Notes under the pieces: generated by a model
What the model saw: the letters and a program-made list of their open reading frames with translations, nothing else
What the model was told of the DNA's origin: nothing
The model's database searches: none
Program-made: the position numbers and the translations under genes
Shown: positions 1-64,000 of the stretch, piece after piece
How the letters are laid out: each line of letters starts with the position of its first letter
Position numbering within the stretch: the stretch's first letter is position 1
IMG/VR virus record: IMGVR_UViG_3300050821_004765
Span: 10,239-74,238 of that record
DNA: 64,000 nt
Reading direction: 5' to 3' (one strand)
DNA from: a virus

Positions 1-695
1 TTGCTCGCTGGGATGCCTACACTAACATCGCGACCAATACAATGTGCCGGCCACTCCACGGTCTTGTAGCCAAACACATGACTGAGCCGATTGTAAGCAA
101 CGTCAGGGCTACCATCACAAATGATTGTCATGTCTGGCACTTCAAGATTGACGAATTGACCCCGCTCTGGGGCGTCACCTACTGCCCAGCCTAGACTGTA
201 GATATACTGCTCACCTTCAATTGCCCAGATACGGCGGGGTACTGTGGAAATCACCAAATCATAGGAGTCAATATTCAAGTCCTTATTCAGTGTCCAATAT
301 GGATGTGCATATCCGTCGCCGGGGATCTTTGGGGCTTCTCTTGAAGGTATTACATAATCCTGTACCAGGTCGTGATACTTTCGCCAGAGTATATTGTAAG
401 CACGCCGAATATCCCAGGCTGGGTGAGCTGTCTCGAAATCCGCCGGGGCAATAATACCATCCCAAAATTTGCCATGAGTTTTGCGACGATATTCTTCAGG
501 TGTGCCCTTATTGATATAAGTAACCCACTCTTCTTCGCCATGATCAATTCCAGGAATCGGTTCGTGTAAGTATTGGCTACCATAAAGGGCGGACTTTATC
601 TTGCGGGAGAATACTTGGGGGTATATACCATGCGTCAGGCATGCGTGGGCGGCAATCATTCCTGTTGGACCGCAACCCAAAATCGCTACCTTCAT
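1..695 (-). CDS. FAD/NAD-dependent oxidoreductase (partial, runs off left end; not in ORF track)
   Basis: Manual translation from ATG at 695: MKVAILGCGPTGMIAAHACL...YDLVISTVP.... N-terminal GxGxxG Rossmann motif; SD-like AGAGGA upstream; frame open to position 1. Confidence 0.85.
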   Translation of the reverse strand, partial: MKVAILGCGPTGMIAAHACLTHGIYPQVFSRKIKSALYGSQYLHEPIPGIDHGEEEWVTYINKGTPEEYRRKTHGKFWDGIIAPADFETAHPAWDIRRAYNILWRKYHDLVQDYVIPSREAPKIPGDGYAHPYWTLNKDLNIDSYDLVISTVPRRIWAIEGEQYIYSLGWAVGDAPERGQFVNLEVPDMTIICDGSPDVAYNRLSHVFGYKTVEWPAHCIGRDVSVGIPAS

Positions 696-963
696 CTGGG
701 ATCCTCTTCTCGCAGCAATTCTCTTCATGGACATACAGTGCACAATCTTCCATATTGTCACTGCTAAATTCATCAAACTTACGGTACTGATGCGTTTTGA
801 TTTGCGTAGACTTTGGCCCAAGTACTGGGTCATACATATCAAATTTTATATCTTCTGTATCTTCTGGTAAAATCAAGATCGGCGGAATAGCATTGTGTGA
901 TTGGTTTAGTGTAAAAGTTTTGCCATGACATGGCCCGAACATACAGAGCGCATTTATGATCAT
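577..963 (-). CDS. hypothetical protein
   Basis: 128-aa ORF with AGGAG SD upstream; its 3' end overlaps the oxidoreductase start by about 120 nt. Confidence 0.55.
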   Translation of the reverse strand: MIINALCMFGPCHGKTFTLNQSHNAIPPILILPEDTEDIKFDMYDPVLGPKSTQIKTHQYRKFDEFSSDNMEDCALYVHEENCCEKRIPDEGSDFGLRSNRNDCRPRMPDAWYIPPSILPQDKVRPLW

Positions 964-1122
964 GTTGCTCCTAAGTGTAGGGCGAGTTCCTGGTAATTAA
1001 TCAGGTTGGGTTATGGGACTCGCGGCTCCACGTTTAGTTGGCTATTTAGGGGCAGATCTCTGGTGCCCAGGTTGCCACCCTAACTTGGCGTTATATGAAG
1101 CCCACACCCAGTCATCAAGGCT

Positions 1123-1145
1123 CTACTGTACTGCTATTACAGTAG
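1123..1145 (-). terminator. hairpin directly after the SSB stop (terminator or processing site)
   Basis: CTACTGTA-ctgctat-TACAGTAG, perfect 8-bp inverted repeat; no clear U tract. Confidence 0.4.
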
Positions 1146-1146
1146 T

Positions 1147-1839
1147 CTAAAATGGGCCGCCTTCAGCATCGACGTAATCCCCATCTTCGGCATCTTCATA
1201 GTCATCGTCATCGGTGTCGGCGTCAGCTTCATCCTCGACATCCTCATCCCCGATGTCGTCGTCTTCATCTTCATCATAGCCATCCTCGTCCAACTCCTGA
1301 CGATTCTTGCTATTCTTGCGAGGAATGTACTCCGCCACCTCAGCCTTAAACTGTCCCTTGTAGCTACTGGGCTTTGCCAGCACCTGAACGAGTAGCTCGC
1401 CGCTGGGCGAGTTAATGGCATAATTGCCAATGCTCTCCACGTGCTTCTCGACAGTATTGTCCTTTTTCTTCACGCGCTTGACTTTCGGGCCAACATCCCA
1501 GAATGCCTTCTCGATCTCATGCTTGGCCTGGTCGCTGCCATCGGTGAGACCATGCAAGAAAGCATTGACAAAAGGTAACGACGACTTGATGATATTCAGG
1601 CCATCCCAAATTGGGTGGCCTAAATATTCCTTCTTGCTATCAGGTCCAACAACTTCAAGCAACACGCTAATGCGAGGCTTGCCTTTATTCTCCCCAATGG
1701 ACTTGATCTCACCAACCGTCATACGCTTGATTTTGCACAGATAGCTGCCCTTGGGCAAGTTAGGGCCATCATAGCCACCCATACCACCGGCGGGGTCGAC
1801 GCCAGCGCCATTGATGTCCCACTTAATCCTTGTTGCCAT
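1147..1839 (-). CDS. single-stranded DNA-binding protein
   Basis: Beta-rich N-domain, long acidic C-tail ending in ...GGPF; adjacent to the Sak4-like ATPase. Confidence 0.75.
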   Translation of the reverse strand: MATRIKWDINGAGVDPAGGMGGYDGPNLPKGSYLCKIKRMTVGEIKSIGENKGKPRISVLLEVVGPDSKKEYLGHPIWDGLNIIKSSLPFVNAFLHGLTDGSDQAKHEIEKAFWDVGPKVKRVKKKDNTVEKHVESIGNYAINSPSGELLVQVLAKPSSYKGQFKAEVAEYIPRKNSKNRQELDEDGYDEDEDDDIGDEDVEDEADADTDDDDYEDAEDGDYVDAEGGPF

Positions 1840-1842
1840 TTA

Positions 1843-2802
1843 CTAGACCTCCATCATCATATTGCTGAGTTCATCATCGTTGTCAGATTCGTCGGGAATA
1901 GCTGCGACGACTTCGGCCTTAGCGTCGGACGTAGGACGACGGCGCAACCGCTCACGGTCCTCGGCAGGCTTACGTACAGCCTTGTTCTCGTCCGTCTTAT
2001 TCGGCGGTACGCGTCCAGGTGCGGGCTGTTTTGGCCCCGATTCTAGTAGTTCGCGAATGTCCTTCAGCCCATTCAGATGGCTCGGGCCGATAATGGTGCG
2101 CGGTGCCAAACAGCGAGTACGGTCCTTAGCCATGACGGTCTTGGTACCATGCCACTGAATAACCCTTTGCTCTTCGTATTGTGGTTTCCCATCAACTTCA
2201 CCGACTTTCTTTCGCACAGTTTTCATGTTACCAAAGCTAGTCATCCAGCCACACACCAGCTTTGAGTACTGGGTACCCTTACCCTGAATCATCGGCAAGA
2301 CATAGGATTCTTCATCCTCATTCTTGTCTTCTTGTTGCAAGGCAGTGTACAGCATATTTACTGGCAAGGAATTGAACGCTTTCACCATGCGTTGGAACTT
2401 GTTGTAGTATGGCTGCCAATCGCGAATATCAGGAATGTCCTGGTCACCACCTCGTTCCTCAACTGCCTTCGCCAAAACCCAACGCATACACATGCTCTGC
2501 ATTTCAGTTAGCGAATCAAGGACAACCCAATTGAAAGGGATGGTGTCGAGTGTGTATAGCCACTCGTAAGCCGCCACGACGTCATCCCAGCCTTCGGCAC
2601 CCTCACGAACTTTCCACTTTTTAGCGGTCGAGCCGAATCTTTTGGCGGACAAAGTTCCATTGTCCTCGGGAGCAATAAAAAGGACGTCATCATCAGAGCC
2701 TGCCAAGACGGTTTTGCCCACACCAGAGTCGCCGTAGATGAGCAGGTTGTTATATTCATCCTCATCCGCCAGTTCGATGATGTTACTTGGAAGTTCTACC
2801 AC
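1843..2802 (-). CDS. AAA ATPase / Sak4-like (RecA-like) recombinase
   Basis: Walker A LIYGDSGVGKT, Walker B VVLDSLTE, C-terminal AKDR motif; lies between exonuclease and SSB. Confidence 0.85.
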   Translation of the reverse strand: MVELPSNIIELADEDEYNNLLIYGDSGVGKTVLAGSDDDVLFIAPEDNGTLSAKRFGSTAKKWKVREGAEGWDDVVAAYEWLYTLDTIPFNWVVLDSLTEMQSMCMRWVLAKAVEERGGDQDIPDIRDWQPYYNKFQRMVKAFNSLPVNMLYTALQQEDKNEDEESYVLPMIQGKGTQYSKLVCGWMTSFGNMKTVRKKVGEVDGKPQYEEQRVIQWHGTKTVMAKDRTRCLAPRTIIGPSHLNGLKDIRELLESGPKQPAPGRVPPNKTDENKAVRKPAEDRERLRRRPTSDAKAEVVAAIPDESDNDDELSNMMMEV

Positions 2803-2989
2803 TTGTTAGCCTTTCGTCATGTATCTCTGCTAATCGTTGCCGACCGGCACATGTAGCTTGATACTGGTTACCAATTCTTATCTCGTGGCCATTATCATCA
2901 ATCACATATGAAGTTATTGTTTCATTTGTTAACATTTCAAACCAAGCCAAAAGTGAAATATCATCCGATGGCTTATTGTGATAACTCAA
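2783..2989 (-). CDS. hypothetical protein
   Basis: 68 aa; 4-nt overlap with the upstream exonuclease stop. Confidence 0.6.
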   Translation of the reverse strand: MSYHNKPSDDISLLAWFEMLTNETITSYVIDDNGHEIRIGNQYQATCAGRQRLAEIHDERLTSGRTSK

Positions 2990-4119
2990 TGCTCCACCTT
3001 CTTGGTGCGATGGTCGGCATAAGGGTCGACCTTTTTGTACACCGTTTCGATGAAGTATTCCACATCCTCTGGCTCACTACCTTCATCAAGTGAGCAAAGG
3101 TTGTAGAAGTTACAGAAATTGCAATCCTTGGCGAAGGACTTTGTAACTGGAATGTCCCCCGCCGCGGTACGCTCCATGATGGCGGCCTCTTGGCTGATCC
3201 GCATGATGGTCTTGTTGCGTTCACGTGGGGTACGTGCAACGAACTCCCGGCGAAACAGTGGGGTTTCGCTGCGTTCGCCGTGTACTTTTAGTTTGCAGCG
3301 CTCAGCTTCGGCGGCCAGTTCGTCCTTCAATAGCTTTTTGAAACTGGCAGGGTCAACCTCAATGCCATCTTTGGCATAAGAATTGATTAGCGCATCTATG
3401 TAATGCTGCTTCAATGGCTCCTTGAAAATTTTGCCTTTGCGCAAGAAGTTGTACTCCATACCCTTGACATAATCATCCTTGTTGATTAGCCCTTGGTCTT
3501 GGAGCGCTTTCGTCGCAACTGCAATATAAGTCGAAGCTTGCGGATCAAGGTCAAGATGCAACGTCGATAGTTGATTGGCGGTTTTGTGGTCCACCATCTT
3601 GATGTGTCCGTCGTTAAGATCGCGATAGCAAAGATCAAATACACCAACGAGAGTGCATATAGGCCGATAACCTTTACGTCCATCTTTCAAAATTGGTGGG
3701 TAGCGGATATCTGGGATGGTAACTGCAAAGTTGCGCTCGGCGTCCAGGACGTCCCAGTGCGGGTCGCCGGCATATTCAATAACATATTCTTCAAGGAGAT
3801 TACGCCCAAGGGTGTAGAAGTCTTCCCAAGTTGCAATTTCTTCTTCATCAACTTGCTCCTTGACTCGCAGGACATTGATCACATCTTGTGCTAATCGCTC
3901 CCAAGTTTCCGCTGGGTGCGGTCCGCGTTTTACCCCAGGTTGGTAGTATTCCGCCATGCAGAGGTGCACAATAGTACCGAATTCTGCAGCTGTCTTCCGT
4001 TCGGCTATTGGCCGCAGGCAATCTACATAGCCCCAATACCAAGCCTGGGGGCAACGGTGATAGGTTGCGCGCTCACTACTTCGCAGTAATGGCAATTCCT
4101 TACCAACGACGCCTGCCAT
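2986..4119 (-). CDS. Cas4-like / PD-(D/E)XK exonuclease
   Basis: RCP..., FGTIVH, GVFDL...MVDHKT, Q...Y, and C-terminal CNFCNFYNLC Fe-S cysteines. Confidence 0.85.
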   Translation of the reverse strand: MAGVVGKELPLLRSSERATYHRCPQAWYWGYVDCLRPIAERKTAAEFGTIVHLCMAEYYQPGVKRGPHPAETWERLAQDVINVLRVKEQVDEEEIATWEDFYTLGRNLLEEYVIEYAGDPHWDVLDAERNFAVTIPDIRYPPILKDGRKGYRPICTLVGVFDLCYRDLNDGHIKMVDHKTANQLSTLHLDLDPQASTYIAVATKALQDQGLINKDDYVKGMEYNFLRKGKIFKEPLKQHYIDALINSYAKDGIEVDPASFKKLLKDELAAEAERCKLKVHGERSETPLFRREFVARTPRERNKTIMRISQEAAIMERTAAGDIPVTKSFAKDCNFCNFYNLCSLDEGSEPEDVEYFIETVYKKVDPYADHRTKKVEH

Positions 4120-4853
4120 CAGAGTGCCTGCACAGCTAGCTGCTCGCCATCAACTACATAACCAAGACACTTAAATTCTAATCCGCTGCCATTTATTTCA
4201 TGAAATGCTGCAAATTCACCTAGTTTAGGGTGGTCCCAACCTGGATAGTTCCAGAATTCATCAAATACAATGATTGTACCACTTTTAATCCATGGCCTTA
4301 GCGTATCTAATACAAATTTAGTGCTACTGTAGAGATCGCAATCTATATGGATAAGTGCAATACCTTCACCATCAAGATAGGGCTGTTGAATATCAATCCA
4401 AGCCGGCAATGAATCTTCGAAAAGCCCCGATACAATTGCTACACTATCCCATTTTACTATTTCTTCTAGTCTGTATGTATCTATTGCAAATGACCCCTTG
4501 GGGTATTCACCTCGCCAAGCTTCTGGCAATCCTAGGAAACTATCAAATCCATAAGTAAACCTATGTTGCCGCAGCCAATTCAATGAGGTGCCATCGCCAA
4601 CGCCAAACTCTAGGCAATAGCCGTCAGGATTATCTCTCTGCAATACTGCACAATGGTTGAGCATCGGGGCACGACCAAGATATTCGTGCGCGTAGAATGG
4701 GCCATTTTTATCTGGTGAAGTGCTAATAATATATTCAGCGGTATCAACACATGCTTGTCGATACATTTCTCGCTTGATATTACTTACGCTTGTGCGCTCA
4801 CGAATGAATGTCCTGAAGTGATCACTGTCAATAGTGACTTCATCGAGACCCAC
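4119..4853 (-). CDS. TylF/MycF-family SAM-dependent O-methyltransferase
   Basis: LEFGVGDG, YGFDSFLGLPE, GLFEDSLP, IHIDCDLYSST, IVFDEF motifs; AT-richer than its neighbours. Confidence 0.85.
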   Translation of the reverse strand: MGLDEVTIDSDHFRTFIRERTSVSNIKREMYRQACVDTAEYIISTSPDKNGPFYAHEYLGRAPMLNHCAVLQRDNPDGYCLEFGVGDGTSLNWLRQHRFTYGFDSFLGLPEAWRGEYPKGSFAIDTYRLEEIVKWDSVAIVSGLFEDSLPAWIDIQQPYLDGEGIALIHIDCDLYSSTKFVLDTLRPWIKSGTIIVFDEFWNYPGWDHPKLGEFAAFHEINGSGLEFKCLGYVVDGEQLAVQAL

Positions 4854-5058
4854 TATATTACTCCCGCCACAGGTTGTTGTATTTACTTAAGTTATTCTGG
4901 AGAATGGCGAACGTCGCTGTAGTACTGACTTGGGATATAAGTCAATCCTTATTCGCCATTCACCAGAACGTACAGAGCCAGCCCGCATATGGCAGTCCTG
5001 TACTTCTGGCCCACACTCGGTCTGGAGTGCCTCCATTTCGGCAGTGGGCGCCGGTCTA

Positions 5059-5787
5059 TCAGAAGCTAGACTTGCTAGCCCCAACCTTGTTGAGTCGACC
5101 TTCACGGCCCTTGAAACGTCCGCGCGTGGACTCAGCCGGTGCCTCTTCGGTATCGCCTTCTACAGCGCCTTCGCCTTCAGCCTTGGCTGTTGCCTTAGCT
5201 TCACGGGCAGCTTCACGCTGCTCGCGGGCTGCTTCGCGCTGGTCGCGCTTCTGCTGGGCGGTCTCTTCCGCTTCCTGGCGCTTCTTGTCACGCTCTTCCA
5301 GCTTGCGCTGCCGGTCAGCTTCCTTAGCCAGCCGGTCAGCTTCACGCTGCTCACGCTTGGCGCTCTGGTTGAATTCGCGCTCGGCACGAAGCCATTCCCG
5401 CACGCCCTTCTCAGATTCGCGCTGCTCAGCCTTCTGCTGACGCTCGGCATCACGCTGAGCCTTGGCTGCAGCCTTCGCCTCGTTGACCTCTCGGTTGGCC
5501 TCTTCGCGTTCTGCAGTACGTGCCTTACGCTCGCGGTCAGCTTCAGTCAGCCCCTCTTCGTCACGCGCGCTGTTACGCCATGCCTGCCACTCGCTGTGGT
5601 TGGTCAGAACTGCCTGCACATGCCCTGCATCAATGGTTACGCCTGCCTTTTCGCCAGCGTATCGCGCGAGAGAAACGGCTGCAGGGCCAGGGTTCTCAAC
5701 GGAATAACGCTTGCGGTCGGTCTCATTGGCCATGATTGGTAAATCCTCTTTGCTAGTAGTTTGGGTCTTCCGCGATCTACGCGACAT
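5059..5787 (-). CDS. hypothetical protein with long charged coiled coil (real start may be the MANE codon near 5733)
   Basis: E/R/A/K-rich helix; N-domain resembles that of 22737..23081; follows a promoter. Confidence 0.75.
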   Translation of the reverse strand: MSRRSRKTQTTSKEDLPIMANETDRKRYSVENPGPAAVSLARYAGEKAGVTIDAGHVQAVLTNHSEWQAWRNSARDEEGLTEADRERKARTAEREEANREVNEAKAAAKAQRDAERQQKAEQRESEKGVREWLRAEREFNQSAKREQREADRLAKEADRQRKLEERDKKRQEAEETAQQKRDQREAAREQREAAREAKATAKAEGEGAVEGDTEEAPAESTRGRFKGREGRLNKVGASKSSF

Positions 5788-5797
5788 CTACCCTTCA

Positions 5798-5827
5798 AGT
5801 ATACCTTAGTCTAGTCCGGCGCGTAAA
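5798..5827 (-). promoter_or_regulatory. SigA-like promoter TTTACG-N18-TATACT
   Basis: Reverse complement of agtata-ccttagtctagtccggcg-cgtaaa; intergenic. Confidence 0.7.
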
Positions 5828-5844
5828 GGCCTATTTTCGGCCCG

Positions 5845-6192
5845 TTATCCGTCCGCCTCGACCGCTGGGCGTAGCGGTCGGCGAACTACTCGCCGTCGAA
5901 CCCGCATTTTTGACACACGCGCCTCTTTGCCGCTGTCGGGTCGCGGCATAGTGCGACGCTTTGCATCATGCAACATTTTGCGAGTTAAGTTGTAGCGTTC
6001 GTCTGCCTCCTCAGCATTGACTACTCTATGCATATAACGCTGGATATCTGGCCGCGTGATTTTATCCAACATTGCTTGCCGTCTACCCATATGTGCAGCA
6101 AACCATATGCTGGCGGGGTAGAAAATGGCCATGCCGCCACCGGCAAGAATCTCAGTTGTCGTGAGTACCATTTGCCCGCATATCAGCAGCAA
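5845..6192 (-). CDS. hypothetical protein, N-terminal hydrophobic segment
   Basis: ORF in the packed leftward operon. Confidence 0.55.
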   Translation of the reverse strand: MLLICGQMVLTTTEILAGGGMAIFYPASIWFAAHMGRRQAMLDKITRPDIQRYMHRVVNAEEADERYNLTRKMLHDAKRRTMPRPDSGKEARVSKMRVRRRVVRRPLRPAVEADG

Positions 6193-6418
6193 GATGCATG
6201 ATGTGTTTCAGCTCTTTCTCTGAATAACGCTCTACATCGTGAGTAAGTTTCAAATTGGGCACTTCAATGCCTTCATGAATAGCATGCCCCTGCTCGTGGC
6301 GTTCCACCTTGTATTTGCGAATACGTCCTGGTGGGCACATGTGGTGCTCCCAGTTCTTCGCTGGGGAGACTTCAATGACCCGCGTTGGGATGATCTTTGG
6401 CATATTTATGAATGGCAT
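6152..6418 (-). CDS. hypothetical protein
   Basis: Start overlaps the upstream stop. Confidence 0.6.
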   Translation of the reverse strand: MPFINMPKIIPTRVIEVSPAKNWEHHMCPPGRIRKYKVERHEQGHAIHEGIEVPNLKLTHDVERYSEKELKHIMHLAADMRANGTHDN

Positions 6419-6657
6419 CAGACCTCAAATTCATTGTAGTATTTCAATGTATTGGATCGTGCTTGCTGCAATTCAATTAAAGTAGCTTGCACATCTATGA
6501 TAACCAATTCAATATCAGTTAGCACTGCAGTTTGTGCCAAGGTTTCTGCAAACTTAGCTTGCAAATATGGTTTGCAATTTTCAAAGTGTGCCGCTTGTTG
6601 TGGTGTATTAGCCCATATTGTTACTTTGGTAGGTTTGGATTCATTTATGAGTGGCAT
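6418..6657 (-). CDS. hypothetical protein
   Basis: Coupled to neighbours; AAGGTGA SD. Confidence 0.6.
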   Translation of the reverse strand: MPLINESKPTKVTIWANTPQQAAHFENCKPYLQAKFAETLAQTAVLTDIELVIIDVQATLIELQQARSNTLKYYNEFEV

Positions 6658-6935
6658 ATCACCTTACCCCCATGGTAGTGCACAATATTCATCGCGTCCG
6701 CGATATCCTGTGCACCCTCCATGCTTTCACAGTTGATCCAGGCTACCACTGCACCATGGTCACCATATACCCAGAGCGTGTTGTTGAACTCTATGGTAAA
6801 GCTATGGGTTACCCCGCTGGCGATTGCATTTCCATCATTGTCAACTGCCCAATCAAGTTCTGGTCCCCAATCATCGGGCTCTTCCCAGCTTGCCGCTTCT
6901 TCACTTTGACCACTGTCTCCGTCGCTGCATGGCAT
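6645..6935 (-). CDS. hypothetical acidic protein
   Basis: GGGGAG SD upstream; competes with the overlapping ORF 6809..7012. Confidence 0.5.
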   Translation of the reverse strand: MPCSDGDSGQSEEAASWEEPDDWGPELDWAVDNDGNAIASGVTHSFTIEFNNTLWVYGDHGAVVAWINCESMEGAQDIADAMNIVHYHGGKVICHS

Positions 6936-7011
6936 CCGATGTAACTCCCCTTATCCTTGACCTTACCATTTGTATGTTTGCCATACTTAATGGGTTTTGC
7001 TTGCGATGGCA

Positions 7012-8943
7012 TTACACTCCTAACAGTTCCTTGGCAAAATTGGCACCTCGACTTCCGTCGATTATGTTCTTGATATTAAATTCTGCCTGCATATTGCTCT
7101 TAGCAATATTCTCTTCTATTGTACCCCTTGAACGCAGGTTCCAAATTGTGACCTGGTGATCGCGGCTGATTCGGTGCAGCCGGTCCTCGAGCTGCTCTTG
7201 GTCACTTGGGTCATAGGTCTCGTCACAGATGATCAAGTCGTCGGCCGCATCGAGCGTCAAACTTACACCACCAGCCTTAGTAGATAGCAGGAGAATGCGG
7301 AATTCGCTGGCGGGGTTGTCTTGCCAGTCGTCTTTGATCTGTTCGCGCATTTTGTCGGTTGTCGCTCCAGTAAACACATGTGCTCGAATGCCTAAGGCCG
7401 TCAGCCCACTGGCAATAGCGTTGATTAAGCCCGCAAACTGACTTGCAATCACTACTTTCGGTGTGTCCTGGTCGATCTTCATGCCTTTTTCGATGCCGCG
7501 TTCTTCGAGCCATTCCACGATCCAATCGAATTTGTTACTGGGCAACTTAGCTTTAAAGTTGCCAGTACCTTCATCCATAATGCCACAGCTGCCAGCGAAT
7601 TGCTTAAGCCGCGTCATTTCGGCTAGCAATCCGTTAGCCATCAACAAACCGCCCTCGATTTCGGCAGTTGCTGACTTAACCATATCGTCGTACGCTTGCT
7701 TCTGCTGAGGCAACATATCTAGCCAAACAGCGACTGGGCTACCGGGTACGCTCGGGTCGAGCGGTTCACCGGCATAGAACTTCGGCGGCAAATCTTGGGC
7801 AACTTCTGCCTTAGTGCGCCTAATCATGACGTTCTTGGCTTCAGCATAAAGGTTTTCCGCACTCTTCATGCCGCCAATCTGCATACCAAACCCGTTATTT
7901 GTCACCCAAAAGTGTTGCTCCACCCATTTCCAATATGCGCGGTAGAGGTCAGGCCGCAACCAATTGAGTGTTCCCCAAAGATAAACCTCTTTGCCACGAA
8001 ATGGCGTGCCGGAGAGTGCCATGCGCAACCCATTTGTCCGTACTTCGAGGGCTCCAATCCCAAGTCGCTGAGCAGATTGTTTCTTTTTATTACCAGAGGG
8101 GACAGGGAGAATTTGATGGGATTCATCGACAATGATAGCACTCCATAATACATTTTGGAATTCCAGCAAACTTTCACCCACAGGTTTAATGATCTTCTTG
8201 CCACTGTGATCCTTTACATAGTTGCCATAGTCATCAAGCTCTGCTTTAATTCGCACGTAGTTAGGGCTGGTAACTACCCACAGTCGTTTCGCCACATTCT
8301 CTTGGTTGTCAACAATGAACTGCATTACCTTGGCACGTTCACTCGCCGGCATATGTGCCCCAATCTGCACAATGCTCTCGTCATTGCCCAGCCAACGCCG
8401 TATTTCTTTTGGCCAAGTTAATTTTGCTGCTTGCTTGGGGGCGACGATGAGAATCGGTCCTGTTGTTCCTGCCTCAACAATTGCCCCAATTGCCTGCAGT
8501 GTTTTGCCAAGTCCCGGCTGATCTGCGATAAGGCAGGCTCTGTTCCTTGCTGCGAACGCCACTCCAACAGATTGAAAAGGTCGGCTAGAAAGCGCTCGCC
8601 AGATTCCAGGAGCTTGTTCTCTAACTGGCAAGAGATCAACAAGTTCGACAGCCCCAACATCTGGTATTGATTCTTGGTGAGCGCGTTCTCTAGTTGCCCA
8701 GTCGTGCAGTTCATTGCTGATTCGGATTGTGGCTCCATGGCGATCTGCTACCTTTCGTAGATTTGTGCAAGCATCCCAGTTCAACGGGAATATCCAACGC
8801 TTACTCGGCCCGTGCCAGCGATACGGGCCTGGCATGATTTTCTTTAGCCCGGAATTAACAACCGTATCAAATTGATCTAGCTGTACCCAAAGCGTAGAGT
8901 TGTTATCTGCTGTCCCCGCCAGCCATGTACGTTTCTTGCTCAT
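7012..8943 (-). CDS. SNF2-family DNA helicase
   Basis: LIADQPGLGKT, IVDESH, ALSGTP, AGGVSLTL, QLEDRLHRI motifs. Confidence 0.92.
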   Translation of the reverse strand: MSKKRTWLAGTADNNSTLWVQLDQFDTVVNSGLKKIMPGPYRWHGPSKRWIFPLNWDACTNLRKVADRHGATIRISNELHDWATRERAHQESIPDVGAVELVDLLPVREQAPGIWRALSSRPFQSVGVAFAARNRACLIADQPGLGKTLQAIGAIVEAGTTGPILIVAPKQAAKLTWPKEIRRWLGNDESIVQIGAHMPASERAKVMQFIVDNQENVAKRLWVVTSPNYVRIKAELDDYGNYVKDHSGKKIIKPVGESLLEFQNVLWSAIIVDESHQILPVPSGNKKKQSAQRLGIGALEVRTNGLRMALSGTPFRGKEVYLWGTLNWLRPDLYRAYWKWVEQHFWVTNNGFGMQIGGMKSAENLYAEAKNVMIRRTKAEVAQDLPPKFYAGEPLDPSVPGSPVAVWLDMLPQQKQAYDDMVKSATAEIEGGLLMANGLLAEMTRLKQFAGSCGIMDEGTGNFKAKLPSNKFDWIVEWLEERGIEKGMKIDQDTPKVVIASQFAGLINAIASGLTALGIRAHVFTGATTDKMREQIKDDWQDNPASEFRILLLSTKAGGVSLTLDAADDLIICDETYDPSDQEQLEDRLHRISRDHQVTIWNLRSRGTIEENIAKSNMQAEFNIKNIIDGSRGANFAKELLGV

Positions 8944-8989
8944 GTTGGCGCACCATTCATGGTAGCGATATGAATATTATATTTAGCTG

Positions 8990-9640
8990 TCATGCGATAC
9001 TCACAATTGCATCTAGATATACGGCCCGAAAGCCAGTTTCTTTGTTGTCTACAAAATTGACGATATCGCGACCATTGCGCGTAATTCCATTTACTTTAGC
9101 TACATATGCAGACTCTAGCAGACCGCTCTGTGAGTTCAGCCAGCTAATCGTCGTACCCCGTAGCGCGCGGACGACCGCCGAATCATCGCCCGCGAGTACC
9201 GGCGCAATCGCGCTACGGGCGATGCGGAGCGCTTCGCCGGTCGGGGCTACCGCGCTCGCTAAATCGTCGCTTACAAGCGCGCCTACGGTCGTGTTCCGCC
9301 GATTAATCCGTCTGGTCTGCTTCTGTACTTGCTTAGCAAGCCGCTCAGTATCAGGAGCCCGCAACGCGATCGACACGCACGCCGACACATTTTGCAGCTT
9401 CTGCTCGTGCCCAGCCAATACGTACCGCGGGGGATTCGCTGCAGTAATTGCGCCATTACCAGGCTGCCACCAAATCTCGATGACCTCGTCTTCACCCCGC
9501 CGAGCGAATACGTGCACCATACCAATCTCATCTTCTTTGACCTTGGCTTCCCAGCCATTGTCTTGAATTGTCTGGATAAACTTCGCAGCTTTTTCTAGTC
9601 CGCTTCGCCCTGCGGAAATGTAACTTGACTTGGTGCGCAT
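8990..9640 (-). CDS. hypothetical protein
   Basis: 216 aa; AGAAGGG SD; first gene after the promoter at 9690-9718. Confidence 0.75.
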   Translation of the reverse strand: MRTKSSYISAGRSGLEKAAKFIQTIQDNGWEAKVKEDEIGMVHVFARRGEDEVIEIWWQPGNGAITAANPPRYVLAGHEQKLQNVSACVSIALRAPDTERLAKQVQKQTRRINRRNTTVGALVSDDLASAVAPTGEALRIARSAIAPVLAGDDSAVVRALRGTTISWLNSQSGLLESAYVAKVNGITRNGRDIVNFVDNKETGFRAVYLDAIVSIA

Positions 9641-9689
9641 TGTAGACCCTTCTGGTTGGCGGAACTTCGATACTTTTGGCTACGCTTCT

Positions 9690-9718
9690 ATTATACCGGA
9701 CCAGACCGCGCTAGTCTA
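9690..9718 (-). promoter_or_regulatory. SigA-like promoter TAGACT-N17-TATAAT
   Basis: Reverse complement of attata-ccggaccagaccgcgct-agtcta. Confidence 0.8.
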
Positions 9719-10105
9719 GCCCGGCTTATTGTCTTTATTTGCAACTTCTGTTGGCCATGCCGATAAGCGATCAAGATCGACCATGGGTTCGCCGCAGCAT
9801 GGGCACGGTCTGTCTGTAACATGATAGGACTGTAATGGTGACTCGCGTAATTCAACACCCGACATATCAAGTCGAACTTTGCTGCCGCGTACGCCAAAGC
9901 AACCCATCATCTTTGCTATTTTGATATGTCTACAATTTTGCAAGCCATATTCACCACTGTACTGGTAGGCGGGGCAATTACAGCTCGCCGGCAAATTTTG
10001 TCCGTGAAATTGCACAAGATACTTACGGTGCGCCGTTGAGCTTGGCACAAGGAAATTGCTGTACCATTGCGGACAGCGGTAGCCGAGTTCGTATGGGGTG
10101 ATCAT
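9716..10105 (-). CDS. SWIM zinc-finger protein
   Basis: SCNCPAY...NCRHIK (CxC-n-CxH), plus C-terminal CPCC; ATGA overlap with the upstream gene. Confidence 0.7.
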   Translation of the reverse strand: MITPYELGYRCPQWYSNFLVPSSTAHRKYLVQFHGQNLPASCNCPAYQYSGEYGLQNCRHIKIAKMMGCFGVRGSKVRLDMSGVELRESPLQSYHVTDRPCPCCGEPMVDLDRLSAWPTEVANKDNKPG

Positions 10106-10314
10106 GCTTCCTGCCAAGTGAATTTCCTAAGTGTGGGTTGCGCTAGGAATGGCATGTTTTTTAACTTGATGAAAACATCAATTGTTTCAGCTGCATCATA
10201 AGATGTAAATGTGAAAGTTTCACCACCAATAATTGCCTTGGATGGAAAATTCCACAAACTGATCGTGCCAAGACTAGTTGCACTAACAGTAATTTCATAC
10301 TTTACTTCATTCAT
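10102..10314 (-). CDS. hypothetical protein
   Basis: 4-nt overlaps at both ends. Confidence 0.6.
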   Translation of the reverse strand: MNEVKYEITVSATSLGTISLWNFPSKAIIGGETFTFTSYDAAETIDVFIKLKNMPFLAQPTLRKFTWQEA

Positions 10315-10736
10315 CCGATCACCTCAATGGTGTCCCAGTTACGCTTGCCGCAGAAGTCTAGCAACGTTGGCCAAATCATCCTGCTCTTTCTGGAGTCACT
10401 CCGGCTGCCATCCTGGGTGAGATACCAATAAACACCACGCTTAATGGCGGCATAAGTATAGACATTATCGGCAATATAATGCGAGGAATTGCTTGCTGTA
10501 CCTCTCATATATAAACGTGAAAAAGTAGTAGTAAAGCGCACTACGCTGCCATTTGCTTCAGGTTCTACCGGAGTAGTAAGTGCAAGCAATTCAGCTTCTG
10601 CACGTTTAATTGCATCTTCATGGGCAGCCAAACGCTCTTCTGCATTTTTGGCTAATTTGCTGTACTTATCCAGTTCAGCCTGCCATGCAGCAATCTGCTG
10701 CTCTTTGTCAAGTTTTGCTTTGGTCGTGCGTGCCAT
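10311..10736 (-). CDS. hypothetical protein, N-terminal coiled coil
   Basis: AAGGAG SD; coupled to neighbours. Confidence 0.7.
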   Translation of the reverse strand: MARTTKAKLDKEQQIAAWQAELDKYSKLAKNAEERLAAHEDAIKRAEAELLALTTPVEPEANGSVVRFTTTFSRLYMRGTASNSSHYIADNVYTYAAIKRGVYWYLTQDGSRSDSRKSRMIWPTLLDFCGKRNWDTIEVIG

Positions 10737-11941
10737 TAGCCCAGCTCCTTTTGGTTATTCTTATCTACTTCACCGTCATTGCGGAGGTTGACCTTATTTG
10801 CTACATCGACGCCACGTTGCCACGCGGTCGGGTCACCGGCTGTGCTCCGTGTCCGAATTTTCTTGTAATTGCGCATTGCCTTTTCCTTAGCAGCTTCGGC
10901 TTCCGCTTTGCGACGTGCTTCTTCAGCGACCACGTACGCCTGTTCTTCTGGCGACATTGCCATGAAGAGCAACAGCTTTTTGGCTTTCTCTGCCGCCTCT
11001 TCCTTGGCAATGTTCTCGGGGTCATATTGCGGGAATAACCGATAGAATTCCGCCTCAACTTGCTCTTTAGTATCCTTCACCGCGAGCGCAAACCGGTCGC
11101 GATCAGCGATAACTTCACCATCACGAGCCCGCAAAGCCTCTTCACGAATTTCTCGCATACGCCGGCAAATTGTGTTGCGATAGCTCTGTGCAAAACTTGC
11201 CTTATAGACATTGTGTCGGTTTGTTTGACCGGCGTACTCGATGCCGGCGTGTTGGCAATAGTTCTTCACGGCGCCACGCAACCCGTACATGCCCTTAGTT
11301 TTGGCTGGGTCTGGGCATTCAATCAACTTACCAGTTAGCACATCCATGTAATCCCATTCAGCGCCAATATTATTCTGCATACGAATTTTATATGCATATG
11401 CGCGGTGCCAAATTTCATGCCAGGTGTACCCCGCCTGCATAAAGTTGTAGGCATTTTCGCCAAGCTGGAAGCTCTGCCCTTGCCACTGCGGGTTTAGGTT
11501 GGTAACAAATGCTTTGAAGATATTGAACCAAATGCGTTCGGCATAGGCAATATCTTCGGGGTACCCCAGTATAGTGATTTTTCGGGTTTCATAGTCAATA
11601 GTGCCATCTTCGCGTACGGCATATTCGAAATTTGGCACCTTTTTCAGATTGCCATGTTCGACTACTGCTGTCATGAGGTAGACGATGTGGTAGGCATAAC
11701 TACTGCTATTATAGCTATCTGCAGCACTAAAATTGACAAACCACTCCGTCTGAATGATCTTGGACTTCTCTTCTGGCTTGAGGTCCATGCGATCAATCAT
11801 GTGCTTGGCCATAAGGCGCTCAGCACGCTCAGCAGCCAGCGCTGCCTCTGCCGGCGGGGTACTGGGGTTATTGGCAACTTCTAGCAACTTCATGATGCGA
11901 TTCATGGTGTTGCGAGTAGCAGCAGATTCTGTTGAGGTCAT
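10736..11941 (-). CDS. DUF2786-domain protein
   Basis: N-terminal RIMKLLEVANNP..PAEAALAAERAERLMAKHMID signature. Confidence 0.75.
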   Translation of the reverse strand: MTSTESAATRNTMNRIMKLLEVANNPSTPPAEAALAAERAERLMAKHMIDRMDLKPEEKSKIIQTEWFVNFSAADSYNSSSYAYHIVYLMTAVVEHGNLKKVPNFEYAVREDGTIDYETRKITILGYPEDIAYAERIWFNIFKAFVTNLNPQWQGQSFQLGENAYNFMQAGYTWHEIWHRAYAYKIRMQNNIGAEWDYMDVLTGKLIECPDPAKTKGMYGLRGAVKNYCQHAGIEYAGQTNRHNVYKASFAQSYRNTICRRMREIREEALRARDGEVIADRDRFALAVKDTKEQVEAEFYRLFPQYDPENIAKEEAAEKAKKLLLFMAMSPEEQAYVVAEEARRKAEAEAAKEKAMRNYKKIRTRSTAGDPTAWQRGVDVANKVNLRNDGEVDKNNQKELG

Positions 11942-11942
11942 G

Positions 11943-12182
11943 CTATTTAACCTTTACTGTAACGACACGTAACTTCCAGTTGCTTGGCCACTCAAAGGTG
12001 AAATCAGCCCGGGAAAATTCTTTTCCCGTTTCTTGAGCCATAACAATTATTTTTCTTCCGGATGGATTTAAGTTAATAACTTCCCATATCATACCAATGT
12101 TTATGAAATAATCTCCAGGCTGTAATTCATTTACAGGTATTTGTTCTGTTGTTATGCCCAATTCAACATTGACAGCGCCCAT
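11943..12182 (-). CDS. hypothetical protein (SH3-like)
   Basis: PVNELQPGD motif; coupled to neighbours. Confidence 0.6.
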   Translation of the reverse strand: MGAVNVELGITTEQIPVNELQPGDYFINIGMIWEVINLNPSGRKIIVMAQETGKEFSRADFTFEWPSNWKLRVVTVKVK

Positions 12183-12439
12183 TAGATTAGCTCCACTTCT
12201 TTAAAATTAACCCACATGCTATCTAGTGTGTCACCGTCGACTTCAAAGCCCAATTCATTTTGGTCTGCATCTATGTCGATCACATGACCTTCAACACCAA
12301 TGAATTGGGTTTGTACAATATTCTTGTCAATGATATCTTTGTGCGCATAGATTTCTTTGTCTGTCTTGAGCAATTCACCATCTTCAGTCAAGTAGGCAAC
12401 AACTTTGACGCGATCGCCAATTTCAAATGTCATTATCAA
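12182..12439 (-). CDS. hypothetical protein (SH3/KOW-like)
   Basis: FEIGDRVKV...EVELI pattern; start uncertain. Confidence 0.6.
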   Translation of the reverse strand: MIMTFEIGDRVKVVAYLTEDGELLKTDKEIYAHKDIIDKNIVQTQFIGVEGHVIDIDADQNELGFEVDGDTLDSMWVNFKEVELI

Positions 12440-12505
12440 CTACACTTTCTGGTTCCCCAAAGATTTCATAGAGCAACCACTCGGCTGAGCCTTCTTCATA
12501 GGGGT

Positions 12506-13204
12506 TCATTTGTTGTTACCGTTGTACTTGTGGATAACGTCTGCGGCACGGCGCATTTCATCGAATTTCTCGCCGAAGTTGCGGCTGCCGCAAATTGGGC
12601 CGATACCGAGCGCGATACTAATTTCGTCAGTAAGCGTTCGACCGCAAATAACGCAAACCCCGTACAACTTACCAAACTTGGCTGCTTCTGCCATTGACAT
12701 CTTGTGCTCTGGCCGAATATTACGGATTGCGCTGGGTGCGTTGCGGAAGCTTGCCTTGGCCCGGTAGCGATCAGGCACCAACTTCTTGGCATATTGGTAG
12801 CCGCTACCATTCACCGCATGCTGAACTTTGTAAATGGTACCGTCAACCACATACAGACCGTCTTCGATGGGCCGACGCGGCGACCGTGCAACTTGCTCCG
12901 GCGCAGACTTGGCTGGCATACGCAATAGCTGGTCAATGAACTTGCTGACATCTACTTGCGCATAGCTCTGCAGATTAAAGATTTGCTCATCAGTATGAGT
13001 GCCCATCATGTTGACCAACCCAAGGAACAAACCCCGCCAGTCTGGCGGCATGCTAGCGACCATGTTGCCATAGTCGCGCTGCCGAGTAAGGTCGCGCATG
13101 TACTTGATACTGCGTACGCTCGCCGGATTTGGCTTAGTGGGTGCAACCAGTGTGGCGGCGTCGTCAAAGTTTGGTTCGTACATGCTTGAGTCGCTAAGTG
13201 TCAT
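12506..13204 (-). CDS. DUF6011-like zinc-binding protein
   Basis: CVICGRTLTDEISIALGIGPIC motif. Confidence 0.75.
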   Translation of the reverse strand: MTLSDSSMYEPNFDDAATLVAPTKPNPASVRSIKYMRDLTRQRDYGNMVASMPPDWRGLFLGLVNMMGTHTDEQIFNLQSYAQVDVSKFIDQLLRMPAKSAPEQVARSPRRPIEDGLYVVDGTIYKVQHAVNGSGYQYAKKLVPDRYRAKASFRNAPSAIRNIRPEHKMSMAEAAKFGKLYGVCVICGRTLTDEISIALGIGPICGSRNFGEKFDEMRRAADVIHKYNGNNK

Positions 13205-13440
13205 GATTCGGTCTCAAGTTCCTCTGTGGGGAATATAAGTGGTGCAAGATCACCGAGAAATTCTGATAGCACTGGGTCTGGCATATCCTTGAACGCATAG
13301 AACCATTCTAGCCATTTTGCCCGTACCGGCTCTAATGCTTTGCGGGCAGCGGTAACAGCATAAGCATATTGAGATGATTTGCTGCCGCCAACCAAAAGGT
13401 TGCACGCTGTATTTGCCGCTTCTTCTGCTGGATCTACCAT
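13201..13440 (-). CDS. hypothetical protein, paralog of 15347..15580
   Basis: Shared DPAxEA...AAR...P.R...LAPLI pattern. Confidence 0.7.
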   Translation of the reverse strand: MVDPAEEAANTACNLLVGGSKSSQYAYAVTAARKALEPVRAKWLEWFYAFKDMPDPVLSEFLGDLAPLIFPTEELETES

Positions 13441-13491
13441 TATGCTAACCTATCTGCTCTGGTGGCCCCGGCTCTATTGGCCGTTACCTTA

Positions 13492-13520
13492 ATTATACCT
13501 TGGCAGTCCGGTCTAGTCTA
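13492..13520 (-). promoter_or_regulatory. SigA-like promoter TAGACT-N17-TATAAT
   Basis: Reverse complement of attata-ccttggcagtccggtct-agtcta. Confidence 0.8.
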
Positions 13521-13751
13521 GACTACAATAGGATAAAGTTCTATACCATTTTCTTGAGACGCGATAGCGATTGCTCGTTTACGAATTTCCTCTGCTGTCA
13601 TGAACGAGTCCTCACCCACATCCAACTTGACCCAATGTGCGGGCATGTAAACGCCCATGAATCTCATGCCTGTTGTACGCATAATTACAAATGGTTCTTT
13701 GCCATCTGCGACTAACAGCATGCGGTAAGCTTTATCATGTTTGTTAAACAT
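13518..13751 (-). CDS. hypothetical protein
   Basis: ORF in packed operon. Confidence 0.6.
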   Translation of the reverse strand: MFNKHDKAYRMLLVADGKEPFVIMRTTGMRFMGVYMPAHWVKLDVGEDSFMTAEEIRKRAIAIASQENGIELYPIVV

Positions 13752-13752
13752 G

Positions 13753-13977
13753 TCAACCTAGATGGCCATAGAAGTAGCCGCACCAAAAGTGCGCAAAACA
13801 CTTTTGTTCATCTGTGAGCTTTTCTGACTCAAAGATAATTTGCTGCGCTTTACTAGTGGCATTAGCATTGCCACTTGGGTACCGAACTACTTCTTCTTCG
13901 GTGTAGCGGTGGTAAATGACAATATCACCCCCAATATTTTGTACCAACCAGTCGCCGTCAGGCGGAAGTTGTGCCAT
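13753..13977 (-). CDS. hypothetical protein
   Basis: Start MAQLPP preceded by AAGGAG SD. Confidence 0.65.
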   Translation of the reverse strand: MAQLPPDGDWLVQNIGGDIVIYHRYTEEEVVRYPSGNANATSKAQQIIFESEKLTDEQKCFAHFWCGYFYGHLG

Positions 13978-14278
13978 TAGTCTGCTCCTTGCTGAATGGG
14001 TTGGTGAATAAGATGTCATCTATGTGGACAAACTGGCGCCACTGTAGGTGGTGTCTTGGCGGTGCTGCCCAGAGCAGCACTTGCATTTGGTCGCCGGCAT
14101 CCCGGTGGAGATCTATTGCAGGAGCAATGTAATCTTCACCCGGTGCAATGCTGGCGGGGTAATGCTCTGCTGAAAATACCACCCAACAATCTGGTTCTGG
14201 TTCAGGGAGACTGCCCGCCAAGGTCATCATATTGCCAATAGTTGGCATTGCTGGCTTACTAGTTGTCAATCCGGCCAC
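13958..14278 (-). CDS. hypothetical protein
   Basis: Fills the gap between neighbours. Confidence 0.5.
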   Translation of the reverse strand: MAGLTTSKPAMPTIGNMMTLAGSLPEPEPDCWVVFSAEHYPASIAPGEDYIAPAIDLHRDAGDQMQVLLWAAPPRHHLQWRQFVHIDDILFTNPFSKEQTNGTTSA

Positions 14279-14628
14279 ACTCCTTTCTGGAAGTGTTGTT
14301 CGTCAAATTCGTCAGTTAGCACCCAAACCATTTTTGGGGTAAGGTGTGTTGCACCAGTAGCCTGTACCCATTCTGGTCGAACATTACGCTGTACTGTTTT
14401 GCCGTCACAGATGTATTCAAATGCCGGAGCTAACAATCGACCAAGGATCCAAATGTGCGGAGAAAACCAGCATACTTTCCATGGGTATCCTTCTGGTATA
14501 CCGGCAGTGAGGTCACAATAATTACAGGTAGACACCTCATAGTTTGGGTCGATAGTTGCGCGAATCGACTCAATTATCTTTGCAGTTTCTTCCTTAGTTC
14601 GCGGCATACGCTTAGTATACTCCACCAT
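14266..14628 (-). CDS. hypothetical protein
   Basis: 120 aa with CxxC. Confidence 0.6.
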   Translation of the reverse strand: MVEYTKRMPRTKEETAKIIESIRATIDPNYEVSTCNYCDLTAGIPEGYPWKVCWFSPHIWILGRLLAPAFEYICDGKTVQRNVRPEWVQATGATHLTPKMVWVLTDEFDEQHFQKGVWPD

Positions 14629-14673
14629 TCTAGTTTAGACTATAGGTCGAAATATGGGTTTGCAAACCAGTCT

Positions 14674-15153
14674 TCATCCACCGACTTTGAGGAGGTCGAA
14701 CAGGTAGTTTCCTGTGAATCTGGTGAAACGTCGGATACGCTGCTTGAGGATGCCTCTGATGCTTGGGGTTGCATCCCAAAAAGTGATTCCAGTGATTGTT
14801 TCACGCCCATGTGGTATTGCTCCTATATTGTTGAGATTGCCCCAGTCTGCTAGCGGATCTGGCTCTTGTTGCGGTTGAATAGCCCAATTTGGTGGCTTTG
14901 GCACTTCTTCTATTGGGTCTTGGTAGCTTTCTGCTACTGAATCTGACATGCTGAAATTCCTTGCTTTCATAGTTGCTGCTTGATATTGTGGCATACCTTT
15001 ATGTAATTTTGCATATATTGAATTTGCCGGTACAGTAAAATTCATTTTATCTGGGTACTGGTCGAGGGTGTGTGGCTCTTGTCGCGTTAAATGTGTTCGC
15101 ATATGGTCGCGTAATGGGCTATCATCTGTGTTATATTTGGGATATTTAGCCAT
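14674..15153 (-). CDS. hypothetical protein
   Basis: Start overlaps the upstream stop. Confidence 0.6.
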   Translation of the reverse strand: MAKYPKYNTDDSPLRDHMRTHLTRQEPHTLDQYPDKMNFTVPANSIYAKLHKGMPQYQAATMKARNFSMSDSVAESYQDPIEEVPKPPNWAIQPQQEPDPLADWGNLNNIGAIPHGRETITGITFWDATPSIRGILKQRIRRFTRFTGNYLFDLLKVGG

Positions 15154-15350
15154 TAGACCGCACCACCGGCAAGGGATTCGAGGCTCGCGCTGATCCGATC
15201 CAGCCGTTTCACATCACAGTCGGGGCACCAATACGGACCCCACAATGTGCCAGCGGGTTCTCCGCAATCCAAACAGTTGTGCCCGGAGGATTTCTGACAG
15301 ACGTGACCCTCTGTACCCCAGCAATTCGGGTGGCTTCTCGACTCGCTCAT
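15153..15350 (-). CDS. small zinc-finger protein
   Basis: CLDCGEP...WCPDC; 6 Cys in 65 aa. Confidence 0.65.
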   Translation of the reverse strand: MSESRSHPNCWGTEGHVCQKSSGHNCLDCGEPAGTLWGPYWCPDCDVKRLDRISASLESLAGGAV

Positions 15351-15580
15351 TGGTTGCCATTCAGGTCGTCGTCGGAGTAGATCAACGGGGCAAGTTGGGC
15401 GAGCAGCAGCGGATTAACGCCGCCCTGTCCCGCAACCCACTTCTGTGTCTCTCGCTCGTACCACTCCCGGATCGGCTTGGCCATTTCACGGGCGGCAGGT
15501 AATGCAACGTCATATTCCTTGCCATCATTCGGGCATTGCGCCCATGCACGTTTCACCGCTTCGACGGCAGGATCACTCAT
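15347..15580 (-). CDS. hypothetical protein, paralog of 13201..13440
   Basis: MSDPAVEA...LAPLIYSDDDL. Confidence 0.7.
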   Translation of the reverse strand: MSDPAVEAVKRAWAQCPNDGKEYDVALPAAREMAKPIREWYERETQKWVAGQGGVNPLLLAQLAPLIYSDDDLNGNQ

Positions 15581-15738
15581 TGCATACCCTTCCGATAGCT
15601 GTTGGCTTTACAGCAGCAAACCTGGTTACCGTCATTGTCTTCGAGTGGCCACTCGCCCGCCTCGTAATCACCCATGCAGCTAAAGCAGCAATGCCCTTCA
15701 TGCTGCGGCGCTTCGACGGCAGGATCACGCCCGGTCAT
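15577..15738 (-). CDS. 53-aa Cys-rich protein (not in ORF track)
   Basis: MTGRDPAVEAPQHEGHCCFSCMGDYE...VCCCKANSYRKGMQ; ATGA overlaps at both ends. Confidence 0.65.
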   Translation of the reverse strand: MTGRDPAVEAPQHEGHCCFSCMGDYEAGEWPLEDNDGNQVCCCKANSYRKGMQ

Positions 15739-15902
15739 TGTTCAACCCTAATGTTGGGCACCAGTACATCCAATGGCTTGCCCTTGCGCGAAGCGCAATC
15801 AGGATCATCATGGCCCCCATAACACACCTCATGACACAGGCAATGGCAAAAGATTCCTGTGCAAGTTGGTGTGCCTGATCTATTGCCGCGTCGTTTGGTC
15901 AT
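15735..15902 (-). CDS. 55-aa Cys/His-rich protein (not in ORF track)
   Basis: MTKRRGNRSGTPTCTGIFCHCLCHEVCYGGHDDPDC...; ATGA overlaps at both ends. Confidence 0.6.
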   Translation of the reverse strand: MTKRRGNRSGTPTCTGIFCHCLCHEVCYGGHDDPDCASRKGKPLDVLVPNIRVEQ

Positions 15903-16288
15903 TCTTCTTCCTTTGGCTCTTCAAAGACAAAATTACCGGCGTGAATGTGTGGTGCGTCCGGGTGACCTGGCACTTCACAGGTAGCACTATCTGTTTCATC
16001 AATTAAGATGGGATAATGCTCAAGTAGATACTTAGCTAAAATATTCATGGTTTTGGATGGCGCTACAACTGAATTGCAATGGTATGCTGCATTATGCAAC
16101 TCCATTGCTAGTTCTTTAAAACGCTTGTATTGCCTATCTTTTGCAGCTTCCTCTTTTTCAAGAGTTTCTGCAGCGTTACTTAGTTGGGCTATCACCCAAC
16201 GCCGCGCATTAGCCCAATCACCTGTTGTTGTAAACTCCTTTACTATTTCGGCTGCTTTGCGCAAGTCTTGCGGGGTGTATTCAGGCAT
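15899..16288 (-). CDS. hypothetical protein
   Basis: Start MPEYTP with AGAGGA SD. Confidence 0.7.
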   Translation of the reverse strand: MPEYTPQDLRKAAEIVKEFTTTGDWANARRWVIAQLSNAAETLEKEEAAKDRQYKRFKELAMELHNAAYHCNSVVAPSKTMNILAKYLLEHYPILIDETDSATCEVPGHPDAPHIHAGNFVFEEPKEEE

Positions 16289-16481
16289 TGCTTGGTCCTC
16301 TGTAGATTTCATGGTGTGTAGCTATGCACCAATCTTGGTGTGGGTCATTATCGCAGATTGGGCCAGAATCATTGATGTGAATATGCGGGACTCTTACTTC
16401 ACAACGTTTACAATCTGTTGCGGCCTCTACTTTTGGGCCATTAACAAATTCATATTGAAATTTAGGCATCGTGCTCCACAT
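16281..16481 (-). CDS. small Cys/His protein
   Basis: CKRC..PHIH..C...C pattern; fills the gap. Confidence 0.5.
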   Translation of the reverse strand: MWSTMPKFQYEFVNGPKVEAATDCKRCEVRVPHIHINDSGPICDNDPHQDWCIATHHEIYRGPSNA

Positions 16482-17220
16482 TGAATTTCTCAGTGGCTAT
16501 CATGTAGCCTGTGATATAGTTGACAGGCTGGCGGCTGCTGACAGACTCACAAACCACGAACCCCGCGGAGGGGTCAATGACTTGCCAAAGGCACTTGTCT
16601 GTATTGTAGGTTAGCAAGAGCGCCTCAGTGCCTTGGATAATGTCATCCAGTTCGCCTTTGCCTAGCATAGGGCATTTGTAGCTTTCATGTGGCGGCCCAC
16701 CGTCAACCAACTCCTGGGCGGGGTAATAAATTGTCACGAGGCCTGCTTTCTGGTCTTGTTGTAGCTCATAAAGAACTGTATGAAGGCGGTATGCTAAGCG
16801 CTTTAGTTTGTCCTTGCGGGTTTGCTCTTGGCGGTAGGTGTTAGTTGCTGGTGGCGTGTAGCTATTTGCTAGCTTTTGCTGGTGCACTTTATTGTGATGT
16901 TCGTGACGATCCTTGAGAAATTGCCGCCGAATTGGGCTGATAGCGTCGCTGCCTTCTACTACAAAACGTTGACCTAACCCTTCACCCAACCTACAGCGAT
17001 AATTAGAGAAATGCACCAAGCACAGGTTGGCCCAAACTTGGGTACCAGAGGTAGCAGTGGGTGGCGCTACCGGTGGAGGGATCTTGGCAAATGCATATGC
17101 CAAGACGTGCTTGCCAGTAAACAAACAGTAGTCACAGTTAGGTAGCGCAGGAACTTGTAGCTCGCTGTGGTCTTTTTTGCTGTAGCTACTTGGGTCTGTG
17201 CTTTTGCGTTCTAGTGACAT
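16462..17220 (-). CDS. hypothetical protein with zinc-finger-like N-domain
   Basis: CDYC...WANLCLVH. Start set at MSLERK because a small gene occupies 17211-17315. Confidence 0.65.
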   Translation of the reverse strand: MSLERKSTDPSSYSKKDHSELQVPALPNCDYCLFTGKHVLAYAFAKIPPPVAPPTATSGTQVWANLCLVHFSNYRCRLGEGLGQRFVVEGSDAISPIRRQFLKDRHEHHNKVHQQKLANSYTPPATNTYRQEQTRKDKLKRLAYRLHTVLYELQQDQKAGLVTIYYPAQELVDGGPPHESYKCPMLGKGELDDIIQGTEALLLTYNTDKCLWQVIDPSAGFVVCESVSSRQPVNYITGYMIATEKFNVEHDA

Positions 17221-17315
17221 TGGTGACCGTACACAGACATGATGGATACTGCTGCGACTATGCTTAGTCCGAATACCATAACCATTATCATGTACCACTT
17301 TAAAAACGGACTCAC
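17211..17315 (-). CDS. 34-aa membrane peptide (not in ORF track)
   Basis: AGGAGG SD, GTG start: MSPFLKWYMIMVMVFGLSIVAAVSIMSVYGHQCH. Confidence 0.6.
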   Translation of the reverse strand: MSPFLKWYMIMVMVFGLSIVAAVSIMSVYGHQCH

Positions 17316-17375
17316 ATGTACCTCCTGTAGAAGTAGCCCACACAAAGTGATGCTACGGTGAATACCATTAGTGCT

Positions 17376-18305
17376 CTAGTGGCGATGGCGTCCATTGGTG
17401 TGCCCCACAGTCTTTGCTTTTTGGGTGAGTTGTTTAGTTGCTATCTTGCTGGTTGTTTTGTTAGCGGCCAGCGGTACTGCTGTTGTGATAGGGGCCACCT
17501 TCTTGCTGTAGGCGCTATCAATGACCGGCTTAAGCAGCTTGTTGAGACCGTTAGTAATCTGTGCCGGCAGGAACTTTTGCAATGCGCTAACCAACGGCAA
17601 TGTTGGGGTGGGCACCATGTAGGTTGTGGTAACCCCGCCAAGTTTGTTGGTACTGGTTGTGATATCTGCCTTTGGAATTTGGCTGATGTCTTGTGTGATG
17701 ACGGTCGTGTGCACAGTAGCCGCACCAATAAGCGCGTTGGCAACCGCAAGTAGATAGCCAGGGCTCAGCGGGTTATTTGGGAAGTCTGCTAAGCCGTCAT
17801 ACTGCTTGACATAGAGGCTAAGGTTGTAGGGGGTCACCGGTGTAGCGAGCGGTGTGTAGTTGAGCACTGGGATAAACTTACCAATGAATGGCGTGAGCAT
17901 ACCAGTACCGCGCTCTTCATCTTCGATTTCGACAAACTGAACTTGGCTTTTGGGAATGCCAGCCTTCATGTCATTGACCATAATCTGGTCTGTAACCAAT
18001 GTGCCCTCGCTGATGCTGAGAATAGTTAGGGTTTTGTATGTAGCGTTCGGGTTCCCGACGTTAGCGCTAAGCCACGCCGATTGTAGCGCTGTCACGTCGG
18101 CTACGCCGGTCTGTACGCTCGGCCCTAGGGTAGTCGTCCCCTCGAACGGCGCCAAGCTCGCGTCGTACGCCGCACGCTCGGTAATACCGGGTTGGTAGGC
18201 GTAATTGAAGAAGTCACCAGTTGCTACGCCGTAAGTAGTTGGCTGCGCACTAGCGCCCAGCACGAGAATTGTACTGACCAGTGTTTGGGTAATTGGATCT
18301 GCCAT
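17376..18305 (-). CDS. PE-PPE domain (alpha/beta hydrolase-like) protein
   Basis: SISEG at the nucleophile elbow, QYDGLADFPNNP, ANALIGAATVH, TTYMVPTPTLPL, and LKPVIDSAY motifs typical of mycobacterial PE-PPE domains. Confidence 0.85.
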   Translation of the reverse strand: MADPITQTLVSTILVLGASAQPTTYGVATGDFFNYAYQPGITERAAYDASLAPFEGTTTLGPSVQTGVADVTALQSAWLSANVGNPNATYKTLTILSISEGTLVTDQIMVNDMKAGIPKSQVQFVEIEDEERGTGMLTPFIGKFIPVLNYTPLATPVTPYNLSLYVKQYDGLADFPNNPLSPGYLLAVANALIGAATVHTTVITQDISQIPKADITTSTNKLGGVTTTYMVPTPTLPLVSALQKFLPAQITNGLNKLLKPVIDSAYSKKVAPITTAVPLAANKTTSKIATKQLTQKAKTVGHTNGRHRH

Positions 18306-18318
18306 TATTGGACCTTTG

Positions 18319-18423
18319 TTAGTAGTTTGCGACGTTGATGTAAGATATTGCTGACATTAGCAAGAACAAAAGAACTGATGTAACTGCAAATGCGATAAGA
18401 AATACTTTCCAGAATTCATTCAT
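18319..18423 (-). CDS. 34-aa membrane peptide (not in ORF track)
   Basis: MNEFWKVFLIAFAVTSVLLFLLMSAISYINVANY; ATGA overlap with the upstream gene. Confidence 0.6.
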   Translation of the reverse strand: MNEFWKVFLIAFAVTSVLLFLLMSAISYINVANY

Positions 18424-18671
18424 CTGCCCGCCAATCTTGCTCGTTCAGTAGTACATGGCCACACGGTACCGCACTCTAAACACAATGGAAAGAAAAAGCC
18501 ATGGTCTATTTGGTGGATTGCCCGCATATTTGCTAACTGCCGGTACATTGATTCGACTTCATCTGCATGTACAATAATAACTTTGTGATCTTTTTCATCT
18601 AAAAGTTCCATACCCATAAATGTAATTTTATCGCCACAAGGCTGAAGTTTTGTACCGCTAAGGTCTGTCAT
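18420..18671 (-). CDS. hypothetical protein
   Basis: H...CLECGTVWPCTT motif common in actinophage small proteins. Confidence 0.65.
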   Translation of the reverse strand: MTDLSGTKLQPCGDKITFMGMELLDEKDHKVIIVHADEVESMYRQLANMRAIHQIDHGFFFPLCLECGTVWPCTTERARLAGR

Positions 18672-18674
18672 GAT

Positions 18675-19712
18675 TTAGCCAAACACAATCGTGTCGAAGA
18701 GGCCGAGTTGGACAATAGTGTCACAGACGCTGGAGTCGCTATCGCCGTCGGTACCATTGGTGAGGTCTTGAATGAGAAATTGGCGGTAGTACGCACTAAG
18801 GTGCATACCGAACCCATTCATGATAGGTGCAGTTCGAGTTTGCTTAGCTGCTTTAGCCTGCTCAGCTGCATCTGCGTGCAGTTGCTTGCTTTGGTCAAAG
18901 CTTTCTGGCAATACCCCGCCAAGCTCGTCTGGGTTGCAATCCTGGCTATGTGGCGGGTTACCCAAGCTATCACGCCCACCAAAGCACCATTCCCAGAACC
19001 GCATGATGCCTAGCTCAATGGTATCGATGGTAATTGCTAGTTGTAGCTGCTGTTTGCCATCCTGCATCTTGGCTTCGCCGCTGAGCAATGGGTGGTCTGC
19101 TGACAACCCAAAGTTGCTGAAGGTGTTGCGTGGGTACATTTGTGTTGTTGGGTTGGGGTCGTCGATGTCGCTGAGGTCTGGGTCTGGGTCTTCAGCGTCA
19201 ACGACGATTGCCTTGAATGCGGCTAGCTCTGCCGTTTGGTCTGCAGGGTCGTCGTCATTGTAGCTGTAACCGGAGTTGTAGCCAGTTTTGTAGTCTAGCA
19301 GCTTGGCCCAGTAGTTGATACCACCTTCACAGGCAGTGGTGAACACATACTGCAGGAACTCTACTCGTGCTGGAGTTCGGGGCATTACCACATTATCTAG
19401 CATAGTTGGGCGTTTTACCTTTCTGCGGAGTTGCCTGGTATAGTAATTGTTGGGGCCGAACGACGGCTCTGGGATAGTAATTTCATGCAAGGGCAGTATG
19501 TTGTTGTGCGCAAGGAGGTTGGCAGGCAAGTCGTGGTGAATGTTAACAGAAAATTTGCATGTAGTACAAACGTAGTCGTTATGGGCTTGTCTAGGGTCTG
19601 CGGTCCAGGAAATATTGTTGGTGGCTCGGCCAGCATCTGCGCCGCGGTACCATATTGTACCATTGGTATCCCTCCTGGCTGGGTAGAGCGTGGCGATGTC
19701 TAGTGGTGGCAT
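18675..19712 (-). CDS. hypothetical protein
   Basis: TACEGGINYWA...CDTIVQLGLFDTIVFG. Start moved to MPPLDI to avoid a 140-nt overlap. Confidence 0.7.
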   Translation of the reverse strand: MPPLDIATLYPARRDTNGTIWYRGADAGRATNNISWTADPRQAHNDYVCTTCKFSVNIHHDLPANLLAHNNILPLHEITIPEPSFGPNNYYTRQLRRKVKRPTMLDNVVMPRTPARVEFLQYVFTTACEGGINYWAKLLDYKTGYNSGYSYNDDDPADQTAELAAFKAIVVDAEDPDPDLSDIDDPNPTTQMYPRNTFSNFGLSADHPLLSGEAKMQDGKQQLQLAITIDTIELGIMRFWEWCFGGRDSLGNPPHSQDCNPDELGGVLPESFDQSKQLHADAAEQAKAAKQTRTAPIMNGFGMHLSAYYRQFLIQDLTNGTDGDSDSSVCDTIVQLGLFDTIVFG

Positions 19713-19713
19713 G

Positions 19714-19977
19714 TTAAAGGTCTTGCCCAGCCGATATGCTGAGCACCAAGTGCCCAACAAATCTACAGTTTGGCCAGCAACCATTTGGGCCCTCTGCGCA
19801 AGTGTGCATACCGTAGCTGACAATCTGCTTGCTGACACCGCAATCGCTGTCATAGCCGATCACTATTGGTGTGTCAAATGGGTACTCTGCGTGAACCTCT
19901 GTTGGGTTTGTGCATAATGCACTAAGTAAGTCACCTAATGTGCTAGGTGTTTTATCTGGTTCTTGCTTTTCTGCCAT
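19714..19977 (-). CDS. hypothetical protein
   Basis: Start overlaps the upstream stop. Confidence 0.55.
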   Translation of the reverse strand: MAEKQEPDKTPSTLGDLLSALCTNPTEVHAEYPFDTPIVIGYDSDCGVSKQIVSYGMHTCAEGPNGCWPNCRFVGHLVLSISAGQDL

Positions 19978-20363
19978 TAGTAGCGCACCACCTTATTCAT
20001 ATCATCGTCTGCTTTGTCGATCACCTTTGCACTTTCTGGGCAAAGGTATGTGGTTGCGTAATACCCCGCCTCAGCGGCTTCGTGTGGGCTATTGTATTTG
20101 CTAAGCAGCAACGTTGCTACCATATTCGCGCCAGCGTCGGTAGGGTTGTTTTGCAGAATGGCGCAAACCTGCGTGCCGATAATGTAGTCTTTGCTGCTTT
20201 GCTCCGCGGTATATGGGTTAGTTGGCGGTTCTGCAGTAAGTGGTGTCTGGGTATCTGTGCTGGTTGGGTCTGGGTGTGCAGTGGCGGGGTACATAGCCGC
20301 TGCTACAGCCGTGGCTGCCAGCGCTAGCAAGGTTTTGGCTGCAGTTTTGGTGGGCATTACCAT
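19977..20363 (-). CDS. secreted DUF732-like protein
   Basis: Signal peptide (KTLLALAATAVAAA..ATA-HP), G.QVC..L and A..YLCPE motifs. Confidence 0.65.
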   Translation of the reverse strand: MVMPTKTAAKTLLALAATAVAAAMYPATAHPDPTSTDTQTPLTAEPPTNPYTAEQSSKDYIIGTQVCAILQNNPTDAGANMVATLLLSKYNSPHEAAEAGYYATTYLCPESAKVIDKADDDMNKVVRY

Positions 20364-21169
20364 TTTTGTGTGCCTCCATGGAGTATGTTTTTGAGTTGTT
20401 CGTTGGTAAGTGCATTCGCTTTGGAGCGAATGCGCGCCACTTCTTCGAGTGTACGAAATGCCGGTGCTTTATCCTTTCGGTTCTTGGCATTTGGCAATAC
20501 GTGCTTAACGGGCGCTTGTTTAGCATCTGGGTTGTCTGGGTTATTCAAGTTGATTTGGTCTTCTGGGCGCTTTGCTTCATATTCAGCAATAGCTTTTTCT
20601 ACTTCTGGTATGGGATTAAACGCTAGGTTTGCAGCTGGGTGTAGCTGCTGTTCTGATTTCTTTTGCTGCTCACGTGCGAGCTGTTTTGCGCGCAATCTGA
20701 GGATTCTTTTTGCTTCTGGGCTTACTATTTGGTCTAGCCCAACGCTAGCATCCATGAGTGCTGCATGCCCTAAGCGCGCGGTCGAGCGTGCGTATGCGAC
20801 TGCTTCTTTATGGCTGAGTCCAGTTGCCCGCATCTTGCGGTAGTACACAACGTGCTGTTTGAGTTTTGGATCTAACCCCGCCTGGAGTATGCGGTTGTAC
20901 TCGTGACCTCTGGGGCGCAGGTGCGGTGGAAGCTTGGTGGGGGTGGCCTCTGTGATTGGCTGGGAGACTTTTTTGTCGCGCATATTTTGCGCGCGTTTGG
21001 CTTGGGCTCGCTGTAATTGTCGCTTACGGTGCGCTGCGGATGATGCTTTTGAACGGCGGTAATGTGCCAAAGCGTCTTTGGAAAGTGGGTCTAACCCCAG
21101 CTCTCGCATACCTAAAAACTCGTCGCGCGTCTGGCCTGGCAGCCTTGGCGGTAGCTTTTCGTAGCCCAT
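20357..21169 (-). CDS. basic hypothetical protein with internal duplication
   Basis: 270 aa, K/R-rich; AGGGG SD; follows the promoter at 21237-21265. Confidence 0.7.
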   Translation of the reverse strand: MGYEKLPPRLPGQTRDEFLGMRELGLDPLSKDALAHYRRSKASSAAHRKRQLQRAQAKRAQNMRDKKVSQPITEATPTKLPPHLRPRGHEYNRILQAGLDPKLKQHVVYYRKMRATGLSHKEAVAYARSTARLGHAALMDASVGLDQIVSPEAKRILRLRAKQLAREQQKKSEQQLHPAANLAFNPIPEVEKAIAEYEAKRPEDQINLNNPDNPDAKQAPVKHVLPNAKNRKDKAPAFRTLEEVARIRSKANALTNEQLKNILHGGTQKW

Positions 21170-21236
21170 TTTACTGCCCCCTAACGGTTTGAAGAGTTGG
21201 AGTCGGGTGGCCTCGCGGTTTTTCGCTGAGGTCTTA

Positions 21237-21265
21237 AGTATACCTTGGCATAACCGAAAAGTAAA
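21237..21265 (-). promoter_or_regulatory. SigA-like promoter TTTACT-N17-TATACT
   Basis: Reverse complement of agtata-ccttggcataaccgaaa-agtaaa. Confidence 0.75.
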
Positions 21266-21331
21266 TATCTAAGGGTTTGCAGAGGTGAATAGGAGTGATA
21301 CTAGAGACTGCACTAGGTTATTCGGCGAAAA

Positions 21332-21588
21332 GGTAACCATGGTTACCGACGAGCGAACCCATGGTAACCGCTGGTCGGAGGGGGTATAGAGCTAGAGGTA
21401 ACCAGTTAACTAGCGCACGACTAGTCTCCCTATAGGTATATATACGGGAGCCCTATATAACCCCTATTTTCTCGCTGATGCGTATTCGTTTTTATTTGGT
21501 AAAAGCTAACTTTAAGATATAAAATATAGGTTGATCAGGGAAAATAGAGGTTACCAAAGGGGTAACCAGTTAGGGGGTGATGGTTATC
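21332..21588. repeat. clustered GGTWACC palindromic repeats flanking an AT-rich stretch (origin-like)
   Basis: GGTAACC/GGTTACC at 21332, 21341, 21363, 21397, 21549 and 21561; variant GGTTATC at 21582. Confidence 0.7.
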
Positions 21589-21833
21589 TTATTGATGTAT
21601 AATATTAACGCTTGCGTTAATTATGAGTTGCAGCTCTGAATTTGTATTTTTAACAGTTTACCACTTTCAAACGCTGCAACGCGCGTATAAGTCAGCTTAT
21701 ATTGTTAGGTGGCCTAGCAAAATTTCCGGCCTCCAGCACCATAACTCACAGGTGGCCTTAGCGCTAATATTTGGGTAAGTTACGAGTTGCAAGTTATCAA
21801 AAAGTTACGTTACTCTTTTCATGTTTCCGTAAC

Positions 21834-21878
21834 GCAAAAAACCGGGTCGCCCCACAAGTCAGTGAAGCGCCCGGTTCA
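21834..21878 (-). terminator. intrinsic terminator of the leftward small-gene operon
   Basis: Minus strand AACCGGGCGCTTCAC-tgactt-GTGGGGCGACCCGGTT followed by TTTT. Confidence 0.8.
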
Positions 21879-21887
21879 GCAGGTGGC

Positions 21888-21953
21888 CTAGAAGTAGTAA
21901 GCAAACAGGAACGTCAACGCCCCACCCACCATTCCCATACCAATAGTAAACAT
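21888..21953 (-). CDS. 21-aa hydrophobic peptide (not in ORF track)
   Basis: MFTIGMGMVGGALTFLFAYYF; TGATG overlap with the upstream gene; TG depletion ends at its stop. Confidence 0.5.
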   Translation of the reverse strand: MFTIGMGMVGGALTFLFAYYF

Positions 21954-22237
21954 CAGCGGTCCATTCGCTTTCCTTCATTCAAGTTAAACTCCACTAGCGC
22001 TTCGGCCATACACCAAGCGCACACCAGAGAGTTATCATCATCGGGCGTCAGCAACACCGCGGGGGATTCTCCGGGAATACCACAACGCTCACAAACACCA
22101 GTTTCGGTAAACGGTACCGTACTAGCAATAAGTAGTTCTTCTACCATTCCGCGGTCTTCAGCCACGGTAGCATCGCGTAACGTCGTCACCAACGTTACCG
22201 CAAAATCTAGGTAGCTACTATCCCAAGGTTCAGTCAC
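21953..22237 (-). CDS. small zinc-binding protein (putative early)
   Basis: CERC...CAWC; GAGGG SD; contains no His or Gln. Confidence 0.7.
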   Translation of the reverse strand: MTEPWDSSYLDFAVTLVTTLRDATVAEDRGMVEELLIASTVPFTETGVCERCGIPGESPAVLLTPDDDNSLVCAWCMAEALVEFNLNEGKRMDR

Positions 22238-22318
22238 GATATTCCCTCATTTCAGTTTCGTAGGCAAATTTAAATGCAGGAATAAGGGCGACCAAGGTCG
22301 CCCCTATCACCAGATATA

Positions 22319-22423
22319 TCAACGCGCGGCCTTTCGAATAGCCCAAGCTTCAGCTTTCGCAAATAACGGCGGTAGTAGCGCTACCAGCAACAACACAGTC
22401 GCCGCGCTTACCCAGAACATCAT
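22319..22423 (-). CDS. 34-aa membrane peptide (putative early; not in ORF track)
   Basis: MMFWVSAATVLLLVALLPPLFAKAEAWAIRKAAR; starts 5 nt after the upstream stop. Confidence 0.55.
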   Translation of the reverse strand: MMFWVSAATVLLLVALLPPLFAKAEAWAIRKAAR

Positions 22424-22428
22424 TTCGG

Positions 22429-22632
22429 TTACGCCACTTTCGCAACTACAGCGAGCGCGTACTCGATTTCAGCAAGTAACGCCGGCATCGTTCGGTAGAT
22501 ACTCACACCACGGCGTACCGCCCGCAAATACGCATCACCTTTCGGGCCGCGTTTCACAGCAGGCACCTTATACTTATCCGCATACGTTTCCGCGCGGGTA
22601 AGCACAGCATTATACATCTCAAGACTCGTCAT
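22429..22632 (-). CDS. hypothetical protein (putative early)
   Basis: GAAAGGTCTCTGAAATG start context; contains no His or Gln. Confidence 0.7.
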   Translation of the reverse strand: MTSLEMYNAVLTRAETYADKYKVPAVKRGPKGDAYLRAVRRGVSIYRTMPALLAEIEYALAVVAKVA

Positions 22633-22685
22633 TTCAGAGACCTTTCCTAGGCACAGGAAAGACGTACCGATTAGTACGCCATACC

Positions 22686-22717
22686 CGAACCGGGGAAACT
22701 TATTCCACCCGGTTCGA
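22686..22717. other. intergenic stem-loop
   Basis: CGAACCGGG...CCCGGTTCG inverted repeat; a second one (GGGCGACC-aa-GGTCGCCC) lies near 22286-22303. Confidence 0.6.
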
Positions 22718-22736
22718 GTAAAGCGCGCTAAGCGGT

Positions 22737-23081
22737 TCAGACTTCGACCGGAATACCGAGCGACTCCAGCAGGGCAATCGCGTCGGCCTTCTTCTTCTCA
22801 GTCCGCTCCGCGTTCTTCTCGGTCCGCTTCGAGGCAGTAACGGCGTTAACCGCGGCCTTCAGTTCCGGCGAACCGTTCTTCCAGGACTGGAACTCGGAGT
22901 GGTACTTAACGACGGCGGCGATCTGATCGGCATCGAGTCCCAGTTCCGGGAAACGCTTCTGGAAGTAAAGCGTTTCCAGAGCGACCGTACCAGTCACCTT
23001 CGCTTCGCTCGCTTCGCCGACAACGCTTTCCAGCTCGGCGATCACATCGGCGTTAGCGGAAACGATTTCAATAGCAGACAT
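22737..23081 (-). CDS. hypothetical protein (putative early), paralog of 5059..5787
   Basis: GAGAGGTCTTTGAAATG start context; high-GC3 host-like codons; HSEFQSW motif. Confidence 0.8.
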   Translation of the reverse strand: MSAIEIVSANADVIAELESVVGEASEAKVTGTVALETLYFQKRFPELGLDADQIAAVVKYHSEFQSWKNGSPELKAAVNAVTASKRTEKNAERTEKKKADAIALLESLGIPVEV

Positions 23082-23137
23082 TTCAAAGACCTCTCAGTTC
23101 GTCCGTTCGCTCGGATCGGCGAATCGGTACGTCTACG

Positions 23138-23166
23138 ACGCTACTGGCCCGGCGAGAGAAAGTCTA
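23138..23166 (-). promoter_or_regulatory. promoter TAGACT-N17-TAGCGT
   Basis: Same -35 and spacing as the 9690 and 13492 promoters; TANNNT -10. Confidence 0.65.
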
Positions 23167-23453
23167 GTCCGGAGCGAGATCGTTACCTAATCGTTACCGA
23201 AGTCGATACAGGCCTCTCATTCGCCCGTACACGAACGCAAGCCCGTCTCCGGTCCCGTCTATCGCGACGCGCGGTATCGTCCGCGACACGAGCGTACAGC
23301 GGCCCGCACGAACGGGCCTACCGACCGCGCGACGGGTCGCCGGAGCGGGCGTTCGAACGTACGTACGAAAAGTAAGGTAACCCTAACCCCTAGGGAGGGC
23401 GGTGCAGCTGTTCCGTGCTCGCGAAATTTTTGCATGCACGTATAAAAACAACT

Positions 23454-23485
23454 TAGCCTAGCTAACTGTTGTAAGCGCGTATACT
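23454..23485 (+). promoter_or_regulatory. probable leaderless promoter (-10 TATACT, 6 nt before ATG 23492)
   Basis: gcgcgTATACTactcacATG; -35 unclear. Confidence 0.5.
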
Positions 23486-23491
23486 ACTCAC

Positions 23492-24073
23492 ATGACGCTC
23501 CCCTGGGATCACCAAGACGAGTACCCAAGTCCACTTGGGTCTGGCCCCACGGCTATCAACTATGGGTACCCATTCCAAGTGGTCGGCCCAACTACACCAG
23601 AGCGTGCAGCCGAAGCACGCGCCACAGGCATTCCCAATCCATCACCACCCGTCGAGTACCAACCGCCTCGGTCGCCAACCTACGACCCAACCTATGGCGG
23701 ACTCCCACCCGACAAAAATACCAATTTCAACCCCAAGATGCCCAGGGACCCATTCAACACTCTACACGCCAGAGAGTCAGAAACAGAGTTCTCTTGGGGT
23801 GAGGGCATGTACCCAGACCCCATCCTGGACTACAGTGGCAGAGGTTCACGCTCCAGATTCCCGGTCGCGGACCCAGATGTCAGAGACCAGCTCCGCAACC
23901 TTGCTGCGCTACGGCGTACTGACCTCAGCAGTCCCTTCGCAGTCGCAGACCCGTACGTTGCTGGTAACCCAGACCGCTATGGTGCGCAGCCGCCGTTGGT
24001 GCGTAAGCGCGGGCGTTACAAGCGTGGCCACATTGATATCCCCAAGCCCCCACGTATGCACAGAGAGTGGTGA
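23492..24073 (+). CDS. proline-rich hypothetical protein, first rightward gene
   Basis: 193-aa ORF after a promoter-like element. Confidence 0.6.
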   Translation: MTLPWDHQDEYPSPLGSGPTAINYGYPFQVVGPTTPERAAEARATGIPNPSPPVEYQPPRSPTYDPTYGGLPPDKNTNFNPKMPRDPFNTLHARESETEFSWGEGMYPDPILDYSGRGSRSRFPVADPDVRDQLRNLAALRRTDLSSPFAVADPYVAGNPDRYGAQPPLVRKRGRYKRGHIDIPKPPRMHREW

Positions 24074-24082
24074 CGCACGCAA

Positions 24083-25345
24083 ATGGCACCGCAAAACCAA
24101 CAGGTCACCCCGGCATTTGTCAGCACAGAGGCACGCGAAGCGCACACCAAAGCCGTTGTACAGGCGGGGTTGATGTCACGCAATGACCAGCTACGCTTAG
24201 GCTTTCTTAAACCGGAGGACCTGGACGACGAAGAGATTGCGCATGGCACTGCCCGTGAGCCAGATGAAGACCCTGACATCCCGCTCAGCAAGCACATTGC
24301 GCGCCGGCAACGGCGCACGGGCAAGAACCGCAAGCGCACTGCATTGGGCACGCACAGCTACTACATGGCGCCCGACCAAGCTATGCCGCTCGACGTGTTT
24401 ACTGCCATGCAACAGGAGCACCAGAGGAGACTGGACAACTACCTGCGCAGCAATATCAACGAGGCATTGACTACAATTGTTGAGGTTATGCAGGACCAGA
24501 CTGCAGAGCCGCGCGACCGCATGGATGCAGCGAAGTACATATTTGAGCGCGTGGCGGGGAAGACACCTGACAAGGTCGAGGTTAAAGTTGATAAGGCACC
24601 CTGGGAAGAGGTGCTTACTGGTATTGCTAACGTTAGCCGTAGCATATCCCAGAAACTCAACAACGCCACCAACCAAGACCCCAATGACCCAGACAATATC
24701 ATGGATGTGGAATCCATACCAGAAGAAGATTTACCACAGCCGCGCATGTATGGGTACATCCAGACTACTACAGACTTTGACCCCACAAACCCCTACCAGC
24801 CACAGCCACAAACAGAAGACAACCAAACTGCTAACTTTGATATTAACCAGCCGCAAGAGGCTGGAGCTATGCCGATTTACCAGCCGGCAGGACAAGAGCT
24901 AGCTGTCCCTGACCACGACGAACAAGCTACGGTGCCGAGTAGCCAGTTTGCGCCACCACACCCCAGGGCCAATAGCTTTGCTGCGCCAGACTTTAGCAAC
25001 CCGCGGAATACCTCCAGCACGATGCCAAACACCTACGACCACCCGTTATACCAGGCACAAGAGGTGTACGCTGCGCCGAGCGAACCCTTGAGTGGCTACC
25101 TGCGCGAGCAGCAGGCACGAGCTGAAGAACTAGCAGTAGAGCGGAAAGCACAGAAAGCCAAACAAAAGGACACACAGGATAACCGGAAAGCTGCAAGTAA
25201 AGCACGCTTGCAAGCTAAGCAACGCCGGATCGTGCGGCGCACCATGGGCATGGATGCCATGGATAACAGCGAAATCCAGATGACAGAAACGCCATTAGGT
25301 GATACAGACAGTGAAGAATACCAGATTAAGTTCAGCGCGGACTAG
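24083..25345 (+). CDS. possible terminase small subunit-like protein
   Basis: Helical core ALTTIVEVMQD..AEPRDRMDAAKYIFERVAGKTPDKVEV typical of small-terminase-like proteins; long disordered C-part; position upstream of TerL. Confidence 0.5.
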   Translation: MAPQNQQVTPAFVSTEAREAHTKAVVQAGLMSRNDQLRLGFLKPEDLDDEEIAHGTAREPDEDPDIPLSKHIARRQRRTGKNRKRTALGTHSYYMAPDQAMPLDVFTAMQQEHQRRLDNYLRSNINEALTTIVEVMQDQTAEPRDRMDAAKYIFERVAGKTPDKVEVKVDKAPWEEVLTGIANVSRSISQKLNNATNQDPNDPDNIMDVESIPEEDLPQPRMYGYIQTTTDFDPTNPYQPQPQTEDNQTANFDINQPQEAGAMPIYQPAGQELAVPDHDEQATVPSSQFAPPHPRANSFAAPDFSNPRNTSSTMPNTYDHPLYQAQEVYAAPSEPLSGYLREQQARAEELAVERKAQKAKQKDTQDNRKAASKARLQAKQRRIVRRTMGMDAMDNSEIQMTETPLGDTDSEEYQIKFSAD

Positions 25346-25371
25346 AACCCCCAAAAAGTATCAGGTATACT
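25343..25371 (+). promoter_or_regulatory. promoter TAGAAC-N17-TATACT
   Basis: Matches the phage promoter family (GGTATACT). Confidence 0.7.
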
Positions 25372-25470
25372 AACTAGTGTGCGCACCCGCCACAGCGCCC
25401 ACCCGCTGCCCTAGCTAGGTTGGACTCGTCACCGCCTAGCTAGGGCAACGGCCCAAATACAGCAGGAGCT

Positions 25471-25668
25471 ATGATGGCAAGTAGTTGGCAACAAGTTGGC
25501 TGCCGTGCTTTGCAGCCGATCCCGCGTGTCGTGGATAACACCGCGGAATTGGCGATCCGGCAGTGGGCAATTACGTCGAGCCATGTGCCTGTGCGCACCA
25601 GTGATATGCCTGGTGGACCTGGTACCTTCAGCCCGTACGGCAACATCAACTTCCTGGGTGGTACGTAA
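25471..25668 (+). CDS. hypothetical protein
   Basis: CAGGAG SD before ATGATG. Confidence 0.45.
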   Translation: MMASSWQQVGCRALQPIPRVVDNTAELAIRQWAITSSHVPVRTSDMPGGPGTFSPYGNINFLGGT

Positions 25669-25674
25669 ACCATC

Positions 25675-26508
25675 ATGCGAGAGCAAGCTGAGGGCTATGG
25701 GGCGGCATTTGACCCGCGTGACCCATACACATCTCACGTTGCCCCGGCAACAGCAGAGCGCCCCATGCCTGTGCACGGTGAGATTTACGGCTTGCCGCAC
25801 TGGAGCTTGCTCGAAGGTGCCACTTCCAAATGGGTAAAGTGGCTGTTTCATGAGATAGAAGAGGCCACCCTGGCGGGGTTGCCAATTGCAGATACTTATG
25901 CTCACCATGAGTATAGGGCCGTTGTGGCGGCATTGATCAAACTCAGTCAACGAATGGAGCAAATTATGACATTGGTACAGATCGACCAGGTGGTACTTGA
26001 CACCTTCGCGCAGGAATTCGCAGCGGCTGTGACCGCTGTTGCGCAGGAGATCAACACCTTGCTGCAGAACGTGCAGCCCGCGCTTGGTAACGCTGACACC
26101 ACTGCGTTGCAGGCTGCGCTCAATAACTTGGTGGAGCTGGAGACGCCCTCCAGTGGGCCAGCCCCGACGCCCACGCCGGACCCTACCCCAACGCCGACCC
26201 CGGACCCCACTCCTACGCCCGACCCGACGCCTGCACCTGTAGCTACCGGACCAGTGGTGAGCGGTGTGAGCCCCAATACCGGCTCTGTAGCGGGTGGTGA
26301 GAGCATTACCATTTCTGGTAGTGGTTTTACCGCAGCGACGGACGTAACATTCGGCACGGAGCCCGCGACGGCTTTTGTGATCGTCTCGGACACCGAAATT
26401 ACTGCGACTGCCCCGGCAGCATCTGCTGCGGGTACGGTCGACGTGACAGTGACTGACGCCAGTGGGTCGAGTGCTACTGGCTCTGCCGACCAGTACACCA
26501 CCTCTTAA
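25675..26508 (+). CDS. IPT/TIG (Ig-like) domain protein with Pro-Thr linker; probable virion surface protein
   Basis: PVVSGVSPNTGSVAGGESITISGSGF..ATDVTFG...SDTEITATAP..GTVDVTVT; PTPTPD repeats at about 26160-26235; alternative start at 25966. Confidence 0.8.
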   Translation: MREQAEGYGAAFDPRDPYTSHVAPATAERPMPVHGEIYGLPHWSLLEGATSKWVKWLFHEIEEATLAGLPIADTYAHHEYRAVVAALIKLSQRMEQIMTLVQIDQVVLDTFAQEFAAAVTAVAQEINTLLQNVQPALGNADTTALQAALNNLVELETPSSGPAPTPTPDPTPTPTPDPTPTPDPTPAPVATGPVVSGVSPNTGSVAGGESITISGSGFTAATDVTFGTEPATAFVIVSDTEITATAPAASAAGTVDVTVTDASGSSATGSADQYTTS

Positions 26509-26561
26509 TAACCAAGACGAACGTCCCATAGGTAACGCGATAAGCTCACAAGGAGACAAAT

Positions 26562-26753
26562 ATGTTGCAATATATCGTCCTGTTTGAGGGCGTTGCCTAT
26601 GGGCCGTTCCTCACCAACGATGAAACGGTGAATGCGGCCAACACTGACGCTGAGTACTGGGCTAGCCATAACTGCTTTGGTGCCAGTATCATGGAGTTGA
26701 AGCCGCCTGCCTCGTTCTTGCCGCCGTTCCCTGCCAGCGAGGCCAAGGGTTAA
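26562..26753 (+). CDS. hypothetical protein
   Basis: AAGGAG SD. Confidence 0.65.
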   Translation: MLQYIVLFEGVAYGPFLTNDETVNAANTDAEYWASHNCFGASIMELKPPASFLPPFPASEAKG

Positions 26754-26780
26754 CCAACAACCACAACGCTAGGAGCAGCA

Positions 26781-27140
26781 ATGGCAAAAGGTCGAGGACA
26801 AACTGGTAAAGTCAACCTAAGTGCCGCAGCTGGCGCTGACCGCCGTAGTGGAGGCAAGAGCAGTGAGTTCGCCAGAGCCCGCAACGTCAACTCTTTCTCC
26901 GGTAAAGGCTCTACGACAGCGGGCGGCCCAGCTGCTAGTGTCCGTGGAAGCAGCCGTAAGCAACCAGCCTTCAATGGCTCCAATATGTATGGCATTACCG
27001 CCAAGGCTAGCAGCAGCCGAAACACTGGTAGCGCACCTAACGCAGCCCAAGGCAACAGCCGATTTGGCTCAGGCGGGGTAAAGGGCACGCCCAGCACTGT
27101 CAGCAAGGGCAAGACTCGGGGTGGTGGCCGTGGCCGGTAA
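26781..27140 (+). CDS. very basic G/S/K/R-rich low-complexity protein
   Basis: AGGAG SD; MAKGRG...; about 2 acidic residues in 119 aa. Confidence 0.7.
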   Translation: MAKGRGQTGKVNLSAAAGADRRSGGKSSEFARARNVNSFSGKGSTTAGGPAASVRGSSRKQPAFNGSNMYGITAKASSSRNTGSAPNAAQGNSRFGSGGVKGTPSTVSKGKTRGGGRGR

Positions 27141-27525
27141 GGGCAAGAAAATGGTGAAGCCCGGCAAGGGCAAATCCACCTTTGCTAGCAACTCGAGCAC
27201 TAGTAATTCTGCACCCCGTGCACCTGGACCTGCTGGTAAAGGTGGCAATTGGCGCGCAGGTATTGCACAGCACGGTGAAGCAAGTAGCACGCTTGGCATG
27301 GCAAGCCGCCCGTCAAGTAAGAGTCACATTGGTACGCCTGCTGTCCAAGGTTCCAGTACTGCCAATATGGGTGATAATTGCTCTACAAGTGGGCATAATG
27401 CGCCGCGTGGATTCTACGCGAAGAACGCTGCCAAAAAGGGTATACTTGCTGGAGGCAGTACCCCGCTAGCCAAGACTGGGACTCGCAACCCGGCAGCTCA
27501 GGTAACTGGCCCGTACGGGTTCTGA
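27130..27525 (+). CDS. very basic G/S/K-rich low-complexity protein
   Basis: Coupled to the upstream gene; start at 27130 or 27151. Confidence 0.65.
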   Translation: MAGKGKKMVKPGKGKSTFASNSSTSNSAPRAPGPAGKGGNWRAGIAQHGEASSTLGMASRPSSKSHIGTPAVQGSSTANMGDNCSTSGHNAPRGFYAKNAAKKGILAGGSTPLAKTGTRNPAAQVTGPYGF

Positions 27526-27541
27526 TGGAAGGTGGCGACAC

Positions 27542-27931
27542 ATGGCAAGAGGTAAGCGGAGCGGACGCCGCGCAGGCGGTCAGTCCATTGTGAGCGGTAT
27601 GCTTGCTGGCTCGAATGGTGACCTTGTCAGTCAAAGTGGTGGCCGAGCAACGTCGTTCCAATCCACAAATGGATCCAAAAAGAACAAGTATGGCCCTGGA
27701 AGCACTGGAGGCAAGAGTACGGGGACAGGTGGCTGGATTCCTGGCCGGACGTACGCGATTTACGGATCGCAGGGTGACTCCGCAGAAATGCGAAGCGGTC
27801 GCACTAAGACCCCGCAAGCAACCATAAAGACCACAGGCAATACCGGCGCCACTAACGCGAGCATTGTGATGCCGAAGGCGCTTGGGCCTAAGGGCTTTGG
27901 TGGTCAGTATCGGCTATCAAAAGGCTACTGA
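27542..27931 (+). CDS. very basic G/S/T/K/R-rich low-complexity protein
   Basis: GAAGGTGG SD; MARGKRSGRR.... Confidence 0.7.
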   Translation: MARGKRSGRRAGGQSIVSGMLAGSNGDLVSQSGGRATSFQSTNGSKKNKYGPGSTGGKSTGTGGWIPGRTYAIYGSQGDSAEMRSGRTKTPQATIKTTGNTGATNASIVMPKALGPKGFGGQYRLSKGY

Positions 27932-28395
27932 TGATAATTGGTATTTGTGAAGGCGTTTCTGGCGTATTAAATTACACGCCATCATATTGGGATTCGCCTG
28001 AATACCAAAGAGTACACGCCTTGGTGCGCAAACTCTATGGCCCAGCCATTGAATATATTTGCATACAATGTAGTTGTAGTGCCCAAGTTTGGGCCTGGCA
28101 ACACGGTGAAGATCCAAGTTTGCCCAGTAGTTATCAGCCAATGTGTGTATGGTGCCATAGGTATTATGACAATACTCAACAATGGCGTGAAAATATTAGT
28201 TTGGGGCAAATAGGAAATAATAAAGGCCAAGGGATCAATAATGGTAGTGCTAAACTATCTGAAAAAGATGTGCTAGAAATTAGATCACTATATAGCACTG
28301 GCAATTTTAGTCAAACTAATCTTGCCAATATTTATGATGTGAATCAAAGTAGGATAAGTAGTATCGTGACTCGAAGAACTTGGAGACACATCTGA
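27931..28395 (+). CDS. HNH-like homing endonuclease with C-terminal HTH
   Basis: CIQC...H...CVWCHRYYD; NNGSAKLSEKDVLEIR...QTNLANIYDVNQSRISSIV; AT-rich; TGATG overlaps at both ends. Confidence 0.75.
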   Translation: MIIGICEGVSGVLNYTPSYWDSPEYQRVHALVRKLYGPAIEYICIQCSCSAQVWAWQHGEDPSLPSSYQPMCVWCHRYYDNTQQWRENISLGQIGNNKGQGINNGSAKLSEKDVLEIRSLYSTGNFSQTNLANIYDVNQSRISSIVTRRTWRHI

Positions 28396-28736
28396 TGCCA
28401 GTCCACACTCCTGGAGCAATTAATAGCTCCGGCAATGATGACCAGGGTGCGCAGCAGACTAACCTTGCGAAACAGTACCCGAACACTGTCGATACCTTGG
28501 CTGGTATGCAGTACCCCGATATGGGCGGTGGACCAGACAGTAACGCACTACGGTTGCCATACCAGACCGCACACCCGGCCAGTACTCCAGCGGTAAATGA
28601 CCCGGGCTTTGGTGCATACTACTTGAACCAGAGCGACCCGATTGTCGGCACTAAGAAAAACCCAGTGCCGGATTTCCCACAGTATGGGACAAGTCTCAAC
28701 GAGGGCACCACTTACGCCGCACACTCTGAGGAGTAA
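28395..28736 (+). CDS. hypothetical P/Q/N-rich protein
   Basis: GGAG SD; TGATG overlap. Confidence 0.65.
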   Translation: MPVHTPGAINSSGNDDQGAQQTNLAKQYPNTVDTLAGMQYPDMGGGPDSNALRLPYQTAHPASTPAVNDPGFGAYYLNQSDPIVGTKKNPVPDFPQYGTSLNEGTTYAAHSEE

Positions 28737-28738
28737 CC

Positions 28739-29263
28739 ATGGCTAAGCGCAATGGCGCTGCAGGTAAGGGCGTTGGCCCTATGCAGTTTGGTAAAAGCAC
28801 GATTGGCTGGGGCGCGAGTGCTAGTCCTGCGGCTTACGCAATGGGTCGGGCGTACGGGAGTATCCCGACAAGTCGTACTGCGGGAACCCAGCGGTCGGCA
28901 CGGGGCGGTGGCTACCGGCGTATCCTGAACCCGTGGGGCAATAATGTCCCGAAGGCTAGCGCGGTTGGCGCGAATGGTATTGGCCAGAGCAAGTTCCAGC
29001 TAAACTTCAAGGCAGTTGGCGGCCGACGGATGCCAATTCAGGCACCCGACCAGATTCGCATCGACTACCCCGCCAATGACCCGCGTCGTTGGCCTATTGC
29101 CGGCGGCAAGACGTTGATCTTCAACCAGGCTGGGAAGGCGAACCGCCACAACGCCTTGGTGAACCACGCTTATGTGCGTGCTGGATATGGCCAGTACAAT
29201 AGCCCGACGTACTCTGGTACTGACGCGCAGTACGCTGAAGTGCCATACGCACCGAGCGTCTAA
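28739..29263 (+). CDS. basic Gly/Ala-rich protein
   Basis: GAGGAG SD; MAKRNG...; contains WPIAGG. Confidence 0.7.
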   Translation: MAKRNGAAGKGVGPMQFGKSTIGWGASASPAAYAMGRAYGSIPTSRTAGTQRSARGGGYRRILNPWGNNVPKASAVGANGIGQSKFQLNFKAVGGRRMPIQAPDQIRIDYPANDPRRWPIAGGKTLIFNQAGKANRHNALVNHAYVRAGYGQYNSPTYSGTDAQYAEVPYAPSV

Positions 29264-29709
29264 TGGCAGTATTCTTCAATGGTACATTCCTACGGGAATT
29301 GCGGCGTGAAACTGAACGGCACTTTCGCCGTGAAACTGCCGATAGGGGCGTAAGGTCAATTGCCCATGCCATCACTGGATCGTTATCTCCTAGGAATAGT
29401 TTCGCTGGCCTTGGTACTCGGCGTGTTCTCTCTGGCCGCGGTCGAACTCAGGCTCTACGCAGCCCACTTTCTCAGCAAACTGGAACAAGTAAGACCCAGT
29501 ACAGCAGTCCAGGCAACCAGTCAAAATCTAGTGTTGGGCGGGGTCGGAATGCACAAAAAGGACCAACCACAGGCACGAGTGGCACTGCTGGCACACGAGC
29601 GGCAACAAGCGGCACAACTGGGACAAGAGGAACCTCACCAACTAACTTTCAGCGAGTTTCTGCTCGCAAGGCCGCACGAAACCACGGCAAGAAGTATACT
29701 CAATCATGA
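29263..29709 (+). CDS. basic R/T/S/G-rich protein
   Basis: TAATG overlap upstream; ATGA overlap with the terminase. Confidence 0.65.
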   Translation: MAVFFNGTFLRELRRETERHFRRETADRGVRSIAHAITGSLSPRNSFAGLGTRRVLSGRGRTQALRSPLSQQTGTSKTQYSSPGNQSKSSVGRGRNAQKGPTTGTSGTAGTRAATSGTTGTRGTSPTNFQRVSARKAARNHGKKYTQS

Positions 29710-31322
29710 GCTTGCTGGACCCGTGGGCGATCTGGGGACACCAACGTGTTAACTGGCGTCCCCACCAAGATCAAATCAATATTCTCGAGTCTCGAGCAAG
29801 ACACCGAGTTTGGTGTGCTGGTCGACGCACCGGCAAGTCAGACTTGGGCGGTAACTCCCTCTTGCCAGAAGCTTTTTACACAAAGTCTGTCGCAAACGAC
29901 TGGCTCAAGCTCGGTAAGCGCCGTGAATTTTGGATAGTTGGGCCAGAGTATTCTGACTCTGAAAAAGAGTTCCGTGTTATTTACAATAGACTTAAGTCTC
30001 TGCAAGTACCCTTCGACCGCCCCGGGACATATTACGACCCCATCGGGCACAACATGCATATTTCGCTGTGGGAAGGGGCCTTCCAGGTCCACGCTCACTC
30101 TGCCAAATATCCTGACCACCTCGTCGGTGAAGCGCTCTGTGGCGTACTGATGGTAGAAGCCGCAAAGGCTAAGCCGTCAATTTGGCATAAGTACATTCGA
30201 CCAATGCTCAATGACTATAAGGGCTGGTCAATGCATACGAGTACCCCAGAAGGAAAGAACCACTTCTTTGAGAAGTATGAAATGGGACAAGACCCATTTA
30301 ACTCTGAGTGGGAGTCTTGGCGCGTGCCTTCTTGGCACAATCCTTATGTGCATACCATCAGGACTGTCGATGAGCACGTTAAGTTTATGCTTGATATCAT
30401 GGTTGACCACCCCAGCATGTCTGCCGCTAAGATTTGTCGTCAGCACAACCTACAGATAGATAAAGAAATTATCGACTTGGCAGATGATCTGTCCGTCGAA
30501 ATGTTTAAACAGGAGATTGCAGCAGACTTTACCGAATTCGTCGGCCAAGTCTTTAAGGATTACGACGAGGAATATCATGTCGGTAACTTGGAGTTTGAGC
30601 CTGAATGGCAAACGTTTGCTGGCGTTGACTACGGATATACTAACCCCAACGTTTGGCTACTCATACAAGTTGGCCCTTGGGGAGAGATTAATATTCTCGA
30701 TGAAGTGTACGAGCCAGGACTTACGGCTGACCAATTTGCTGAGGAAATTAAGAGACGAGGCCTCAACCCTCCGCAGCTCCGCATCTTTTACCCAGACCCC
30801 GCTGACCCAATGTCCTCAAGGACACTGGAAGACAAGCTTAGGATAAAGGCATCAGGCGGCACCGGCGGGGAGCTGCCAATTCGCATCAACCTAATTCGCG
30901 AGAAATTGCGAAAAGGCCGTATTGATATGAGCCAGAGTGCCTTAAGTGAGCAGAACGCAGATAAATGGCGGCCGCAGTTGATGATTGACCGGAAATGTGC
31001 GCGATTGCGGTCTGATATGATGGCATATCGGTACCCTGAACGCAAGGATGACAAAGAAGATTCCTTGCCACGCTTTGAATTGCCAATGAAAAAGGATGAC
31101 CACGGACCAGAAGCGCTTGGTCGGTTCATGATCGGGTTCTTCGGGGCCGGTGAACTCCATGGTCACGGCGGTACTCGGGTCCGCAAGGGTAATGTGTCAC
31201 GTCGGCACACCCAAAAAACCACACAACGTCAAGATTACCGTTCGGTGTCACCGCCGATGAAGCCATTGAGTAGTATGATTACTACTAAATCAGGCTTTCC
31301 CAACTGGAAGGAATGGCGTTAA
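29706..31322 (+). CDS. terL: terminase large subunit
   Basis: AGRRTGKS Walker A, VLMVEAA Walker B variant, TSTPEG, GVDYGYTNP and DDHGPEALGR nuclease motifs. Confidence 0.93.
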   Translation: MSLLDPWAIWGHQRVNWRPHQDQINILESRARHRVWCAGRRTGKSDLGGNSLLPEAFYTKSVANDWLKLGKRREFWIVGPEYSDSEKEFRVIYNRLKSLQVPFDRPGTYYDPIGHNMHISLWEGAFQVHAHSAKYPDHLVGEALCGVLMVEAAKAKPSIWHKYIRPMLNDYKGWSMHTSTPEGKNHFFEKYEMGQDPFNSEWESWRVPSWHNPYVHTIRTVDEHVKFMLDIMVDHPSMSAAKICRQHNLQIDKEIIDLADDLSVEMFKQEIAADFTEFVGQVFKDYDEEYHVGNLEFEPEWQTFAGVDYGYTNPNVWLLIQVGPWGEINILDEVYEPGLTADQFAEEIKRRGLNPPQLRIFYPDPADPMSSRTLEDKLRIKASGGTGGELPIRINLIREKLRKGRIDMSQSALSEQNADKWRPQLMIDRKCARLRSDMMAYRYPERKDDKEDSLPRFELPMKKDDHGPEALGRFMIGFFGAGELHGHGGTRVRKGNVSRRHTQKTTQRQDYRSVSPPMKPLSSMITTKSGFPNWKEWR

Positions 31323-33037
31323 TGCCAATTGATCCGCGGCAATACGATTCCGCGATTGATTACATTGACTCTGACGCTGAATTCAGTAAGTCTATTGGCA
31401 ATATGGCCAATATGGACGATAAATTACGTATCAAGTGCTATGAACTGTACGAAGATATGTACAATAACCGTCCAGAACATATGCGAGTGGTCCTCCGTGG
31501 AGAGGATGAAGACGCTGTTGAGATCTATATGCCTAGTGCCAAGAAGGTAATTGAGGCAATTACTCGGTTTTTGTGCGTTGGCTGGGACTATTTCATCGAT
31601 GCAAACGTTGGTAGCACCGATGACCAGAGAGATATCGATAATGCACTAGCAAATCTCTTCAAAAAGCAGCATTTTTACCGTAAATTCAACCAAATGAAGC
31701 GGTATATGCTTATGAAAGGGGATGCTTGCTTCCATGTTTTGGGGAAGGATTGGGAGCGTGCAGGCCATCGAATTGCGATTGAAGAGCTAAAGCCAGAACA
31801 CTACTTTCCAATTGAAGACCTTGTAACCGGCGAGCTGATGGGATGCCACATTGTTGACATTATCAGGAACCCCAGAACAACGCCGAATACTAAGCGATAC
31901 GCCCCAGAATACGTTGCTAGACGTCAAACCTATCGCAAAGAGGTCGATGACAACTTGGTGCCGACGGGTCGAATTACGACTGAACTCACACTATGGGAGA
32001 TAGGTCGTTGGGACGACCGCATTCCTTGGCTAGAGCTAGCTTGGGTCGACACCATCACAATGGAAGAGTACCTGCCAGAGGCAATTAACGAATTGCCAGT
32101 GTACCACTTTGCAAATAACCCGCCACCAACGAGCACATTTGGTATGTCAGAGCTGGCGGGGGTCGAAAGCCTCATTAATGCAATAAATCAGGCCATGTCC
32201 GACGAAGATCTGACTTTGATTACCCAAGGTTTGGGGGTGTATTGGACCGATGCAAGTGCACCTAAAGGCGCTGATGGTCAGATTGCTGAGTGGGAAATTG
32301 GCCCCGGTTCAGTCGTTGAGATTGGTGCCGGTGGCAAATTTGGTCGTGTTACTGGCGTTAGCTCTGTCACTCCTTATCTTGAGCATATATTGGCCTTGGA
32401 TGAGTCCCTTCAACAGGCGCTCGGCGTGCCTGATATTGCTATCGGTATGGTGGATGTCGCTACTGCTGAGTCTGGGATCGCGCTAAACTTCAAACTTGGG
32501 CCGATGTTGGCTAAGAATGCTGAAAAAGAGCTATTCATCATTGAAGTGGCTGACAAGCTACTAGAAGACCTGGTCAACGCCTGGTTGCCGGCATATGAAA
32601 ATATTGCAGTTGACGGGATTTCTGTAACGTCAACTGTAGAAGACCCCATTCCCAAGAATGATTCACAGCTACTGCAGGACTTGTTGGGTGTTTGGGGCGA
32701 GTGCAGCGAATATCTGCCGGTTGGCTTCCTATTCCAGCAGTTGAATACCATTATGAATTGGGATCTTACGCATGAGGACTTCATGCAAGCTCTCAAAGAT
32801 CAAACTCTCATTGCTCAAATGCAAGCTGCTGCTAATCCGCAACCTGCACCAGGCGCTGCTGGACCCAATGGTAAACCAGGGGCTGCACCGCCAAAGCCGA
32901 GTGCTGGCGCTAATGCAAGTCAAATTGATAACTTGACGAAGTACACGCAGTCTGAACGGCTAAGTAAGCAAACTGGAATCCGTGGTGGATACAACTCTGC
33001 TGGAGTTTCCGCTGCGCTCTCAAGTGGGGAAATTTAA
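31313..33037 (+). CDS. portal protein
   Basis: Follows TerL; 574 aa; LPVYHFAN...FGMSEL and ESGIAL motifs. Confidence 0.88.
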   Translation: MALMPIDPRQYDSAIDYIDSDAEFSKSIGNMANMDDKLRIKCYELYEDMYNNRPEHMRVVLRGEDEDAVEIYMPSAKKVIEAITRFLCVGWDYFIDANVGSTDDQRDIDNALANLFKKQHFYRKFNQMKRYMLMKGDACFHVLGKDWERAGHRIAIEELKPEHYFPIEDLVTGELMGCHIVDIIRNPRTTPNTKRYAPEYVARRQTYRKEVDDNLVPTGRITTELTLWEIGRWDDRIPWLELAWVDTITMEEYLPEAINELPVYHFANNPPPTSTFGMSELAGVESLINAINQAMSDEDLTLITQGLGVYWTDASAPKGADGQIAEWEIGPGSVVEIGAGGKFGRVTGVSSVTPYLEHILALDESLQQALGVPDIAIGMVDVATAESGIALNFKLGPMLAKNAEKELFIIEVADKLLEDLVNAWLPAYENIAVDGISVTSTVEDPIPKNDSQLLQDLLGVWGECSEYLPVGFLFQQLNTIMNWDLTHEDFMQALKDQTLIAQMQAAANPQPAPGAAGPNGKPGAAPPKPSAGANASQIDNLTKYTQSERLSKQTGIRGGYNSAGVSAALSSGEI

Positions 33038-33816
33038 TGACCATTGTTCTGACTAAACTTATCGAACGACCTGACAATCCATTCCGGCTAGGGCGTCATC
33101 AGGAGCATGATGAACGAGCATGGCACTTTCCAACTCCCTGGAGTAAGCCACAAAACATTAGTAAGTTCTGGACAACCGCCGCTCCCATCTTGGACCAGGG
33201 TAATGTCGGTAGTTGTACAGGAAACACTGTGGTTGACGTTGTCAACACTGACTTGTTTACGCCGATCAGGACAGCAAAAAATCATGGCAATTACCTGGTT
33301 GAAGCCGATGCTCTCAATATCTACTCAAAAGGCACCTATCTCAGTGCTATCGGCGGTGGTCAGACCTATCCACCCGACGACCCAGGTTGTACCGGACCGG
33401 CTGTAGCTAAGGCTGCAGAGGATTTGGGGCTATTTGACAAGTACCTACACTGCTTTAACTGGGATCAATTTTGCGCAACTATTGAGCAAACACCGGTAAT
33501 GCTTGGGACACCGTGGACCCAGCAGATGTTCGACCCTGACCAGGACGGATTCTGTAGAGTTGGCGACATTAATGATAGCACTCTTGCTGGCGGACATGAG
33601 TATATGGGTCGCGCGATTGACTATGAAAACACTCGCGTACTTTGCCGCAACCACTGGAACGCACAGTGGAATCCAGAACAGATTGATCAAAAAGATCCTG
33701 GCGAGTTCTGGCTATCCTTTACTGATCTGCAGTCATTGCTTCAAAATGGTGGCGATGTCACCGTCCCATTCGCAGCAGGTTGCACCCCTCAACAAGGAGT
33801 AAATGAAAATGGCTAA
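33037..33816 (+). CDS. papain-like (C1) cysteine peptidase
   Basis: DQGNVGSCTGN (Gln/Cys), GGHE (His), RNHW (Asn). Confidence 0.85.
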   Translation: MTIVLTKLIERPDNPFRLGRHQEHDERAWHFPTPWSKPQNISKFWTTAAPILDQGNVGSCTGNTVVDVVNTDLFTPIRTAKNHGNYLVEADALNIYSKGTYLSAIGGGQTYPPDDPGCTGPAVAKAAEDLGLFDKYLHCFNWDQFCATIEQTPVMLGTPWTQQMFDPDQDGFCRVGDINDSTLAGGHEYMGRAIDYENTRVLCRNHWNAQWNPEQIDQKDPGEFWLSFTDLQSLLQNGGDVTVPFAAGCTPQQGVNENG

Positions 33817-33982
33817 GCCGAATGCAAAAGCAAAGCTCGGGTCTGGCGGACGTTTTGCCGCTGTCGCCAAGTCAGCTGGCGGGGGCAAGAAGGGTGCAGC
33901 TATTGCTGCAGCCGTAGGTCGTAAGAAATATGGTGCTAAGAAAATGGGTGCCATGGCCGCAAAGGGCCGCAAGAAGAAGTGA
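33809..33982 (+). CDS. 57-aa K/A/G-rich basic protein (not in ORF track)
   Basis: MAKPNAKAKLGSGGRFAAVAKSAGGGKKGAAIAAAVGRKKYGAKKMGAMAAKGRKKK; AAGGAG SD; GTGA overlap downstream. Confidence 0.75.
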   Translation: MAKPNAKAKLGSGGRFAAVAKSAGGGKKGAAIAAAVGRKKYGAKKMGAMAAKGRKKK

Positions 33983-34743
33983 CTTACGTTTGGTACGTTG
34001 GTAATGCTAACGTCCGAACAATCACAGTTGTTGATTGGTCGTCAATTGGCATCACTGTTACCGGGGATACTACTTGGGACCAAGATAATGGTTGGTCAGT
34101 GCCAACATCATCACTTTCTGGTCCACAACTCACCTATTTAGAGTCAGAAACTTCATTCGTCACCGGGCAAACGGATGCAGAACGTCCAACACCGGCAGTA
34201 AATAATGATGGTGGCGGTTCATCTGGGCTACCTGCATCGCAAAATACCGGCACGAAATTTCTTTGTGACTCTATTTCATGGCAACCAGTAATTGGTGCTA
34301 ATGTTGAGACTACAGTAACTTTCACTGTTAGTGGTTCTACATACACTGAAACAGAATCTGTTGATGCAGCAATATCATATGCTTATAATCTTGCATTCTA
34401 TGCCGTTAATCTTGCACAGTCTGGTGTAGCATATAGCATACAAAATGTGCTAACTGGTGCATCCGCTACTGAAATGTCTGGCGCTTACTGTGGACTTGGG
34501 GTTTCAAATATTGTCGACCCTCAAGGCCAAGTCTGTACACTATCCATAGGATTACAAGTCAATAGCGGTATTCTAGCCGGCATGATTTCTCGGTGGCTGG
34601 TTGTCAGCGCCGGTACAGTAGAATTTACTATGGAGTCTGGTGTTACAATTAAAAGTGTTACTGGAGCAGCAACGATGACCCAAATGGGCGTAGCAACTTT
34701 CTATTGCCTAGGCAATGACGAATGGCTCTTGGATATTACATGA
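33979..34743 (+). CDS. putative virion structural protein
   Basis: N-terminal 60 aa resemble 40307..40657; beta-rich C-domain. Confidence 0.65.
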   Translation: MTYVWYVGNANVRTITVVDWSSIGITVTGDTTWDQDNGWSVPTSSLSGPQLTYLESETSFVTGQTDAERPTPAVNNDGGGSSGLPASQNTGTKFLCDSISWQPVIGANVETTVTFTVSGSTYTETESVDAAISYAYNLAFYAVNLAQSGVAYSIQNVLTGASATEMSGAYCGLGVSNIVDPQGQVCTLSIGLQVNSGILAGMISRWLVVSAGTVEFTMESGVTIKSVTGAATMTQMGVATFYCLGNDEWLLDIT

Positions 34744-35009
34744 CTATGGTAAAGCGCGCTATGAAGGCTGCCGGGCACTACCCACCAGGTACAATACCGG
34801 GTCAGCCAGCTGCTGGGCATCATCCATTCAAATCTCAAGCCCAATGGAGGTTATTCTTTGCTAACCCCAAGCTTCGTCGTTGGGCCATTGGTAAGGCGCA
34901 CGCAACTGGTGGGCATCACGAAATCACCCAGAGGCTCAAATATAGTCCGGCATATCGGAGTCTCCCTGATCGTAAGCTTTCGACAATTCAGCGAGTACCA
35001 ATTCGATGA
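34740..35009 (+). CDS. basic hypothetical protein
   Basis: PFKSQAQWRLFFA motif; ATGA overlaps at both ends. Confidence 0.65.
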   Translation: MTMVKRAMKAAGHYPPGTIPGQPAAGHHPFKSQAQWRLFFANPKLRRWAIGKAHATGGHHEITQRLKYSPAYRSLPDRKLSTIQRVPIR

Positions 35010-35389
35010 ACTTCACTTACCACCGGGTTGAGCCGCGCACCATTTCTAAATACCAAGCTAGAATTCTCAAGAGAATTGCGCACTCTGAATTGCCAATCGA
35101 AGCCTGTGGAGTAATATTACGCGATGGCACCATCGTGGAATACCCGAATACTTGTCCAAATCCAGAGCATGGCTTCGATTTTGCAGCGCAATTGAACCAT
35201 AATATCAAAGCTATTTGGCACTCACATCCAAATGGACTTACCACACCTAGTGACGATGACTTACCAATGATCGAAACGCTCGCCAGGCGGGGTTTCAATT
35301 GTCATCACCTTATTGTAACTGCAGAAAATGTCTATGAATACGCGGCAGATTTTAGTCAAGTAGCTTCCGCGTCTCAGTGTCAAACGTAG
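35006..35389 (+). CDS. JAB/MPN (Mov34) metalloprotease
   Basis: EACG...WHSHPNG..TPSDDD, an intact JAMM motif. Confidence 0.9.
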   Translation: MNFTYHRVEPRTISKYQARILKRIAHSELPIEACGVILRDGTIVEYPNTCPNPEHGFDFAAQLNHNIKAIWHSHPNGLTTPSDDDLPMIETLARRGFNCHHLIVTAENVYEYAADFSQVASASQCQT

Positions 35390-35430
35390 TAAAGTATCTG
35401 TCAACTACCGTTTATTAGGAGTTAGCTAAA

Positions 35431-36219
35431 ATGCGCCAGAGTCCAGACTTTATTGTCGATGAGACCGAATTTGATGCGTTTCTGTTCCATTTTTGGGGTG
35501 GTGATGGTGATCGCGACGACGATGACGTCGATGACGACGATGACAGCTCTGACTCCGACGATGAAGATGATTCTGATGAGTCTGATGATGATGACTCTGA
35601 CAATGATGATGACGATGATGACGACGGCAGTAATGCTGGAAGATCGACTACGAAAAAGCCTGGGAGTAAAGACACTCAGGATGATGATGACGCCGAAGCT
35701 GATGCAGATAAGCTTAAAGCAGAGAATATCAAGCTCAAGCGCGCTCTTGATGCTGAAAAAGATAAAAACAAAGTTAGCACTAAGGGCAAGACCAAGCTTG
35801 AGCGTGATTACAACGCGATGAAGACTCGTGCCTCCAAGCTCGAAAATTTCATGCAGACCACATACATCGACGCAGCCATCGTCAAGGACGTTCGGTATGC
35901 TTGGAACAACATCGAAGATGTGCGACTCAACATCAAGGATTCAGCTATTCGCCTGGACATGGAAACCGGTGAAATCGAAGGCTTGGATCTTGAACTCAAG
36001 CGTATTGCAAAAGCCAAGCCATATCTTCTCAAGAAGAAGGCAACGCGTGAAGACTCCGATGACGATCAGGGCGATGGAAATGGTCGCCAAGGGAATCCGG
36101 GAAATCGTCGTCAAAGTGGTGCCCATCCTTTTGGCGGTCGTACAAAAACTGATGGAAAAGATCGTGCACGTATTGCAAGTAAGTACAAAATCCCTGGCGT
36201 TCCCGGGATTACAGGATAG
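35431..36219 (+). CDS. capsid scaffolding protein
   Basis: Poly-Asp N-region, coiled coil, KAKPYL motif; upstream of the capsid genes; AGGAG SD. Confidence 0.8.
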   Translation: MRQSPDFIVDETEFDAFLFHFWGGDGDRDDDDVDDDDDSSDSDDEDDSDESDDDDSDNDDDDDDDGSNAGRSTTKKPGSKDTQDDDDAEADADKLKAENIKLKRALDAEKDKNKVSTKGKTKLERDYNAMKTRASKLENFMQTTYIDAAIVKDVRYAWNNIEDVRLNIKDSAIRLDMETGEIEGLDLELKRIAKAKPYLLKKKATREDSDDDQGDGNGRQGNPGNRRQSGAHPFGGRTKTDGKDRARIASKYKIPGVPGITG

Positions 36220-36233
36220 GGGAAAGGCAAAAG

Positions 36234-36932
36234 ATGGCTCGCTATGACAAGTATGACCCGATCAACGGGGGATTCCGTGCTGCGGTAGCCGTTGACTTTC
36301 CCGATGGCGATCTAGGTGCTGCTTGGGGCTATGGCATTAACTCTGCCGGACAGTGTGTCAAGGGCGCAGGACAGACCGGCGTTATTGGCGTTCTGGTCGT
36401 CACCCAGAAGCCGGGTCGTGTTGGTCCGCAGCGGGAAATCACCACTGTTGACATCATGCAGGTTGGTTGCATTACGGACTTTGGGCCTTCTACCTATGGC
36501 AATGTGCCCGGTGTGAACTTTGGTAATGCCGGTACTAACTACTACAGTGACGCAAATGGCTTTATCTCGGCGAGTCAGACTGACTTGTCCGTTCAGACCG
36601 TTACGGTTGGTGCAGCTAGTGCCGGTACTTTCACGCTAACTTACGGTGGTCAGACGACCACTGCGATTGCCTACAACGCCTCTGCAGCTACTGTACAGGC
36701 TGCACTGGTTGCTTTGAGTTCGATCGGTGCTGGCAATGCGGTTGTTACGAGCCCGTCCGCTGGGATTTGGGTAATTTCCCTCTCCAACGCCTTGGAAGAG
36801 TCTGTCGCTTTGGGGGCATTTACCGGCGCAGGCTCGGGTTTGACTGGCGGAGCGTTTGCCGTTAGTAGCTCAAAGGGTGTGCTTGTTGGCTTTACGGTCG
36901 AAACTGACCGCTTGCAAGTTACGATGTCTTAA
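36234..36932 (+). CDS. capsid decoration / minor capsid protein with inserted beta-rich module
   Basis: MARYDKYDP... between scaffold and MCP; insert shared with the major tail protein. Confidence 0.7.
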   Translation: MARYDKYDPINGGFRAAVAVDFPDGDLGAAWGYGINSAGQCVKGAGQTGVIGVLVVTQKPGRVGPQREITTVDIMQVGCITDFGPSTYGNVPGVNFGNAGTNYYSDANGFISASQTDLSVQTVTVGAASAGTFTLTYGGQTTTAIAYNASAATVQAALVALSSIGAGNAVVTSPSAGIWVISLSNALEESVALGAFTGAGSGLTGGAFAVSSSKGVLVGFTVETDRLQVTMS

Positions 36933-36953
36933 TAAGAAGCTGAAAGGACAACA

Positions 36954-38129
36954 ATGCTGAAGGAAAGTTTGCTTTTCCGCTTCTGGGGCGGCGACGGTAA
37001 CCGTTCTGGTTACATGACTGAGGGTGATATCCTCACCCATACAGTCGATGGCGTCGACCTAAACCAGCTCTGGGCTGAGTTTATTGATGCCAATACCATC
37101 TATAACGAGCACAAGCAGGGTATGGTCGGTTTGCTGACCTACCCGGTGCTCTCGGACATTGAACTTGTCCCCCAGATCGGTGACTTCAACTTTGAAGAGG
37201 CAACCGAGTTCGGTATCCCTCGTGGTCAGAACACCAACATCAGCTACTACCAGCTGGCGTATGACTACAAGGACTATGACCTCAAGTTGGGCTACACCTG
37301 GAAGTTCTTGCGTGATGCCCCCGCCCAGCAGGTTGAGGCTATTCACACTAAGGCAATCCAGGCCGACCAGGCCCTGGTGTTCCGCAAGACGATGGAAGCT
37401 ATTTTCTACAACGTCTCGCGAACTACCATCATCAACTCCATGCAGTACAAGGTGTCGCCGTTGGCGAACGCCGATGGTTGGGTACCGCCTAGCTACAAGG
37501 GCGTGGTGTTCGATGGTACGCACGACCACTACATCACTACTGGTGGTAGCGTTGTCGACTCTGGCGACGTTGAGGACTGCGTCAACCACCTAACCGAACA
37601 CGGTTATGGTTGGGATACTGGTACCCAGATCGTTGCATTCTGCAACCGGTCGGAAATCAACCAGATCCGCACCTTCCGTTTTGGTCAGACTAACAACAAC
37701 TCGGTTGTTGCGAACTTCGACTTCGTGCCGGCACTTGGCCAGCCCGCGTTGATTGTTCCTAACGCTGAAGGTCTGTTGGGTGGTCAGGCGCCTGCGGTCT
37801 GGAATGGCCTGCGTGTATCTGGTTCTTACATGGACGTTCTGTTTGTGGAAGAGCCGCTAATGCCTCCCGGTTACATGATGTTCCTATCCACCGGTGGCGT
37901 CAACACCGACGAGAACATCGTGGGTGTGCGCGAGCACGTTTCACCGGAATGGCGGGGTTTGCGGTTGCTGCCGGGTAACCAGCAGCGCTACCCACTGGTG
38001 GATGGCTACTACATCCACGGCTTTGGTACTGGTATTCGTCGGCGTACTGGCGCTCTGGTTTGCCAGGTGTCTACCAACGGTAGCTACACGCCGCCTGCGC
38101 AGTACACCAACAACGGGGCGACTCGATGA
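36954..38129 (+). CDS. major capsid protein
   Basis: 391 aa; strong codon bias; FEEATEFG; position after the scaffold. Confidence 0.85.
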   Translation: MLKESLLFRFWGGDGNRSGYMTEGDILTHTVDGVDLNQLWAEFIDANTIYNEHKQGMVGLLTYPVLSDIELVPQIGDFNFEEATEFGIPRGQNTNISYYQLAYDYKDYDLKLGYTWKFLRDAPAQQVEAIHTKAIQADQALVFRKTMEAIFYNVSRTTIINSMQYKVSPLANADGWVPPSYKGVVFDGTHDHYITTGGSVVDSGDVEDCVNHLTEHGYGWDTGTQIVAFCNRSEINQIRTFRFGQTNNNSVVANFDFVPALGQPALIVPNAEGLLGGQAPAVWNGLRVSGSYMDVLFVEEPLMPPGYMMFLSTGGVNTDENIVGVREHVSPEWRGLRLLPGNQQRYPLVDGYYIHGFGTGIRRRTGALVCQVSTNGSYTPPAQYTNNGATR

Positions 38130-38527
38130 GCAGGGCTTCTCTGCAGGATATCCAGAACCTCGGTCGTCGTTTGACGACTGAGGAGGAGCGATACTTGCAA
38201 GCCCGTAGTCGCGGTTGGGAAATTGAGGTCAACCATCGTCAGCATCCCAAAAAGGATGACGCGCTTATTCCAAGCGATGATGAAGAATTTGTACTGACGG
38301 TTGGCGATGACGATGATGAAGCCGAAGATGCCCAGCTTGCTGCTGGCGATGACGTAGCTGATGATGCGACCGCCAAGTACGAGCAGGCACTTGTTGCTCA
38401 AGTCAAGGGCTTGAGTGTCAAGGACTTGAAAGCTGAGTTGCAAGAACGTACCATCATCTACTCGCGTAGCGATTTGAAGAAGGACTTGCAGCTCAAATTG
38501 CTTGAGGCTGTTAGCAACGAAGCATAG
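38126..38527 (+). CDS. hypothetical protein with C-terminal HeH/SAP-like motif
   Basis: LSVKDLKAELQER......KKDLQLKL. Confidence 0.6.
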   Translation: MSRASLQDIQNLGRRLTTEEERYLQARSRGWEIEVNHRQHPKKDDALIPSDDEEFVLTVGDDDDEAEDAQLAAGDDVADDATAKYEQALVAQVKGLSVKDLKAELQERTIIYSRSDLKKDLQLKLLEAVSNEA

Positions 38528-38535
38528 GGGTTACC

Positions 38536-38925
38536 TTGGCGACCCAACAGGCGATTGCATCTGTACAGCAGTATCTGCCGTCTTGGGCCAGCACATTACC
38601 TGCAAACCCTTGGACGACTGAAACTATCAGCAATACACTTGACACCAATTGTGGTGATGTGTACAAGACAGTTCGAGCATTCTGGGTACAGCGGGTTAGC
38701 GATCTGCAACCCTTGACAGATGTTCGCGAAGCTGACAGTGGGCGTCCATTGTCCCAGAACTTTGATCATGCATTTAAGATGCTAACTTACTGGGATGCTT
38801 ATCTTGAGACATCTCACGAGACCAAGTTCACCAAGATAAAGCGGCGGTACCGCAAGCCACGCCCAGGCATTCTTATTGGGGTCGACCCATTTGGCTTTGG
38901 AAGTCCGTATGCCAGGACTGATTAG
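38536..38925 (+). CDS. head-to-tail adaptor (by synteny)
   Basis: Position and size. Confidence 0.55.
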   Translation: MATQQAIASVQQYLPSWASTLPANPWTTETISNTLDTNCGDVYKTVRAFWVQRVSDLQPLTDVREADSGRPLSQNFDHAFKMLTYWDAYLETSHETKFTKIKRRYRKPRPGILIGVDPFGFGSPYARTD

Positions 38926-39325
38926 TATCCAGAATGCCGAACTTGCATTTGTCACGCAAGAGTATATCAACGAGCTACCAACCACGATAACCCTCACTCC
39001 GTCACGTGGCACGCCTGTCCTCAAGGCTAGCGGCGGTCACGACTATACACCGGCTACGCCGCGCGCTCCGCAGGTCTTTCGGGTCGTTCCTCGGCCCTCC
39101 CCAGCCGGGACCGAAGAGACTCAGGACGGCCCAAATTTCGTCAAAAAGTACGGCTATACCCTAGTTGGCATGCCAAATTCCATTGTAGCATTTGGAGACG
39201 TCTGGGATGAGACTACAGAAGATGGTACAAACCTTCATTACCACGTTGATGAAGTAATGCCCGCTACTGGCTGGGACTTTCGTGCCAATGTTACATGCTA
39301 TGCTACGGAGCCGCAGCATGGCTAA
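38909..39325 (+). CDS. head-to-tail stopper (by synteny)
   Basis: Beta-rich; position. Confidence 0.55.
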   Translation: MPGLISIQNAELAFVTQEYINELPTTITLTPSRGTPVLKASGGHDYTPATPRAPQVFRVVPRPSPAGTEETQDGPNFVKKYGYTLVGMPNSIVAFGDVWDETTEDGTNLHYHVDEVMPATGWDFRANVTCYATEPQHG

Positions 39326-39863
39326 TGTCGAGTTCAGTTGGGATACCGCAAGCTCAACGGCTTTGCAAACGAGATTCCAGAATCTGCCAGAAGAAATTGA
39401 CGTAAAAATGGTCACTTTCTTGGAGCAACTCGCACCAAAAGCCGAGACAGAAATGAAAGTCCGTGCTCCTTGGCGTAACTGGACTTGGGATGCTCGAAAC
39501 GGACTGTTTGTTGAGCCGGTAGTGCTCGGTTTGCCAGGCGGGGTTCGTGAATATAGCTTGATATTTGGCCATACTGTTGATTATGGTATATATTTGGAAA
39601 CTATCGTCAATGGTAAGTATCAGATCATTATGCCAATGGTTAAAGCGACCGGCGAAACGATTATGCAAGCCCTTGGCGGTCTTCTTGGGCCTTATGGGGC
39701 TATGGAAATTGGCGAGATTAAGCCCGAACTGTATTCTGGCGGCACCTCAGAGACTGTTGGACGCGAAATCATGCATCTATTGCGTAATTATAAGCGCAAT
39801 GTAAAGCAACACTTTGGCAACAACGCCTACTACCCGCGTGCAGCACCTAGGTGGTCGCGATGA
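39318..39863 (+). CDS. neck protein (HK97 gp10-like)
   Basis: APW...T.DARNGL, HTVDYGIYLE, IIMP motifs. Confidence 0.65.
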   Translation: MANVEFSWDTASSTALQTRFQNLPEEIDVKMVTFLEQLAPKAETEMKVRAPWRNWTWDARNGLFVEPVVLGLPGGVREYSLIFGHTVDYGIYLETIVNGKYQIIMPMVKATGETIMQALGGLLGPYGAMEIGEIKPELYSGGTSETVGREIMHLLRNYKRNVKQHFGNNAYYPRAAPRWSR

Positions 39864-40306
39864 GTAGAGCTGTTGTATTTAGTGTACTATCAAATTCCAC
39901 TAAATTACAAAACCTTGGATTCACCAGTGGATATATTCTCCCCAACTATGATGGTGACCAACGTCCCAATATTAGCATCAACCAAAACAACCCATTCTTT
40001 ATGGTCTTACGCTGGGGCGCGCAACGCTTTGATCCGCGCTTCTATCGTGGACCGCGCACTCTTGACATTTGGGTGCATATGGCTCGCGAAATTAGTACAG
40101 ATTATAGTCGAATTGACGCTGTGATTGAGATAATTGATCCGCTGTTAACAGGTATAATTGATACGCCTGGAGCCGACGGACAATCTGTTACTTCAATTGA
40201 GATGATGGGGCGAAGTGTCGATTTAGAAGACCCAGTATATCAGACACTTTGTCGTAATGCTTCTTATAAGATCATATCGAGGAACACAACTACAGGAGCT
40301 GAGTAA
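39860..40306 (+). CDS. tail terminator (by synteny)
   Basis: Position before the major tail protein; IWVH...DY..ID motif. Confidence 0.6.
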   Translation: MSRAVVFSVLSNSTKLQNLGFTSGYILPNYDGDQRPNISINQNNPFFMVLRWGAQRFDPRFYRGPRTLDIWVHMAREISTDYSRIDAVIEIIDPLLTGIIDTPGADGQSVTSIEMMGRSVDLEDPVYQTLCRNASYKIISRNTTTGAE

Positions 40307-40657
40307 ATGTCTCAACTTGTTATCCCGAAGCCAGATGTGCATTTGAATGCCAATGTAGCAGTCAACCGTCGCGCTGCCGACCCTGAGAAGGCCAAGGGCC
40401 CATTTGTCAAGTATGTGGGTATTGCATCCAAGCGTCTGATTCGCTCGGATCACTGGCGGAGTAAGGGCATCGATCTCAAAGATTCGAGTGCTTCCCACAC
40501 ATGGGACATTAAGAACAAGCACATGATTCCAACCTCAGAGTTTTCCAACGAGCAGCTGGATTACTTGCTGGTCGATGATTTGCAAGCGAAGGGCGGCCAT
40601 AGCTTCCTTGAAGTTGATTACAATGATGAAGGACAACTTGTTCAGGTAAAGCACTAA
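40307..40657 (+). CDS. putative virion protein
   Basis: AGGAG SD; similar to the N-terminus of 33979..34743. Confidence 0.65.
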   Translation: MSQLVIPKPDVHLNANVAVNRRAADPEKAKGPFVKYVGIASKRLIRSDHWRSKGIDLKDSSASHTWDIKNKHMIPTSEFSNEQLDYLLVDDLQAKGGHSFLEVDYNDEGQLVQVKH

Positions 40658-40660
40658 CCA

Positions 40661-40864
40661 ATGGACGAACCGCTTGAGATGCGGTGCAATACACTGCACG
40701 GTATTGTCAAGAACGGTTTAATCGAAATAAAGTGTCACTATATTAAATGCACCAAAGGCAAAGCGGTCAACGTATTTCACTACTTTGATCCTAAGACCGG
40801 TGATTTGGTAGATACCAAAGTCTATCAAGATCCAGTACCAAAGATGAAAGGACGCAAGCGATGA
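40661..40864 (+). CDS. small Com-like zinc-ribbon protein
   Basis: EMRC..LHG....IEIKC...KC. Confidence 0.55.
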   Translation: MDEPLEMRCNTLHGIVKNGLIEIKCHYIKCTKGKAVNVFHYFDPKTGDLVDTKVYQDPVPKMKGRKR

Positions 40865-42021
40865 CCGCTCCTGTGCCTGATCCGTTGCCGTACGGTATTC
40901 GGCAGATTATGCTCACACCGTACCTGGATGTTCAGGGCACAATGTTGAGCACGCAGAGTTACCCCCTGCCTGTCGCTATGACTCTAGGTTTCTCTGAAAC
41001 TGAACAGTTCGATGAACTTCGTGGTGATGACAAGCTTGTAGCAGTGCACGGCCGTGGCCCACAGGTCGACTGGTCGTTGGAGTCCGGCGGTATGAATATG
41101 GTGGCCTGGTCCATTATCACCGGTGGCTCCGTTGTAGAGTCCGGTGTCGCACCGAACCGCCAGGTTGCTCTACAGAAGTCTTGGGATGACGAGCGGCCAT
41201 ACTTCCGCATCGATGGTCGGATCATTTCTGACTCGGGTGGTAACGTCGTGGCCCGCATCTACCGCGCTAAGGCCAATGGTAAGATCCAGGCCAACCACAA
41301 GAACGGCGCATTCCAGACCAGCCAGATTGATGGTATCGGCCTGCCGTTGGTTAATGACGACGCTTCTTGGCTGTATGAAATTGTACAGAACGAGACCGAT
41401 TCGCCCCTGTCGGGTACGCCGACCCCCAACCCGGTCCCCATTCCCACTAACGTCTATGTTGGTGTTATCACCAATACAACCGTGGCGCTGTCCTGGACTG
41501 ACATCATTGAGGCGTCGCAATACCTCGTTCAGCAGTCCATCGACGGCGGAGTAACTTGGACTGCCGTGCCTGCGGGTACAAATGCGGTGCAGACGGTAAC
41601 GCTTGCCAACGCGACTGGTGGTACCTTCACCCTGACGTTTGGTGGACAGACCACTGTACCGATCGCTTATAACGCAAGCGCTGCTACTGTGCAGTCCGCT
41701 TTGATGGCGCTGTCTTCGATTGGCGCCAATAACGTTGTCGTATCGCTGACTGGTTCTGTGTACACCGTCACTTTCGATGACGCACTTGGTGACGCAGCTC
41801 AGACCTTGATGACGGATTCGGCGACTGGCTTGACGGGTAGTTCGCCTACTATCACCATTGCTACCGCAACTGCCGGTACTTCTGGCGGCGGTCAGCCAAC
41901 CGAGCCGTTTACTACCATCACCGGATTGACTGCTAATACACATTACCAGTTCCAGGTGGCCGCGGTCGTTAACAGCGTAACTGGCGAATACTGCACCCCG
42001 GTACTTGCTTTGACTACTTAA
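40861..42021 (+). CDS. major tail protein with C-terminal FN3 domain
   Basis: LPYGIRQI, ELRGDD; FN3 PTNV..VALSW...ITGLTANTHYQFQVAA; precedes the chaperones. Confidence 0.85.
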   Translation: MTAPVPDPLPYGIRQIMLTPYLDVQGTMLSTQSYPLPVAMTLGFSETEQFDELRGDDKLVAVHGRGPQVDWSLESGGMNMVAWSIITGGSVVESGVAPNRQVALQKSWDDERPYFRIDGRIISDSGGNVVARIYRAKANGKIQANHKNGAFQTSQIDGIGLPLVNDDASWLYEIVQNETDSPLSGTPTPNPVPIPTNVYVGVITNTTVALSWTDIIEASQYLVQQSIDGGVTWTAVPAGTNAVQTVTLANATGGTFTLTFGGQTTVPIAYNASAATVQSALMALSSIGANNVVVSLTGSVYTVTFDDALGDAAQTLMTDSATGLTGSSPTITIATATAGTSGGGQPTEPFTTITGLTANTHYQFQVAAVVNSVTGEYCTPVLALTT

Positions 42022-42051
42022 TAGCAATTTCAACGAGTCCAAGGAGACCAA

Positions 42052-42717
42052 ATGAGTAGTCCGATTGCCCCGCCTGGTGGCGTAATGATTGACGCCGCCA
42101 CTGCTGCTACGGTAGAGCGTTTACGTGCAGCCGGTCTATTGCAGGATAGCGGTGTACAAGTTACGCCACCGCCTATCCCCCAAGAGCCAATTAAGCCGGT
42201 GAATCCTTACGCGCCGACAGGTTGGCGCAAGAAGCAGTCCCTCGAGTTTGACTTGACATTGCCTAGCGGCCAGACAGTGCGGTTACGCCGACTCGACCGG
42301 GCTGACCTGTTCAAGCTTAGGATCATCGATCACCTTGACACGCTATTGCCTATGCTGATTGACATGGCTGACGATACTTCATCCGATGATATCCGTGAGC
42401 AAATCAAGGACAAGTCTGGTGTGATCGGCGATATGGTCAATGCTGCCGATGTTGCTATATTGGCGTGCTGTATTCGACCGGCTGTTACCAACGACCCGAA
42501 GGCAACTTACTACGGTACAGAAGCGGAACAGGCTGATCCAAACTTCTGGCCAATTTTCCACATTGATGATATTGACCTTGACGACAAGCTGGCGATTTTT
42601 ACGGCTGTGTTCAAAGGTGAATCTGATGCGTTGAAAAGTGTTTCAAGAGCGCCGGTTAGCGTGGAACCTGTATCAACAAACCCAGTCGTATCATTGCCCA
42701 CCGAGCCAGTTGATTGA
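42052..42717 (+). CDS. tail assembly chaperone (G)
   Basis: Between major tail and tape measure genes; AAGGAG SD. Confidence 0.8.
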   Translation: MSSPIAPPGGVMIDAATAATVERLRAAGLLQDSGVQVTPPPIPQEPIKPVNPYAPTGWRKKQSLEFDLTLPSGQTVRLRRLDRADLFKLRIIDHLDTLLPMLIDMADDTSSDDIREQIKDKSGVIGDMVNAADVAILACCIRPAVTNDPKATYYGTEAEQADPNFWPIFHIDDIDLDDKLAIFTAVFKGESDALKSVSRAPVSVEPVSTNPVVSLPTEPVD

Positions 42718-42967
42718 CATTGAAGGTGCAGCTGGTTACATTCTTGATCGAGCAATATGGATCTTTGGTACTAATGTAGAGGCAAAGATGGCAGAGGCTG
42801 AATCGTCCGCAAGCGGTGACGCATTCCGTCGATCTGCCAGAATGCGGGCTTTCGCTCGCTGTATGGGCGACAACATGGAGACCTCCACAGCGGGGTTCGC
42901 AAGCCCATTTGTTTCATCAGCCAAAGACTCCACAGATGATAGTGAAATTCTGATGGAGAACTTTTAA
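42638..42967 (+). CDS. tail assembly chaperone frameshift extension (T)
   Basis: Overlaps the G 3' end in the +1 frame; ends at the TMP start. Confidence 0.7.
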   Translation: MFQERRLAWNLYQQTQSYHCPPSQLIDIEGAAGYILDRAIWIFGTNVEAKMAEAESSASGDAFRRSARMRAFARCMGDNMETSTAGFASPFVSSAKDSTDDSEILMENF

Positions 42968-45900
42968 TGGCTGATGAAGATCTAGGCACAGCGCATGGCC
43001 AAGTCAAGATCACCGCAGATGTCAGCGGTGCTCTTGAAGCTTCTGCTGCTATGGCGGGTCTTAATACCGAAGGCAAAACGCTCCAGGGCACACTCGGTAA
43101 AACTACCGACGAAATGTCCAGACAAGAGAAGCAGTCACAGGTTAGTGCTGCTTCACTAAGTAATTTACAGAGTAAGCACGAAGGTTTGCGGCAACGTATG
43201 CAGGAAACTGCAGATGCTGCTGGTAAAGTCCGGCAAGCACAAGCCGATCTTGATGCAGTAATGCTCAACGTCTCTTCAACTACAGAAGAGCAAAGGGATG
43301 CGCTTAAGAATTTAACACAAGTTAAGCGAGATGCAACAGAAGCGGAAAAAGCACAGACGCTTGCTGCAGATGCTTTCAGACGTGCCATGGATAATCACAA
43401 CAATACTGTTGGCAAAAGCAGTATTGTTCAAAGAGCCTTCTCTGCAGACGCGCGTGAATCAGCACGCACTATGCGTACGTTTGGTCAATCACTTGATGAA
43501 GCTGGCGAAAAACTCCAGGAATTTGACAAGCGTAAGGATCACACTCGCGAAAATATCCGTGGCTTCCGCAGGGACTGGGAAGACATGGTTGATTCAATTG
43601 GCAAATTTGTCAAGATCAATTCGACCAAAGAAACGCTACAGGGTATTGCCGATACCATTAGCAATGTTCGTAATGCTACTTTAGGCGTTCTTGCAGGTGG
43701 CGGACTAGCCGGTGGACTAGGTTTGCTGCTTGGTGGCGGTACTGAAGGCCTAGTTGGCATGGTTGCGTCTATGACGGAGCTAGTCGGACTAGTAGGACTT
43801 CTGCCAGGTCTCCTAGCAGGAGCCGGGGCCGGTGTAGCGACCCTCGCAGTCGGGTTCCATGGAGTCGCTGAGTCTATCGGCGCCATGGGCGATCCCATGA
43901 AATTCGTAGAATCGCTACGCGAACTTGGACCTGTTACTCGGCAGGCCATGGTTGAAATCCATAGTTTCTATGCAAGCTTCCGTGGTGCCATGGAAGAAGT
44001 GCAAGATAGTATCTTCACACCGATTTTGAATGATATCCAACCGCTAGTTATGACTTATTTGCCTATGCTTATGCATGCAGGGCAAGAAATTGGCGCCGTC
44101 TTCGGTCAAGCTGGGCATCTATTTGCAGCTTGGTTGGAAACTCCAGAGACTGTACAAACTATTCAGCAGTTCTTGCACAATGTAGCCGGTGGTTTGCAAG
44201 CCGCACTTCCTGCAGTCCAGGCATTCTCCAATGCGTTCCTGACTATCAGTGCCGTTGGCGGGGGATTCTTTCAGCAAATTGGTGAATCAGTTGCAGCAGT
44301 CGCCAAAGAATTTAACGCTTTCATAAGTAGCGCTGCACAAAGCGGTAAACTACAAGAATTCATTCAGTATGGTATTGATTCCTTTAAAGTCTTGATGACT
44401 AACATCAAAGATGTTAGTGAAGCACTATTCAATATATTCTCAATTGGCAATCAATATGGCGGTGGCTTCTTAGAGCTTTTCCGCAATATCGGGCAAGAGT
44501 TCCTTAATTGGACTAAGTCTATTGGCGGCCAACGAACAATCGCTGACTTCTTTCAAACAATTACGGAAGCCGGTAAAGCACTTCACCCAATTCTTCGTGA
44601 AGTTGGCAGTGGACTGGCCACTGTTGTATCTAGCATAGTTCACCTTGGTACAGATATTGCACCGAGTATTAATGTATTCTTCAAGGATCTAAATGATGCA
44701 CTGAAGATTCTTGGTCCGGCATTGATACAATCTGCTCCGGCATTTAGCGAATTTGTTGAAGCTATGGGGCGTTTGGTATTAGGTGTAGTACAAGCACTTG
44801 GGCCGAACTTACCAACATTCCTTAAGAACTTTGCTGACGCCGCTATTAAATTAGTTGGTCCGGCCACTGAATTGGCTGGAGCGCTCGGCGAACTACTCGG
44901 CAAATTAACGCCCAAAGAAATTGAATTTATTATTGGTGCTGTAGGTGCATTTAATGCACTGGGTACAGTTATTCCAATCGTTACAGGCGCTGTTGCATTA
45001 CTAGCCAATCCCGTTGGCCTAGTAGTTGCAGGTATTGCTGCCCTTACTGCTGGTCTTGTTTACTTCTATGAAAACAATGATGGCTTTAAAGAGTGGGTGG
45101 ATGATGTTAATGCTGGCATCGATGAATTACCAGATGCGCTTAGTAAAGTGCCTAGTTTCTTTGAGAGTATGTGGGATACTGTTACGAAATTGATTAAGGG
45201 TTGGTGGGGCGATGTAAGTAATTGGGGTGAAAAGCTTGCCGATGATTTTGCAGCTGGCATTCGCAGTGGTTTAACTACGGTAGAAGATGCCGTCAAGGAC
45301 ATGTTCGGCATACCAGTATCCCATGGCAAACCGGGCTCGCCTACTGAAGAGGGACCACTTTCAGATACTTGGTCTGATACATGGGGCGCACAATTTAGTC
45401 ATGACTATGCATCCGGTATTGCATCGGGGCAAGGTGAAGTAGCGGCTGCAGCAAGTGGCGTAGCAGGTGCAGCTAAAGATCAATTTAGTACATCAGGAAA
45501 TACAGTCGCTGTTGGTGGAGAGTATCATGCTGGCAGCTCTGGTTTTGACCAATGGATTAAACGATTAACTTCAGATATGAAGGCAGTATCTAATATTGCC
45601 CATGAAGTTATCAGCACCGGTCTTGGTGCAGCAAGCGATGTGCTTAAAGGCGTAAAACTCTTTGCCGAATTGTGGAAGGGTGGCGTCAACCCATTGACTG
45701 CACCTGGCGGTTTTGACCAAGGTGATAAACCGCTAATTCCACAAGCAGCATACCAAGGTCAATTCGATGTACCAAATGTACCAAAGGCGAGTCCATATGG
45801 ACAACTAAGCGCTACGGATACCACAGTGCCTGCGACAGGCAGCGGACCGACCACGGGCACTTATGTACCGCCCAGCGCTAAAGGACCGGCAAGCGATACG

Positions 45901-48072
45901 CCGCCAACAACACCAGTCGCGCCTACAGGTGGAGCAGTCGCGCCCGCTGGTGGACAAGTTGGACCTACTGGATTAACTCAAGACCAATTTGCCGCAGAAG
46001 TTATCAACCAGGCAAAAGCCATGGGATTTAATGAAGAGCAAACTTTATCGGCTCTTGGTACTGGTTTACAAGAAACTGGACTGGGTACTAACCCAAGAAC
46101 GAATGTACTTCAGAATCAAAATGGTACGCCAGATATTGGTGGCGCTTACCAACAAGATAGTAGTTACGACAAGTACGGAAACAAGCTAGACCCAAAGGTT
46201 GCAATTCATGGATTCCTTGACCAATTTAGAAGTCGTGGCCAAGGCTTAAATAATCCCAACCCTTGGAACCAAGCGCTTCGCGTGCAAGTCCCCGCTACTG
46301 TAGCTGGTGGCGGATATAATGATGCGCCGTCCGGCGAAATTGGCCCGGGCGATTACTTGCGAAATAGACAACGGCAAAATGCTCTAGGCATTTACAATCG
46401 ATTGACAGCAGGTGGCGCTGCGCCTACGTCAGCCAATAATATACCAACTCGCAACGCATCCGACTACGGCGGGGTAGCCCTCAATGACACAGAACACCCA
46501 TTAGATCCTGGCGGTGGTGTTGCCGATAACCCCGCCAGCCAGGCAACGCGGGCGCAGCCGTTCCTTGGGGGCAGCACGGTAAGTGCTTATGACCGAGCCC
46601 GTAGTGCTGGTGCGTTTACTAGCCCACCGCTCTATGCGCCGGGGACAGACACCGGTGGCTACGGGCACCCGGGCAAATTGCCTGCATGGATGACAGACTT
46701 GGGTAATAGGTTTGGGGTTATCCCAAGCACTTATCCTGAAGGTGGCACACTACACCAAGAGGGGTTCGCGACAGACTGGGTTGCGAAGCCCGGGGACAAA
46801 GACCCGGCTGGCACAATGGATAAGTTTGCTGACTTCATTATGAATAGCTTGATGAGTCAGACTATGGAGCTTATCCACGCTAACTCAAAGCAAGGCAAAA
46901 CTTGGGGAATATTTGCTGGCGAACCGGTTGGGCCTGGTACTAAGTACCCAGATTACAACAAAGGTGACTGGGCTGGCCACGATGACTATGGGCCAGAGCC
47001 GCACGTACACTGGGCTACGGATGTGGCGCCGCTGCTGAATGGTATGCCGCCGCAGGGCGGTTCGCCGCCTGCTGGCGGACCGGGAACTGGGCAGATGACA
47101 CCATCTGGTGGCGCGTGGCTTACACCGGGCGGCAACGTAGTAACTACCAATCAGCAGACTAATATGCCGGGTACTGGCCTGTTACCTGGTGGCGGAACGC
47201 CAGGTAATGGCTTACAGTCGGGTGGCGGTTCTTGGTTGGGTGGACAGAATAGCCAGCAACCCGGGCAAAGTGGTGGGACTTGGCTTGGTGGAATGGGCCA
47301 ACAGAGCGTGCCTGGTGTCCCGCAGGCACCTACCCAAGCACCAATGTCTGGTATGCAAATTGCTACCCAGGCTATCCAGGGTGCCGGTAATATTGCGGAT
47401 AGCATCTTTTCTAGTATCAACAGCGTAATTGATTCCATTGGTGCTGGTGCCGACTTAATTAAGAAAGCAGCTTTGCTACCCAAGGATACTCAGACTGTTA
47501 TCAGTATGGTAAAGGATGTCCAACAATTTATTACAACTGGCGCACAGATTGCACAAACGACATCGTCTGTCTTGGGAACGGTCAGTAGCTTTGTTGGTGC
47601 CGGTGCAAGTGCCGATCCCTCCGGCGGGGCAGCTGGAGCTGCGGCCGCTTTAGGTGCAGCCAGTAGCATTGCTGGACTTGTCGGTGACGCATTGTCAACT
47701 GTGAATATGGGTATTACTGCAGGTATTGATATTTACCAGCAAGTTACTAAATACATGGGTGATATCGCTGGCTTTACGTTGGGTGGTAAAGCGACCGGTT
47801 GGCTTGGCGGCAATGTGAATATGTTGCTCAATACTAATAATGGATCGCTGTATACTTATAGCCAGAACGATCCACTCAATAAGAACGTATTGAACCCCGG
47901 TTTCCAGCAAGCTTATGATCACACCAATGCTCCACAGCAACTAACGCCGACGGTGGGTTCTGTAAATGTGTATGCTGGCCCGGGACAAACGACACAGCAA
48001 ATGATGTCAGACACAATGTGGATGGTGGGTACTGGTGCACCTTCAGTGGTATCGGCAGCAGGTAAGACATGA
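42967..48072 (+). CDS. tape measure protein
   Basis: 1701 aa; helical A/G-rich; C-terminal putative muralytic domains. Confidence 0.93.
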   Translation: MADEDLGTAHGQVKITADVSGALEASAAMAGLNTEGKTLQGTLGKTTDEMSRQEKQSQVSAASLSNLQSKHEGLRQRMQETADAAGKVRQAQADLDAVMLNVSSTTEEQRDALKNLTQVKRDATEAEKAQTLAADAFRRAMDNHNNTVGKSSIVQRAFSADARESARTMRTFGQSLDEAGEKLQEFDKRKDHTRENIRGFRRDWEDMVDSIGKFVKINSTKETLQGIADTISNVRNATLGVLAGGGLAGGLGLLLGGGTEGLVGMVASMTELVGLVGLLPGLLAGAGAGVATLAVGFHGVAESIGAMGDPMKFVESLRELGPVTRQAMVEIHSFYASFRGAMEEVQDSIFTPILNDIQPLVMTYLPMLMHAGQEIGAVFGQAGHLFAAWLETPETVQTIQQFLHNVAGGLQAALPAVQAFSNAFLTISAVGGGFFQQIGESVAAVAKEFNAFISSAAQSGKLQEFIQYGIDSFKVLMTNIKDVSEALFNIFSIGNQYGGGFLELFRNIGQEFLNWTKSIGGQRTIADFFQTITEAGKALHPILREVGSGLATVVSSIVHLGTDIAPSINVFFKDLNDALKILGPALIQSAPAFSEFVEAMGRLVLGVVQALGPNLPTFLKNFADAAIKLVGPATELAGALGELLGKLTPKEIEFIIGAVGAFNALGTVIPIVTGAVALLANPVGLVVAGIAALTAGLVYFYENNDGFKEWVDDVNAGIDELPDALSKVPSFFESMWDTVTKLIKGWWGDVSNWGEKLADDFAAGIRSGLTTVEDAVKDMFGIPVSHGKPGSPTEEGPLSDTWSDTWGAQFSHDYASGIASGQGEVAAAASGVAGAAKDQFSTSGNTVAVGGEYHAGSSGFDQWIKRLTSDMKAVSNIAHEVISTGLGAASDVLKGVKLFAELWKGGVNPLTAPGGFDQGDKPLIPQAAYQGQFDVPNVPKASPYGQLSATDTTVPATGSGPTTGTYVPPSAKGPASDTPPTTPVAPTGGAVAPAGGQVGPTGLTQDQFAAEVINQAKAMGFNEEQTLSALGTGLQETGLGTNPRTNVLQNQNGTPDIGGAYQQDSSYDKYGNKLDPKVAIHGFLDQFRSRGQGLNNPNPWNQALRVQVPATVAGGGYNDAPSGEIGPGDYLRNRQRQNALGIYNRLTAGGAAPTSANNIPTRNASDYGGVALNDTEHPLDPGGGVADNPASQATRAQPFLGGSTVSAYDRARSAGAFTSPPLYAPGTDTGGYGHPGKLPAWMTDLGNRFGVIPSTYPEGGTLHQEGFATDWVAKPGDKDPAGTMDKFADFIMNSLMSQTMELIHANSKQGKTWGIFAGEPVGPGTKYPDYNKGDWAGHDDYGPEPHVHWATDVAPLLNGMPPQGGSPPAGGPGTGQMTPSGGAWLTPGGNVVTTNQQTNMPGTGLLPGGGTPGNGLQSGGGSWLGGQNSQQPGQSGGTWLGGMGQQSVPGVPQAPTQAPMSGMQIATQAIQGAGNIADSIFSSINSVIDSIGAGADLIKKAALLPKDTQTVISMVKDVQQFITTGAQIAQTTSSVLGTVSSFVGAGASADPSGGAAGAAAALGAASSIAGLVGDALSTVNMGITAGIDIYQQVTKYMGDIAGFTLGGKATGWLGGNVNMLLNTNNGSLYTYSQNDPLNKNVLNPGFQQAYDHTNAPQQLTPTVGSVNVYAGPGQTTQQMMSDTMWMVGTGAPSVVSAAGKT

Positions 48073-49055
48073 CCGGGCCAACTAACCCAGACACTGGACA
48101 GGCGAACCCTAACACAAGCGGGAACCCGCCTGGGCCCGGACCTTACCAGCCTATTGAGCAACAAACAACGGTAGCTTCTGCACTAAACTTGCGGCCATTC
48201 CAATATCAGATTGGCGGCTTAGTATTTGGTAGACATACCAATATGGTAGTTAGCAAAGTTGATATTCAAACTTATAACGTCAATGCTGAAGACTTCCAGA
48301 TCATTAGGACAAATGAAAGATCATTCGGTGTTGATACTCTGTCACCTGGCAGTTTGGTATTCACGCTCGGCGCTTTGGATAATCGACCTATTAACTTTGC
48401 TGCCGCAATAGACTATGACTTACTCCCATTGATGCTTGGTTACAAATCCCAAGCTATGCTATCCGATTTCCTTATGGAGTGGAAGGCCAATGATGTATTC
48501 CCTAACTGGGGTGAAACTAAACCAATTTACTTTGCTGACCGAGATGGCGTCACCAAGCGTATTTATGGACGTCCAGGTAAAGTCACATACTCGCGGTCTA
48601 CCACCAAGAACGCTTTTTGGAATGTGCAGGCCGAGTATAGACGTGCAGATACATACGTCTACAGCGATGTAGAATATTTCGTTGGCCCAATCTATCCAGG
48701 GCAAGCTCCGGTATTTGCATCTAGGCAGGATGGCGATGGCCCCGCATGGATGCGTATTCTTTTCACGGGGCCATTCAACCACCCTGTGATGACATATGGA
48801 GAAAACGTTCTCGAGGTTGGTGTACAAGAAGCGGATGGATCTGTTCTTGAAGTTAACAGCTATCCCTGGGAGCGTCGTGTCATTGATAGTAATGGCATCA
48901 ACTGGCGATCACAGTTGCTAGGGGAGACAGTATATTTGGATCAATTACAATTCCCGGTCGGCACGACTTGGCCGATCAGCTGGGTACAGGAAGGCACAGC
49001 TAACTCTGATACCGCAGCATACTTCTGTTGGCGCGAATCATACAATATGATGTGA
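48069..49055 (+). CDS. minor tail protein (Dit-like)
   Basis: Directly after the TMP. Confidence 0.75.
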   Translation: MTGPTNPDTGQANPNTSGNPPGPGPYQPIEQQTTVASALNLRPFQYQIGGLVFGRHTNMVVSKVDIQTYNVNAEDFQIIRTNERSFGVDTLSPGSLVFTLGALDNRPINFAAAIDYDLLPLMLGYKSQAMLSDFLMEWKANDVFPNWGETKPIYFADRDGVTKRIYGRPGKVTYSRSTTKNAFWNVQAEYRRADTYVYSDVEYFVGPIYPGQAPVFASRQDGDGPAWMRILFTGPFNHPVMTYGENVLEVGVQEADGSVLEVNSYPWERRVIDSNGINWRSQLLGETVYLDQLQFPVGTTWPISWVQEGTANSDTAAYFCWRESYNMM

Positions 49056-49056
49056 T

Positions 49057-50985
49057 ATGACTATTCAAATTGTGCAAGAGAAAGTTATTGGGCAATCCAA
49101 TAATACTGGAGCGATTAGCTTTAGTTTTGCTAGTGCGGTTACCCTTGGCAATACTGTAGTAGTTGTAGTTGCTTGTTCCAATAGCGACGCATACCCAATG
49201 GCAGCAAGCAACTGCTTCCTCGGCTACGAGCTAGTACCCGGTACATTTGCCGTTTGGGATCCGGGTAATAGTGCCGGTATCAATGAAGCTGTTGATGAAG
49301 GCATCTTTGCTACTTGCTGGGTGCTACCAAATTGCCCCGCCGGTAATGGTATCACATTGAGCATTGCCAATATGGAATATATCAACGAGATAGTTGCCTA
49401 TGAAATTAGTGGACTAGGCAACTCACCAATCGTTGACCAGTTTATTTTCAATTCTGGTGCTACTGGCAATATTAACTCTGGTGAAACCCAAGGATCTACA
49501 TTTGCACCGGAGATTGCCATTGGCGTTGGTATGGCGCTCAACGGCGGCGCACAAGCGCCGAGTGGCGACACAACTTGGACTGCAGTTGAGGCGTCTGGAG
49601 AGACGTACGCGCGAATTGGCTACACCGTAGCTACATCTACTGCGACTAAGTTCTCTTGGGTTGAGACCATTAGCAGCGGCCCTTGGGTTTCCGGTATCGT
49701 TAGCCTGTACGCTGCACCCCTAACTGGTACCGTACAGCCTGCGAGTATTCCTACTGGCGATGAAGGTAAGTTTCGTTTCATTGTGGAGGAAGCAGTAACT
49801 GGTAAGATTCTTACGCGGGATCTCAATGTCACCAAGCCTAAGCTGCTACGCGCATTAAGCGGCCCGTGTAAAATTGAGTTCGATGTTGACTACCGCGATC
49901 TATCTGCCATTGGTATTGGGTTCAATCCGTGGGGGCACTGGATTCATGTGGAAAAAGAAATCTATGGCGAACGTAAGATTTGGTGCAGTGGTATTGTACA
50001 GCCCGGTAAGGTAGACAAGAAGACCGGTGTCTTGCACCTACAAGCTCAGGGGTTCGCTGGATATCCAAAAGGTATTCCGTGGCTAGAGAATTGGAACCCC
50101 CTTACCGTCGACCCGTTCCAAGTTGTTCAAAAGATTTGGCATCATCTACAGAGTTATAGCAATGGCAATCTTGGGGTAACAGTTTACCCGTCTATTGCCG
50201 GACTCGAAATGCTACCGGGTTATGCGTTCGATGGCAATATCATGAACCTGGACTTCTTTGCTGAGTATATTCGTGCAGAAGACAAGAACGACTGTGGCGA
50301 TTACATCAATACTCTTGCACAAAATATTCCTTTTGACTATGTCGAATATAGTAATTGGAATGATGACTACTCGGCAATCCAGAAGTCAATATTCCTTGGC
50401 TATCCTAAGGCTGGTGTACAGCAAGACTACTTATCATTTGTCATCAATGAAAATGTTATGGAGGCACTACCATATGTGGAAGCTCAAATTGACTGGGCTA
50501 GTGATGTTATTATTGACGGTTGGTTCCCCGGCAGTGAGTACAGCGCAACCTTCACTAATCCCCTCCCCAACAGATATCGTCGCGTGCTTACCGAAGATGA
50601 AGCTAGAATCAACAGCAACGAAATCGCAGCAGCTTGGGCTCAGCGTAAGTTGTCAAAGCGACAAACCCCTGCCTACTGGTCCGATATTGTTACCATCTTG
50701 GGGCACCCAAATGCCCCATTTGGATCCTACGACGTAGGCGATGATATTTGGGTCACTGGCTATATGCCATGGGTCGGTGACGTCAACCAGCTTCATAAGA
50801 TCCTCGCAATTCAAGTAAATGAAGACCAAGGCACCTGTGAGTTAACGCTCATGGCTGAAGGCGCATTCAACTATGCGCCGGTATACTATCAGGGTAGCAT
50901 TAGTGGTTCTACAACTATGGTTGAAAGCGCCACACCAAATGTAACTGTCGCCACTTATGCCGCACAGATTGGACCGGGCAGTTGA
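49057..50985 (+). CDS. minor tail protein (hub-like) with extra N-terminal beta domain
   Basis: Second post-TMP gene; LSGPCKIEF, IWCSGIV, YDVGDDIWV motifs. Confidence 0.75.
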   Translation: MTIQIVQEKVIGQSNNTGAISFSFASAVTLGNTVVVVVACSNSDAYPMAASNCFLGYELVPGTFAVWDPGNSAGINEAVDEGIFATCWVLPNCPAGNGITLSIANMEYINEIVAYEISGLGNSPIVDQFIFNSGATGNINSGETQGSTFAPEIAIGVGMALNGGAQAPSGDTTWTAVEASGETYARIGYTVATSTATKFSWVETISSGPWVSGIVSLYAAPLTGTVQPASIPTGDEGKFRFIVEEAVTGKILTRDLNVTKPKLLRALSGPCKIEFDVDYRDLSAIGIGFNPWGHWIHVEKEIYGERKIWCSGIVQPGKVDKKTGVLHLQAQGFAGYPKGIPWLENWNPLTVDPFQVVQKIWHHLQSYSNGNLGVTVYPSIAGLEMLPGYAFDGNIMNLDFFAEYIRAEDKNDCGDYINTLAQNIPFDYVEYSNWNDDYSAIQKSIFLGYPKAGVQQDYLSFVINENVMEALPYVEAQIDWASDVIIDGWFPGSEYSATFTNPLPNRYRRVLTEDEARINSNEIAAAWAQRKLSKRQTPAYWSDIVTILGHPNAPFGSYDVGDDIWVTGYMPWVGDVNQLHKILAIQVNEDQGTCELTLMAEGAFNYAPVYYQGSISGSTTMVESATPNVTVATYAAQIGPGS

Positions 50986-51479
50986 CCACAGGAGGCACAG
51001 GCCCAGTTATTGGGCCGAGTAACCCAATCAACAGGCCGCTTGACCTGTATGGCAAATTCTTTCAGAGCCTATTCGCTGGAGCGGTCGACTTTGTTGATGA
51101 CCCAGTCTACTGCATGCTATGTACGAGTAGCTATACCCCCAACCAGGATTCACACCAATATAAATCAGATGTAACAAATGAGGTTGTTGGCAGCGGCTAC
51201 TTTGAAGGTGGCCAAGCCCTCACGGGTGTTGAGGCGTTATATCAAGTCTCAGGTTCACTAAAGCAGCTTGTGGTTACGGCGGGGAACTTGGTTTGGCCCA
51301 GCGTTACCTTTTCTGCTGCTTATGCCATTTTGTACATGAACTCTGCCGTGCCGGAAACCCAACAGCCACTGATCGGCTACATGAACTTCCAAGGTACACA
51401 GTCACCGGCTGACGAAGCCTTCTATATTAACTGGGCAAGTGCCGGGGTGTTTACACTTACCATCCCGGTGGCGACATGA
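50982..51479 (+). CDS. minor tail protein
   Basis: DVTNEVVGSGYFEGG...W...TF.A.YAILY pattern. Confidence 0.7.
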   Translation: MTTGGTGPVIGPSNPINRPLDLYGKFFQSLFAGAVDFVDDPVYCMLCTSSYTPNQDSHQYKSDVTNEVVGSGYFEGGQALTGVEALYQVSGSLKQLVVTAGNLVWPSVTFSAAYAILYMNSAVPETQQPLIGYMNFQGTQSPADEAFYINWASAGVFTLTIPVAT

Positions 51480-53377
51480 CTGGACCGCTTTATCCTGGTG
51501 CCACAAGTTCTTCGCAGCAGACATATGCACTTAGTCAGATCGACTCAACGAAGTACCCAGATACCAATAAAGACTTTGAAGCGAATATGGGTCGCCTTAA
51601 CACTTGGGTCGACTACATTGCTTCTTATCTGCAGACGATGCAGAAAGGTATTGACCAAGCCAACCAGGATGCGCTCCAAAAAGTACAGAGTTTAGTATCT
51701 GGTATCGAGGAAATGTTCGCTGGTGGACAAGGCCTCTTTGGCATTGACCTTGGCAATCTACAATATTATCTCCCCGCCATCGGTGCGCTCCTTGGATTTA
51801 ATACCACAGATCCATTCCCGATCAACCTATTTGATGCAGCAGAGAACTTCTTTCTTGGTTACATTGTACCTTTGAGTAGTTTCGCTTCAACAATCAATGG
51901 GTTCATCACCCCCATCCTTGAAGACTTTGGTATTAATGCCAATTTCATTCAAGCAGCGCAAAACCTTATCAACGCATTCCAGAATGTAACGAATGATGTT
52001 GAATCATTCCTGTCTAATATGTGGAATGTACTCACCGTCTTCGGCGTCACATCTGGTGGACTTAGTCCGTTCTCTGATTTGTGGCACGCGATAACAACAT
52101 TGCTTGGTGGCTTCAGTCTTACCAACCTTGGTGCAATTACCAACCCGATCTTCTTGGCGCTCGCGCCTTGGGTACAAGACTTGGCCGACTTGGTCAACAC
52201 TATCGGCGATGCCATTACTGCTATCGAGAACATCACCAACCCATTTGGGCAACTGCTACAGAACTTCCTATCATTCACTAACATATTCGGTTGGCTCAAT
52301 ATTCCGGGTGCTAACTTTAGCAACTTTAGCGAGTGGTTCCAGATACCAGGCCTAACTGCAATTAGCAATCTAATTGTCAATGTATCCACTGCGCTTGCCA
52401 ACTTAGTAGACTTGTTATTCAATAAAATCACAGGCTCCAATGCGAGCGGTGTGTCATATGGTCTGCTTGGCGATGCCGTTAAAGGTCTGGCCGATCTTAT
52501 CCAGAATGCCATGAATGGTATCGACACGATCCTGAATGTTGTAGGCAAACTATTCGGTATGGTGCAACAACTCGTTGATGACATTCTCAATATACCAATC
52601 TTCAAAGGCATAGAAGATCTACTCAACAATATTGAGGGCGCCATATCTGGTTGGTGGAACAATATTGTTCAAAGTCTTACCGGCCAGAACCCGGGTACTG
52701 CTGCCAACACTACCCAGATCAATGCACTCTGGACCCAAGCCCTTAATGCTGGCGGGGTTAGTATCTCCCAGAACTTTTCCTATGGTACAGCATTATCTTC
52801 AAGTTGGGGCGTCGTTGAAACGTACGCGCTCCCAACCGTTAGTGGTGCGGGCACTCAAGACTTTGTCTATGACGTCAATGGCAATATGCACTATGCAATA
52901 TACAAGACGCCCTTGGCAACCCAGAATAACTATGTGTCATGTATTGTTAAGTATTTTGGCTCTAACGTTTATGGCCCGGTCCACCTAATACTTTGTGCAC
53001 AATATAACACAACAACAACTACGCTTGGCGAATATGTAGTCCTTGAATTTGACCATCAGTGGTACGGTAACTTCTTGCGAATTGTGTCATACACTGGTCC
53101 TGGTACTGGTCGTGTTGTTCAAGCAACGGGTAGCCCGAGCGTTAATGTAGGTGATGTACTTGGTATTGCATATGATGAAGCAGAGAATACATTTGCAATG
53201 TTCCGCAATGAACAACAGGTAGGCCAAACCTGGACGGATACGGGTAATATTATCAACCATAGTACCGGCTACCTTTATACAGGACTTGTGACGAACGCAT
53301 CTGGTTTATATTACAACGGTGCCAGCCCAGACTGGGGAACTGGTATCGGGCAGTTTGTGGCGTACGATGCCGTATAG
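51476..53377 (+). CDS. minor tail protein
   Basis: Helical N-region and beta-sandwich-like C-terminus. Confidence 0.7.
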   Translation: MTGPLYPGATSSSQQTYALSQIDSTKYPDTNKDFEANMGRLNTWVDYIASYLQTMQKGIDQANQDALQKVQSLVSGIEEMFAGGQGLFGIDLGNLQYYLPAIGALLGFNTTDPFPINLFDAAENFFLGYIVPLSSFASTINGFITPILEDFGINANFIQAAQNLINAFQNVTNDVESFLSNMWNVLTVFGVTSGGLSPFSDLWHAITTLLGGFSLTNLGAITNPIFLALAPWVQDLADLVNTIGDAITAIENITNPFGQLLQNFLSFTNIFGWLNIPGANFSNFSEWFQIPGLTAISNLIVNVSTALANLVDLLFNKITGSNASGVSYGLLGDAVKGLADLIQNAMNGIDTILNVVGKLFGMVQQLVDDILNIPIFKGIEDLLNNIEGAISGWWNNIVQSLTGQNPGTAANTTQINALWTQALNAGGVSISQNFSYGTALSSSWGVVETYALPTVSGAGTQDFVYDVNGNMHYAIYKTPLATQNNYVSCIVKYFGSNVYGPVHLILCAQYNTTTTTLGEYVVLEFDHQWYGNFLRIVSYTGPGTGRVVQATGSPSVNVGDVLGIAYDEAENTFAMFRNEQQVGQTWTDTGNIINHSTGYLYTGLVTNASGLYYNGASPDWGTGIGQFVAYDAV

Positions 53378-56300
53378 CTTCGGTATCAATGTCTCAGATG
53401 CTTGGGTGCAAACTCAGCCACAACTTTACACGCAGAACAATGCCTTTGAAAAGCTCGAGCAGCTAAACCTAGGCATGTGGCGGATGGTGATTCCATATGG
53501 ACTCGTTTGCACAAACTTACAGCCAGGACCTTATGAAGGCACCTCCAGTTCTGGCGACGTTATCACAGCCACCATCACCGGTAGCGGATATGTTGGAACG
53601 TCAACTAGTCCACCAAATACAAATGGATCACTTAATGTCCAGGCGGTTGCTTACGGCTCTGGGGTAGTCACGAGCTTTGCTCCGGGTATGCGTGGACGGG
53701 ACTGGAGTCTTGTCGACGCTGCCGTTAATAACATTCGCTTGAATGTAGGCTGTGACATTCTTTTCATGATTGGTCAGGATAGGCCATCATATTGGACAGC
53801 AGCACAATTTACTGAATTCTGCCAAGAAATTGCATTTCGCTATGGACCGAATGGCCCCGGTATTCGCACGGATGGCATTTACAGTAGTCTAGCAGGTTGG
53901 GGCGTCAATAAGTTTGAGTTCTGGAATGAACAGAATGCTATGTTCTTCTGGACTAATGTAGTAAGTGTAACGAACTATGTGAGTTACCTTCAAGCTGGCT
54001 ACACTGGTATCAAAAGCATATTGCCTGGTAATGAATCAGTCTGTGTGTTTGGCGGTATGCAGCATGTTCAGTTTGTGGGGTCTTGGATCGGTTATGGCTG
54101 GGATACTGTCGATGAAGTTACATTCTTTGAAGAGTGTATGGCAGGTGGTGCCGGGGGCTACTTTGATGCAGTAGCCACCCATGTGTACCCTATAACCGAT
54201 ACTGCATATCATGGCAATGTTATTGAAGGTATGCAACTACCTGCCGTCTGTACAAGTGGTAATCTAGTTTGTAATGCGCTCGCTACTGGGCACGGTGTCC
54301 TGAACATCAACAAAGATGGCACCCAGATCATCGAGGCCCAGATTACTGGTTCCGGTCAACTTGAGCCATACCAACCAGCCGGTCCTGTGCCAAATATCTT
54401 CATGGATAACTTTCGGCAGGTCCAAGGTATCTATGCAGTTATGCAAGAATACGGTTACGGCTCCACGCCAATGTGGATCACAGAGCTAGGCTATTGTATA
54501 TATCAAGCTGGCATGAATGAACTACTTCAGCAAGCCTATACCCAACAGTGTTTCAATATTCTCAATACGCTACCGTATGTAACAGAAGTATTTCTTTACA
54601 ACGCCATGGATGCCAATAACGCCCATATCTATGATGGGTACACCGGCTATGGCCTACTTGATTACCAAGGCAACCCACGGAATATCTACTACTGGTTGCA
54701 AACTTTGCTCCAGTATTTCGATATGGGTTCCCTACAAGTTCAAGCACAAATCACCGGTACTGGTACAATCGCATCGGGTGGGGCACCAGTAATTAACGCG
54801 GCCGCTACTGGTACTGGGCAGCTTGTGGTATCTGGTGCCATCATTACCGCAGTCGCTACGGGTACTGGTGTCGTGAACCCCGCCGGTAATGCTGCGCCGG
54901 TAATCAATGCCAATATTACAGGTACTGGTGCCGTTGGTATTTACGGCAGCTCAAACCCAGCGACCGCTGGCGGGGTAATTGTAAATGCGCAAGCTAGTGG
55001 TGCAGGTGTAGTTAATGTTGGCAATGATGGTACGCAGATTGTAACAGCAACTGCTACCGGTTATGGCGTACTTGGGTCGGGCGCACCAAATGCAACGGTC
55101 GTCACTGCGACTATTGTTGGTTCTGGTATGCTACTATTACTTGGCTATGAGATTGGCGTAGTGGGTGATGTAGCCCAAGGTGCGCTTACTGCTAATGCGA
55201 CTATTATCGGTGCTGGCTATGTTACTGAAGGTAATTCTGGCGCACTAACTGCTACGGCTACAATCACTGGTACTGGGCACGTTGGGCTATATACAGGCGG
55301 CGTGTCTACGATCACCGCGACCGGTAGCGATCAGGGTTCTTCAACGGTCGGTAAGGTCGGGGCCGGTTCTCTCAGCGCTACCTCTACCGCGACAGATAGC
55401 GGTAGCTCGGTTGTCGGTAAGGTAGGAGCCGGTTCCCTTACCGTTACGTCAACAGCGCTAGGCGACGGCCCGCAAGCCTACACGGATATGGGATCCTTTA
55501 CCGCGACTGCCACTATTACTGGTGGTGGTATTGTAGGTGCGGTCGGATCAGGTTCGTTGACGGCTGTGGCTAGCGTTACTCAAACTGAAGTTGCCAATGC
55601 ATCTGACTCCGGTTCCCTAACGGTTACCGCTACAATTACCGGCGGTGGCGTTGTTGGCTTGGTCGGTCATGGTTCCTTGACGGTTACTGCGACACCCGCC
55701 AATACCTATCAAGGTCCGATGCGTTGCTTCTGGCAAGGATCTGGTAGTACATTTTCCAACGGATACTTTGCAGCCGTACATGCTTCATACAATATTGAAT
55801 CATGGGGCAACCAAGCTGTGGCAACACAGACGCCCCTTAGTGACACTTGTGTAATTACTGGCATTAAAGTTTGGTGTACTAATGCGCCGGGTGGTTCAAC
55901 AAGCTGGACAGTTGCCATCAACAAGAATGGCACAACGCAGACAGCGACCAATACAGTTATTAGCGGTAGCGCAACTAGTGCTACTTGGAATGGCGCGTTA
56001 AGTTGTAGTCAAGGTGACCTAGTTAAGCTGGTGGTTAATTCATCCGGCAGCCCAGCGAGCAGTGGTAATACATTCTGGATCATCGAATACTTCACCCCAT
56101 ACAATGCAACATATGGTGGCAACTACTTTATGTTGCCACATAACGCTGCGGGCGCCAATACAAACTACACACAGTACATGCCAATTCAAGGTTCGGCTAG
56201 TGCACCGAATGCCACAGCTTCTGTTGTACAGGGGCTCGTGCCGATGAGCATGACGCATGTGTCCATGGCTCTTGTTGCTAATGCTAGCATTGGTTCAGCC

Positions 56301-56915
56301 AACTGTCACTTTGGTATTATGGATGTAGCGCTTGGTACGCAGTCTTGGTTCATGACGGTTACATCATTGGCTTCTGGTGCATCACTGGTGAATACTGCAG
56401 TTTCCCCGCCAACGTATGCTCCAGGCAAATTGCTAGTGTACCGTGAAGCATGGGATTCATCGGCCTGGGCTATCCTTAACTTCTGTTCTAGTTTTATTCC
56501 TGGAACGATTGGTCAACAACCGCTCATGTATTCTAGGAACCTTACTCCATCCAATAGCGCTGCTGAGTTCGGCCCAATTTACGGGCAAGGTGCTGCACTA
56601 GGCACAACAGAAACTGCATCTGGTATACAAACTATGATGCCGGCTTGTACCATAGAAGATCTCTATGCTGTGCTAACTAGCGCGCCCGGTGGCACTGCAC
56701 AGTTTGCATTCGGGGTTCGGCAGAATGCTACAACTACCAATGTACTTTGCAGTATATCTGGCTCGGCCACTACCGGTAACTCTGGTGGGTTAACTGCAAG
56801 TATCAATGAAGGTGATCTTGTTGACTTCCTTGTTAACCCGACAGGTTCGCCGACCGCAAGTGCCTTGGCACTATCCTGTGTCCAGGTGATTCCGCAGAAT
56901 ACCGTAGGAGTATAG
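53367..56915 (+). CDS. tail fibre/spike with clan GH-A glycoside hydrolase domain and Gly/Thr repeats
   Basis: FEFWNEQN (acid/base), FDAVATHVY, MWITELGY (nucleophile); many xAxxTGxG repeats. Confidence 0.8.
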   Translation: MPYSFGINVSDAWVQTQPQLYTQNNAFEKLEQLNLGMWRMVIPYGLVCTNLQPGPYEGTSSSGDVITATITGSGYVGTSTSPPNTNGSLNVQAVAYGSGVVTSFAPGMRGRDWSLVDAAVNNIRLNVGCDILFMIGQDRPSYWTAAQFTEFCQEIAFRYGPNGPGIRTDGIYSSLAGWGVNKFEFWNEQNAMFFWTNVVSVTNYVSYLQAGYTGIKSILPGNESVCVFGGMQHVQFVGSWIGYGWDTVDEVTFFEECMAGGAGGYFDAVATHVYPITDTAYHGNVIEGMQLPAVCTSGNLVCNALATGHGVLNINKDGTQIIEAQITGSGQLEPYQPAGPVPNIFMDNFRQVQGIYAVMQEYGYGSTPMWITELGYCIYQAGMNELLQQAYTQQCFNILNTLPYVTEVFLYNAMDANNAHIYDGYTGYGLLDYQGNPRNIYYWLQTLLQYFDMGSLQVQAQITGTGTIASGGAPVINAAATGTGQLVVSGAIITAVATGTGVVNPAGNAAPVINANITGTGAVGIYGSSNPATAGGVIVNAQASGAGVVNVGNDGTQIVTATATGYGVLGSGAPNATVVTATIVGSGMLLLLGYEIGVVGDVAQGALTANATIIGAGYVTEGNSGALTATATITGTGHVGLYTGGVSTITATGSDQGSSTVGKVGAGSLSATSTATDSGSSVVGKVGAGSLTVTSTALGDGPQAYTDMGSFTATATITGGGIVGAVGSGSLTAVASVTQTEVANASDSGSLTVTATITGGGVVGLVGHGSLTVTATPANTYQGPMRCFWQGSGSTFSNGYFAAVHASYNIESWGNQAVATQTPLSDTCVITGIKVWCTNAPGGSTSWTVAINKNGTTQTATNTVISGSATSATWNGALSCSQGDLVKLVVNSSGSPASSGNTFWIIEYFTPYNATYGGNYFMLPHNAAGANTNYTQYMPIQGSASAPNATASVVQGLVPMSMTHVSMALVANASIGSANCHFGIMDVALGTQSWFMTVTSLASGASLVNTAVSPPTYAPGKLLVYREAWDSSAWAILNFCSSFIPGTIGQQPLMYSRNLTPSNSAAEFGPIYGQGAALGTTETASGIQTMMPACTIEDLYAVLTSAPGGTAQFAFGVRQNATTTNVLCSISGSATTGNSGGLTASINEGDLVDFLVNPTGSPTASALALSCVQVIPQNTVGV

Positions 56916-56916
56916 C

Positions 56917-57045
56917 ATGCCAGGCCCCACAGAAATAATGAAGTTAGTCGCGACTGGGAAAGGTGAAGTTCGCGACGCAAACGGTCGGCTCCTTGCCGAT
57001 GATGAAGGCAATCGTTACAACTATGAAAACAGTGAGGAAGGTTAA
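56917..57045 (+). CDS. 42-aa hypothetical protein (not in ORF track)
   Basis: AGGAG SD; MPGPTEIMKLVATGKGEVRDANGRLL.... Confidence 0.55.
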   Translation: MPGPTEIMKLVATGKGEVRDANGRLLADDEGNRYNYENSEEG

Positions 57046-57047
57046 TA

Positions 57048-57446
57048 ATGGCTGATGGATTGAGTGCAGTCAACTGCGCCAACAAGTGGCTTAACATTCT
57101 AGCGAGCGGTACGGCATTCCCGTCACCGCCGGCAGCGCTTTACATGAAGTTGCATACAGCTGGGCCCGGTTCTGCCGGTACAACTAGCGCTGCTGCTGGT
57201 AGCACTACCCGGCCCACGTCGGGGTATGGTACGCCATCCGGTGGTTCTATGTCGCAGACAGGTACGGCACCATCGTGGACGAATGGCGGTACCTCGGAAA
57301 CCCTCACTGATATTTCAGTGTGGGATAACGCGACAGCTGGTAACTTCATCTTTAGCTTCCAGCTTACCGCTTCGCAGTCTTGGGTCAATACCAACACGTT
57401 TACGATGACGTCGTACTCGTTGGCGTTGACCCCCATCGCTGCGTGA
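57048..57446 (+). CDS. minor tail protein
   Basis: YMKLHTAGPGSAGT...SVWDNATAGNF motif of actinophage tail-tip proteins. Confidence 0.7.
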   Translation: MADGLSAVNCANKWLNILASGTAFPSPPAALYMKLHTAGPGSAGTTSAAAGSTTRPTSGYGTPSGGSMSQTGTAPSWTNGGTSETLTDISVWDNATAGNFIFSFQLTASQSWVNTNTFTMTSYSLALTPIAA

Positions 57447-57886
57447 TGTTGCAGCTCGGTACGCGGGTTGGGATGCAGGAGCAGGTGGACATTTGCGTCC
57501 ACCCTCCGCATCCTCACCCGCTCGACCCTTACACGGGCAAGATCATTACCCGGCGCGAAGGCACCTCTGTCGAAATAGTGCAAGCTGACCAATATGTAAT
57601 ACTAGCTTGCGAATTCCTTTGGGACATAGTTGCAAACTATGGGGTATTCAAACAGTGGGTTGATTTTGCCCCGCCCGTGAAGAAGTTGGATATTAAATCC
57701 AATTTCAATATGGGGCCAGGTTTTCATATCATGATGTTGCCGAATATCCCAACCAATCGCAATGAGCGGCAAGCGCTTTGCCAACATTGGTATTTAATCT
57801 TCAAGGTTGGTAGCAGACGCATTCGTTATCAGATTGGTGCTTATCGTCCAAGTATTAACGCCATGGAAGCAAGCTTGGCACCGTAG
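57446..57886 (+). CDS. hypothetical protein
   Basis: TGATG overlap with the upstream gene. Confidence 0.55.
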   Translation: MLQLGTRVGMQEQVDICVHPPHPHPLDPYTGKIITRREGTSVEIVQADQYVILACEFLWDIVANYGVFKQWVDFAPPVKKLDIKSNFNMGPGFHIMMLPNIPTNRNERQALCQHWYLIFKVGSRRIRYQIGAYRPSINAMEASLAP

Positions 57887-57904
57887 TCTAAGGTAGAATT
57901 GATC

Positions 57905-58567
57905 ATGACTTTGTGGGGCCCTGATACCAGCAACAATAACTTCAGCTATCCCAGCCAAGCCCAGCAACTTGTCGAGAGTTTGCCTGGCCAAGGTTACTCC
58001 TGGATTGAACATAAGGTCAGCCAGGGTAGCGATTTCCAAGATGCTTTTTGGCCTACGATCAAATCTACTGCGGCCAACATGCACTTTCCTTGCATCGGTT
58101 ACCACTACGTAGACCTCAGCAATCCTGCATCCCAAGCCCAGAACTTTGTGAATAACCAGGGCGGCGTCAATGCTATGCTGGATCAAGAAGATGAGTCTGG
58201 TGACATCGGTAACCTCTGGGCGGTGATTAATGCATTTAATAATCTTGGCGTTAATATACCGCTGGTCTATTTGCCAGAATGGTATTGGGGGCAGATCGGC
58301 TCCCCTGACCTCTCGGCATTTGCCAGCAACGGGATTGCGCTAATCAGCTCGGGCTACCCGATCAGCGGTGAGGACTATGCCTCTACGCTTTATACAGAGG
58401 GCAATGGCGATAACGGTGAAGGCTGGAATAGCTACGGCGGGGCAACCCCTAGCATTTGGCAATTCACCGATGACGCAAATCTAGATAATGGTTTTGTTGG
58501 TGACGTCAATGCATTTAAGGGTAACGGCTGTCAGCTACGTTCTGTATTAACTACTGGGAGCTACTAA
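57905..58567 (+). CDS. lysin A, GH25 muramidase
   Basis: GPDTSNNN, KVSQG, GYHY, MLDQE, IWQFTD, DVNAF motifs. Confidence 0.85.
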   Translation: MTLWGPDTSNNNFSYPSQAQQLVESLPGQGYSWIEHKVSQGSDFQDAFWPTIKSTAANMHFPCIGYHYVDLSNPASQAQNFVNNQGGVNAMLDQEDESGDIGNLWAVINAFNNLGVNIPLVYLPEWYWGQIGSPDLSAFASNGIALISSGYPISGEDYASTLYTEGNGDNGEGWNSYGGATPSIWQFTDDANLDNGFVGDVNAFKGNGCQLRSVLTTGSY

Positions 58568-59445
58568 TGCCGCAGCACATTGTACTGACTGTATCGGGTA
58601 CCGGTACAAATATGTTTGATACCACACCGCCCCAGCCTGCGTTAGTTGGGCAACAACTTGCGGAGAATGAACCAGACATCTTCTTTTGGCAACCTGTTGG
58701 TGATTACCCAGCCGCTACCATTCCCATGGACCCCTCGGTAGTTATGGGTGTGCAATCACTGATCTACCTTACCACCGGTGAGATCTACCCCGGCTTCAAC
58801 ATTACGCCAGGGCCGTTCTATCGTTACAATTCTTTGGTCCTTGATGGGTATTCACAGGGCGCAATGGTAGTGTGCCAGTTTATCCAGTGGTGCTGGAAAT
58901 ATAACCGCATGGATATCCTGTCACGGATCGTCGCTGTTGTTGTCGAGGGCAACCCACAACGTCTTGCGGGCTTTGCGTCTGGCAATGAGTTCGCTGGCTG
59001 GCCGATGCCACCCGACAAGAACGGCGGTCCTAGCGGCGGTATCGCACAAGCCGTTAACCCAAATGGCGCTTGTAACATGACGCTGGCACAGATGCAATGC
59101 CAATTGCCAAATGCCGCTGAAGTTACACACTTCTGGGGTGACTTTGCCAACACTAACAACCCAGACCAGGGTGCTACAGAACTATATGCAATCGCACCGC
59201 AAAATGGGGTCGGTTCAATTGAGCAGACAGTATTCAATGCAGTACAGAACTTGGATGGACCATCTATTCTCGGCGTTATGGGGGACTTGATGCACCCCAT
59301 TGAAGATATCCAAGCAATCGTTAATGGCTTCCAATTCCTGGCTGCCGGTGCAAATGCAGACCATTACTCATATGATATCACACCGATGTACAATTTTATT
59401 TCGTTGGCAGGACACCAAACCATGCCATTCCTCGTTGCGGCCTAG
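58567..59445 (+). CDS. lysin B (cutinase-like esterase)
   Basis: TVSGTG, WQPVGDYPA, GYSQGA, GNPQR motifs and a late His. Confidence 0.88.
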   Translation: MPQHIVLTVSGTGTNMFDTTPPQPALVGQQLAENEPDIFFWQPVGDYPAATIPMDPSVVMGVQSLIYLTTGEIYPGFNITPGPFYRYNSLVLDGYSQGAMVVCQFIQWCWKYNRMDILSRIVAVVVEGNPQRLAGFASGNEFAGWPMPPDKNGGPSGGIAQAVNPNGACNMTLAQMQCQLPNAAEVTHFWGDFANTNNPDQGATELYAIAPQNGVGSIEQTVFNAVQNLDGPSILGVMGDLMHPIEDIQAIVNGFQFLAAGANADHYSYDITPMYNFISLAGHQTMPFLVAA

Positions 59446-59453
59446 GAGAAACA

Positions 59454-59693
59454 GTGAACTTGAATCTTAGCACCATTAAGAATGATGTCATTACTGCCTG
59501 TGGTTTTATCTTGGTTATCGCCACAGATACCATGCAAGCAGCTAGCGTGCTACACCTTACAGCCAGTCAAGTTACAACCATCAACGTCCTTATCGGTGTA
59601 GTCACTGTTGTACTTAGCAAGCTAAATCCGAACCCCCCAACCGCTGCACAAGAAGCCAAGATCGTTGCAAAGTACCGCAGTCAGAATGGCTAG
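59454..59693 (+). CDS. holin
   Basis: Two TM segments; AGGAG SD; follows the lysins. Confidence 0.65.
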   Translation: MNLNLSTIKNDVITACGFILVIATDTMQAASVLHLTASQVTTINVLIGVVTVVLSKLNPNPPTAAQEAKIVAKYRSQNG

Positions 59694-59696
59694 CGT

Positions 59697-60137
59697 ATGC
59701 CGCAACATGAGGACTTCAGTGACATAACAAGTGATGATGCCAGGTGGGTAATCATCACCTCTTATTGGTGGCACTCCACTTGGATTCTGTTCTTATCACT
59801 CTGGTTTATTCTGACCCCGCCAGATCGCTTCGGTGGTGCACCATGGCAATACTTAATGATTGTGCCACATGGGGATAACCTATTCGGGGTGTTCTTCCTT
59901 GGCTTGTTCTTCTACTTAGCATATACATTAGTTACTAAACGAACAAGGATGTTCGGGCGCGCAGTCTTCCTGTCAGGCTTCATCTGCGGTCTGCTGGCGG
60001 GGTTACTTCTGGTTGGCGGAATTTATGGAAATCGAAGTGGGTTAGGGGCTCCATGTCTGATCTACATATTCGCGCAGTCTTTGATACTAAGCGTACCCTT
60101 AACCAAGCAACAGAATGGCCAATCTGGGGGTTCATAG
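59697..60137 (+). CDS. 4-TM membrane protein
   Basis: Hydrophobic segments; lysis cassette. Confidence 0.7.
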   Translation: MPQHEDFSDITSDDARWVIITSYWWHSTWILFLSLWFILTPPDRFGGAPWQYLMIVPHGDNLFGVFFLGLFFYLAYTLVTKRTRMFGRAVFLSGFICGLLAGLLLVGGIYGNRSGLGAPCLIYIFAQSLILSVPLTKQQNGQSGGS

Positions 60138-60664
60138 TGATCGGGCGTTTGGCAAAAGTTGTCAAGCAAAGTCGGTCTGCGTTTATCCAGGGACGAATCA
60201 GATTTTTCCAAGTCATAGATTCAGAATCTATTGTCCCATTCCAAATAATGTATTATTGTATATTTGCGATCGCCGGAATCTATCTGCTTTTATTTGCCTT
60301 TGATATACCCCAGAACATTGAACCAGTAATGGGAGAACTATACTATAAAGCATGGTGTTGCTTAAATATTGTTTGCCCGTTAATTTCGCTGCTTGGTAGG
60401 CGGTATTATAAGAGCGCGGCCTTCAAGAGCCAAGGTGAGCCAAATGCCGCTTACGCCGGTGCTTGGATGCAGTTGACAGGAGACTTTGGCACATGGTCGG
60501 TTGTGAACTTATACGTCCTCTGTTTTTTACAAACCACATACTGGGGCGAATCAGTATATGGCATATTCTTCTGCTTCATGGGGGTGTTGGGCGGCTGCAT
60601 GCTTACGCTACGGTCGTGGCGTCGGATCTTTCAAATCCGCCAAATCAAGTCCAACCTCCTGTGA
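60137..60664 (+). CDS. 4-TM membrane protein
   Basis: Hydrophobic segments; coupled to neighbours. Confidence 0.7.
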   Translation: MIGRLAKVVKQSRSAFIQGRIRFFQVIDSESIVPFQIMYYCIFAIAGIYLLLFAFDIPQNIEPVMGELYYKAWCCLNIVCPLISLLGRRYYKSAAFKSQGEPNAAYAGAWMQLTGDFGTWSVVNLYVLCFLQTTYWGESVYGIFFCFMGVLGGCMLTLRSWRRIFQIRQIKSNLL

Positions 60665-61107
60665 CCAATAACTTTATATTAACGATAATTGTTTCGTTAG
60701 TCTCCAGTGGAACTCTTTGGGGCGGTTTACAGTTTTGGCTTGGGCGCAAGAATGCTGCCGCTGAAGCTGCGCGCACTAAAGCCGCTGAAGAATTTGACAC
60801 TGAAAATGCGAAGAAGCTACGGCGCGATAATGACGCTGCCGTTGAAGAAGCCAAGCGTAAGATGCAAATTGATATCTTCAACGCTAATGATAAACGATAC
60901 AAAGAACTTGCAACAGATTACCATAAGCAGGGTGAGAAGCTTGATGGCCTACAAAATATCGCAGAGGCATTGCTAGGTTCATTTGATACCCTACTCTATG
61001 GTGCTGTCATTGATGAGTCATCCGGGACGATGGTAATTAAGGTCACCCAACAGGATATACTTGACTTGCGTTTGAATATGCGTAAGGCCAGATTGCTGCT
61101 ATACTAA
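60661..61107 (+). CDS. membrane-anchored coiled-coil protein
   Basis: N-terminal TM ILTIIVSLVSSGTLWGGL, then coiled coil; GTGA overlap. Confidence 0.7.
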   Translation: MTNNFILTIIVSLVSSGTLWGGLQFWLGRKNAAAEAARTKAAEEFDTENAKKLRRDNDAAVEEAKRKMQIDIFNANDKRYKELATDYHKQGEKLDGLQNIAEALLGSFDTLLYGAVIDESSGTMVIKVTQQDILDLRLNMRKARLLLY

Positions 61108-61117
61108 GGAATATACC

Positions 61118-61588
61118 ATGGCACCTGTGCGACACCCGCTTATCGATCTTGTCATGAATGACGAGACGTCGCGATATGTTGGGCACCTGGAAAGAAAGAT
61201 TCTACAGTTCACGCTTGACGATATGAAAATGCGTGCATTACTGGAACTTCTTACCGGTGATATGTGGGACAATAATGATTTCCATAAGCAATCCGATACA
61301 GAGATCCAACAGCTTGCAGTTGATACCTTGAAGCGTCGGCTAAATATGTCAGAAGCTGATGCCCGTAGGTTGGTGGCGGATCGCTGGAATCGCTTGAACC
61401 CACCAACCGAATCCCCAGAGGTGGCGACCTATCTATTCGGCCCTAAGCCAAATGTTATGCCACACAATGTAACTGTTAGCAGGCCACTGGCTGTTGCAAA
61501 CTCTGCTCCGCCATATGATGTGAAGAAGCACCTGGCGGGGTTGCAGCAGGCTGCTGAGAATCGGGCGAAGAACCGAGAAGGGCTTTGA
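61118..61588 (+). CDS. hypothetical protein
   Basis: AAGGA SD; last rightward gene. Confidence 0.7.
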   Translation: MAPVRHPLIDLVMNDETSRYVGHLERKILQFTLDDMKMRALLELLTGDMWDNNDFHKQSDTEIQQLAVDTLKRRLNMSEADARRLVADRWNRLNPPTESPEVATYLFGPKPNVMPHNVTVSRPLAVANSAPPYDVKKHLAGLQQAAENRAKNREGL

Positions 61589-61790
61589 TCCTGTCAGGTC
61601 TGAAGCCTACCCACGTATCGTCGTCAGTCTTCACAACCGGTACGCCTACGAATCCGGCCTCAATAAGGGTGTTGTAGGCGTCGGCATCGACGCTCACGTC
61701 GACCTCGACGTAGGGAATTCCTAGCTTCTTCAACACATTTTTCGTTGAGTTACACTGTACACACTCTGGCTTAGAATATACTGTTACCAT
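61476..61790 (-). CDS. nrdH: NrdH-like glutaredoxin
   Basis: MVTVYSKPECVQC...VPVV...WVGFRPDRIKAL. Confidence 0.9.
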   Translation of the reverse strand: MVTVYSKPECVQCNSTKNVLKKLGIPYVEVDVSVDADAYNTLIEAGFVGVPVVKTDDDTWVGFRPDRIKALLGSSPDSQQPAATPPGASSHHMAEQSLQQPVAC

Positions 61791-64000
61791 TATGTTCCTT
61801 TTATGCGGATGCCGATATAGCATCGTCTTACTTCACCATCTACCTTGCGCGGTTCCGGTCGCCCGCACCCCAGTTCCCTGGTGAGCTCTATCATGCTTAC
61901 TGGTGATTCACCGATTGATGCACACCAGCGCACGTAAATTTCATAGACTTTAACTGAAGATGGCGTCCACTCAGCAGGCCAATCGGAAGGATTGGGCGCT
62001 TGTCGATTCTTGTTGAGCGCCTTCTCCAGAGCCAAGTTCTCGGCCCGCATACCGTCTTCGCAATCTCGAGCCCGTTCCAGACATTGTGCAATAAATGTCT
62101 GTGGGGCAGAAAACCCGCTGACTACATCGTGGTGTAACATACGGATCGCGTGCGGCCACATATTGCGGCCCACACCTTCTTCACAGTAAAGTCGCCAACC
62201 CTCGATCAACCAGGATAGTACAGATATGCCACAATGCTTTTCAATTTGATCTTGGCGATCATAACGCCGCTTATCTCTAGGAATAATCGTTGCGAATGGT
62301 AATGCAAGAATACGTTCACGTAGTGCCTCATCCGCACCAACAATATTCGGCGGATTATTACAAGCGATAAGCGTAGTGAATTGCGGTCGACCTTCAAAGG
62401 TTTTGTCAGTGAACTTTACTTCTGTAATGAACTTGTCATTACCCGTAATTCTTTTGATGGTAGCAGAGTCAAGGGTGCCAGCGTCAATCTCACTAAGGGT
62501 AACAACTCGACGTGGAATCGAGTTCATCATTTGTGGATTAAACCTACCGGTATGGAATAGATTTATATCAACAGGGGAGCAGTAGTCGCCAAGAGCCGAG
62601 CTAATTGCTCCGAGCATCGTTGACTTGCCAGTGTCATGTGGCCCATAGAGGAAAATAAGCAACTTTTCTGGGTTAGCCCCAATAAGCAAGTGACCCATAA
62701 TCTTGTGGATAAAATGTCGAAGTTCAACGTCTGGGAGGAATGTGTTGAGATATTCATTCCAAAGGTGGTAGCCGTTGAGATTTTGGTTATCTCCAGTGGC
62801 CAAATTTCGCCAAGGGACGTAGGGGATATTTGTATTGTATGTAACATAATCTTCTCGGCGGGGGATCCGCAATTCAGGGTCACCAGTTAACTCGATGATG
62901 CCATTGGCACAGCCGAGTAGCGTTGGGTTGCTATCAAATTCTTTGCCGTCAAGAGTGACTTGGGTGTCATCATCCACCCACTCTTTCTTTGCAGCTTCAA
63001 GGCAAGTCTTAACACGAGAAACTTCGCCACAAGCTTTAGCCCAAGTATTCCAGCTAGTTGCTTTTTTCTTCAGAACACCATCATCTGGATTCTTCGCTGC
63101 TTCAAATGAACACATTCTAGCAAAGCGTTCATTGGCAATTTTAACGCGCTTTACTGCAAGTCTTGCTAGCGTATGGTCGAGGTCCGCATACCATCTTGAA
63201 CTACCAAGGCGTCCATCGTCTGGCAGCCAGATTGCCCAATATCTGTTCGATATGAACTTAACGTTGTCCCCATACAAATCAACGAAGTGCTCGGCATTAC
63301 CATCATCGTTCTGGGAATACTCATCCGGTGATTTACTTTTGATAATTTGTAGGCGACCAATAATAGGCCCAAGACCATCGAAATCACTATCAGCAATACG
63401 CCGACCTTTGTCGCAACCTGTACAACTGGTGTCACCGCAGGGACACGTCTCATTATAGCCCCAGTTACTAAGTCTATCATCGTACTCACCATTATCAACT
63501 GCTGCCCTAATATCGCAAGGGTCATCAACTAACATTTCCCAAGTTGGTTGAATTTGGCTGATTGCCCCAACAACGCTATTCCGAATTTCCGTCCCGGGAT
63601 CCATTGGAGTATCCCGCTTGCGACGCTGGCTCTTTTTCCAGATTGGGTTCAACTTATTTACTGCAGTGAACCAACCACGATGCCCCTCGGCACCCATACG
63701 GATAAGTCGCCAGTGCGCATTTGTGAGGCGGGGATGGGACTCAGGTGCTTCTTCAATTTCATCGATGAAACGCTGCAATTCCTCGGCCATATGCTTGCAC
63801 ATATCACCTTTGGAATCTCTGAACGTTTCCCCCGCCCAGCGTACAAGTTCCTCCGCTGTCATGTCTGAAACCGGGTCGTCGGTTTCGGGGACGCCGCCAG
63901 CAGACAGATAATTAAACCATGGCTCTGGTAAAACTTGAACCATGGAAAGTGTGGGATATTCCATTGGCTCGAATTCGGCATCGCGCCATTCATATCTAGC
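61790..64000 (-). CDS. DNA primase/SF3 (D5-like) helicase (partial, runs off right end)
   Basis: NDDGNAEHF, LLGCANG, YGPHDTGKST, IKRITGND, CNNPP motifs; the frame stays open upstream of 63964 to the window end. Confidence 0.9.
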   Translation of the reverse strand, partial: ARYEWRDAEFEPMEYPTLSMVQVLPEPWFNYLSAGGVPETDDPVSDMTAEELVRWAGETFRDSKGDMCKHMAEELQRFIDEIEEAPESHPRLTNAHWRLIRMGAEGHRGWFTAVNKLNPIWKKSQRRKRDTPMDPGTEIRNSVVGAISQIQPTWEMLVDDPCDIRAAVDNGEYDDRLSNWGYNETCPCGDTSCTGCDKGRRIADSDFDGLGPIIGRLQIIKSKSPDEYSQNDDGNAEHFVDLYGDNVKFISNRYWAIWLPDDGRLGSSRWYADLDHTLARLAVKRVKIANERFARMCSFEAAKNPDDGVLKKKATSWNTWAKACGEVSRVKTCLEAAKKEWVDDDTQVTLDGKEFDSNPTLLGCANGIIELTGDPELRIPRREDYVTYNTNIPYVPWRNLATGDNQNLNGYHLWNEYLNTFLPDVELRHFIHKIMGHLLIGANPEKLLIFLYGPHDTGKSTMLGAISSALGDYCSPVDINLFHTGRFNPQMMNSIPRRVVTLSEIDAGTLDSATIKRITGNDKFITEVKFTDKTFEGRPQFTTLIACNNPPNIVGADEALRERILALPFATIIPRDKRRYDRQDQIEKHCGISVLSWLIEGWRLYCEEGVGRNMWPHAIRMLHHDVVSGFSAPQTFIAQCLERARDCEDGMRAENLALEKALNKNRQAPNPSDWPAEWTPSSVKVYEIYVRWCASIGESPVSMIELTRELGCGRPEPRKVDGEVRRCYIGIRIKGT

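Follow-up and report, generated by a model that had tools for sequence, protein, structure and literature searches.

Several described systems resemble the locus reported here. The thymidine marks of phages SH-Ab 15599 (alpha-dapT), M6, ViI and phiW-14 are bulky and restriction-protective and concern TG, per strand (PMC13458397, PMC6449724). Specifically, alpha-dapT is placed preferentially at TG (PMC13458397) and the 5hmdU DNA kinase of M6 acts at TG/TC (PMC6449724). The assumption of the original prediction that other phages hypermodify thymidine by dinucleotide context is well founded. The parts of the two sources that were consulted contain no mention of mark-free islands. The T5 pre-early and T7 early (Ocr) regions are small junction cassettes that avoid a target carried by the rest of the genome, the idea being that they work before protection. 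Other precedents are LexA-controlled phage genes, such as SOS-box antirepressors, and the ACA-less mRNAs that escape MazF. A TG/CA-poor block is also present in the unrelated E. coli phage ECML-117 (~6900-8065; observed/expected (o/e) 0.16-0.45, CG 1.9-2.4). No published description of CA/TG-free early-gene islands of this kind was found.

The window analyzed here, a whole stretch of 64,000 nt, comes from a phage genome assembled as a circle of 74,238 bp with an end overlap of ~95 nt; no end repeats were seen in its IMG/VR relatives. Positions 21886-23402 are nearly devoid of TG on the + strand. Unlike the hypermodifying phages, this phage has no detected 5-hmdU kinase or aGPT-Pplase genes. 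In contrast to the T5 and T7 regions, it avoids a dinucleotide strand-specifically rather than a 4-8 bp site, and its promoter type is common to other operons. As in LexA-controlled phage genes, there are perfect LexA boxes at the island borders of relatives and a one-mismatch candidate box here; however, no integrase, repressor or prophage copies were found, and LexA control alone would say nothing about dinucleotide avoidance. The operon transcript likewise lacks ACA, since it has no CA, but the ban covers the four NCA and the four CAN words alike, and relatives exclude UG too. We know of no cognate nuclease for an all-CA ban. What the clade shares with ECML-117 is a local stretch almost without TG and CA and enriched in CpG; it differs in its Actinobacteria host, stronger depletion (o/e 0.03-0.19), own gene family and LexA boxes. 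In this phage, moreover, the purge affects almost exclusively one strand over a length of 1.2 kb.

Organization of the operon

The whole of 21886-23402 is taken up by one leftward transcription unit of an actinobacterial phage, complete from its promoter-like sites and leader through six small genes to the final stop codon. The features of the region, together with a paralog used as a control, are as follows.

21886..23402, strand not applicable: TG-poor zone, its 6 + strand TG giving an o/e of 0.08; for the leftward operon this amounts to a sense strand free of CA
23379..23386, - strand: distal promoter-like element TTAGGGTT, with -10-like TAGGGT
23353..23368, strand not applicable: LexA-box-like palindrome next to the distal -10, on its downstream side, differing from TCGAAC-N4-GTTCGA at 1 position
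23138..23166, - strand: proximal promoter-like site cggacTAGACT-N17-TAGCGT, from a promoter family that occurs across the genome
23082..23402, - strand: leader and upstream region (TG o/e 0.06, CA o/e 0.41, CG o/e 1.5-1.8)
22737..23081, - strand: g114, 114 aa, predicted all-helical, HSEFQ motif; 4 sense CA, all in His/Gln codons
22661..22680, - strand: hairpin within the 104 nt that separate g114 from the next gene, terminator-like by consensus match only
22429..22632, - strand: g67, 67 aa, no His/Gln, 0 sense CA
22319..22423, - strand: g34, small hydrophobic protein, 0 CA
22230..22346, - strand: g38, small hydrophobic protein, start uncertain, 1 CA in a GCA codon at 22275/6
21953..22237, - strand: g94, 94 aa, CxxC...CxxC pattern, 0 CA
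21886..21951, - strand: g21, hydrophobic mini-gene of 21 codons that overlaps the stop of g94 (TGATG)
21836..21880, - strand: intrinsic terminator with a downstream U run (-29.4 kcal/mol, z -4.3)
23492..24073, + strand: p193, first rightward gene, the conserved anchor that marks the island position in all relatives
5059..5787, - strand: p242, paralog of g114 with an HSEWQ motif and normal composition (sense CA o/e 1.0, TG 1.34)

The TG-poor zone ends at the g21 stop codon. The first CAs return within the terminator at 21836-21880, where one lies in the stem, paired to UG. Depletion on both strands is confined within the zone to the ~320 nt of leader and upstream sequence (23082-23402). The divergent gene p193 appears leaderless, with TATACT 6 nt before its ATG. 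A gene of the related type L114 is similar to g67 in size and position. Neither the leader nor the islands matched any known RNA family.

The proximal site belongs to the family cggacTAGACT-N17-TAnnnT, which also drives other leftward operons with template strands full of TG. The palindrome was compared with the actinobacterial LexA consensus TCGAAC-N4-GTTCGA (PMC3381160); LexA-like sites with at most two mismatches number four in 64 kb, against 1.4 expected. The box at 23353-23368 points to putative SOS control of the operon, instead of first expression.

Extent of the TG depletion

The depletion is real and far beyond chance. A recount of the 1517 nt found + strand TG at exactly the six positions listed in the original prediction (22275, 22888, 22900, 22924, 22960, 23145), compared with 74.2 expected from local base composition and ~116 at genome density. 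The predicted shortfall is therefore upheld, for a window in which TG has an overall o/e of 1.18. So is its strand specificity, given that the + strand retains 118 CA (o/e 1.02). The edges are as sharp as had been claimed: the nearest outside TGs lie at 21884 and 23403. Where TG was lost, other dinucleotides are raised, namely CG (o/e 1.52), TT (1.40), TC (1.30) and TA (1.17). The four longest TG gaps in the whole 74,238-bp genome (613, 391, 258 and 185 nt) all fall within the zone. The next longest is 150 nt, of which ~0.06 would be expected by chance on a back-of-envelope estimate from TG density, and such scattered TG-free patches elsewhere are not significant. CA gaps in the genome reach 120 nt.

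Sliding windows and a codon-shuffling null, two of the checks suggested with the original prediction, were run. The 300-nt windows average 22.8 +/- 6.3 TG and drop to 0 inside the zone. For the null, amino acid sequences were held fixed and synonymous codons were drawn from genome usage in 2000 shuffles. Across the six genes, a single sense CA was seen at codon positions 2-3 and 3-1, far below the ~47 expected after shuffling; no shuffle in 2000 was as depleted for g114, g67 or g94, and for g34 P was 0.0005. The depletion spans the non-coding parts and all three codon phases. Chance and base composition are ruled out as causes by the counts, gap lengths and codon shuffles. A strand-blind reading of the duplex TG/CA step is likewise ruled out for this zone, which contains 118 such steps, all in one orientation.

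The depletion is also apparent in the encoded proteins. The original prediction counted five of them, four without His or Gln; there are in fact six genes, the last being the 21-codon mini-gene at 21886-21951, and the absence holds in five of the six, compared with a genome average His+Gln content of 6.6%. The four coding TGs that it assigned to three Gln codons and one His codon of 22737-23081 are exactly those. The fifth (22275) corresponds to the GCA Ala codon in the 38-codon gene, and the sixth (23145) is a spacer position of the proximal promoter-like site, shortly before the -10 element.

Islands in related phages

This operon is a strand-asymmetric variant of a conserved island of one phage clade, built around a small helical protein of the HSEWQ type. 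Seven further lineages of related uncultured phages (L114, L023, L021, L015, L137, L141 and L019 types) carry an island at the same junction, such that in eight lineages, this phage included, it lies directly upstream of a p193 homolog. Whichever its orientation, the island is positioned at the early/late gene junction beside the p193 promoter. The TG and CA o/e is 0.11-0.19 in the six scored lineages, and L019 has zero of each. CG is raised 1.6-2.0 fold over 590-1000 bp, spanning leader, gene and 3' UTR. The residual sites are conserved Trp-Gln/His codons and the start codon. Another branch of relatives, including the closest by p193 and TerL, lacks the island. Perfect LexA boxes flank most islands (one to three per island, with none at some) and, among the loci compared, occur only at those that bear islands. 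The TTAGGGTT element also opens the islands of L021 and L023, and in L021 a perfect LexA box overlaps the -35 of this promoter.

The strands are not treated alike throughout the clade. Both this phage and L114 show a gradient, the promoter-proximal part being depleted on both strands and the distal genes on the template only. The sense strand is CA-free in the downstream gene of L114 and in the leader of L116. In L133/L135, the template strand of the gene is not depleted in TG (o/e 0.88; 22 CA in the mRNA) and the coding strand is TG-poor. Clearing of the same DNA strand irrespective of gene direction is a possible rule: in every significant one-sided case (this phage, gene C of L114, the L023 flank and the L135 gene), TG is scarce on the TerL-sense strand. 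However, since rightward genes of these phages normally have more CA than TG, L135 and L116 may be merely relaxed islands.

The founder of the island gene family is g114, a homolog of which is found in each relative's island. The HSExQ motif said to be shared with its paralog is indeed common to both: HSEFQ in g114 matches HSEWQ at 5059-5787. Island proteins have diverged to 12-26% identity with the TG/CA purge still kept, and Cys, Trp, Met, His and Gln together make up 0-5% of residues in most of 44 family representatives. The g114 model is helical (pLDDT 75). Searches for its function gave no Pfam match, one weak PHROG match and no PDB sequence match, and Foldseek returned no fold match (best E 0.87-1.3). 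The genome collections searched contained no prophage copies or homologs, close relatives turned up neither in the phage database nor by word search, and neither integrase nor repressor was recognized among its genes.

A requirement of the protein family is ruled out as the cause by p242, which is normally composed in the same genome and on the same strand. Furthermore, two variants of the L021-type island, with 33 substitutions each, gained one TG/CA each compared with ~7-8 expected (P 0.005 and 0.011). Because the paralog is normal and recent variants avoid new TG/CA, the comparison points to purifying selection, rather than protein needs, as what keeps the + strand TG-free and hence the mRNA CA-free.

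Candidate agents of the constraint

The original prediction proposed that the genome is hypermodified at TG and that the operon cleared its template strand for RNA polymerase. Part of this stands: the purge is strand-specific and the cleared strand is the template, because the zone covers exactly a leftward transcription unit. The remainder fits less well, as no pathway genes were recognized and relatives clear both strands. Searches of ~55 ORFs against Pfam and PHROGs gave no match to a 5-hmdU DNA kinase, aGPT-pyrophosphorylase or dUMP hydroxymethylase, several ORFs having no assigned function. The thymidylate synthase is of the ThyX type (Pfam Thy1, 1.9e-30), with RQR in place of the RHR of the ThyX motif; its presence counts against T replacement, as a T-replacing phage would not be expected to need it. 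Template reading by RNA polymerase fails as a general rule, given that seven lineages clear both strands and that the L133/L135 template is not depleted in TG. Two candidate modification genes, a TylF-like methyltransferase and a 337-aa neighbor of dnaE, show no correlation with the island and are present in complete island-free relatives too. In a genome-wide test for protection of TG from restriction, 6-bp palindromes without TG/CA have an o/e of 0.855 and those with TG/CA 0.987, a trend only (P 0.06); contrary to it, CATG is avoided as well (o/e 0.82).

We tentatively favor a selective agent that reads the dinucleotide on DNA, not RNA, while regarding this as possible rather than probable. 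Such an agent could be a mark on bases in TG context, added by the phage to its own DNA and necessarily kept off the cassette; alternatively, it could be an enzyme of the host with TG as its target, attacking or marking DNA that is unprotected. In either case, RNA polymerase and LexA would have to be able to read and bind the cassette, or it would have to be immune. Past the first 300 nt, only the strand read by RNA polymerase would need to be clean in this phage; the promoter-proximal part, like the island of most relatives, would be kept clean on both strands. A DNA rule is favored because the absence of TG from either strand is one rule, whereas an RNA rule needs two bans, on CA and on UG. 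Counted in its favor are the size and sharpness of the depletion, the relatives cleared on both strands, the gradient, the paralog, ongoing selection, the documented TG hypermodification, the ECML-117 block and, weakly, the palindrome trend. Against it stand the lack of a recognized pathway, the ThyX, the occurrence of the candidate enzymes in island-free relatives and the CATG avoidance. In addition, a strand-specific step must be assumed for this phage, with its 118 duplex steps in one orientation, promoters of the same family drive operons with TG-rich templates, and edges that follow promoter and terminator fit an RNA-level cause equally well.

An RNA-level cause would be a ribonuclease that cuts single-stranded RNA at CA, either from the host (a toxin, abortive-infection or SOS/stress-induced enzyme) or a phage shut-off enzyme, with the mRNA kept CA-free from transcription start to last stop. 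In this phage, as in L015, L021 and L023, the cleared zone coincides with the transcript, running from the promoter to the last stop or the terminator. The ban on CA applies here in leader, spacers and all codon phases. Leftover sites are also suggestive: one terminator CA sits in a stem, although an unpaired CA lies 2 nt past the last stop, and the L021 sites UGCCAG and CUGGCA are able to pair mutually. The CA-free sense strands in L114 and L116 are in line with this cause, and the LexA boxes would place expression in stressed cells, in which RNase toxins act. However, a CA-cutting enzyme would leave the UG ban in the same RNA of most relatives unexplained, the L133/L135 mRNA is CA-rich (o/e 0.88) and UG-poor, and all other phage mRNAs are CA-rich. 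On balance we consider it unlikely. Mycobacterial RNase E, which prefers RN|CNU and cuts 5' of any C (PMC10641625), is rejected as the agent: its preference is not specific to CA, and the operon mRNA has abundant C. Context-specific mutation is less probable again. A process such as T-to-C at TpG (A-to-G at CpA), acting on an often single-stranded, heavily transcribed or SOS-induced cassette, would turn TG/CA into CG and be held back only at essential Trp/Gln/His codons. Island composition approximates that of the flanks with each TG/CA made CG (GC from ~48% to 65-70%, CG from ~5 to 20-25 per 100 nt), and the leftover sites are conserved Trp-Gln/His codons and the start codon. Against this, TG gave way in 21886-23402 to TC, TT and TA also, for in-frame NTG codons the change has to fall on position 3 rather than on T, the borders are nucleotide-sharp, and the purge persisted through the divergence of the proteins. 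We know of no enzyme with such a TpG/CpA context preference.

A TG-free strand might also serve some other purpose. Canonical start codons all contain TG, and a strand without NTG starts or TGA could silence antisense or spurious translation; one without (C/G)TG could avoid a primase or initiator; or the segment could be a stiff, CpG-rich structural element, R-loop or origin at the early/late divergence. The NTGs of relatives' transcripts are only the true start and Trp codons, the island always occupies the early/late junction beside the p193 promoter in either orientation, and GC skew flips sign at ~21.7 kb, not at the promoter. Yet the flip is mostly a by-product of TG removal, start codons do not account for CA avoidance on the same strand, primase (C/G)TG motifs belong to other systems, and no obvious gain is big enough to offset the loss of ~100 sites and five amino acids. 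Such functions appear improbable. Recent acquisition of a foreign cassette that keeps its donor's composition is the least credible explanation and is very improbable. While the island is GC-richer than its flanks and missing from the closest p193/TerL relatives, the purge has survived strong protein divergence in at least eight lineages and recent substitutions as well, and in this phage it covers five more genes. High-GC actinobacterial genes use CTG, GTG, CAG and CAC freely, the genome collection holds no homolog, and no TG/CA-free donor genome or plasmid was found.

The absence of one dinucleotide from 1.5 kb, across all codon phases and non-coding sequence, is among the strongest local sequence constraints in phages known to us. 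Its cost to the proteins is His and Gln here, and also Cys, Trp and Met in relatives. So strong a constraint must reflect a molecular reader of TG/CA, whether a nuclease, a nickase, a ribonuclease or a modification of bases, and this reader is probably widespread because the same signature recurs in unrelated phages. The clade provides several handles for experiments: one- and two-stranded variants, both gene orientations, a normal paralog as control and an apparent link to the host SOS repressor. Returning to the favored reading on DNA, its broadest form is more doubtful than the reading itself: that unrelated phages of Actinobacteria and Enterobacteria face or make a TpG-specific, strand-read DNA mark or attack, and hence keep key early or SOS-controlled cassettes TG-free at a cost of up to five amino acids. 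If true, this would amount to a general principle of a mark-free landing pad, and would imply an undiscovered TG-context modification or TG-reading immunity in these hosts.

TG depletion on one strand of the leftward cassette

The + strand of the zone 21886-23402 (1517 nt) carries six TG dinucleotides, exactly the six counted in the original prediction, against 74 expected from local base composition and about 116 at the genome-wide density (observed/expected, o/e, 1.18). The loss is strand-specific, as had been proposed: CA on the same strand numbers 118 (o/e 1.02). TG averages 22.8 ± 6.3 per 300-nt window and falls to zero in the zone, which is bordered by TGs at 21884 and 23403 and contains all four of the longest TG-free gaps of the 74,238-bp genome (613, 391, 258 and 185 nt; the next is 150).

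The depletion also withstood the codon-shuffling null that had been called for. When synonymous codons are resampled according to genome usage with the six proteins held constant, the null predicts about 47 CA across codon positions 2-3 and 3-1 of the six genes; the cassette has one. His and Gln are absent from five of the six proteins. TG is depleted in every codon phase and also outside the genes, in the 104-nt spacer and the roughly 320-nt leader, so the constraint acts on nucleotides, not codons. The leader alone is depleted of + strand CA as well (o/e 0.41); sense-strand CAs return 2 nt past the final stop and within the stem of the terminator. The adjoining leftward gene (20357-21169) is biased the other way: its + strand has 89 TG and 29 CA, the CA-rich sense-strand style normal for this genome, which makes the reversal in the cassette more striking.

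The phage and its last leftward unit

The phage genome is a circular assembly of 74 kb. Gene content (PE-PPE, GH25/cutinase, polymerase, ThyX, PrimPol/D5 and terminase genes) and actinobacterial LexA boxes group it with phages that infect mycolic-acid Actinobacteria; the large terminase has 59% identity to Mycobacterium phage terminases, and the two esterase-type genes suggest two LysB-like functions. A PrimPol/D5 primase-helicase is also encoded. Leftward genes occupy 1-21169 of the window and rightward structural genes begin at 23492, and the TG-free zone is the last of the leftward transcription units.

Features of the genome and the cassette (window coordinates unless stated; promoter-like sites and the LexA-like palindrome are sequence matches)
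17376-18305, leftward arm: esterase-type gene with PE-PPE domain
58567-59445: cutinase-like esterase-type gene adjoining a GH25 lysin (lysis pair)
L075 5371-9103 (genome coordinates): split dnaE-type polymerase, with an HNH endonuclease gene between a PHP-domain ORF and the polymerase core
L075 3629-4765 (genome coordinates): long ThyX homolog (378 aa), RQR in place of the signature RHR
23386-23379, -: distal promoter-like TTAGGGTT
23368-23353, read on -: LexA-box-like palindrome with one mismatch
23166-23138, -: proximal promoter-like site cggacTAGACT-N17-TAGCGT
22737-23081, -: g114, founder of the island gene family (HSEFQ motif)
Following g114 in order, -: g67, two small hydrophobic genes, g94 and a 21-codon mini-gene ending at 21886
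After the mini-gene, -: strong intrinsic terminator
23138-23166, 21237-21265, 13492-13520, 9690-9718, 5798-5827, 25343-25371; genome 2486-2514, 9274-9302: copies of the promoter-like family

The proximal site belongs to a promoter-like family of about eight near-identical copies, of the form cggacTAGACT-N15-GGTATAAT (or TATACT), which lie ahead of most leftward operons and of one rightward unit behind the small terminase. In the cassette's copy the -10, TAGCGT, is weaker. The predicted structure of g114 is all-helical (pLDDT 75), and a search with this model recognized no fold relative.

Across the junction, p193, the first rightward gene, has TATACT/TATAAT 6-7 nt 5' of its ATG (window 23480-23494, and the same place in four related loci, L023, L114, L116 and L135), so its mRNA looks leaderless. 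A conserved palindrome, TTAGC(T/C)TAGCTAA, also lies 5' of p193 (23452-23466).

Islands in relatives, selection and putative SOS control

A word-based search found no close homolog of g114, and relatives' loci were obtained via the terminase and the conserved p193. In one clade of uncultured relatives an island lies immediately 5' of the p193 homolog. In six types of locus (L114, L023, L021, L015, L137, L141) the islands span 590-1000 bp, with TG and CA each at o/e 0.11-0.19 and CG at 1.6-2.0; the partial L019 island has zero TG and zero CA. A g114-like gene is present in every island (hmmsearch E 1e-68 to 1e-13; alignment A3). Where promoter-like element and terminator are readable (L015, L021, L023), the island runs from the conserved TTAGGGTT to the terminator, and TG/CA survive only at the start codon (GTG, with GCA or ACA next) and where the conserved motif encodes Trp-Gln/His. 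The cassette points rightward in most lineages; in L114 and the window it points leftward. L114 is the closest analogue: the first two genes of its leftward operon, one g114-like and one of 68 aa, are cleared on both strands, and the third, a small hydrophobic gene, on the template strand only (1 TG vs 19 CA). The island is absent from a second branch of relatives, complete 71-74 kb genomes included, which has the most similar p193 and carries only the long paralog.

Four observations point to selection, rather than protein need or drift, behind the purge. The paralog p242 (5059-5787; HSEWQ motif) is encoded on the cassette's own strand in this genome, and its composition is normal (sense CA o/e 1.0, TG 1.34). 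Island family proteins retain the purge at 12-26% identity to g114. Most of the 44 family representatives, drawn from 1.8 billion proteins, contain only 0-5% Cys, Trp, Met, His and Gln combined. Finally, two recent L021-type island variants with 33 substitutions each gained one TG/CA apiece, where the same spectrum at random sites predicts 7-8 (P 0.005 and 0.011), which is direct evidence of ongoing selection.

The M. tuberculosis LexA consensus is TCGAAC-N4-GTTCGA (PMC3381160). Among the fetched loci, perfect boxes occur only in those bearing islands, one to three per island and at the borders; some island-bearing loci have none. One of the L021 boxes overlaps the TTAGGGTT promoter at its -35 and a second lies 3' of the terminator; in L015 a tandem pair of perfect boxes is followed by more box-like repeats. 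This points to a cassette under the control of the host's SOS repressor, not one that is simply immediate-early. No integrase was found among the scanned ORFs, nor any prophage copy in genome collections.

Just left of the L023 island promoter (4640-4800; also in L117-L119) are about eight tandem palindromes, AGTTCGG-N4-CCGAACT, in a 300-nt stretch whose + strand has 0 TG and 39 CA. They might serve as an operator or form a centromere-like or hairpin array.

What reads the dinucleotide

Duplex TG/CA steps abound in the zone but share a single orientation, so whatever reads them must work strand by strand: reading would take place on RNA or single-stranded DNA, or through a nickase or a template-reading polymerase. 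The original prediction invoked a bulky mark in TG (or CA) context, with the site purged from the template strand of what it took to be the first-expressed operon. This interpretation is supported in part. Its strand logic holds for this operon, and thymidine hypermodification in TG context is documented in other phages (PMC13458397, PMC6449724); the scanned ORFs of the genome, about 55, show no sign of the pathway, and the template-strand rule does not generalize, as most relatives' islands are cleared on both strands. Reading of TG at the DNA level is the leading but tentative candidate, less likely than not. Avoidance of TG on DNA strands, template first, would cover with one rule the two-strand purge in relatives, the gradient in the window and L114, and the terminator's exemption. 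Against it, no hypermodification pathway genes were found in the scanned ORFs, the phage encodes ThyX, candidate modification enzymes are common to island-free relatives, and further operons behind this type of promoter are rich in TG on the template strand. Genome-wide, 6-bp palindromes without TG/CA are under-represented as a class (0.855) and those with TG/CA are not (0.987), only a trend towards TG protection. The most avoided 4-bp restriction-type palindromes genome-wide are GGCC (0.77) and CATG (0.82).

A CA-specific ribonuclease acting on RNA would fit the transcript-shaped borders and the one-strand cases, but most relatives would require a second ban, on UG, the L133/L135 gene is CA-rich but UG-poor, and mycobacterial RNase E, by its known preference, does not match (PMC10641625); we consider it unlikely. 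We give little credence to a context-specific mutational process, and equally little to other functions of the strand (no NTG start codons, priming, an origin or an R-loop). Foreign origin seems very improbable.

The E. coli phage ECML-117 (JX128258) and this phage have in common a dnaE-type polymerase (37% identity), ThyX and a helicase. In ECML-117 a block at about 6900-8065 is poor in TG/CA (o/e 0.16-0.45) and rich in CpG. A non-coding G/T-rich stretch of about 400 nt lies 2 kb from that block (4500-4880), with a single CA and about 60 TG. A limited literature search found no published description of such islands. The present case extends TG/CA-poor islands to Actinobacteria, and adds a defined gene family, LexA boxes as sequence matches, a paralog control and direct evidence that selection is ongoing.

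What the first reader, a model, noticed from the sequence alone, without database searches (positions are those of the whole stretch)
33037..36998. Shared LFxFWGG-DG leader on scaffold and major capsid beside papain-like and JAB proteases: di-glycine capsid maturation?
Seen: scaffold ...AFLFHFWGGDGD (35479-35508) and MCP MLKESLLFRFWGGDGN (36969-36998) share LFxFWGGDG with different codons, so the conservation is at protein level. No HK97-type serine prohead protease was recognised. Instead, an intact C1 papain-like peptidase and an intact JAMM metalloprotease sit between portal and scaffold. Established: JAB enzymes and several viral cysteine proteases (adenain, ASFV pS273R, coronavirus PLpro) cut after Gly-Gly. 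Staphylococcal phage 80alpha scaffold and capsid share an N-terminal motif cut by host Prp. Inference: ubiquitin-like GG-specific processing of head proteins by one of these enzymes, or by a host protease. The JAB could alternatively counter Ubl-conjugation defences.
Basis: partly seen in the sequence, partly recalled or inferred. Interest (0 to 1): 0.8.

Follow-up and report, generated by a model that had tools for sequence, protein, structure and literature searches.

The report
Deubiquitinase-like protease trims phage head proteins
In this phage and its relatives, the capsid protein and its scaffold start with the same short leader ending in Gly-Gly, and a small phage enzyme of the kind that normally cuts ubiquitin tails most likely removes it, which would be a new type of virus head-maturation protease.

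Summary
Scaffold (35431-36219) and major capsid protein (MCP, 36954-38129) share LFxFWGGDGxR at their N-termini, with different codons, far above chance. An intact JAB/JAMM metalloprotease and an intact papain-fold peptidase lie between portal and scaffold. The complete 74-kb genome has no S78, ClpP or S49 prohead protease.

Across about 100 related loci, almost every phage of this capsid family has a leader shared by scaffold and MCP. It ends in hydrophobic-G-[GAS], and the motif differs between clades but matches within each phage.

Two published data sets on the relative Patience, never connected, place the cut right after PIFGG: a non-tryptic N-terminus at residue 35 of gp21 (a protein the paper also lists as N-acetylated), and a capsid cryo-EM model that begins at Thr20.

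The JAB tracks the leader; the papain-like enzyme does not. No leaderless phage has a JAB. About seven leaderless lineages have no candidate protease in the DNA held. Some leader-bearing lineages without a JAB carry DUF6527/BubE (another ubiquitin-tail peptidase) or HExxH proteins in the head module.

Best reading (about 0.6): the JAB is a phage-encoded leader peptidase. This is not shown biochemically. Two short contigs are unexplained. Other first-stage notes of this scan flagged the same stretch.

The parts
31313..33037 (+). portal protein (574 aa)
   Evidence: phrog_64 E 4e-47; Pfam SPP1_portal E 1.6e-10
33037..33816 (+). Divergent papain-fold cysteine peptidase (259 aa). Its start overlaps the portal stop. 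Probably an accessory enzyme, not the leader peptidase.
   Evidence: phrog_16701 'peptidase' E 8e-36. No Pfam hit. Q54/C60/H187/N205/W207 invariant in 8 homologues. AF2 model pLDDT 77.5. Foldseek top hits are xylellain 3OIS (E 1e-8), falcipains and papain. Present in only some close relatives and at other genome positions in other actinophages.
33803..33982 (+). 59-aa very basic Gly/Ala/Lys-rich protein
   Evidence: ORF; homologues seen after the portal in L024/L026/L027; no family hit
33979..34743 (+). 254-aa protein of unknown function
   Evidence: Only weak hits (phrog_14208 E 2e-5). Its N-terminus resembles the ORF at 40307-40657.
34722..35009 (+). 95-aa basic protein conserved next to the JAB in relatives (Patience gp10 / Adjutor gp10 type)
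   Evidence: phrog_1375 E 1e-6; tblastn hits in many loci
35006..35389 (+). JAB/JAMM (MPN+) zinc metalloprotease, 127 aa; proposed leader peptidase
   Evidence: PF14464 39.5 bits, over cut-off. E32, H72, H74, S82, D85 invariant or nearly so in 49 distinct homologues. AF2 pLDDT 92.9. Closest solved fold is Pyrococcus furiosus JAMM1, 5LD9/5LDA. Tracks the leader across relatives.
35431..36219 (+). scaffolding protein precursor (262 aa), with an acidic low-complexity region after the leader
   Evidence: phrog_4866 E 1e-26; Pfam Phage_scaffold E 3e-5, below cut-off
35431..35502 (+). scaffold leader, residues 1-24, ending FWGG; predicted cut G24|D25 (nt 35502/35503)
   Evidence: Shared motif. Homology to Patience gp21, whose N-terminus in infected cells is residue 35, right after PIFGG.
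36234..36932 (+). minor capsid (decoration) protein, 232 aa
   Evidence: phrog_5042 E 1e-42. Homologous to proteins annotated 'minor capsid protein' in Onyinye, Gibbin, Hawkeye, Patience and Adjutor.
36954..38129 (+). major capsid protein precursor (391 aa), Patience-like HK97-fold family
   Evidence: phrog_3990 E 3e-144. PDB 8SAJ (Adjutor) E 1.5e-141 and 8GIU (Patience) E 7e-117.
36954..36992 (+). MCP leader, residues 1-13, ending FWGG; predicted cut G13|D14 (nt 36992/36993)
   Evidence: Alignment A1 puts window G12-G13 on Patience G18-G19. The Patience cryo-EM model starts at Thr20.

Best explanation
The scaffold and the major capsid protein are both made as precursors with a short N-terminal leader: 24 and 13 residues here. 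The last residues of the two leaders are nearly identical and resemble a ubiquitin C-terminal tail (hydrophobic, basic or aromatic, then Gly-Gly). The small phage-encoded JAB/JAMM zinc metalloprotease just upstream of the scaffold gene binds this extended tail. It hydrolyses the peptide bond after G-[G/A/S], the same linear cut after Gly-Gly that JAMM enzymes make on ubiquitin-like precursors. The mature MCP then starts at D14 and the mature scaffold at D25. What is shown: the shared leader, its conservation and within-phage matching across the family, the intact active site, and the co-distribution of JAB and leader. What published work on a relative supports: a cut exactly after the shared Gly-Gly. 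What is inferred: that the JAB is the enzyme, when it acts (before or inside the procapsid), and what the leader is for. By analogy with phage 80alpha, the leader may put both assembly partners into a common pre-assembly state.
For: (1) The leader is real and family-wide. In nearly every locus where both N-termini are present, scaffold and MCP share a leader end placed a few residues (mostly 4-8) before the conserved MCP N-arm and directly before the acidic part of the scaffold. The motif differs by clade (RIWGG, PIFGG, PFGGE, IYGAE, IKGSE, GLSG) but matches within each phage.
(2) Cleavage site. Patience gp21 is the scaffold homologue. [quoted passage not shown] That position is exactly after PIFGG. 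The Patience MCP cryo-EM model starts at Thr20, exactly after the same PIFGG. The Adjutor model starts at Asn28, three residues after the shared LSG (PMC11965321).
(3) Enzyme. The JAB catalytic residues E, HxH, S and D are invariant or nearly so in 49 distinct homologues. The fold is closest to the minimal deubiquitinase-type PfJAMM1.
(4) Co-distribution. In the first scan's tree of 63 distinct MCPs, 44 had JAB plus leader and none had a JAB without a leader; no later locus did either. About seven leaderless lineages (the L024 clade, L041, L033, L081, L110, L113, L127) lie scattered among leader-bearing sisters. Wherever the portal-to-MCP stretch is covered they lack a JAB. The L110 record is 86% complete and has no JAB anywhere.
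(5) Replacement. Two leader-bearing loci without a JAB (L067, L068) carry DUF6527 in the JAB's place, immediately before MuF. DUF6527 is BubE, a Ser-His protease reported to cleave peptide and isopeptide bonds of the ubiquitin-like BubA, with BubA's C-terminal Gly predicted at its active site (preprint 10.1101/2024.11.21.623953). Its four Cys, Ser and His are conserved. Two further JAB-less, leader-bearing loci carry proteins with an HExxH motif in the head module: L111 in the JAB's place, and L115, a complete genome, between MuF and scaffold.
(6) Phages of one host (M. smegmatis) use different motifs: PIFGG|T, LSG|HD, VRGG|EG. This fits a phage-encoded, co-evolving enzyme better than one host enzyme.
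(7) No canonical prohead protease is present in the complete genome.
Against: There is no biochemical or proteomic measurement on this phage, and no experiment links any JAB to the cut.

The cryo-EM model starts mark where density begins. They could reflect disorder rather than cleavage. The 2014 Patience paper itself proposed MCP cleavage at 82/83 and a 35-kDa band. I explain the 82/83 call by the lack of Lys/Arg between residues 25 and 97, but the gel assignment remains unexplained.

Most leaderless records are fragments, and the JAB can sit elsewhere in a genome: Shrew, Wollypog and Krampus have it outside the head module, and the Krampus copy is only a weak match. Absence from a fragment is therefore weaker than it looks.

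L112 and L114 have leaders but no recognised protease, on short contigs.

The G-[GAS] site type persists where the JAB is replaced by unrelated enzymes. This could instead point to a common host protease.

DUF6527 and JAB are also accessory genes at other positions in unrelated phages. Their presence here could serve another purpose, such as counter-defence.

The HExxH proteins have no family-level support beyond the motif and language-model look-alikes.
Confidence: 0.62

Rival explanations
1. The leader is removed by a host protease, as host Prp does for phage 80alpha. The JAB (and DUF6527 in L067/L068) does something else, for example stripping host ubiquitin-like conjugates (Bil, Bub or CBASS-Cap2 type defences) from virion proteins during assembly.
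For: The G-[GAS] site type is kept in lineages with a JAB, with DUF6527, with HExxH proteins or with nothing recognised. JAB and DUF6527 are both known as Ubl-deconjugating enzymes of defence-type operons. Both also occur at unrelated positions in other phages. 80alpha is a precedent for host processing of a shared capsid/scaffold leader.
Against: This does not explain why leader and JAB are lost together in several independent lineages. It does not explain why leader-bearing, JAB-less phages so often carry another protease in the head module. Phages of the same host strain use clearly different motifs. The window JAB matches defence-system JAB models only weakly, around the HxH motif.
Confidence: 0.17
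2. In this phage the papain-fold cysteine peptidase directly after the portal gene is the leader protease. Several viral cysteine proteases cut after Gly-Gly.
For: It has an intact catalytic set and a papain fold. It sits at the classical prohead-protease position, with its start overlapping the portal stop. It keeps that position in a subset of close relatives: L006, L010, L017, L028, L029, L031.
Against: It is absent from many relatives that keep the same RIWGG-type leader over fully covered portal-to-MCP stretches (L008, L011, L013, L015, L016, Onyinye). It is also absent from the sequenced head regions of Patience, Hawkeye and Gibbin examined here. Homologues elsewhere sit at the far genome end (Barnyard and other roughly 70-kb mycobacteriophages) or next to a holin, and are annotated cysteine protease or putative lysin. 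So it behaves as a mobile accessory gene.
Confidence: 0.06
3. The shared leader is not cut in this phage. It is an assembly signal, such as a common chaperone- or portal-binding peptide, that stays on the proteins. The JAB association reflects gene linkage only.
For: In 80alpha the scaffold leader is needed for assembly but its cleavage is dispensable. Nothing has been measured on this phage.
Against: The Patience scaffold homologue has a non-tryptic N-terminus exactly at the motif, and no density is seen for the MCP leader. Leaderless relatives begin within a few residues of the predicted mature N-terminus, so the leader is dispensable for the mature fold.
Confidence: 0.06

Closest known systems
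Staphylococcus phage 80alpha capsid and scaffold leaders cut by host Prp
   Same: [quoted passage not shown] No HK97-type prohead protease is involved.
   Different: In 80alpha the enzyme is a host cysteine protease that also matures ribosomal protein L27, and the site is F|A. Here the site is G-[GAS]|x, the motif varies between phages of one host, and the candidate enzyme is phage-encoded and of the JAB/JAMM family.
Minimal JAMM/MPN+ enzymes that process ubiquitin-like tails (Pyrococcus furiosus JAMM1 with SAMP2, PDB 5LD9/5LDA; also Rpn11, CSN5, AMSH, CBASS Cap3)
   Same: Same fold and the same E / HxH / S / D zinc site. The cut comes after a C-terminal-type Gly-Gly tail. That JAMM enzymes cleave linear extensions after Gly-Gly is established knowledge of the family, not something tested here.
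   Different: No beta-grasp ubiquitin-like domain precedes the proposed site. The substrate would be a short unstructured propeptide on two virion assembly proteins. Sequence identity to solved JAMMs is below 20%.
BubE / DUF6527 serine protease of bacterial Bub ubiquitination-like operons
   Same: L067 and L068 carry a DUF6527 protein above the Pfam cut-off, with the four Cys, Ser and His conserved. It sits where relatives carry the JAB. In type II Bub operons DUF6527 is likewise the peptidase present where the JAB is absent.
   Different: No E1, E2 or Ubl genes are nearby. Its role in a phage head module has not been tested. The window itself has no DUF6527.
Classical prohead proteases (HK97 gp4 / Peptidase_S78, ClpP-like S14, lambda C / S49, T4 gp21)
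   Same: Gene position between portal and capsid genes; removal of an N-terminal part of the MCP during head formation.
   Different: Those are serine proteases with an assemblin or ClpP fold. None is detectable in this genome. Here only 13 residues are removed from the MCP, not a delta domain.
Mycobacteriophages Patience (cluster U) and Adjutor (cluster D), Patience-like capsid family
   Same: Homologous MCP (48-53% identity), minor capsid protein, scaffold and JAB in the same gene order. The Patience paper lists gene 19 as 'protease', and Adjutor gp11 is annotated 'putative metal protease'.
   Different: The window phage is an uncultivated 74-kb genome with direct terminal repeats. It lacks the MuF-like gene and has an added papain-fold peptidase. 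In the papers read, no link is drawn between the leader, the gp21 N-terminus, the cryo-EM model start and the JAB.

Membership tests
JAB/JAMM (MPN+) metalloproteases, Pfam PF14464 Prok-JAB | Profile match above the curated threshold | tested here: met
   39.5 bits against a cut-off of 25, E 6e-10; confirmed on the whole genome
JAB/JAMM (MPN+) metalloproteases, Pfam PF14464 Prok-JAB | Catalytic motif: Glu, then H-x-H-x7-S-x2-D | tested here: met
   Window E32, H72, H74, S82, D85. H72, H74 and D85 are present in all 49 distinct homologues; E32 in 98% and S82 in 96%.
JAB/JAMM (MPN+) metalloproteases, Pfam PF14464 Prok-JAB | MPN fold | tested here: met
   AF2 pLDDT 92.9, pTM 0.84. Foldseek top hits are PfJAMM1, Rpn11, CSN5, AMSH; best E is only 8e-4, with TM about 0.55.
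JAB/JAMM (MPN+) metalloproteases, Pfam PF14464 Prok-JAB | Zn-dependent hydrolysis after the terminal Gly of a ubiquitin-like tail | not testable with these tools
   Needs an enzyme assay
JAB/JAMM (MPN+) metalloproteases, Pfam PF14464 Prok-JAB | A cognate beta-grasp ubiquitin-like substrate encoded nearby | not tested
   No Pfam or PHROG hit of neighbouring ORFs suggests one. No dedicated fold search for beta-grasp domains was done.
80alpha-type shared capsid/scaffold leader processed by Prp | Capsid and scaffold share an N-terminal motif | tested here: met
80alpha-type shared capsid/scaffold leader processed by Prp | Both are cut at the motif | tested here: inconclusive
   No data for this phage. 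Published Patience and Adjutor data fit a cut at the motif.
80alpha-type shared capsid/scaffold leader processed by Prp | The motif is the host L27 / Prp site (F|A) and the enzyme is host Prp | tested here: not met
   The site is G-[GAS]|x, not FF|A. The host of this uncultivated phage is unknown, so Prp itself could not be examined.
Classical prohead serine proteases (S78, S14, S49) | A gene with such a domain in the genome | tested here: not met
   No match at E<=0.1 in the complete genome. No such hit among ORFs between portal and MCP.
Papain-like cysteine peptidases (clan CA, C1-like) for ORF 33037-33816 | Match to the Pfam Peptidase_C1 profile | tested here: not met
   No Pfam family at E<=1; no PDB sequence match
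Papain-like cysteine peptidases (clan CA, C1-like) for ORF 33037-33816 | Gln / Cys / His / Asn catalytic set plus Trp, in papain order | tested here: met
   Q54, C60, H187, N205, W207 invariant in 8 homologues
Papain-like cysteine peptidases (clan CA, C1-like) for ORF 33037-33816 | Papain fold | tested here: met
   Foldseek: xylellain E 1e-8; falcipain, papain and cathepsins at E about 1e-6 to 1e-5; 249 hits at E<=0.001. The model pLDDT is only 77.5.
DUF6527 / BubE serine protease (proteins of L067 and L068, not of the window) | Pfam PF20137 above cut-off, plus the C4 zinc finger and Ser/His dyad | tested here: met
   36.8 and 40.2 bits against a cut-off of 23.6. Four Cys, Ser (CHSF) and His (C-T-H) are invariant in 4 phage homologues. 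Equating these with the published S92/H102 is by pattern, not by alignment to BubE.

The most novel reading that the evidence does not exclude
Phages of the Patience-like capsid family use deubiquitinase-type enzymes as their head-maturation protease. The enzyme is usually a minimal JAB/JAMM, replaced in one lineage by the BubE-type DUF6527 Ser-His peptidase and possibly by HExxH zincins in others. It removes a ubiquitin-tail-like propeptide (for example K-L-R-I-W-G-G, compared with ubiquitin L-R-L-R-G-G) from both capsid and scaffold proteins. This would be a fourth mechanistic class of prohead protease. It would also be a non-Ubl, purely structural substrate class for JAMM enzymes, linking virion assembly to the prokaryotic roots of ubiquitin-tail processing.
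Probability: 0.55. Interest if true: 0.8.

Novelty: new variant of a known kind. Interest (0 to 1): 0.72.

Why it matters
Head maturation proteolysis is a textbook step of tailed-phage and herpesvirus assembly. The known enzymes are serine proteases of a few folds, plus one host cysteine protease (Prp).

A JAB/JAMM enzyme in this role would add a new protease class. It would also give JAMM enzymes a substrate that is not a ubiquitin-like domain. And it would explain genes now annotated as 'metalloprotease', 'tail protein' or 'hypothetical' in well over a hundred sequenced actinobacteriophages (clusters D, H, R, U, the Gordonia phages and others).

It also reconciles two published observations on Patience: the odd gp21 N-terminus and the missing first 19 capsid residues. 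It suggests that the published 82/83 capsid cleavage assignment is wrong.

The system is directly testable in M. smegmatis with existing phages and tools. The apparent swapping of JAB, DUF6527 and HExxH enzymes within the head module offers a natural experiment on how proteases and cleavage sites co-evolve.

Tried and rejected
Papain-fold peptidase as leader protease: rejected on distribution.

Canonical prohead proteases: searched for and absent.

A third substrate: the P4-P1 tetrapeptide of each phage's MCP leader was searched in all ORFs of its locus. Only scaffold and MCP carry it in a head-protein context. The few other hits lie in very long ORFs far downstream of the head genes and look like chance.

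MuF as the correlate of the leader: rejected. The window and L023/L028 have the leader and a JAB but no MuF. L041 and L081 have MuF but neither leader nor JAB.

Complex prediction: JAB + Zn + MCP residues 1-45 returned 'weak support'. The median score was 0.41 (runs 0.56, 0.28, 0.41) against a best control of 0.01, with partner pLDDT 41-48 and run agreement at least 47%. In the tool's calibration the mark was reached by 58 of 80 solved complexes and 2 of 110 mismatched pairs. Scores of 0.60 or under were reached by only 7 of those 80 solved complexes and by both mismatches, so the tool rates such a pass as more often wrong than right unless the guess was already likely. It gave no interface. 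I do not count this as evidence either way.

Complete leaderless isolate genome: none found. The nearest isolates to L041 and L081 are only about 54% identical in MCP, and the L024-clade contigs are at most 31 kb.

Literature: no paper found linking JAB/JAMM to phage head maturation. The Patience supplementary tables are not held.

Sequence search of the papain-like protein against the PDB gave nothing. NCBIfam and PADLOC gave only weak local JAB matches.

Co-variation of JAB residues with P1 identity: considered but not run, because too few independent transitions exist to separate it from phylogeny.

Full report
WHAT IS THERE

The window is part of a complete 74,238-bp uncultivated phage genome with direct terminal repeats. 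Positions 29.7-38.1 kb form a head module on the + strand. In order it holds: large terminase, portal (31313-33037), a 259-aa peptidase (33037-33816), three small or unknown proteins, a 127-aa Prok-JAB (35006-35389), the scaffolding protein (35431-36219), a minor capsid protein (36234-36932) and the major capsid protein (MCP, 36954-38129).

The MCP belongs to the Patience-like HK97-fold family. Two structures of that family are solved: 8GIU (Patience) and 8SAJ (Adjutor). The nearest cultured relatives are Mycobacterium phages Onyinye, Leopard and Aikoy, at 78% MCP identity.

THE OBSERVATION

Scaffold residues 17-28 and MCP residues 6-17 share LF.FWGGDG.R. Six of the ten shared residues use different codons. 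The local alignment score is 60. Shuffles gave 18.4 +/- 3.3 with a maximum of 37, and no other ORF N-terminus in the window exceeds 29.

The JAB has the complete JAMM motif. The 259-aa protein has the papain-type Gln/Cys/His/Asn/Trp set and a papain fold, although no Pfam profile matches it. No S78, ClpP or S49 protease exists anywhere in the genome.

THE LEADER IS A FAMILY TRAIT, AND THE MOTIF MATCHES WITHIN EACH PHAGE

I collected 80 IMG/VR loci with MCP relatives. Two further scans followed, plus nine cultured phages.

In almost every case where both N-termini are on the contig, scaffold and MCP share a leader end. It lies a few residues (mostly 4-8) before the conserved N-arm (GY.T.GD) of the MCP and directly before the acidic low-complexity part of the scaffold.

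The motif differs between clades but is the same in both proteins of one phage:
- RIWGG in the window's clade
- VRGG / RFGDG in Onyinye
- PIFGG in the Patience clade
- PFGGE, IYGAE, IKGSE and IRGAD / ISGAE in other clades
- GLSG|HD in cluster D

The general form is hydrophobic or aromatic residues, then Gly (rarely another residue), then Gly, Ala or Ser, then the cut. Longer leaders add a second shared element, L.DL..LG[LIV][FV].

WHERE THE CUT IS

Two published results, which the papers I read do not connect, fit a cut right after the shared motif.

Pope et al. [quoted passage not shown] They are non-tryptic, and gp21 is on the paper's list of N-acetylated proteins. Only three gp21 spectra came from virions. 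gp21 is the scaffold homologue, and residue 35 is the Thr directly after PIFGG.

Podgorski et al. 2025 (PMC11965321) built the Patience MCP from Thr20 and the Adjutor MCP from Asn28. Thr20 follows the same PIFGG. Asn28 lies three residues after the LSG that Adjutor's scaffold and MCP share.

The 2014 paper suggested MCP cleavage at 82/83. The cryo-EM model contradicts this. The likely cause is that residues 25-97 contain no Lys or Arg, so tryptic MS cannot see that stretch.

Aligning the window MCP to Patience predicts cuts at G13|D14 in the MCP and G24|D25 in the scaffold.

WHICH ENZYME

JAB. Its catalytic residues are invariant or nearly so in 49 distinct homologues. Its model (pLDDT 92.9) is closest to the minimal deubiquitinase-type PfJAMM1, solved with the ubiquitin-like SAMP2. 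In most relatives the gene sits just upstream of MuF and the scaffold gene.

In the first scan's tree of 63 distinct MCPs, 44 had both JAB and leader and none had a JAB without a leader. No later locus changed that.

Leaderless MCPs start within a few residues of the predicted mature N-terminus, and their scaffolds start directly with the acidic region. They occur in about seven scattered lineages: the L024 clade (eleven loci in all: L022, L024, L026, L027, L096-L098, L101, L105-L107), L041/L042, L033, L081, L110, L113 and L127. Each has leader-bearing sisters. Wherever the portal-to-MCP stretch is covered, these lack a JAB and any other recognisable protease.

Papain-fold peptidase. It is present in only some close relatives. 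Others with the same leader lack it, as do the sequenced head regions of Onyinye, Patience, Hawkeye and Gibbin. Elsewhere its homologues sit at the genome end or next to a holin. It is most likely an accessory enzyme.

NON-ORTHOLOGOUS REPLACEMENT

Some leader-bearing phages have no JAB.

L067 and L068 carry a DUF6527 protein in the JAB's place, immediately before MuF. A 2024 preprint identifies DUF6527 as BubE, a Ser-His protease with a C4 zinc finger. It cleaves peptide and isopeptide bonds of the ubiquitin-like BubA, whose C-terminal Gly is predicted to lie at its active site. It is the peptidase of Bub operons that lack a JAB (10.1101/2024.11.21.623953). The four Cys, the Ser and the His are conserved in the phage copies.

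L115 is a complete 58.7-kb genome with no JAB and no DUF6527 anywhere. It encodes a 415-aa protein with an HEMAH motif between MuF and scaffold. Language-model look-alikes for it are labelled metalloprotease or Pro-Pro endopeptidase. L111 has a 164-aa HExxH protein in the JAB's place. The HExxH assignments rest on the motif and on look-alikes only.

Three distant cultured phages (Shrew, Wollypog, Krampus) have leaders and a JAB-like gene elsewhere in the genome. The Krampus match is weak.

Taken together, a leader goes with a phage-encoded protease of one kind or another, and no leader goes with none. L112 and L114 (short contigs) have leaders and nothing recognised. They remain unexplained.

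MECHANISM PROPOSED

The JAB binds the extended leader tail as JAMM enzymes bind a ubiquitin tail and cuts the linear peptide bond after G-[GAS] on both precursors. In the window's clade the last six leader residues ([LF]-R-I-W-G-G) match ubiquitin's L-R-L-R-G-G at five of six positions. I treat this resemblance as a lead, not a test.

The purpose of the leader is unknown. In 80alpha the scaffold leader is needed for assembly, while its cleavage is dispensable.

RIVALS

- A host protease with the JAB serving another role such as counter-defence (0.17).
- The papain-fold enzyme (0.06).
- No cleavage in this phage (0.06).

The main weaknesses are these. There is no experiment on the enzyme. Cryo-EM model starts can reflect disorder. 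Most leaderless records are fragments, and the JAB can be relocated. The site type persists across unrelated slot enzymes.

COMPARISON AND NOVELTY

Functionally this works like the 80alpha/Prp system, but with a phage-encoded enzyme of the JAB family and a Gly-Gly-type site. Enzymatically the JAB meets the sequence, motif and fold criteria of the JAMM family.

I found no paper linking JAB/JAMM enzymes to head maturation. The Patience paper lists gene 19 as 'protease' by position, and database records call homologues 'metalloprotease', 'tail protein' or 'hypothetical'. I rate this a new variant of a known kind.

Other first-stage notes of this scan flagged the same stretch. None had been followed up.

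Noticed in passing
window 36234-36932 and 40861-42021: The minor capsid (decoration) protein and the 386-aa protein at 40861-42021 (probably the major tail protein) share a domain of about 90 residues (53% identity, tblastn E 8e-20). One surface module therefore appears to be displayed on both head and tail.
   Followed up: partly
window 27000-42000: The window phage has no MuF-like gene in the window, yet most relatives carry one between JAB and scaffold. The leaderless L024 clade also lacks it.
   Followed up: partly
L067:3778-4116, L068:7453-7743: A DUF6527/BubE-type Ser-His peptidase sits in the head module where relatives have the JAB. DUF6527 genes also occur in 231 cultured phage genomes, mostly of Gram-negative hosts (Vi01-like Salmonella phages, jumbo Erwinia phages, RcapMu), with no assigned function.
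   Followed up: partly
L115:5086-6333 and L111:3321-3812: Two unrelated proteins with HExxH motifs (415 aa and 164 aa) lie in the head modules of leader-bearing, JAB-less phages. L115 is a complete genome. Neither protein has a Pfam match.
   Followed up: partly
L004:9561-10763 (Patience gp23): The published proposal that the Patience capsid protein is cut between residues 82 and 83 conflicts with the later cryo-EM model, which starts at Thr20. Residues 25-97 have no Lys/Arg, so tryptic MS would miss them.
   Followed up: yes
L110:3329-4834; L089:3770-5188; L001 gene 16: MuF-like or neighbouring head proteins of relatives carry toxin-type domains at the C-terminus: a papain-fold glutamine deamidase in L110, and ADP-ribosyltransferase in Krampus gp14 and Onyinye gene 16.
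   Followed up: no
window 33979-34743 and 40307-40657: The N-terminal 55 or so residues of the 254-aa protein resemble the 116-aa ORF at 40307-40657 (42% identity, E 7e-7).
   Followed up: no
window 21000-23000: AT skew changes sign and GC content rises from about 0.49 to 0.56 near 22 kb. This is consistent with a switch of transcription direction between genome arms.
   Followed up: no
L090 record, 55 kb (L094:910-1983): The JAB-like gene of Arthrobacter phage Wollypog is a 358-aa ORF. The Glu-bearing N-terminal part and the HxH-S-D part are separated by a large insertion.
   Followed up: no
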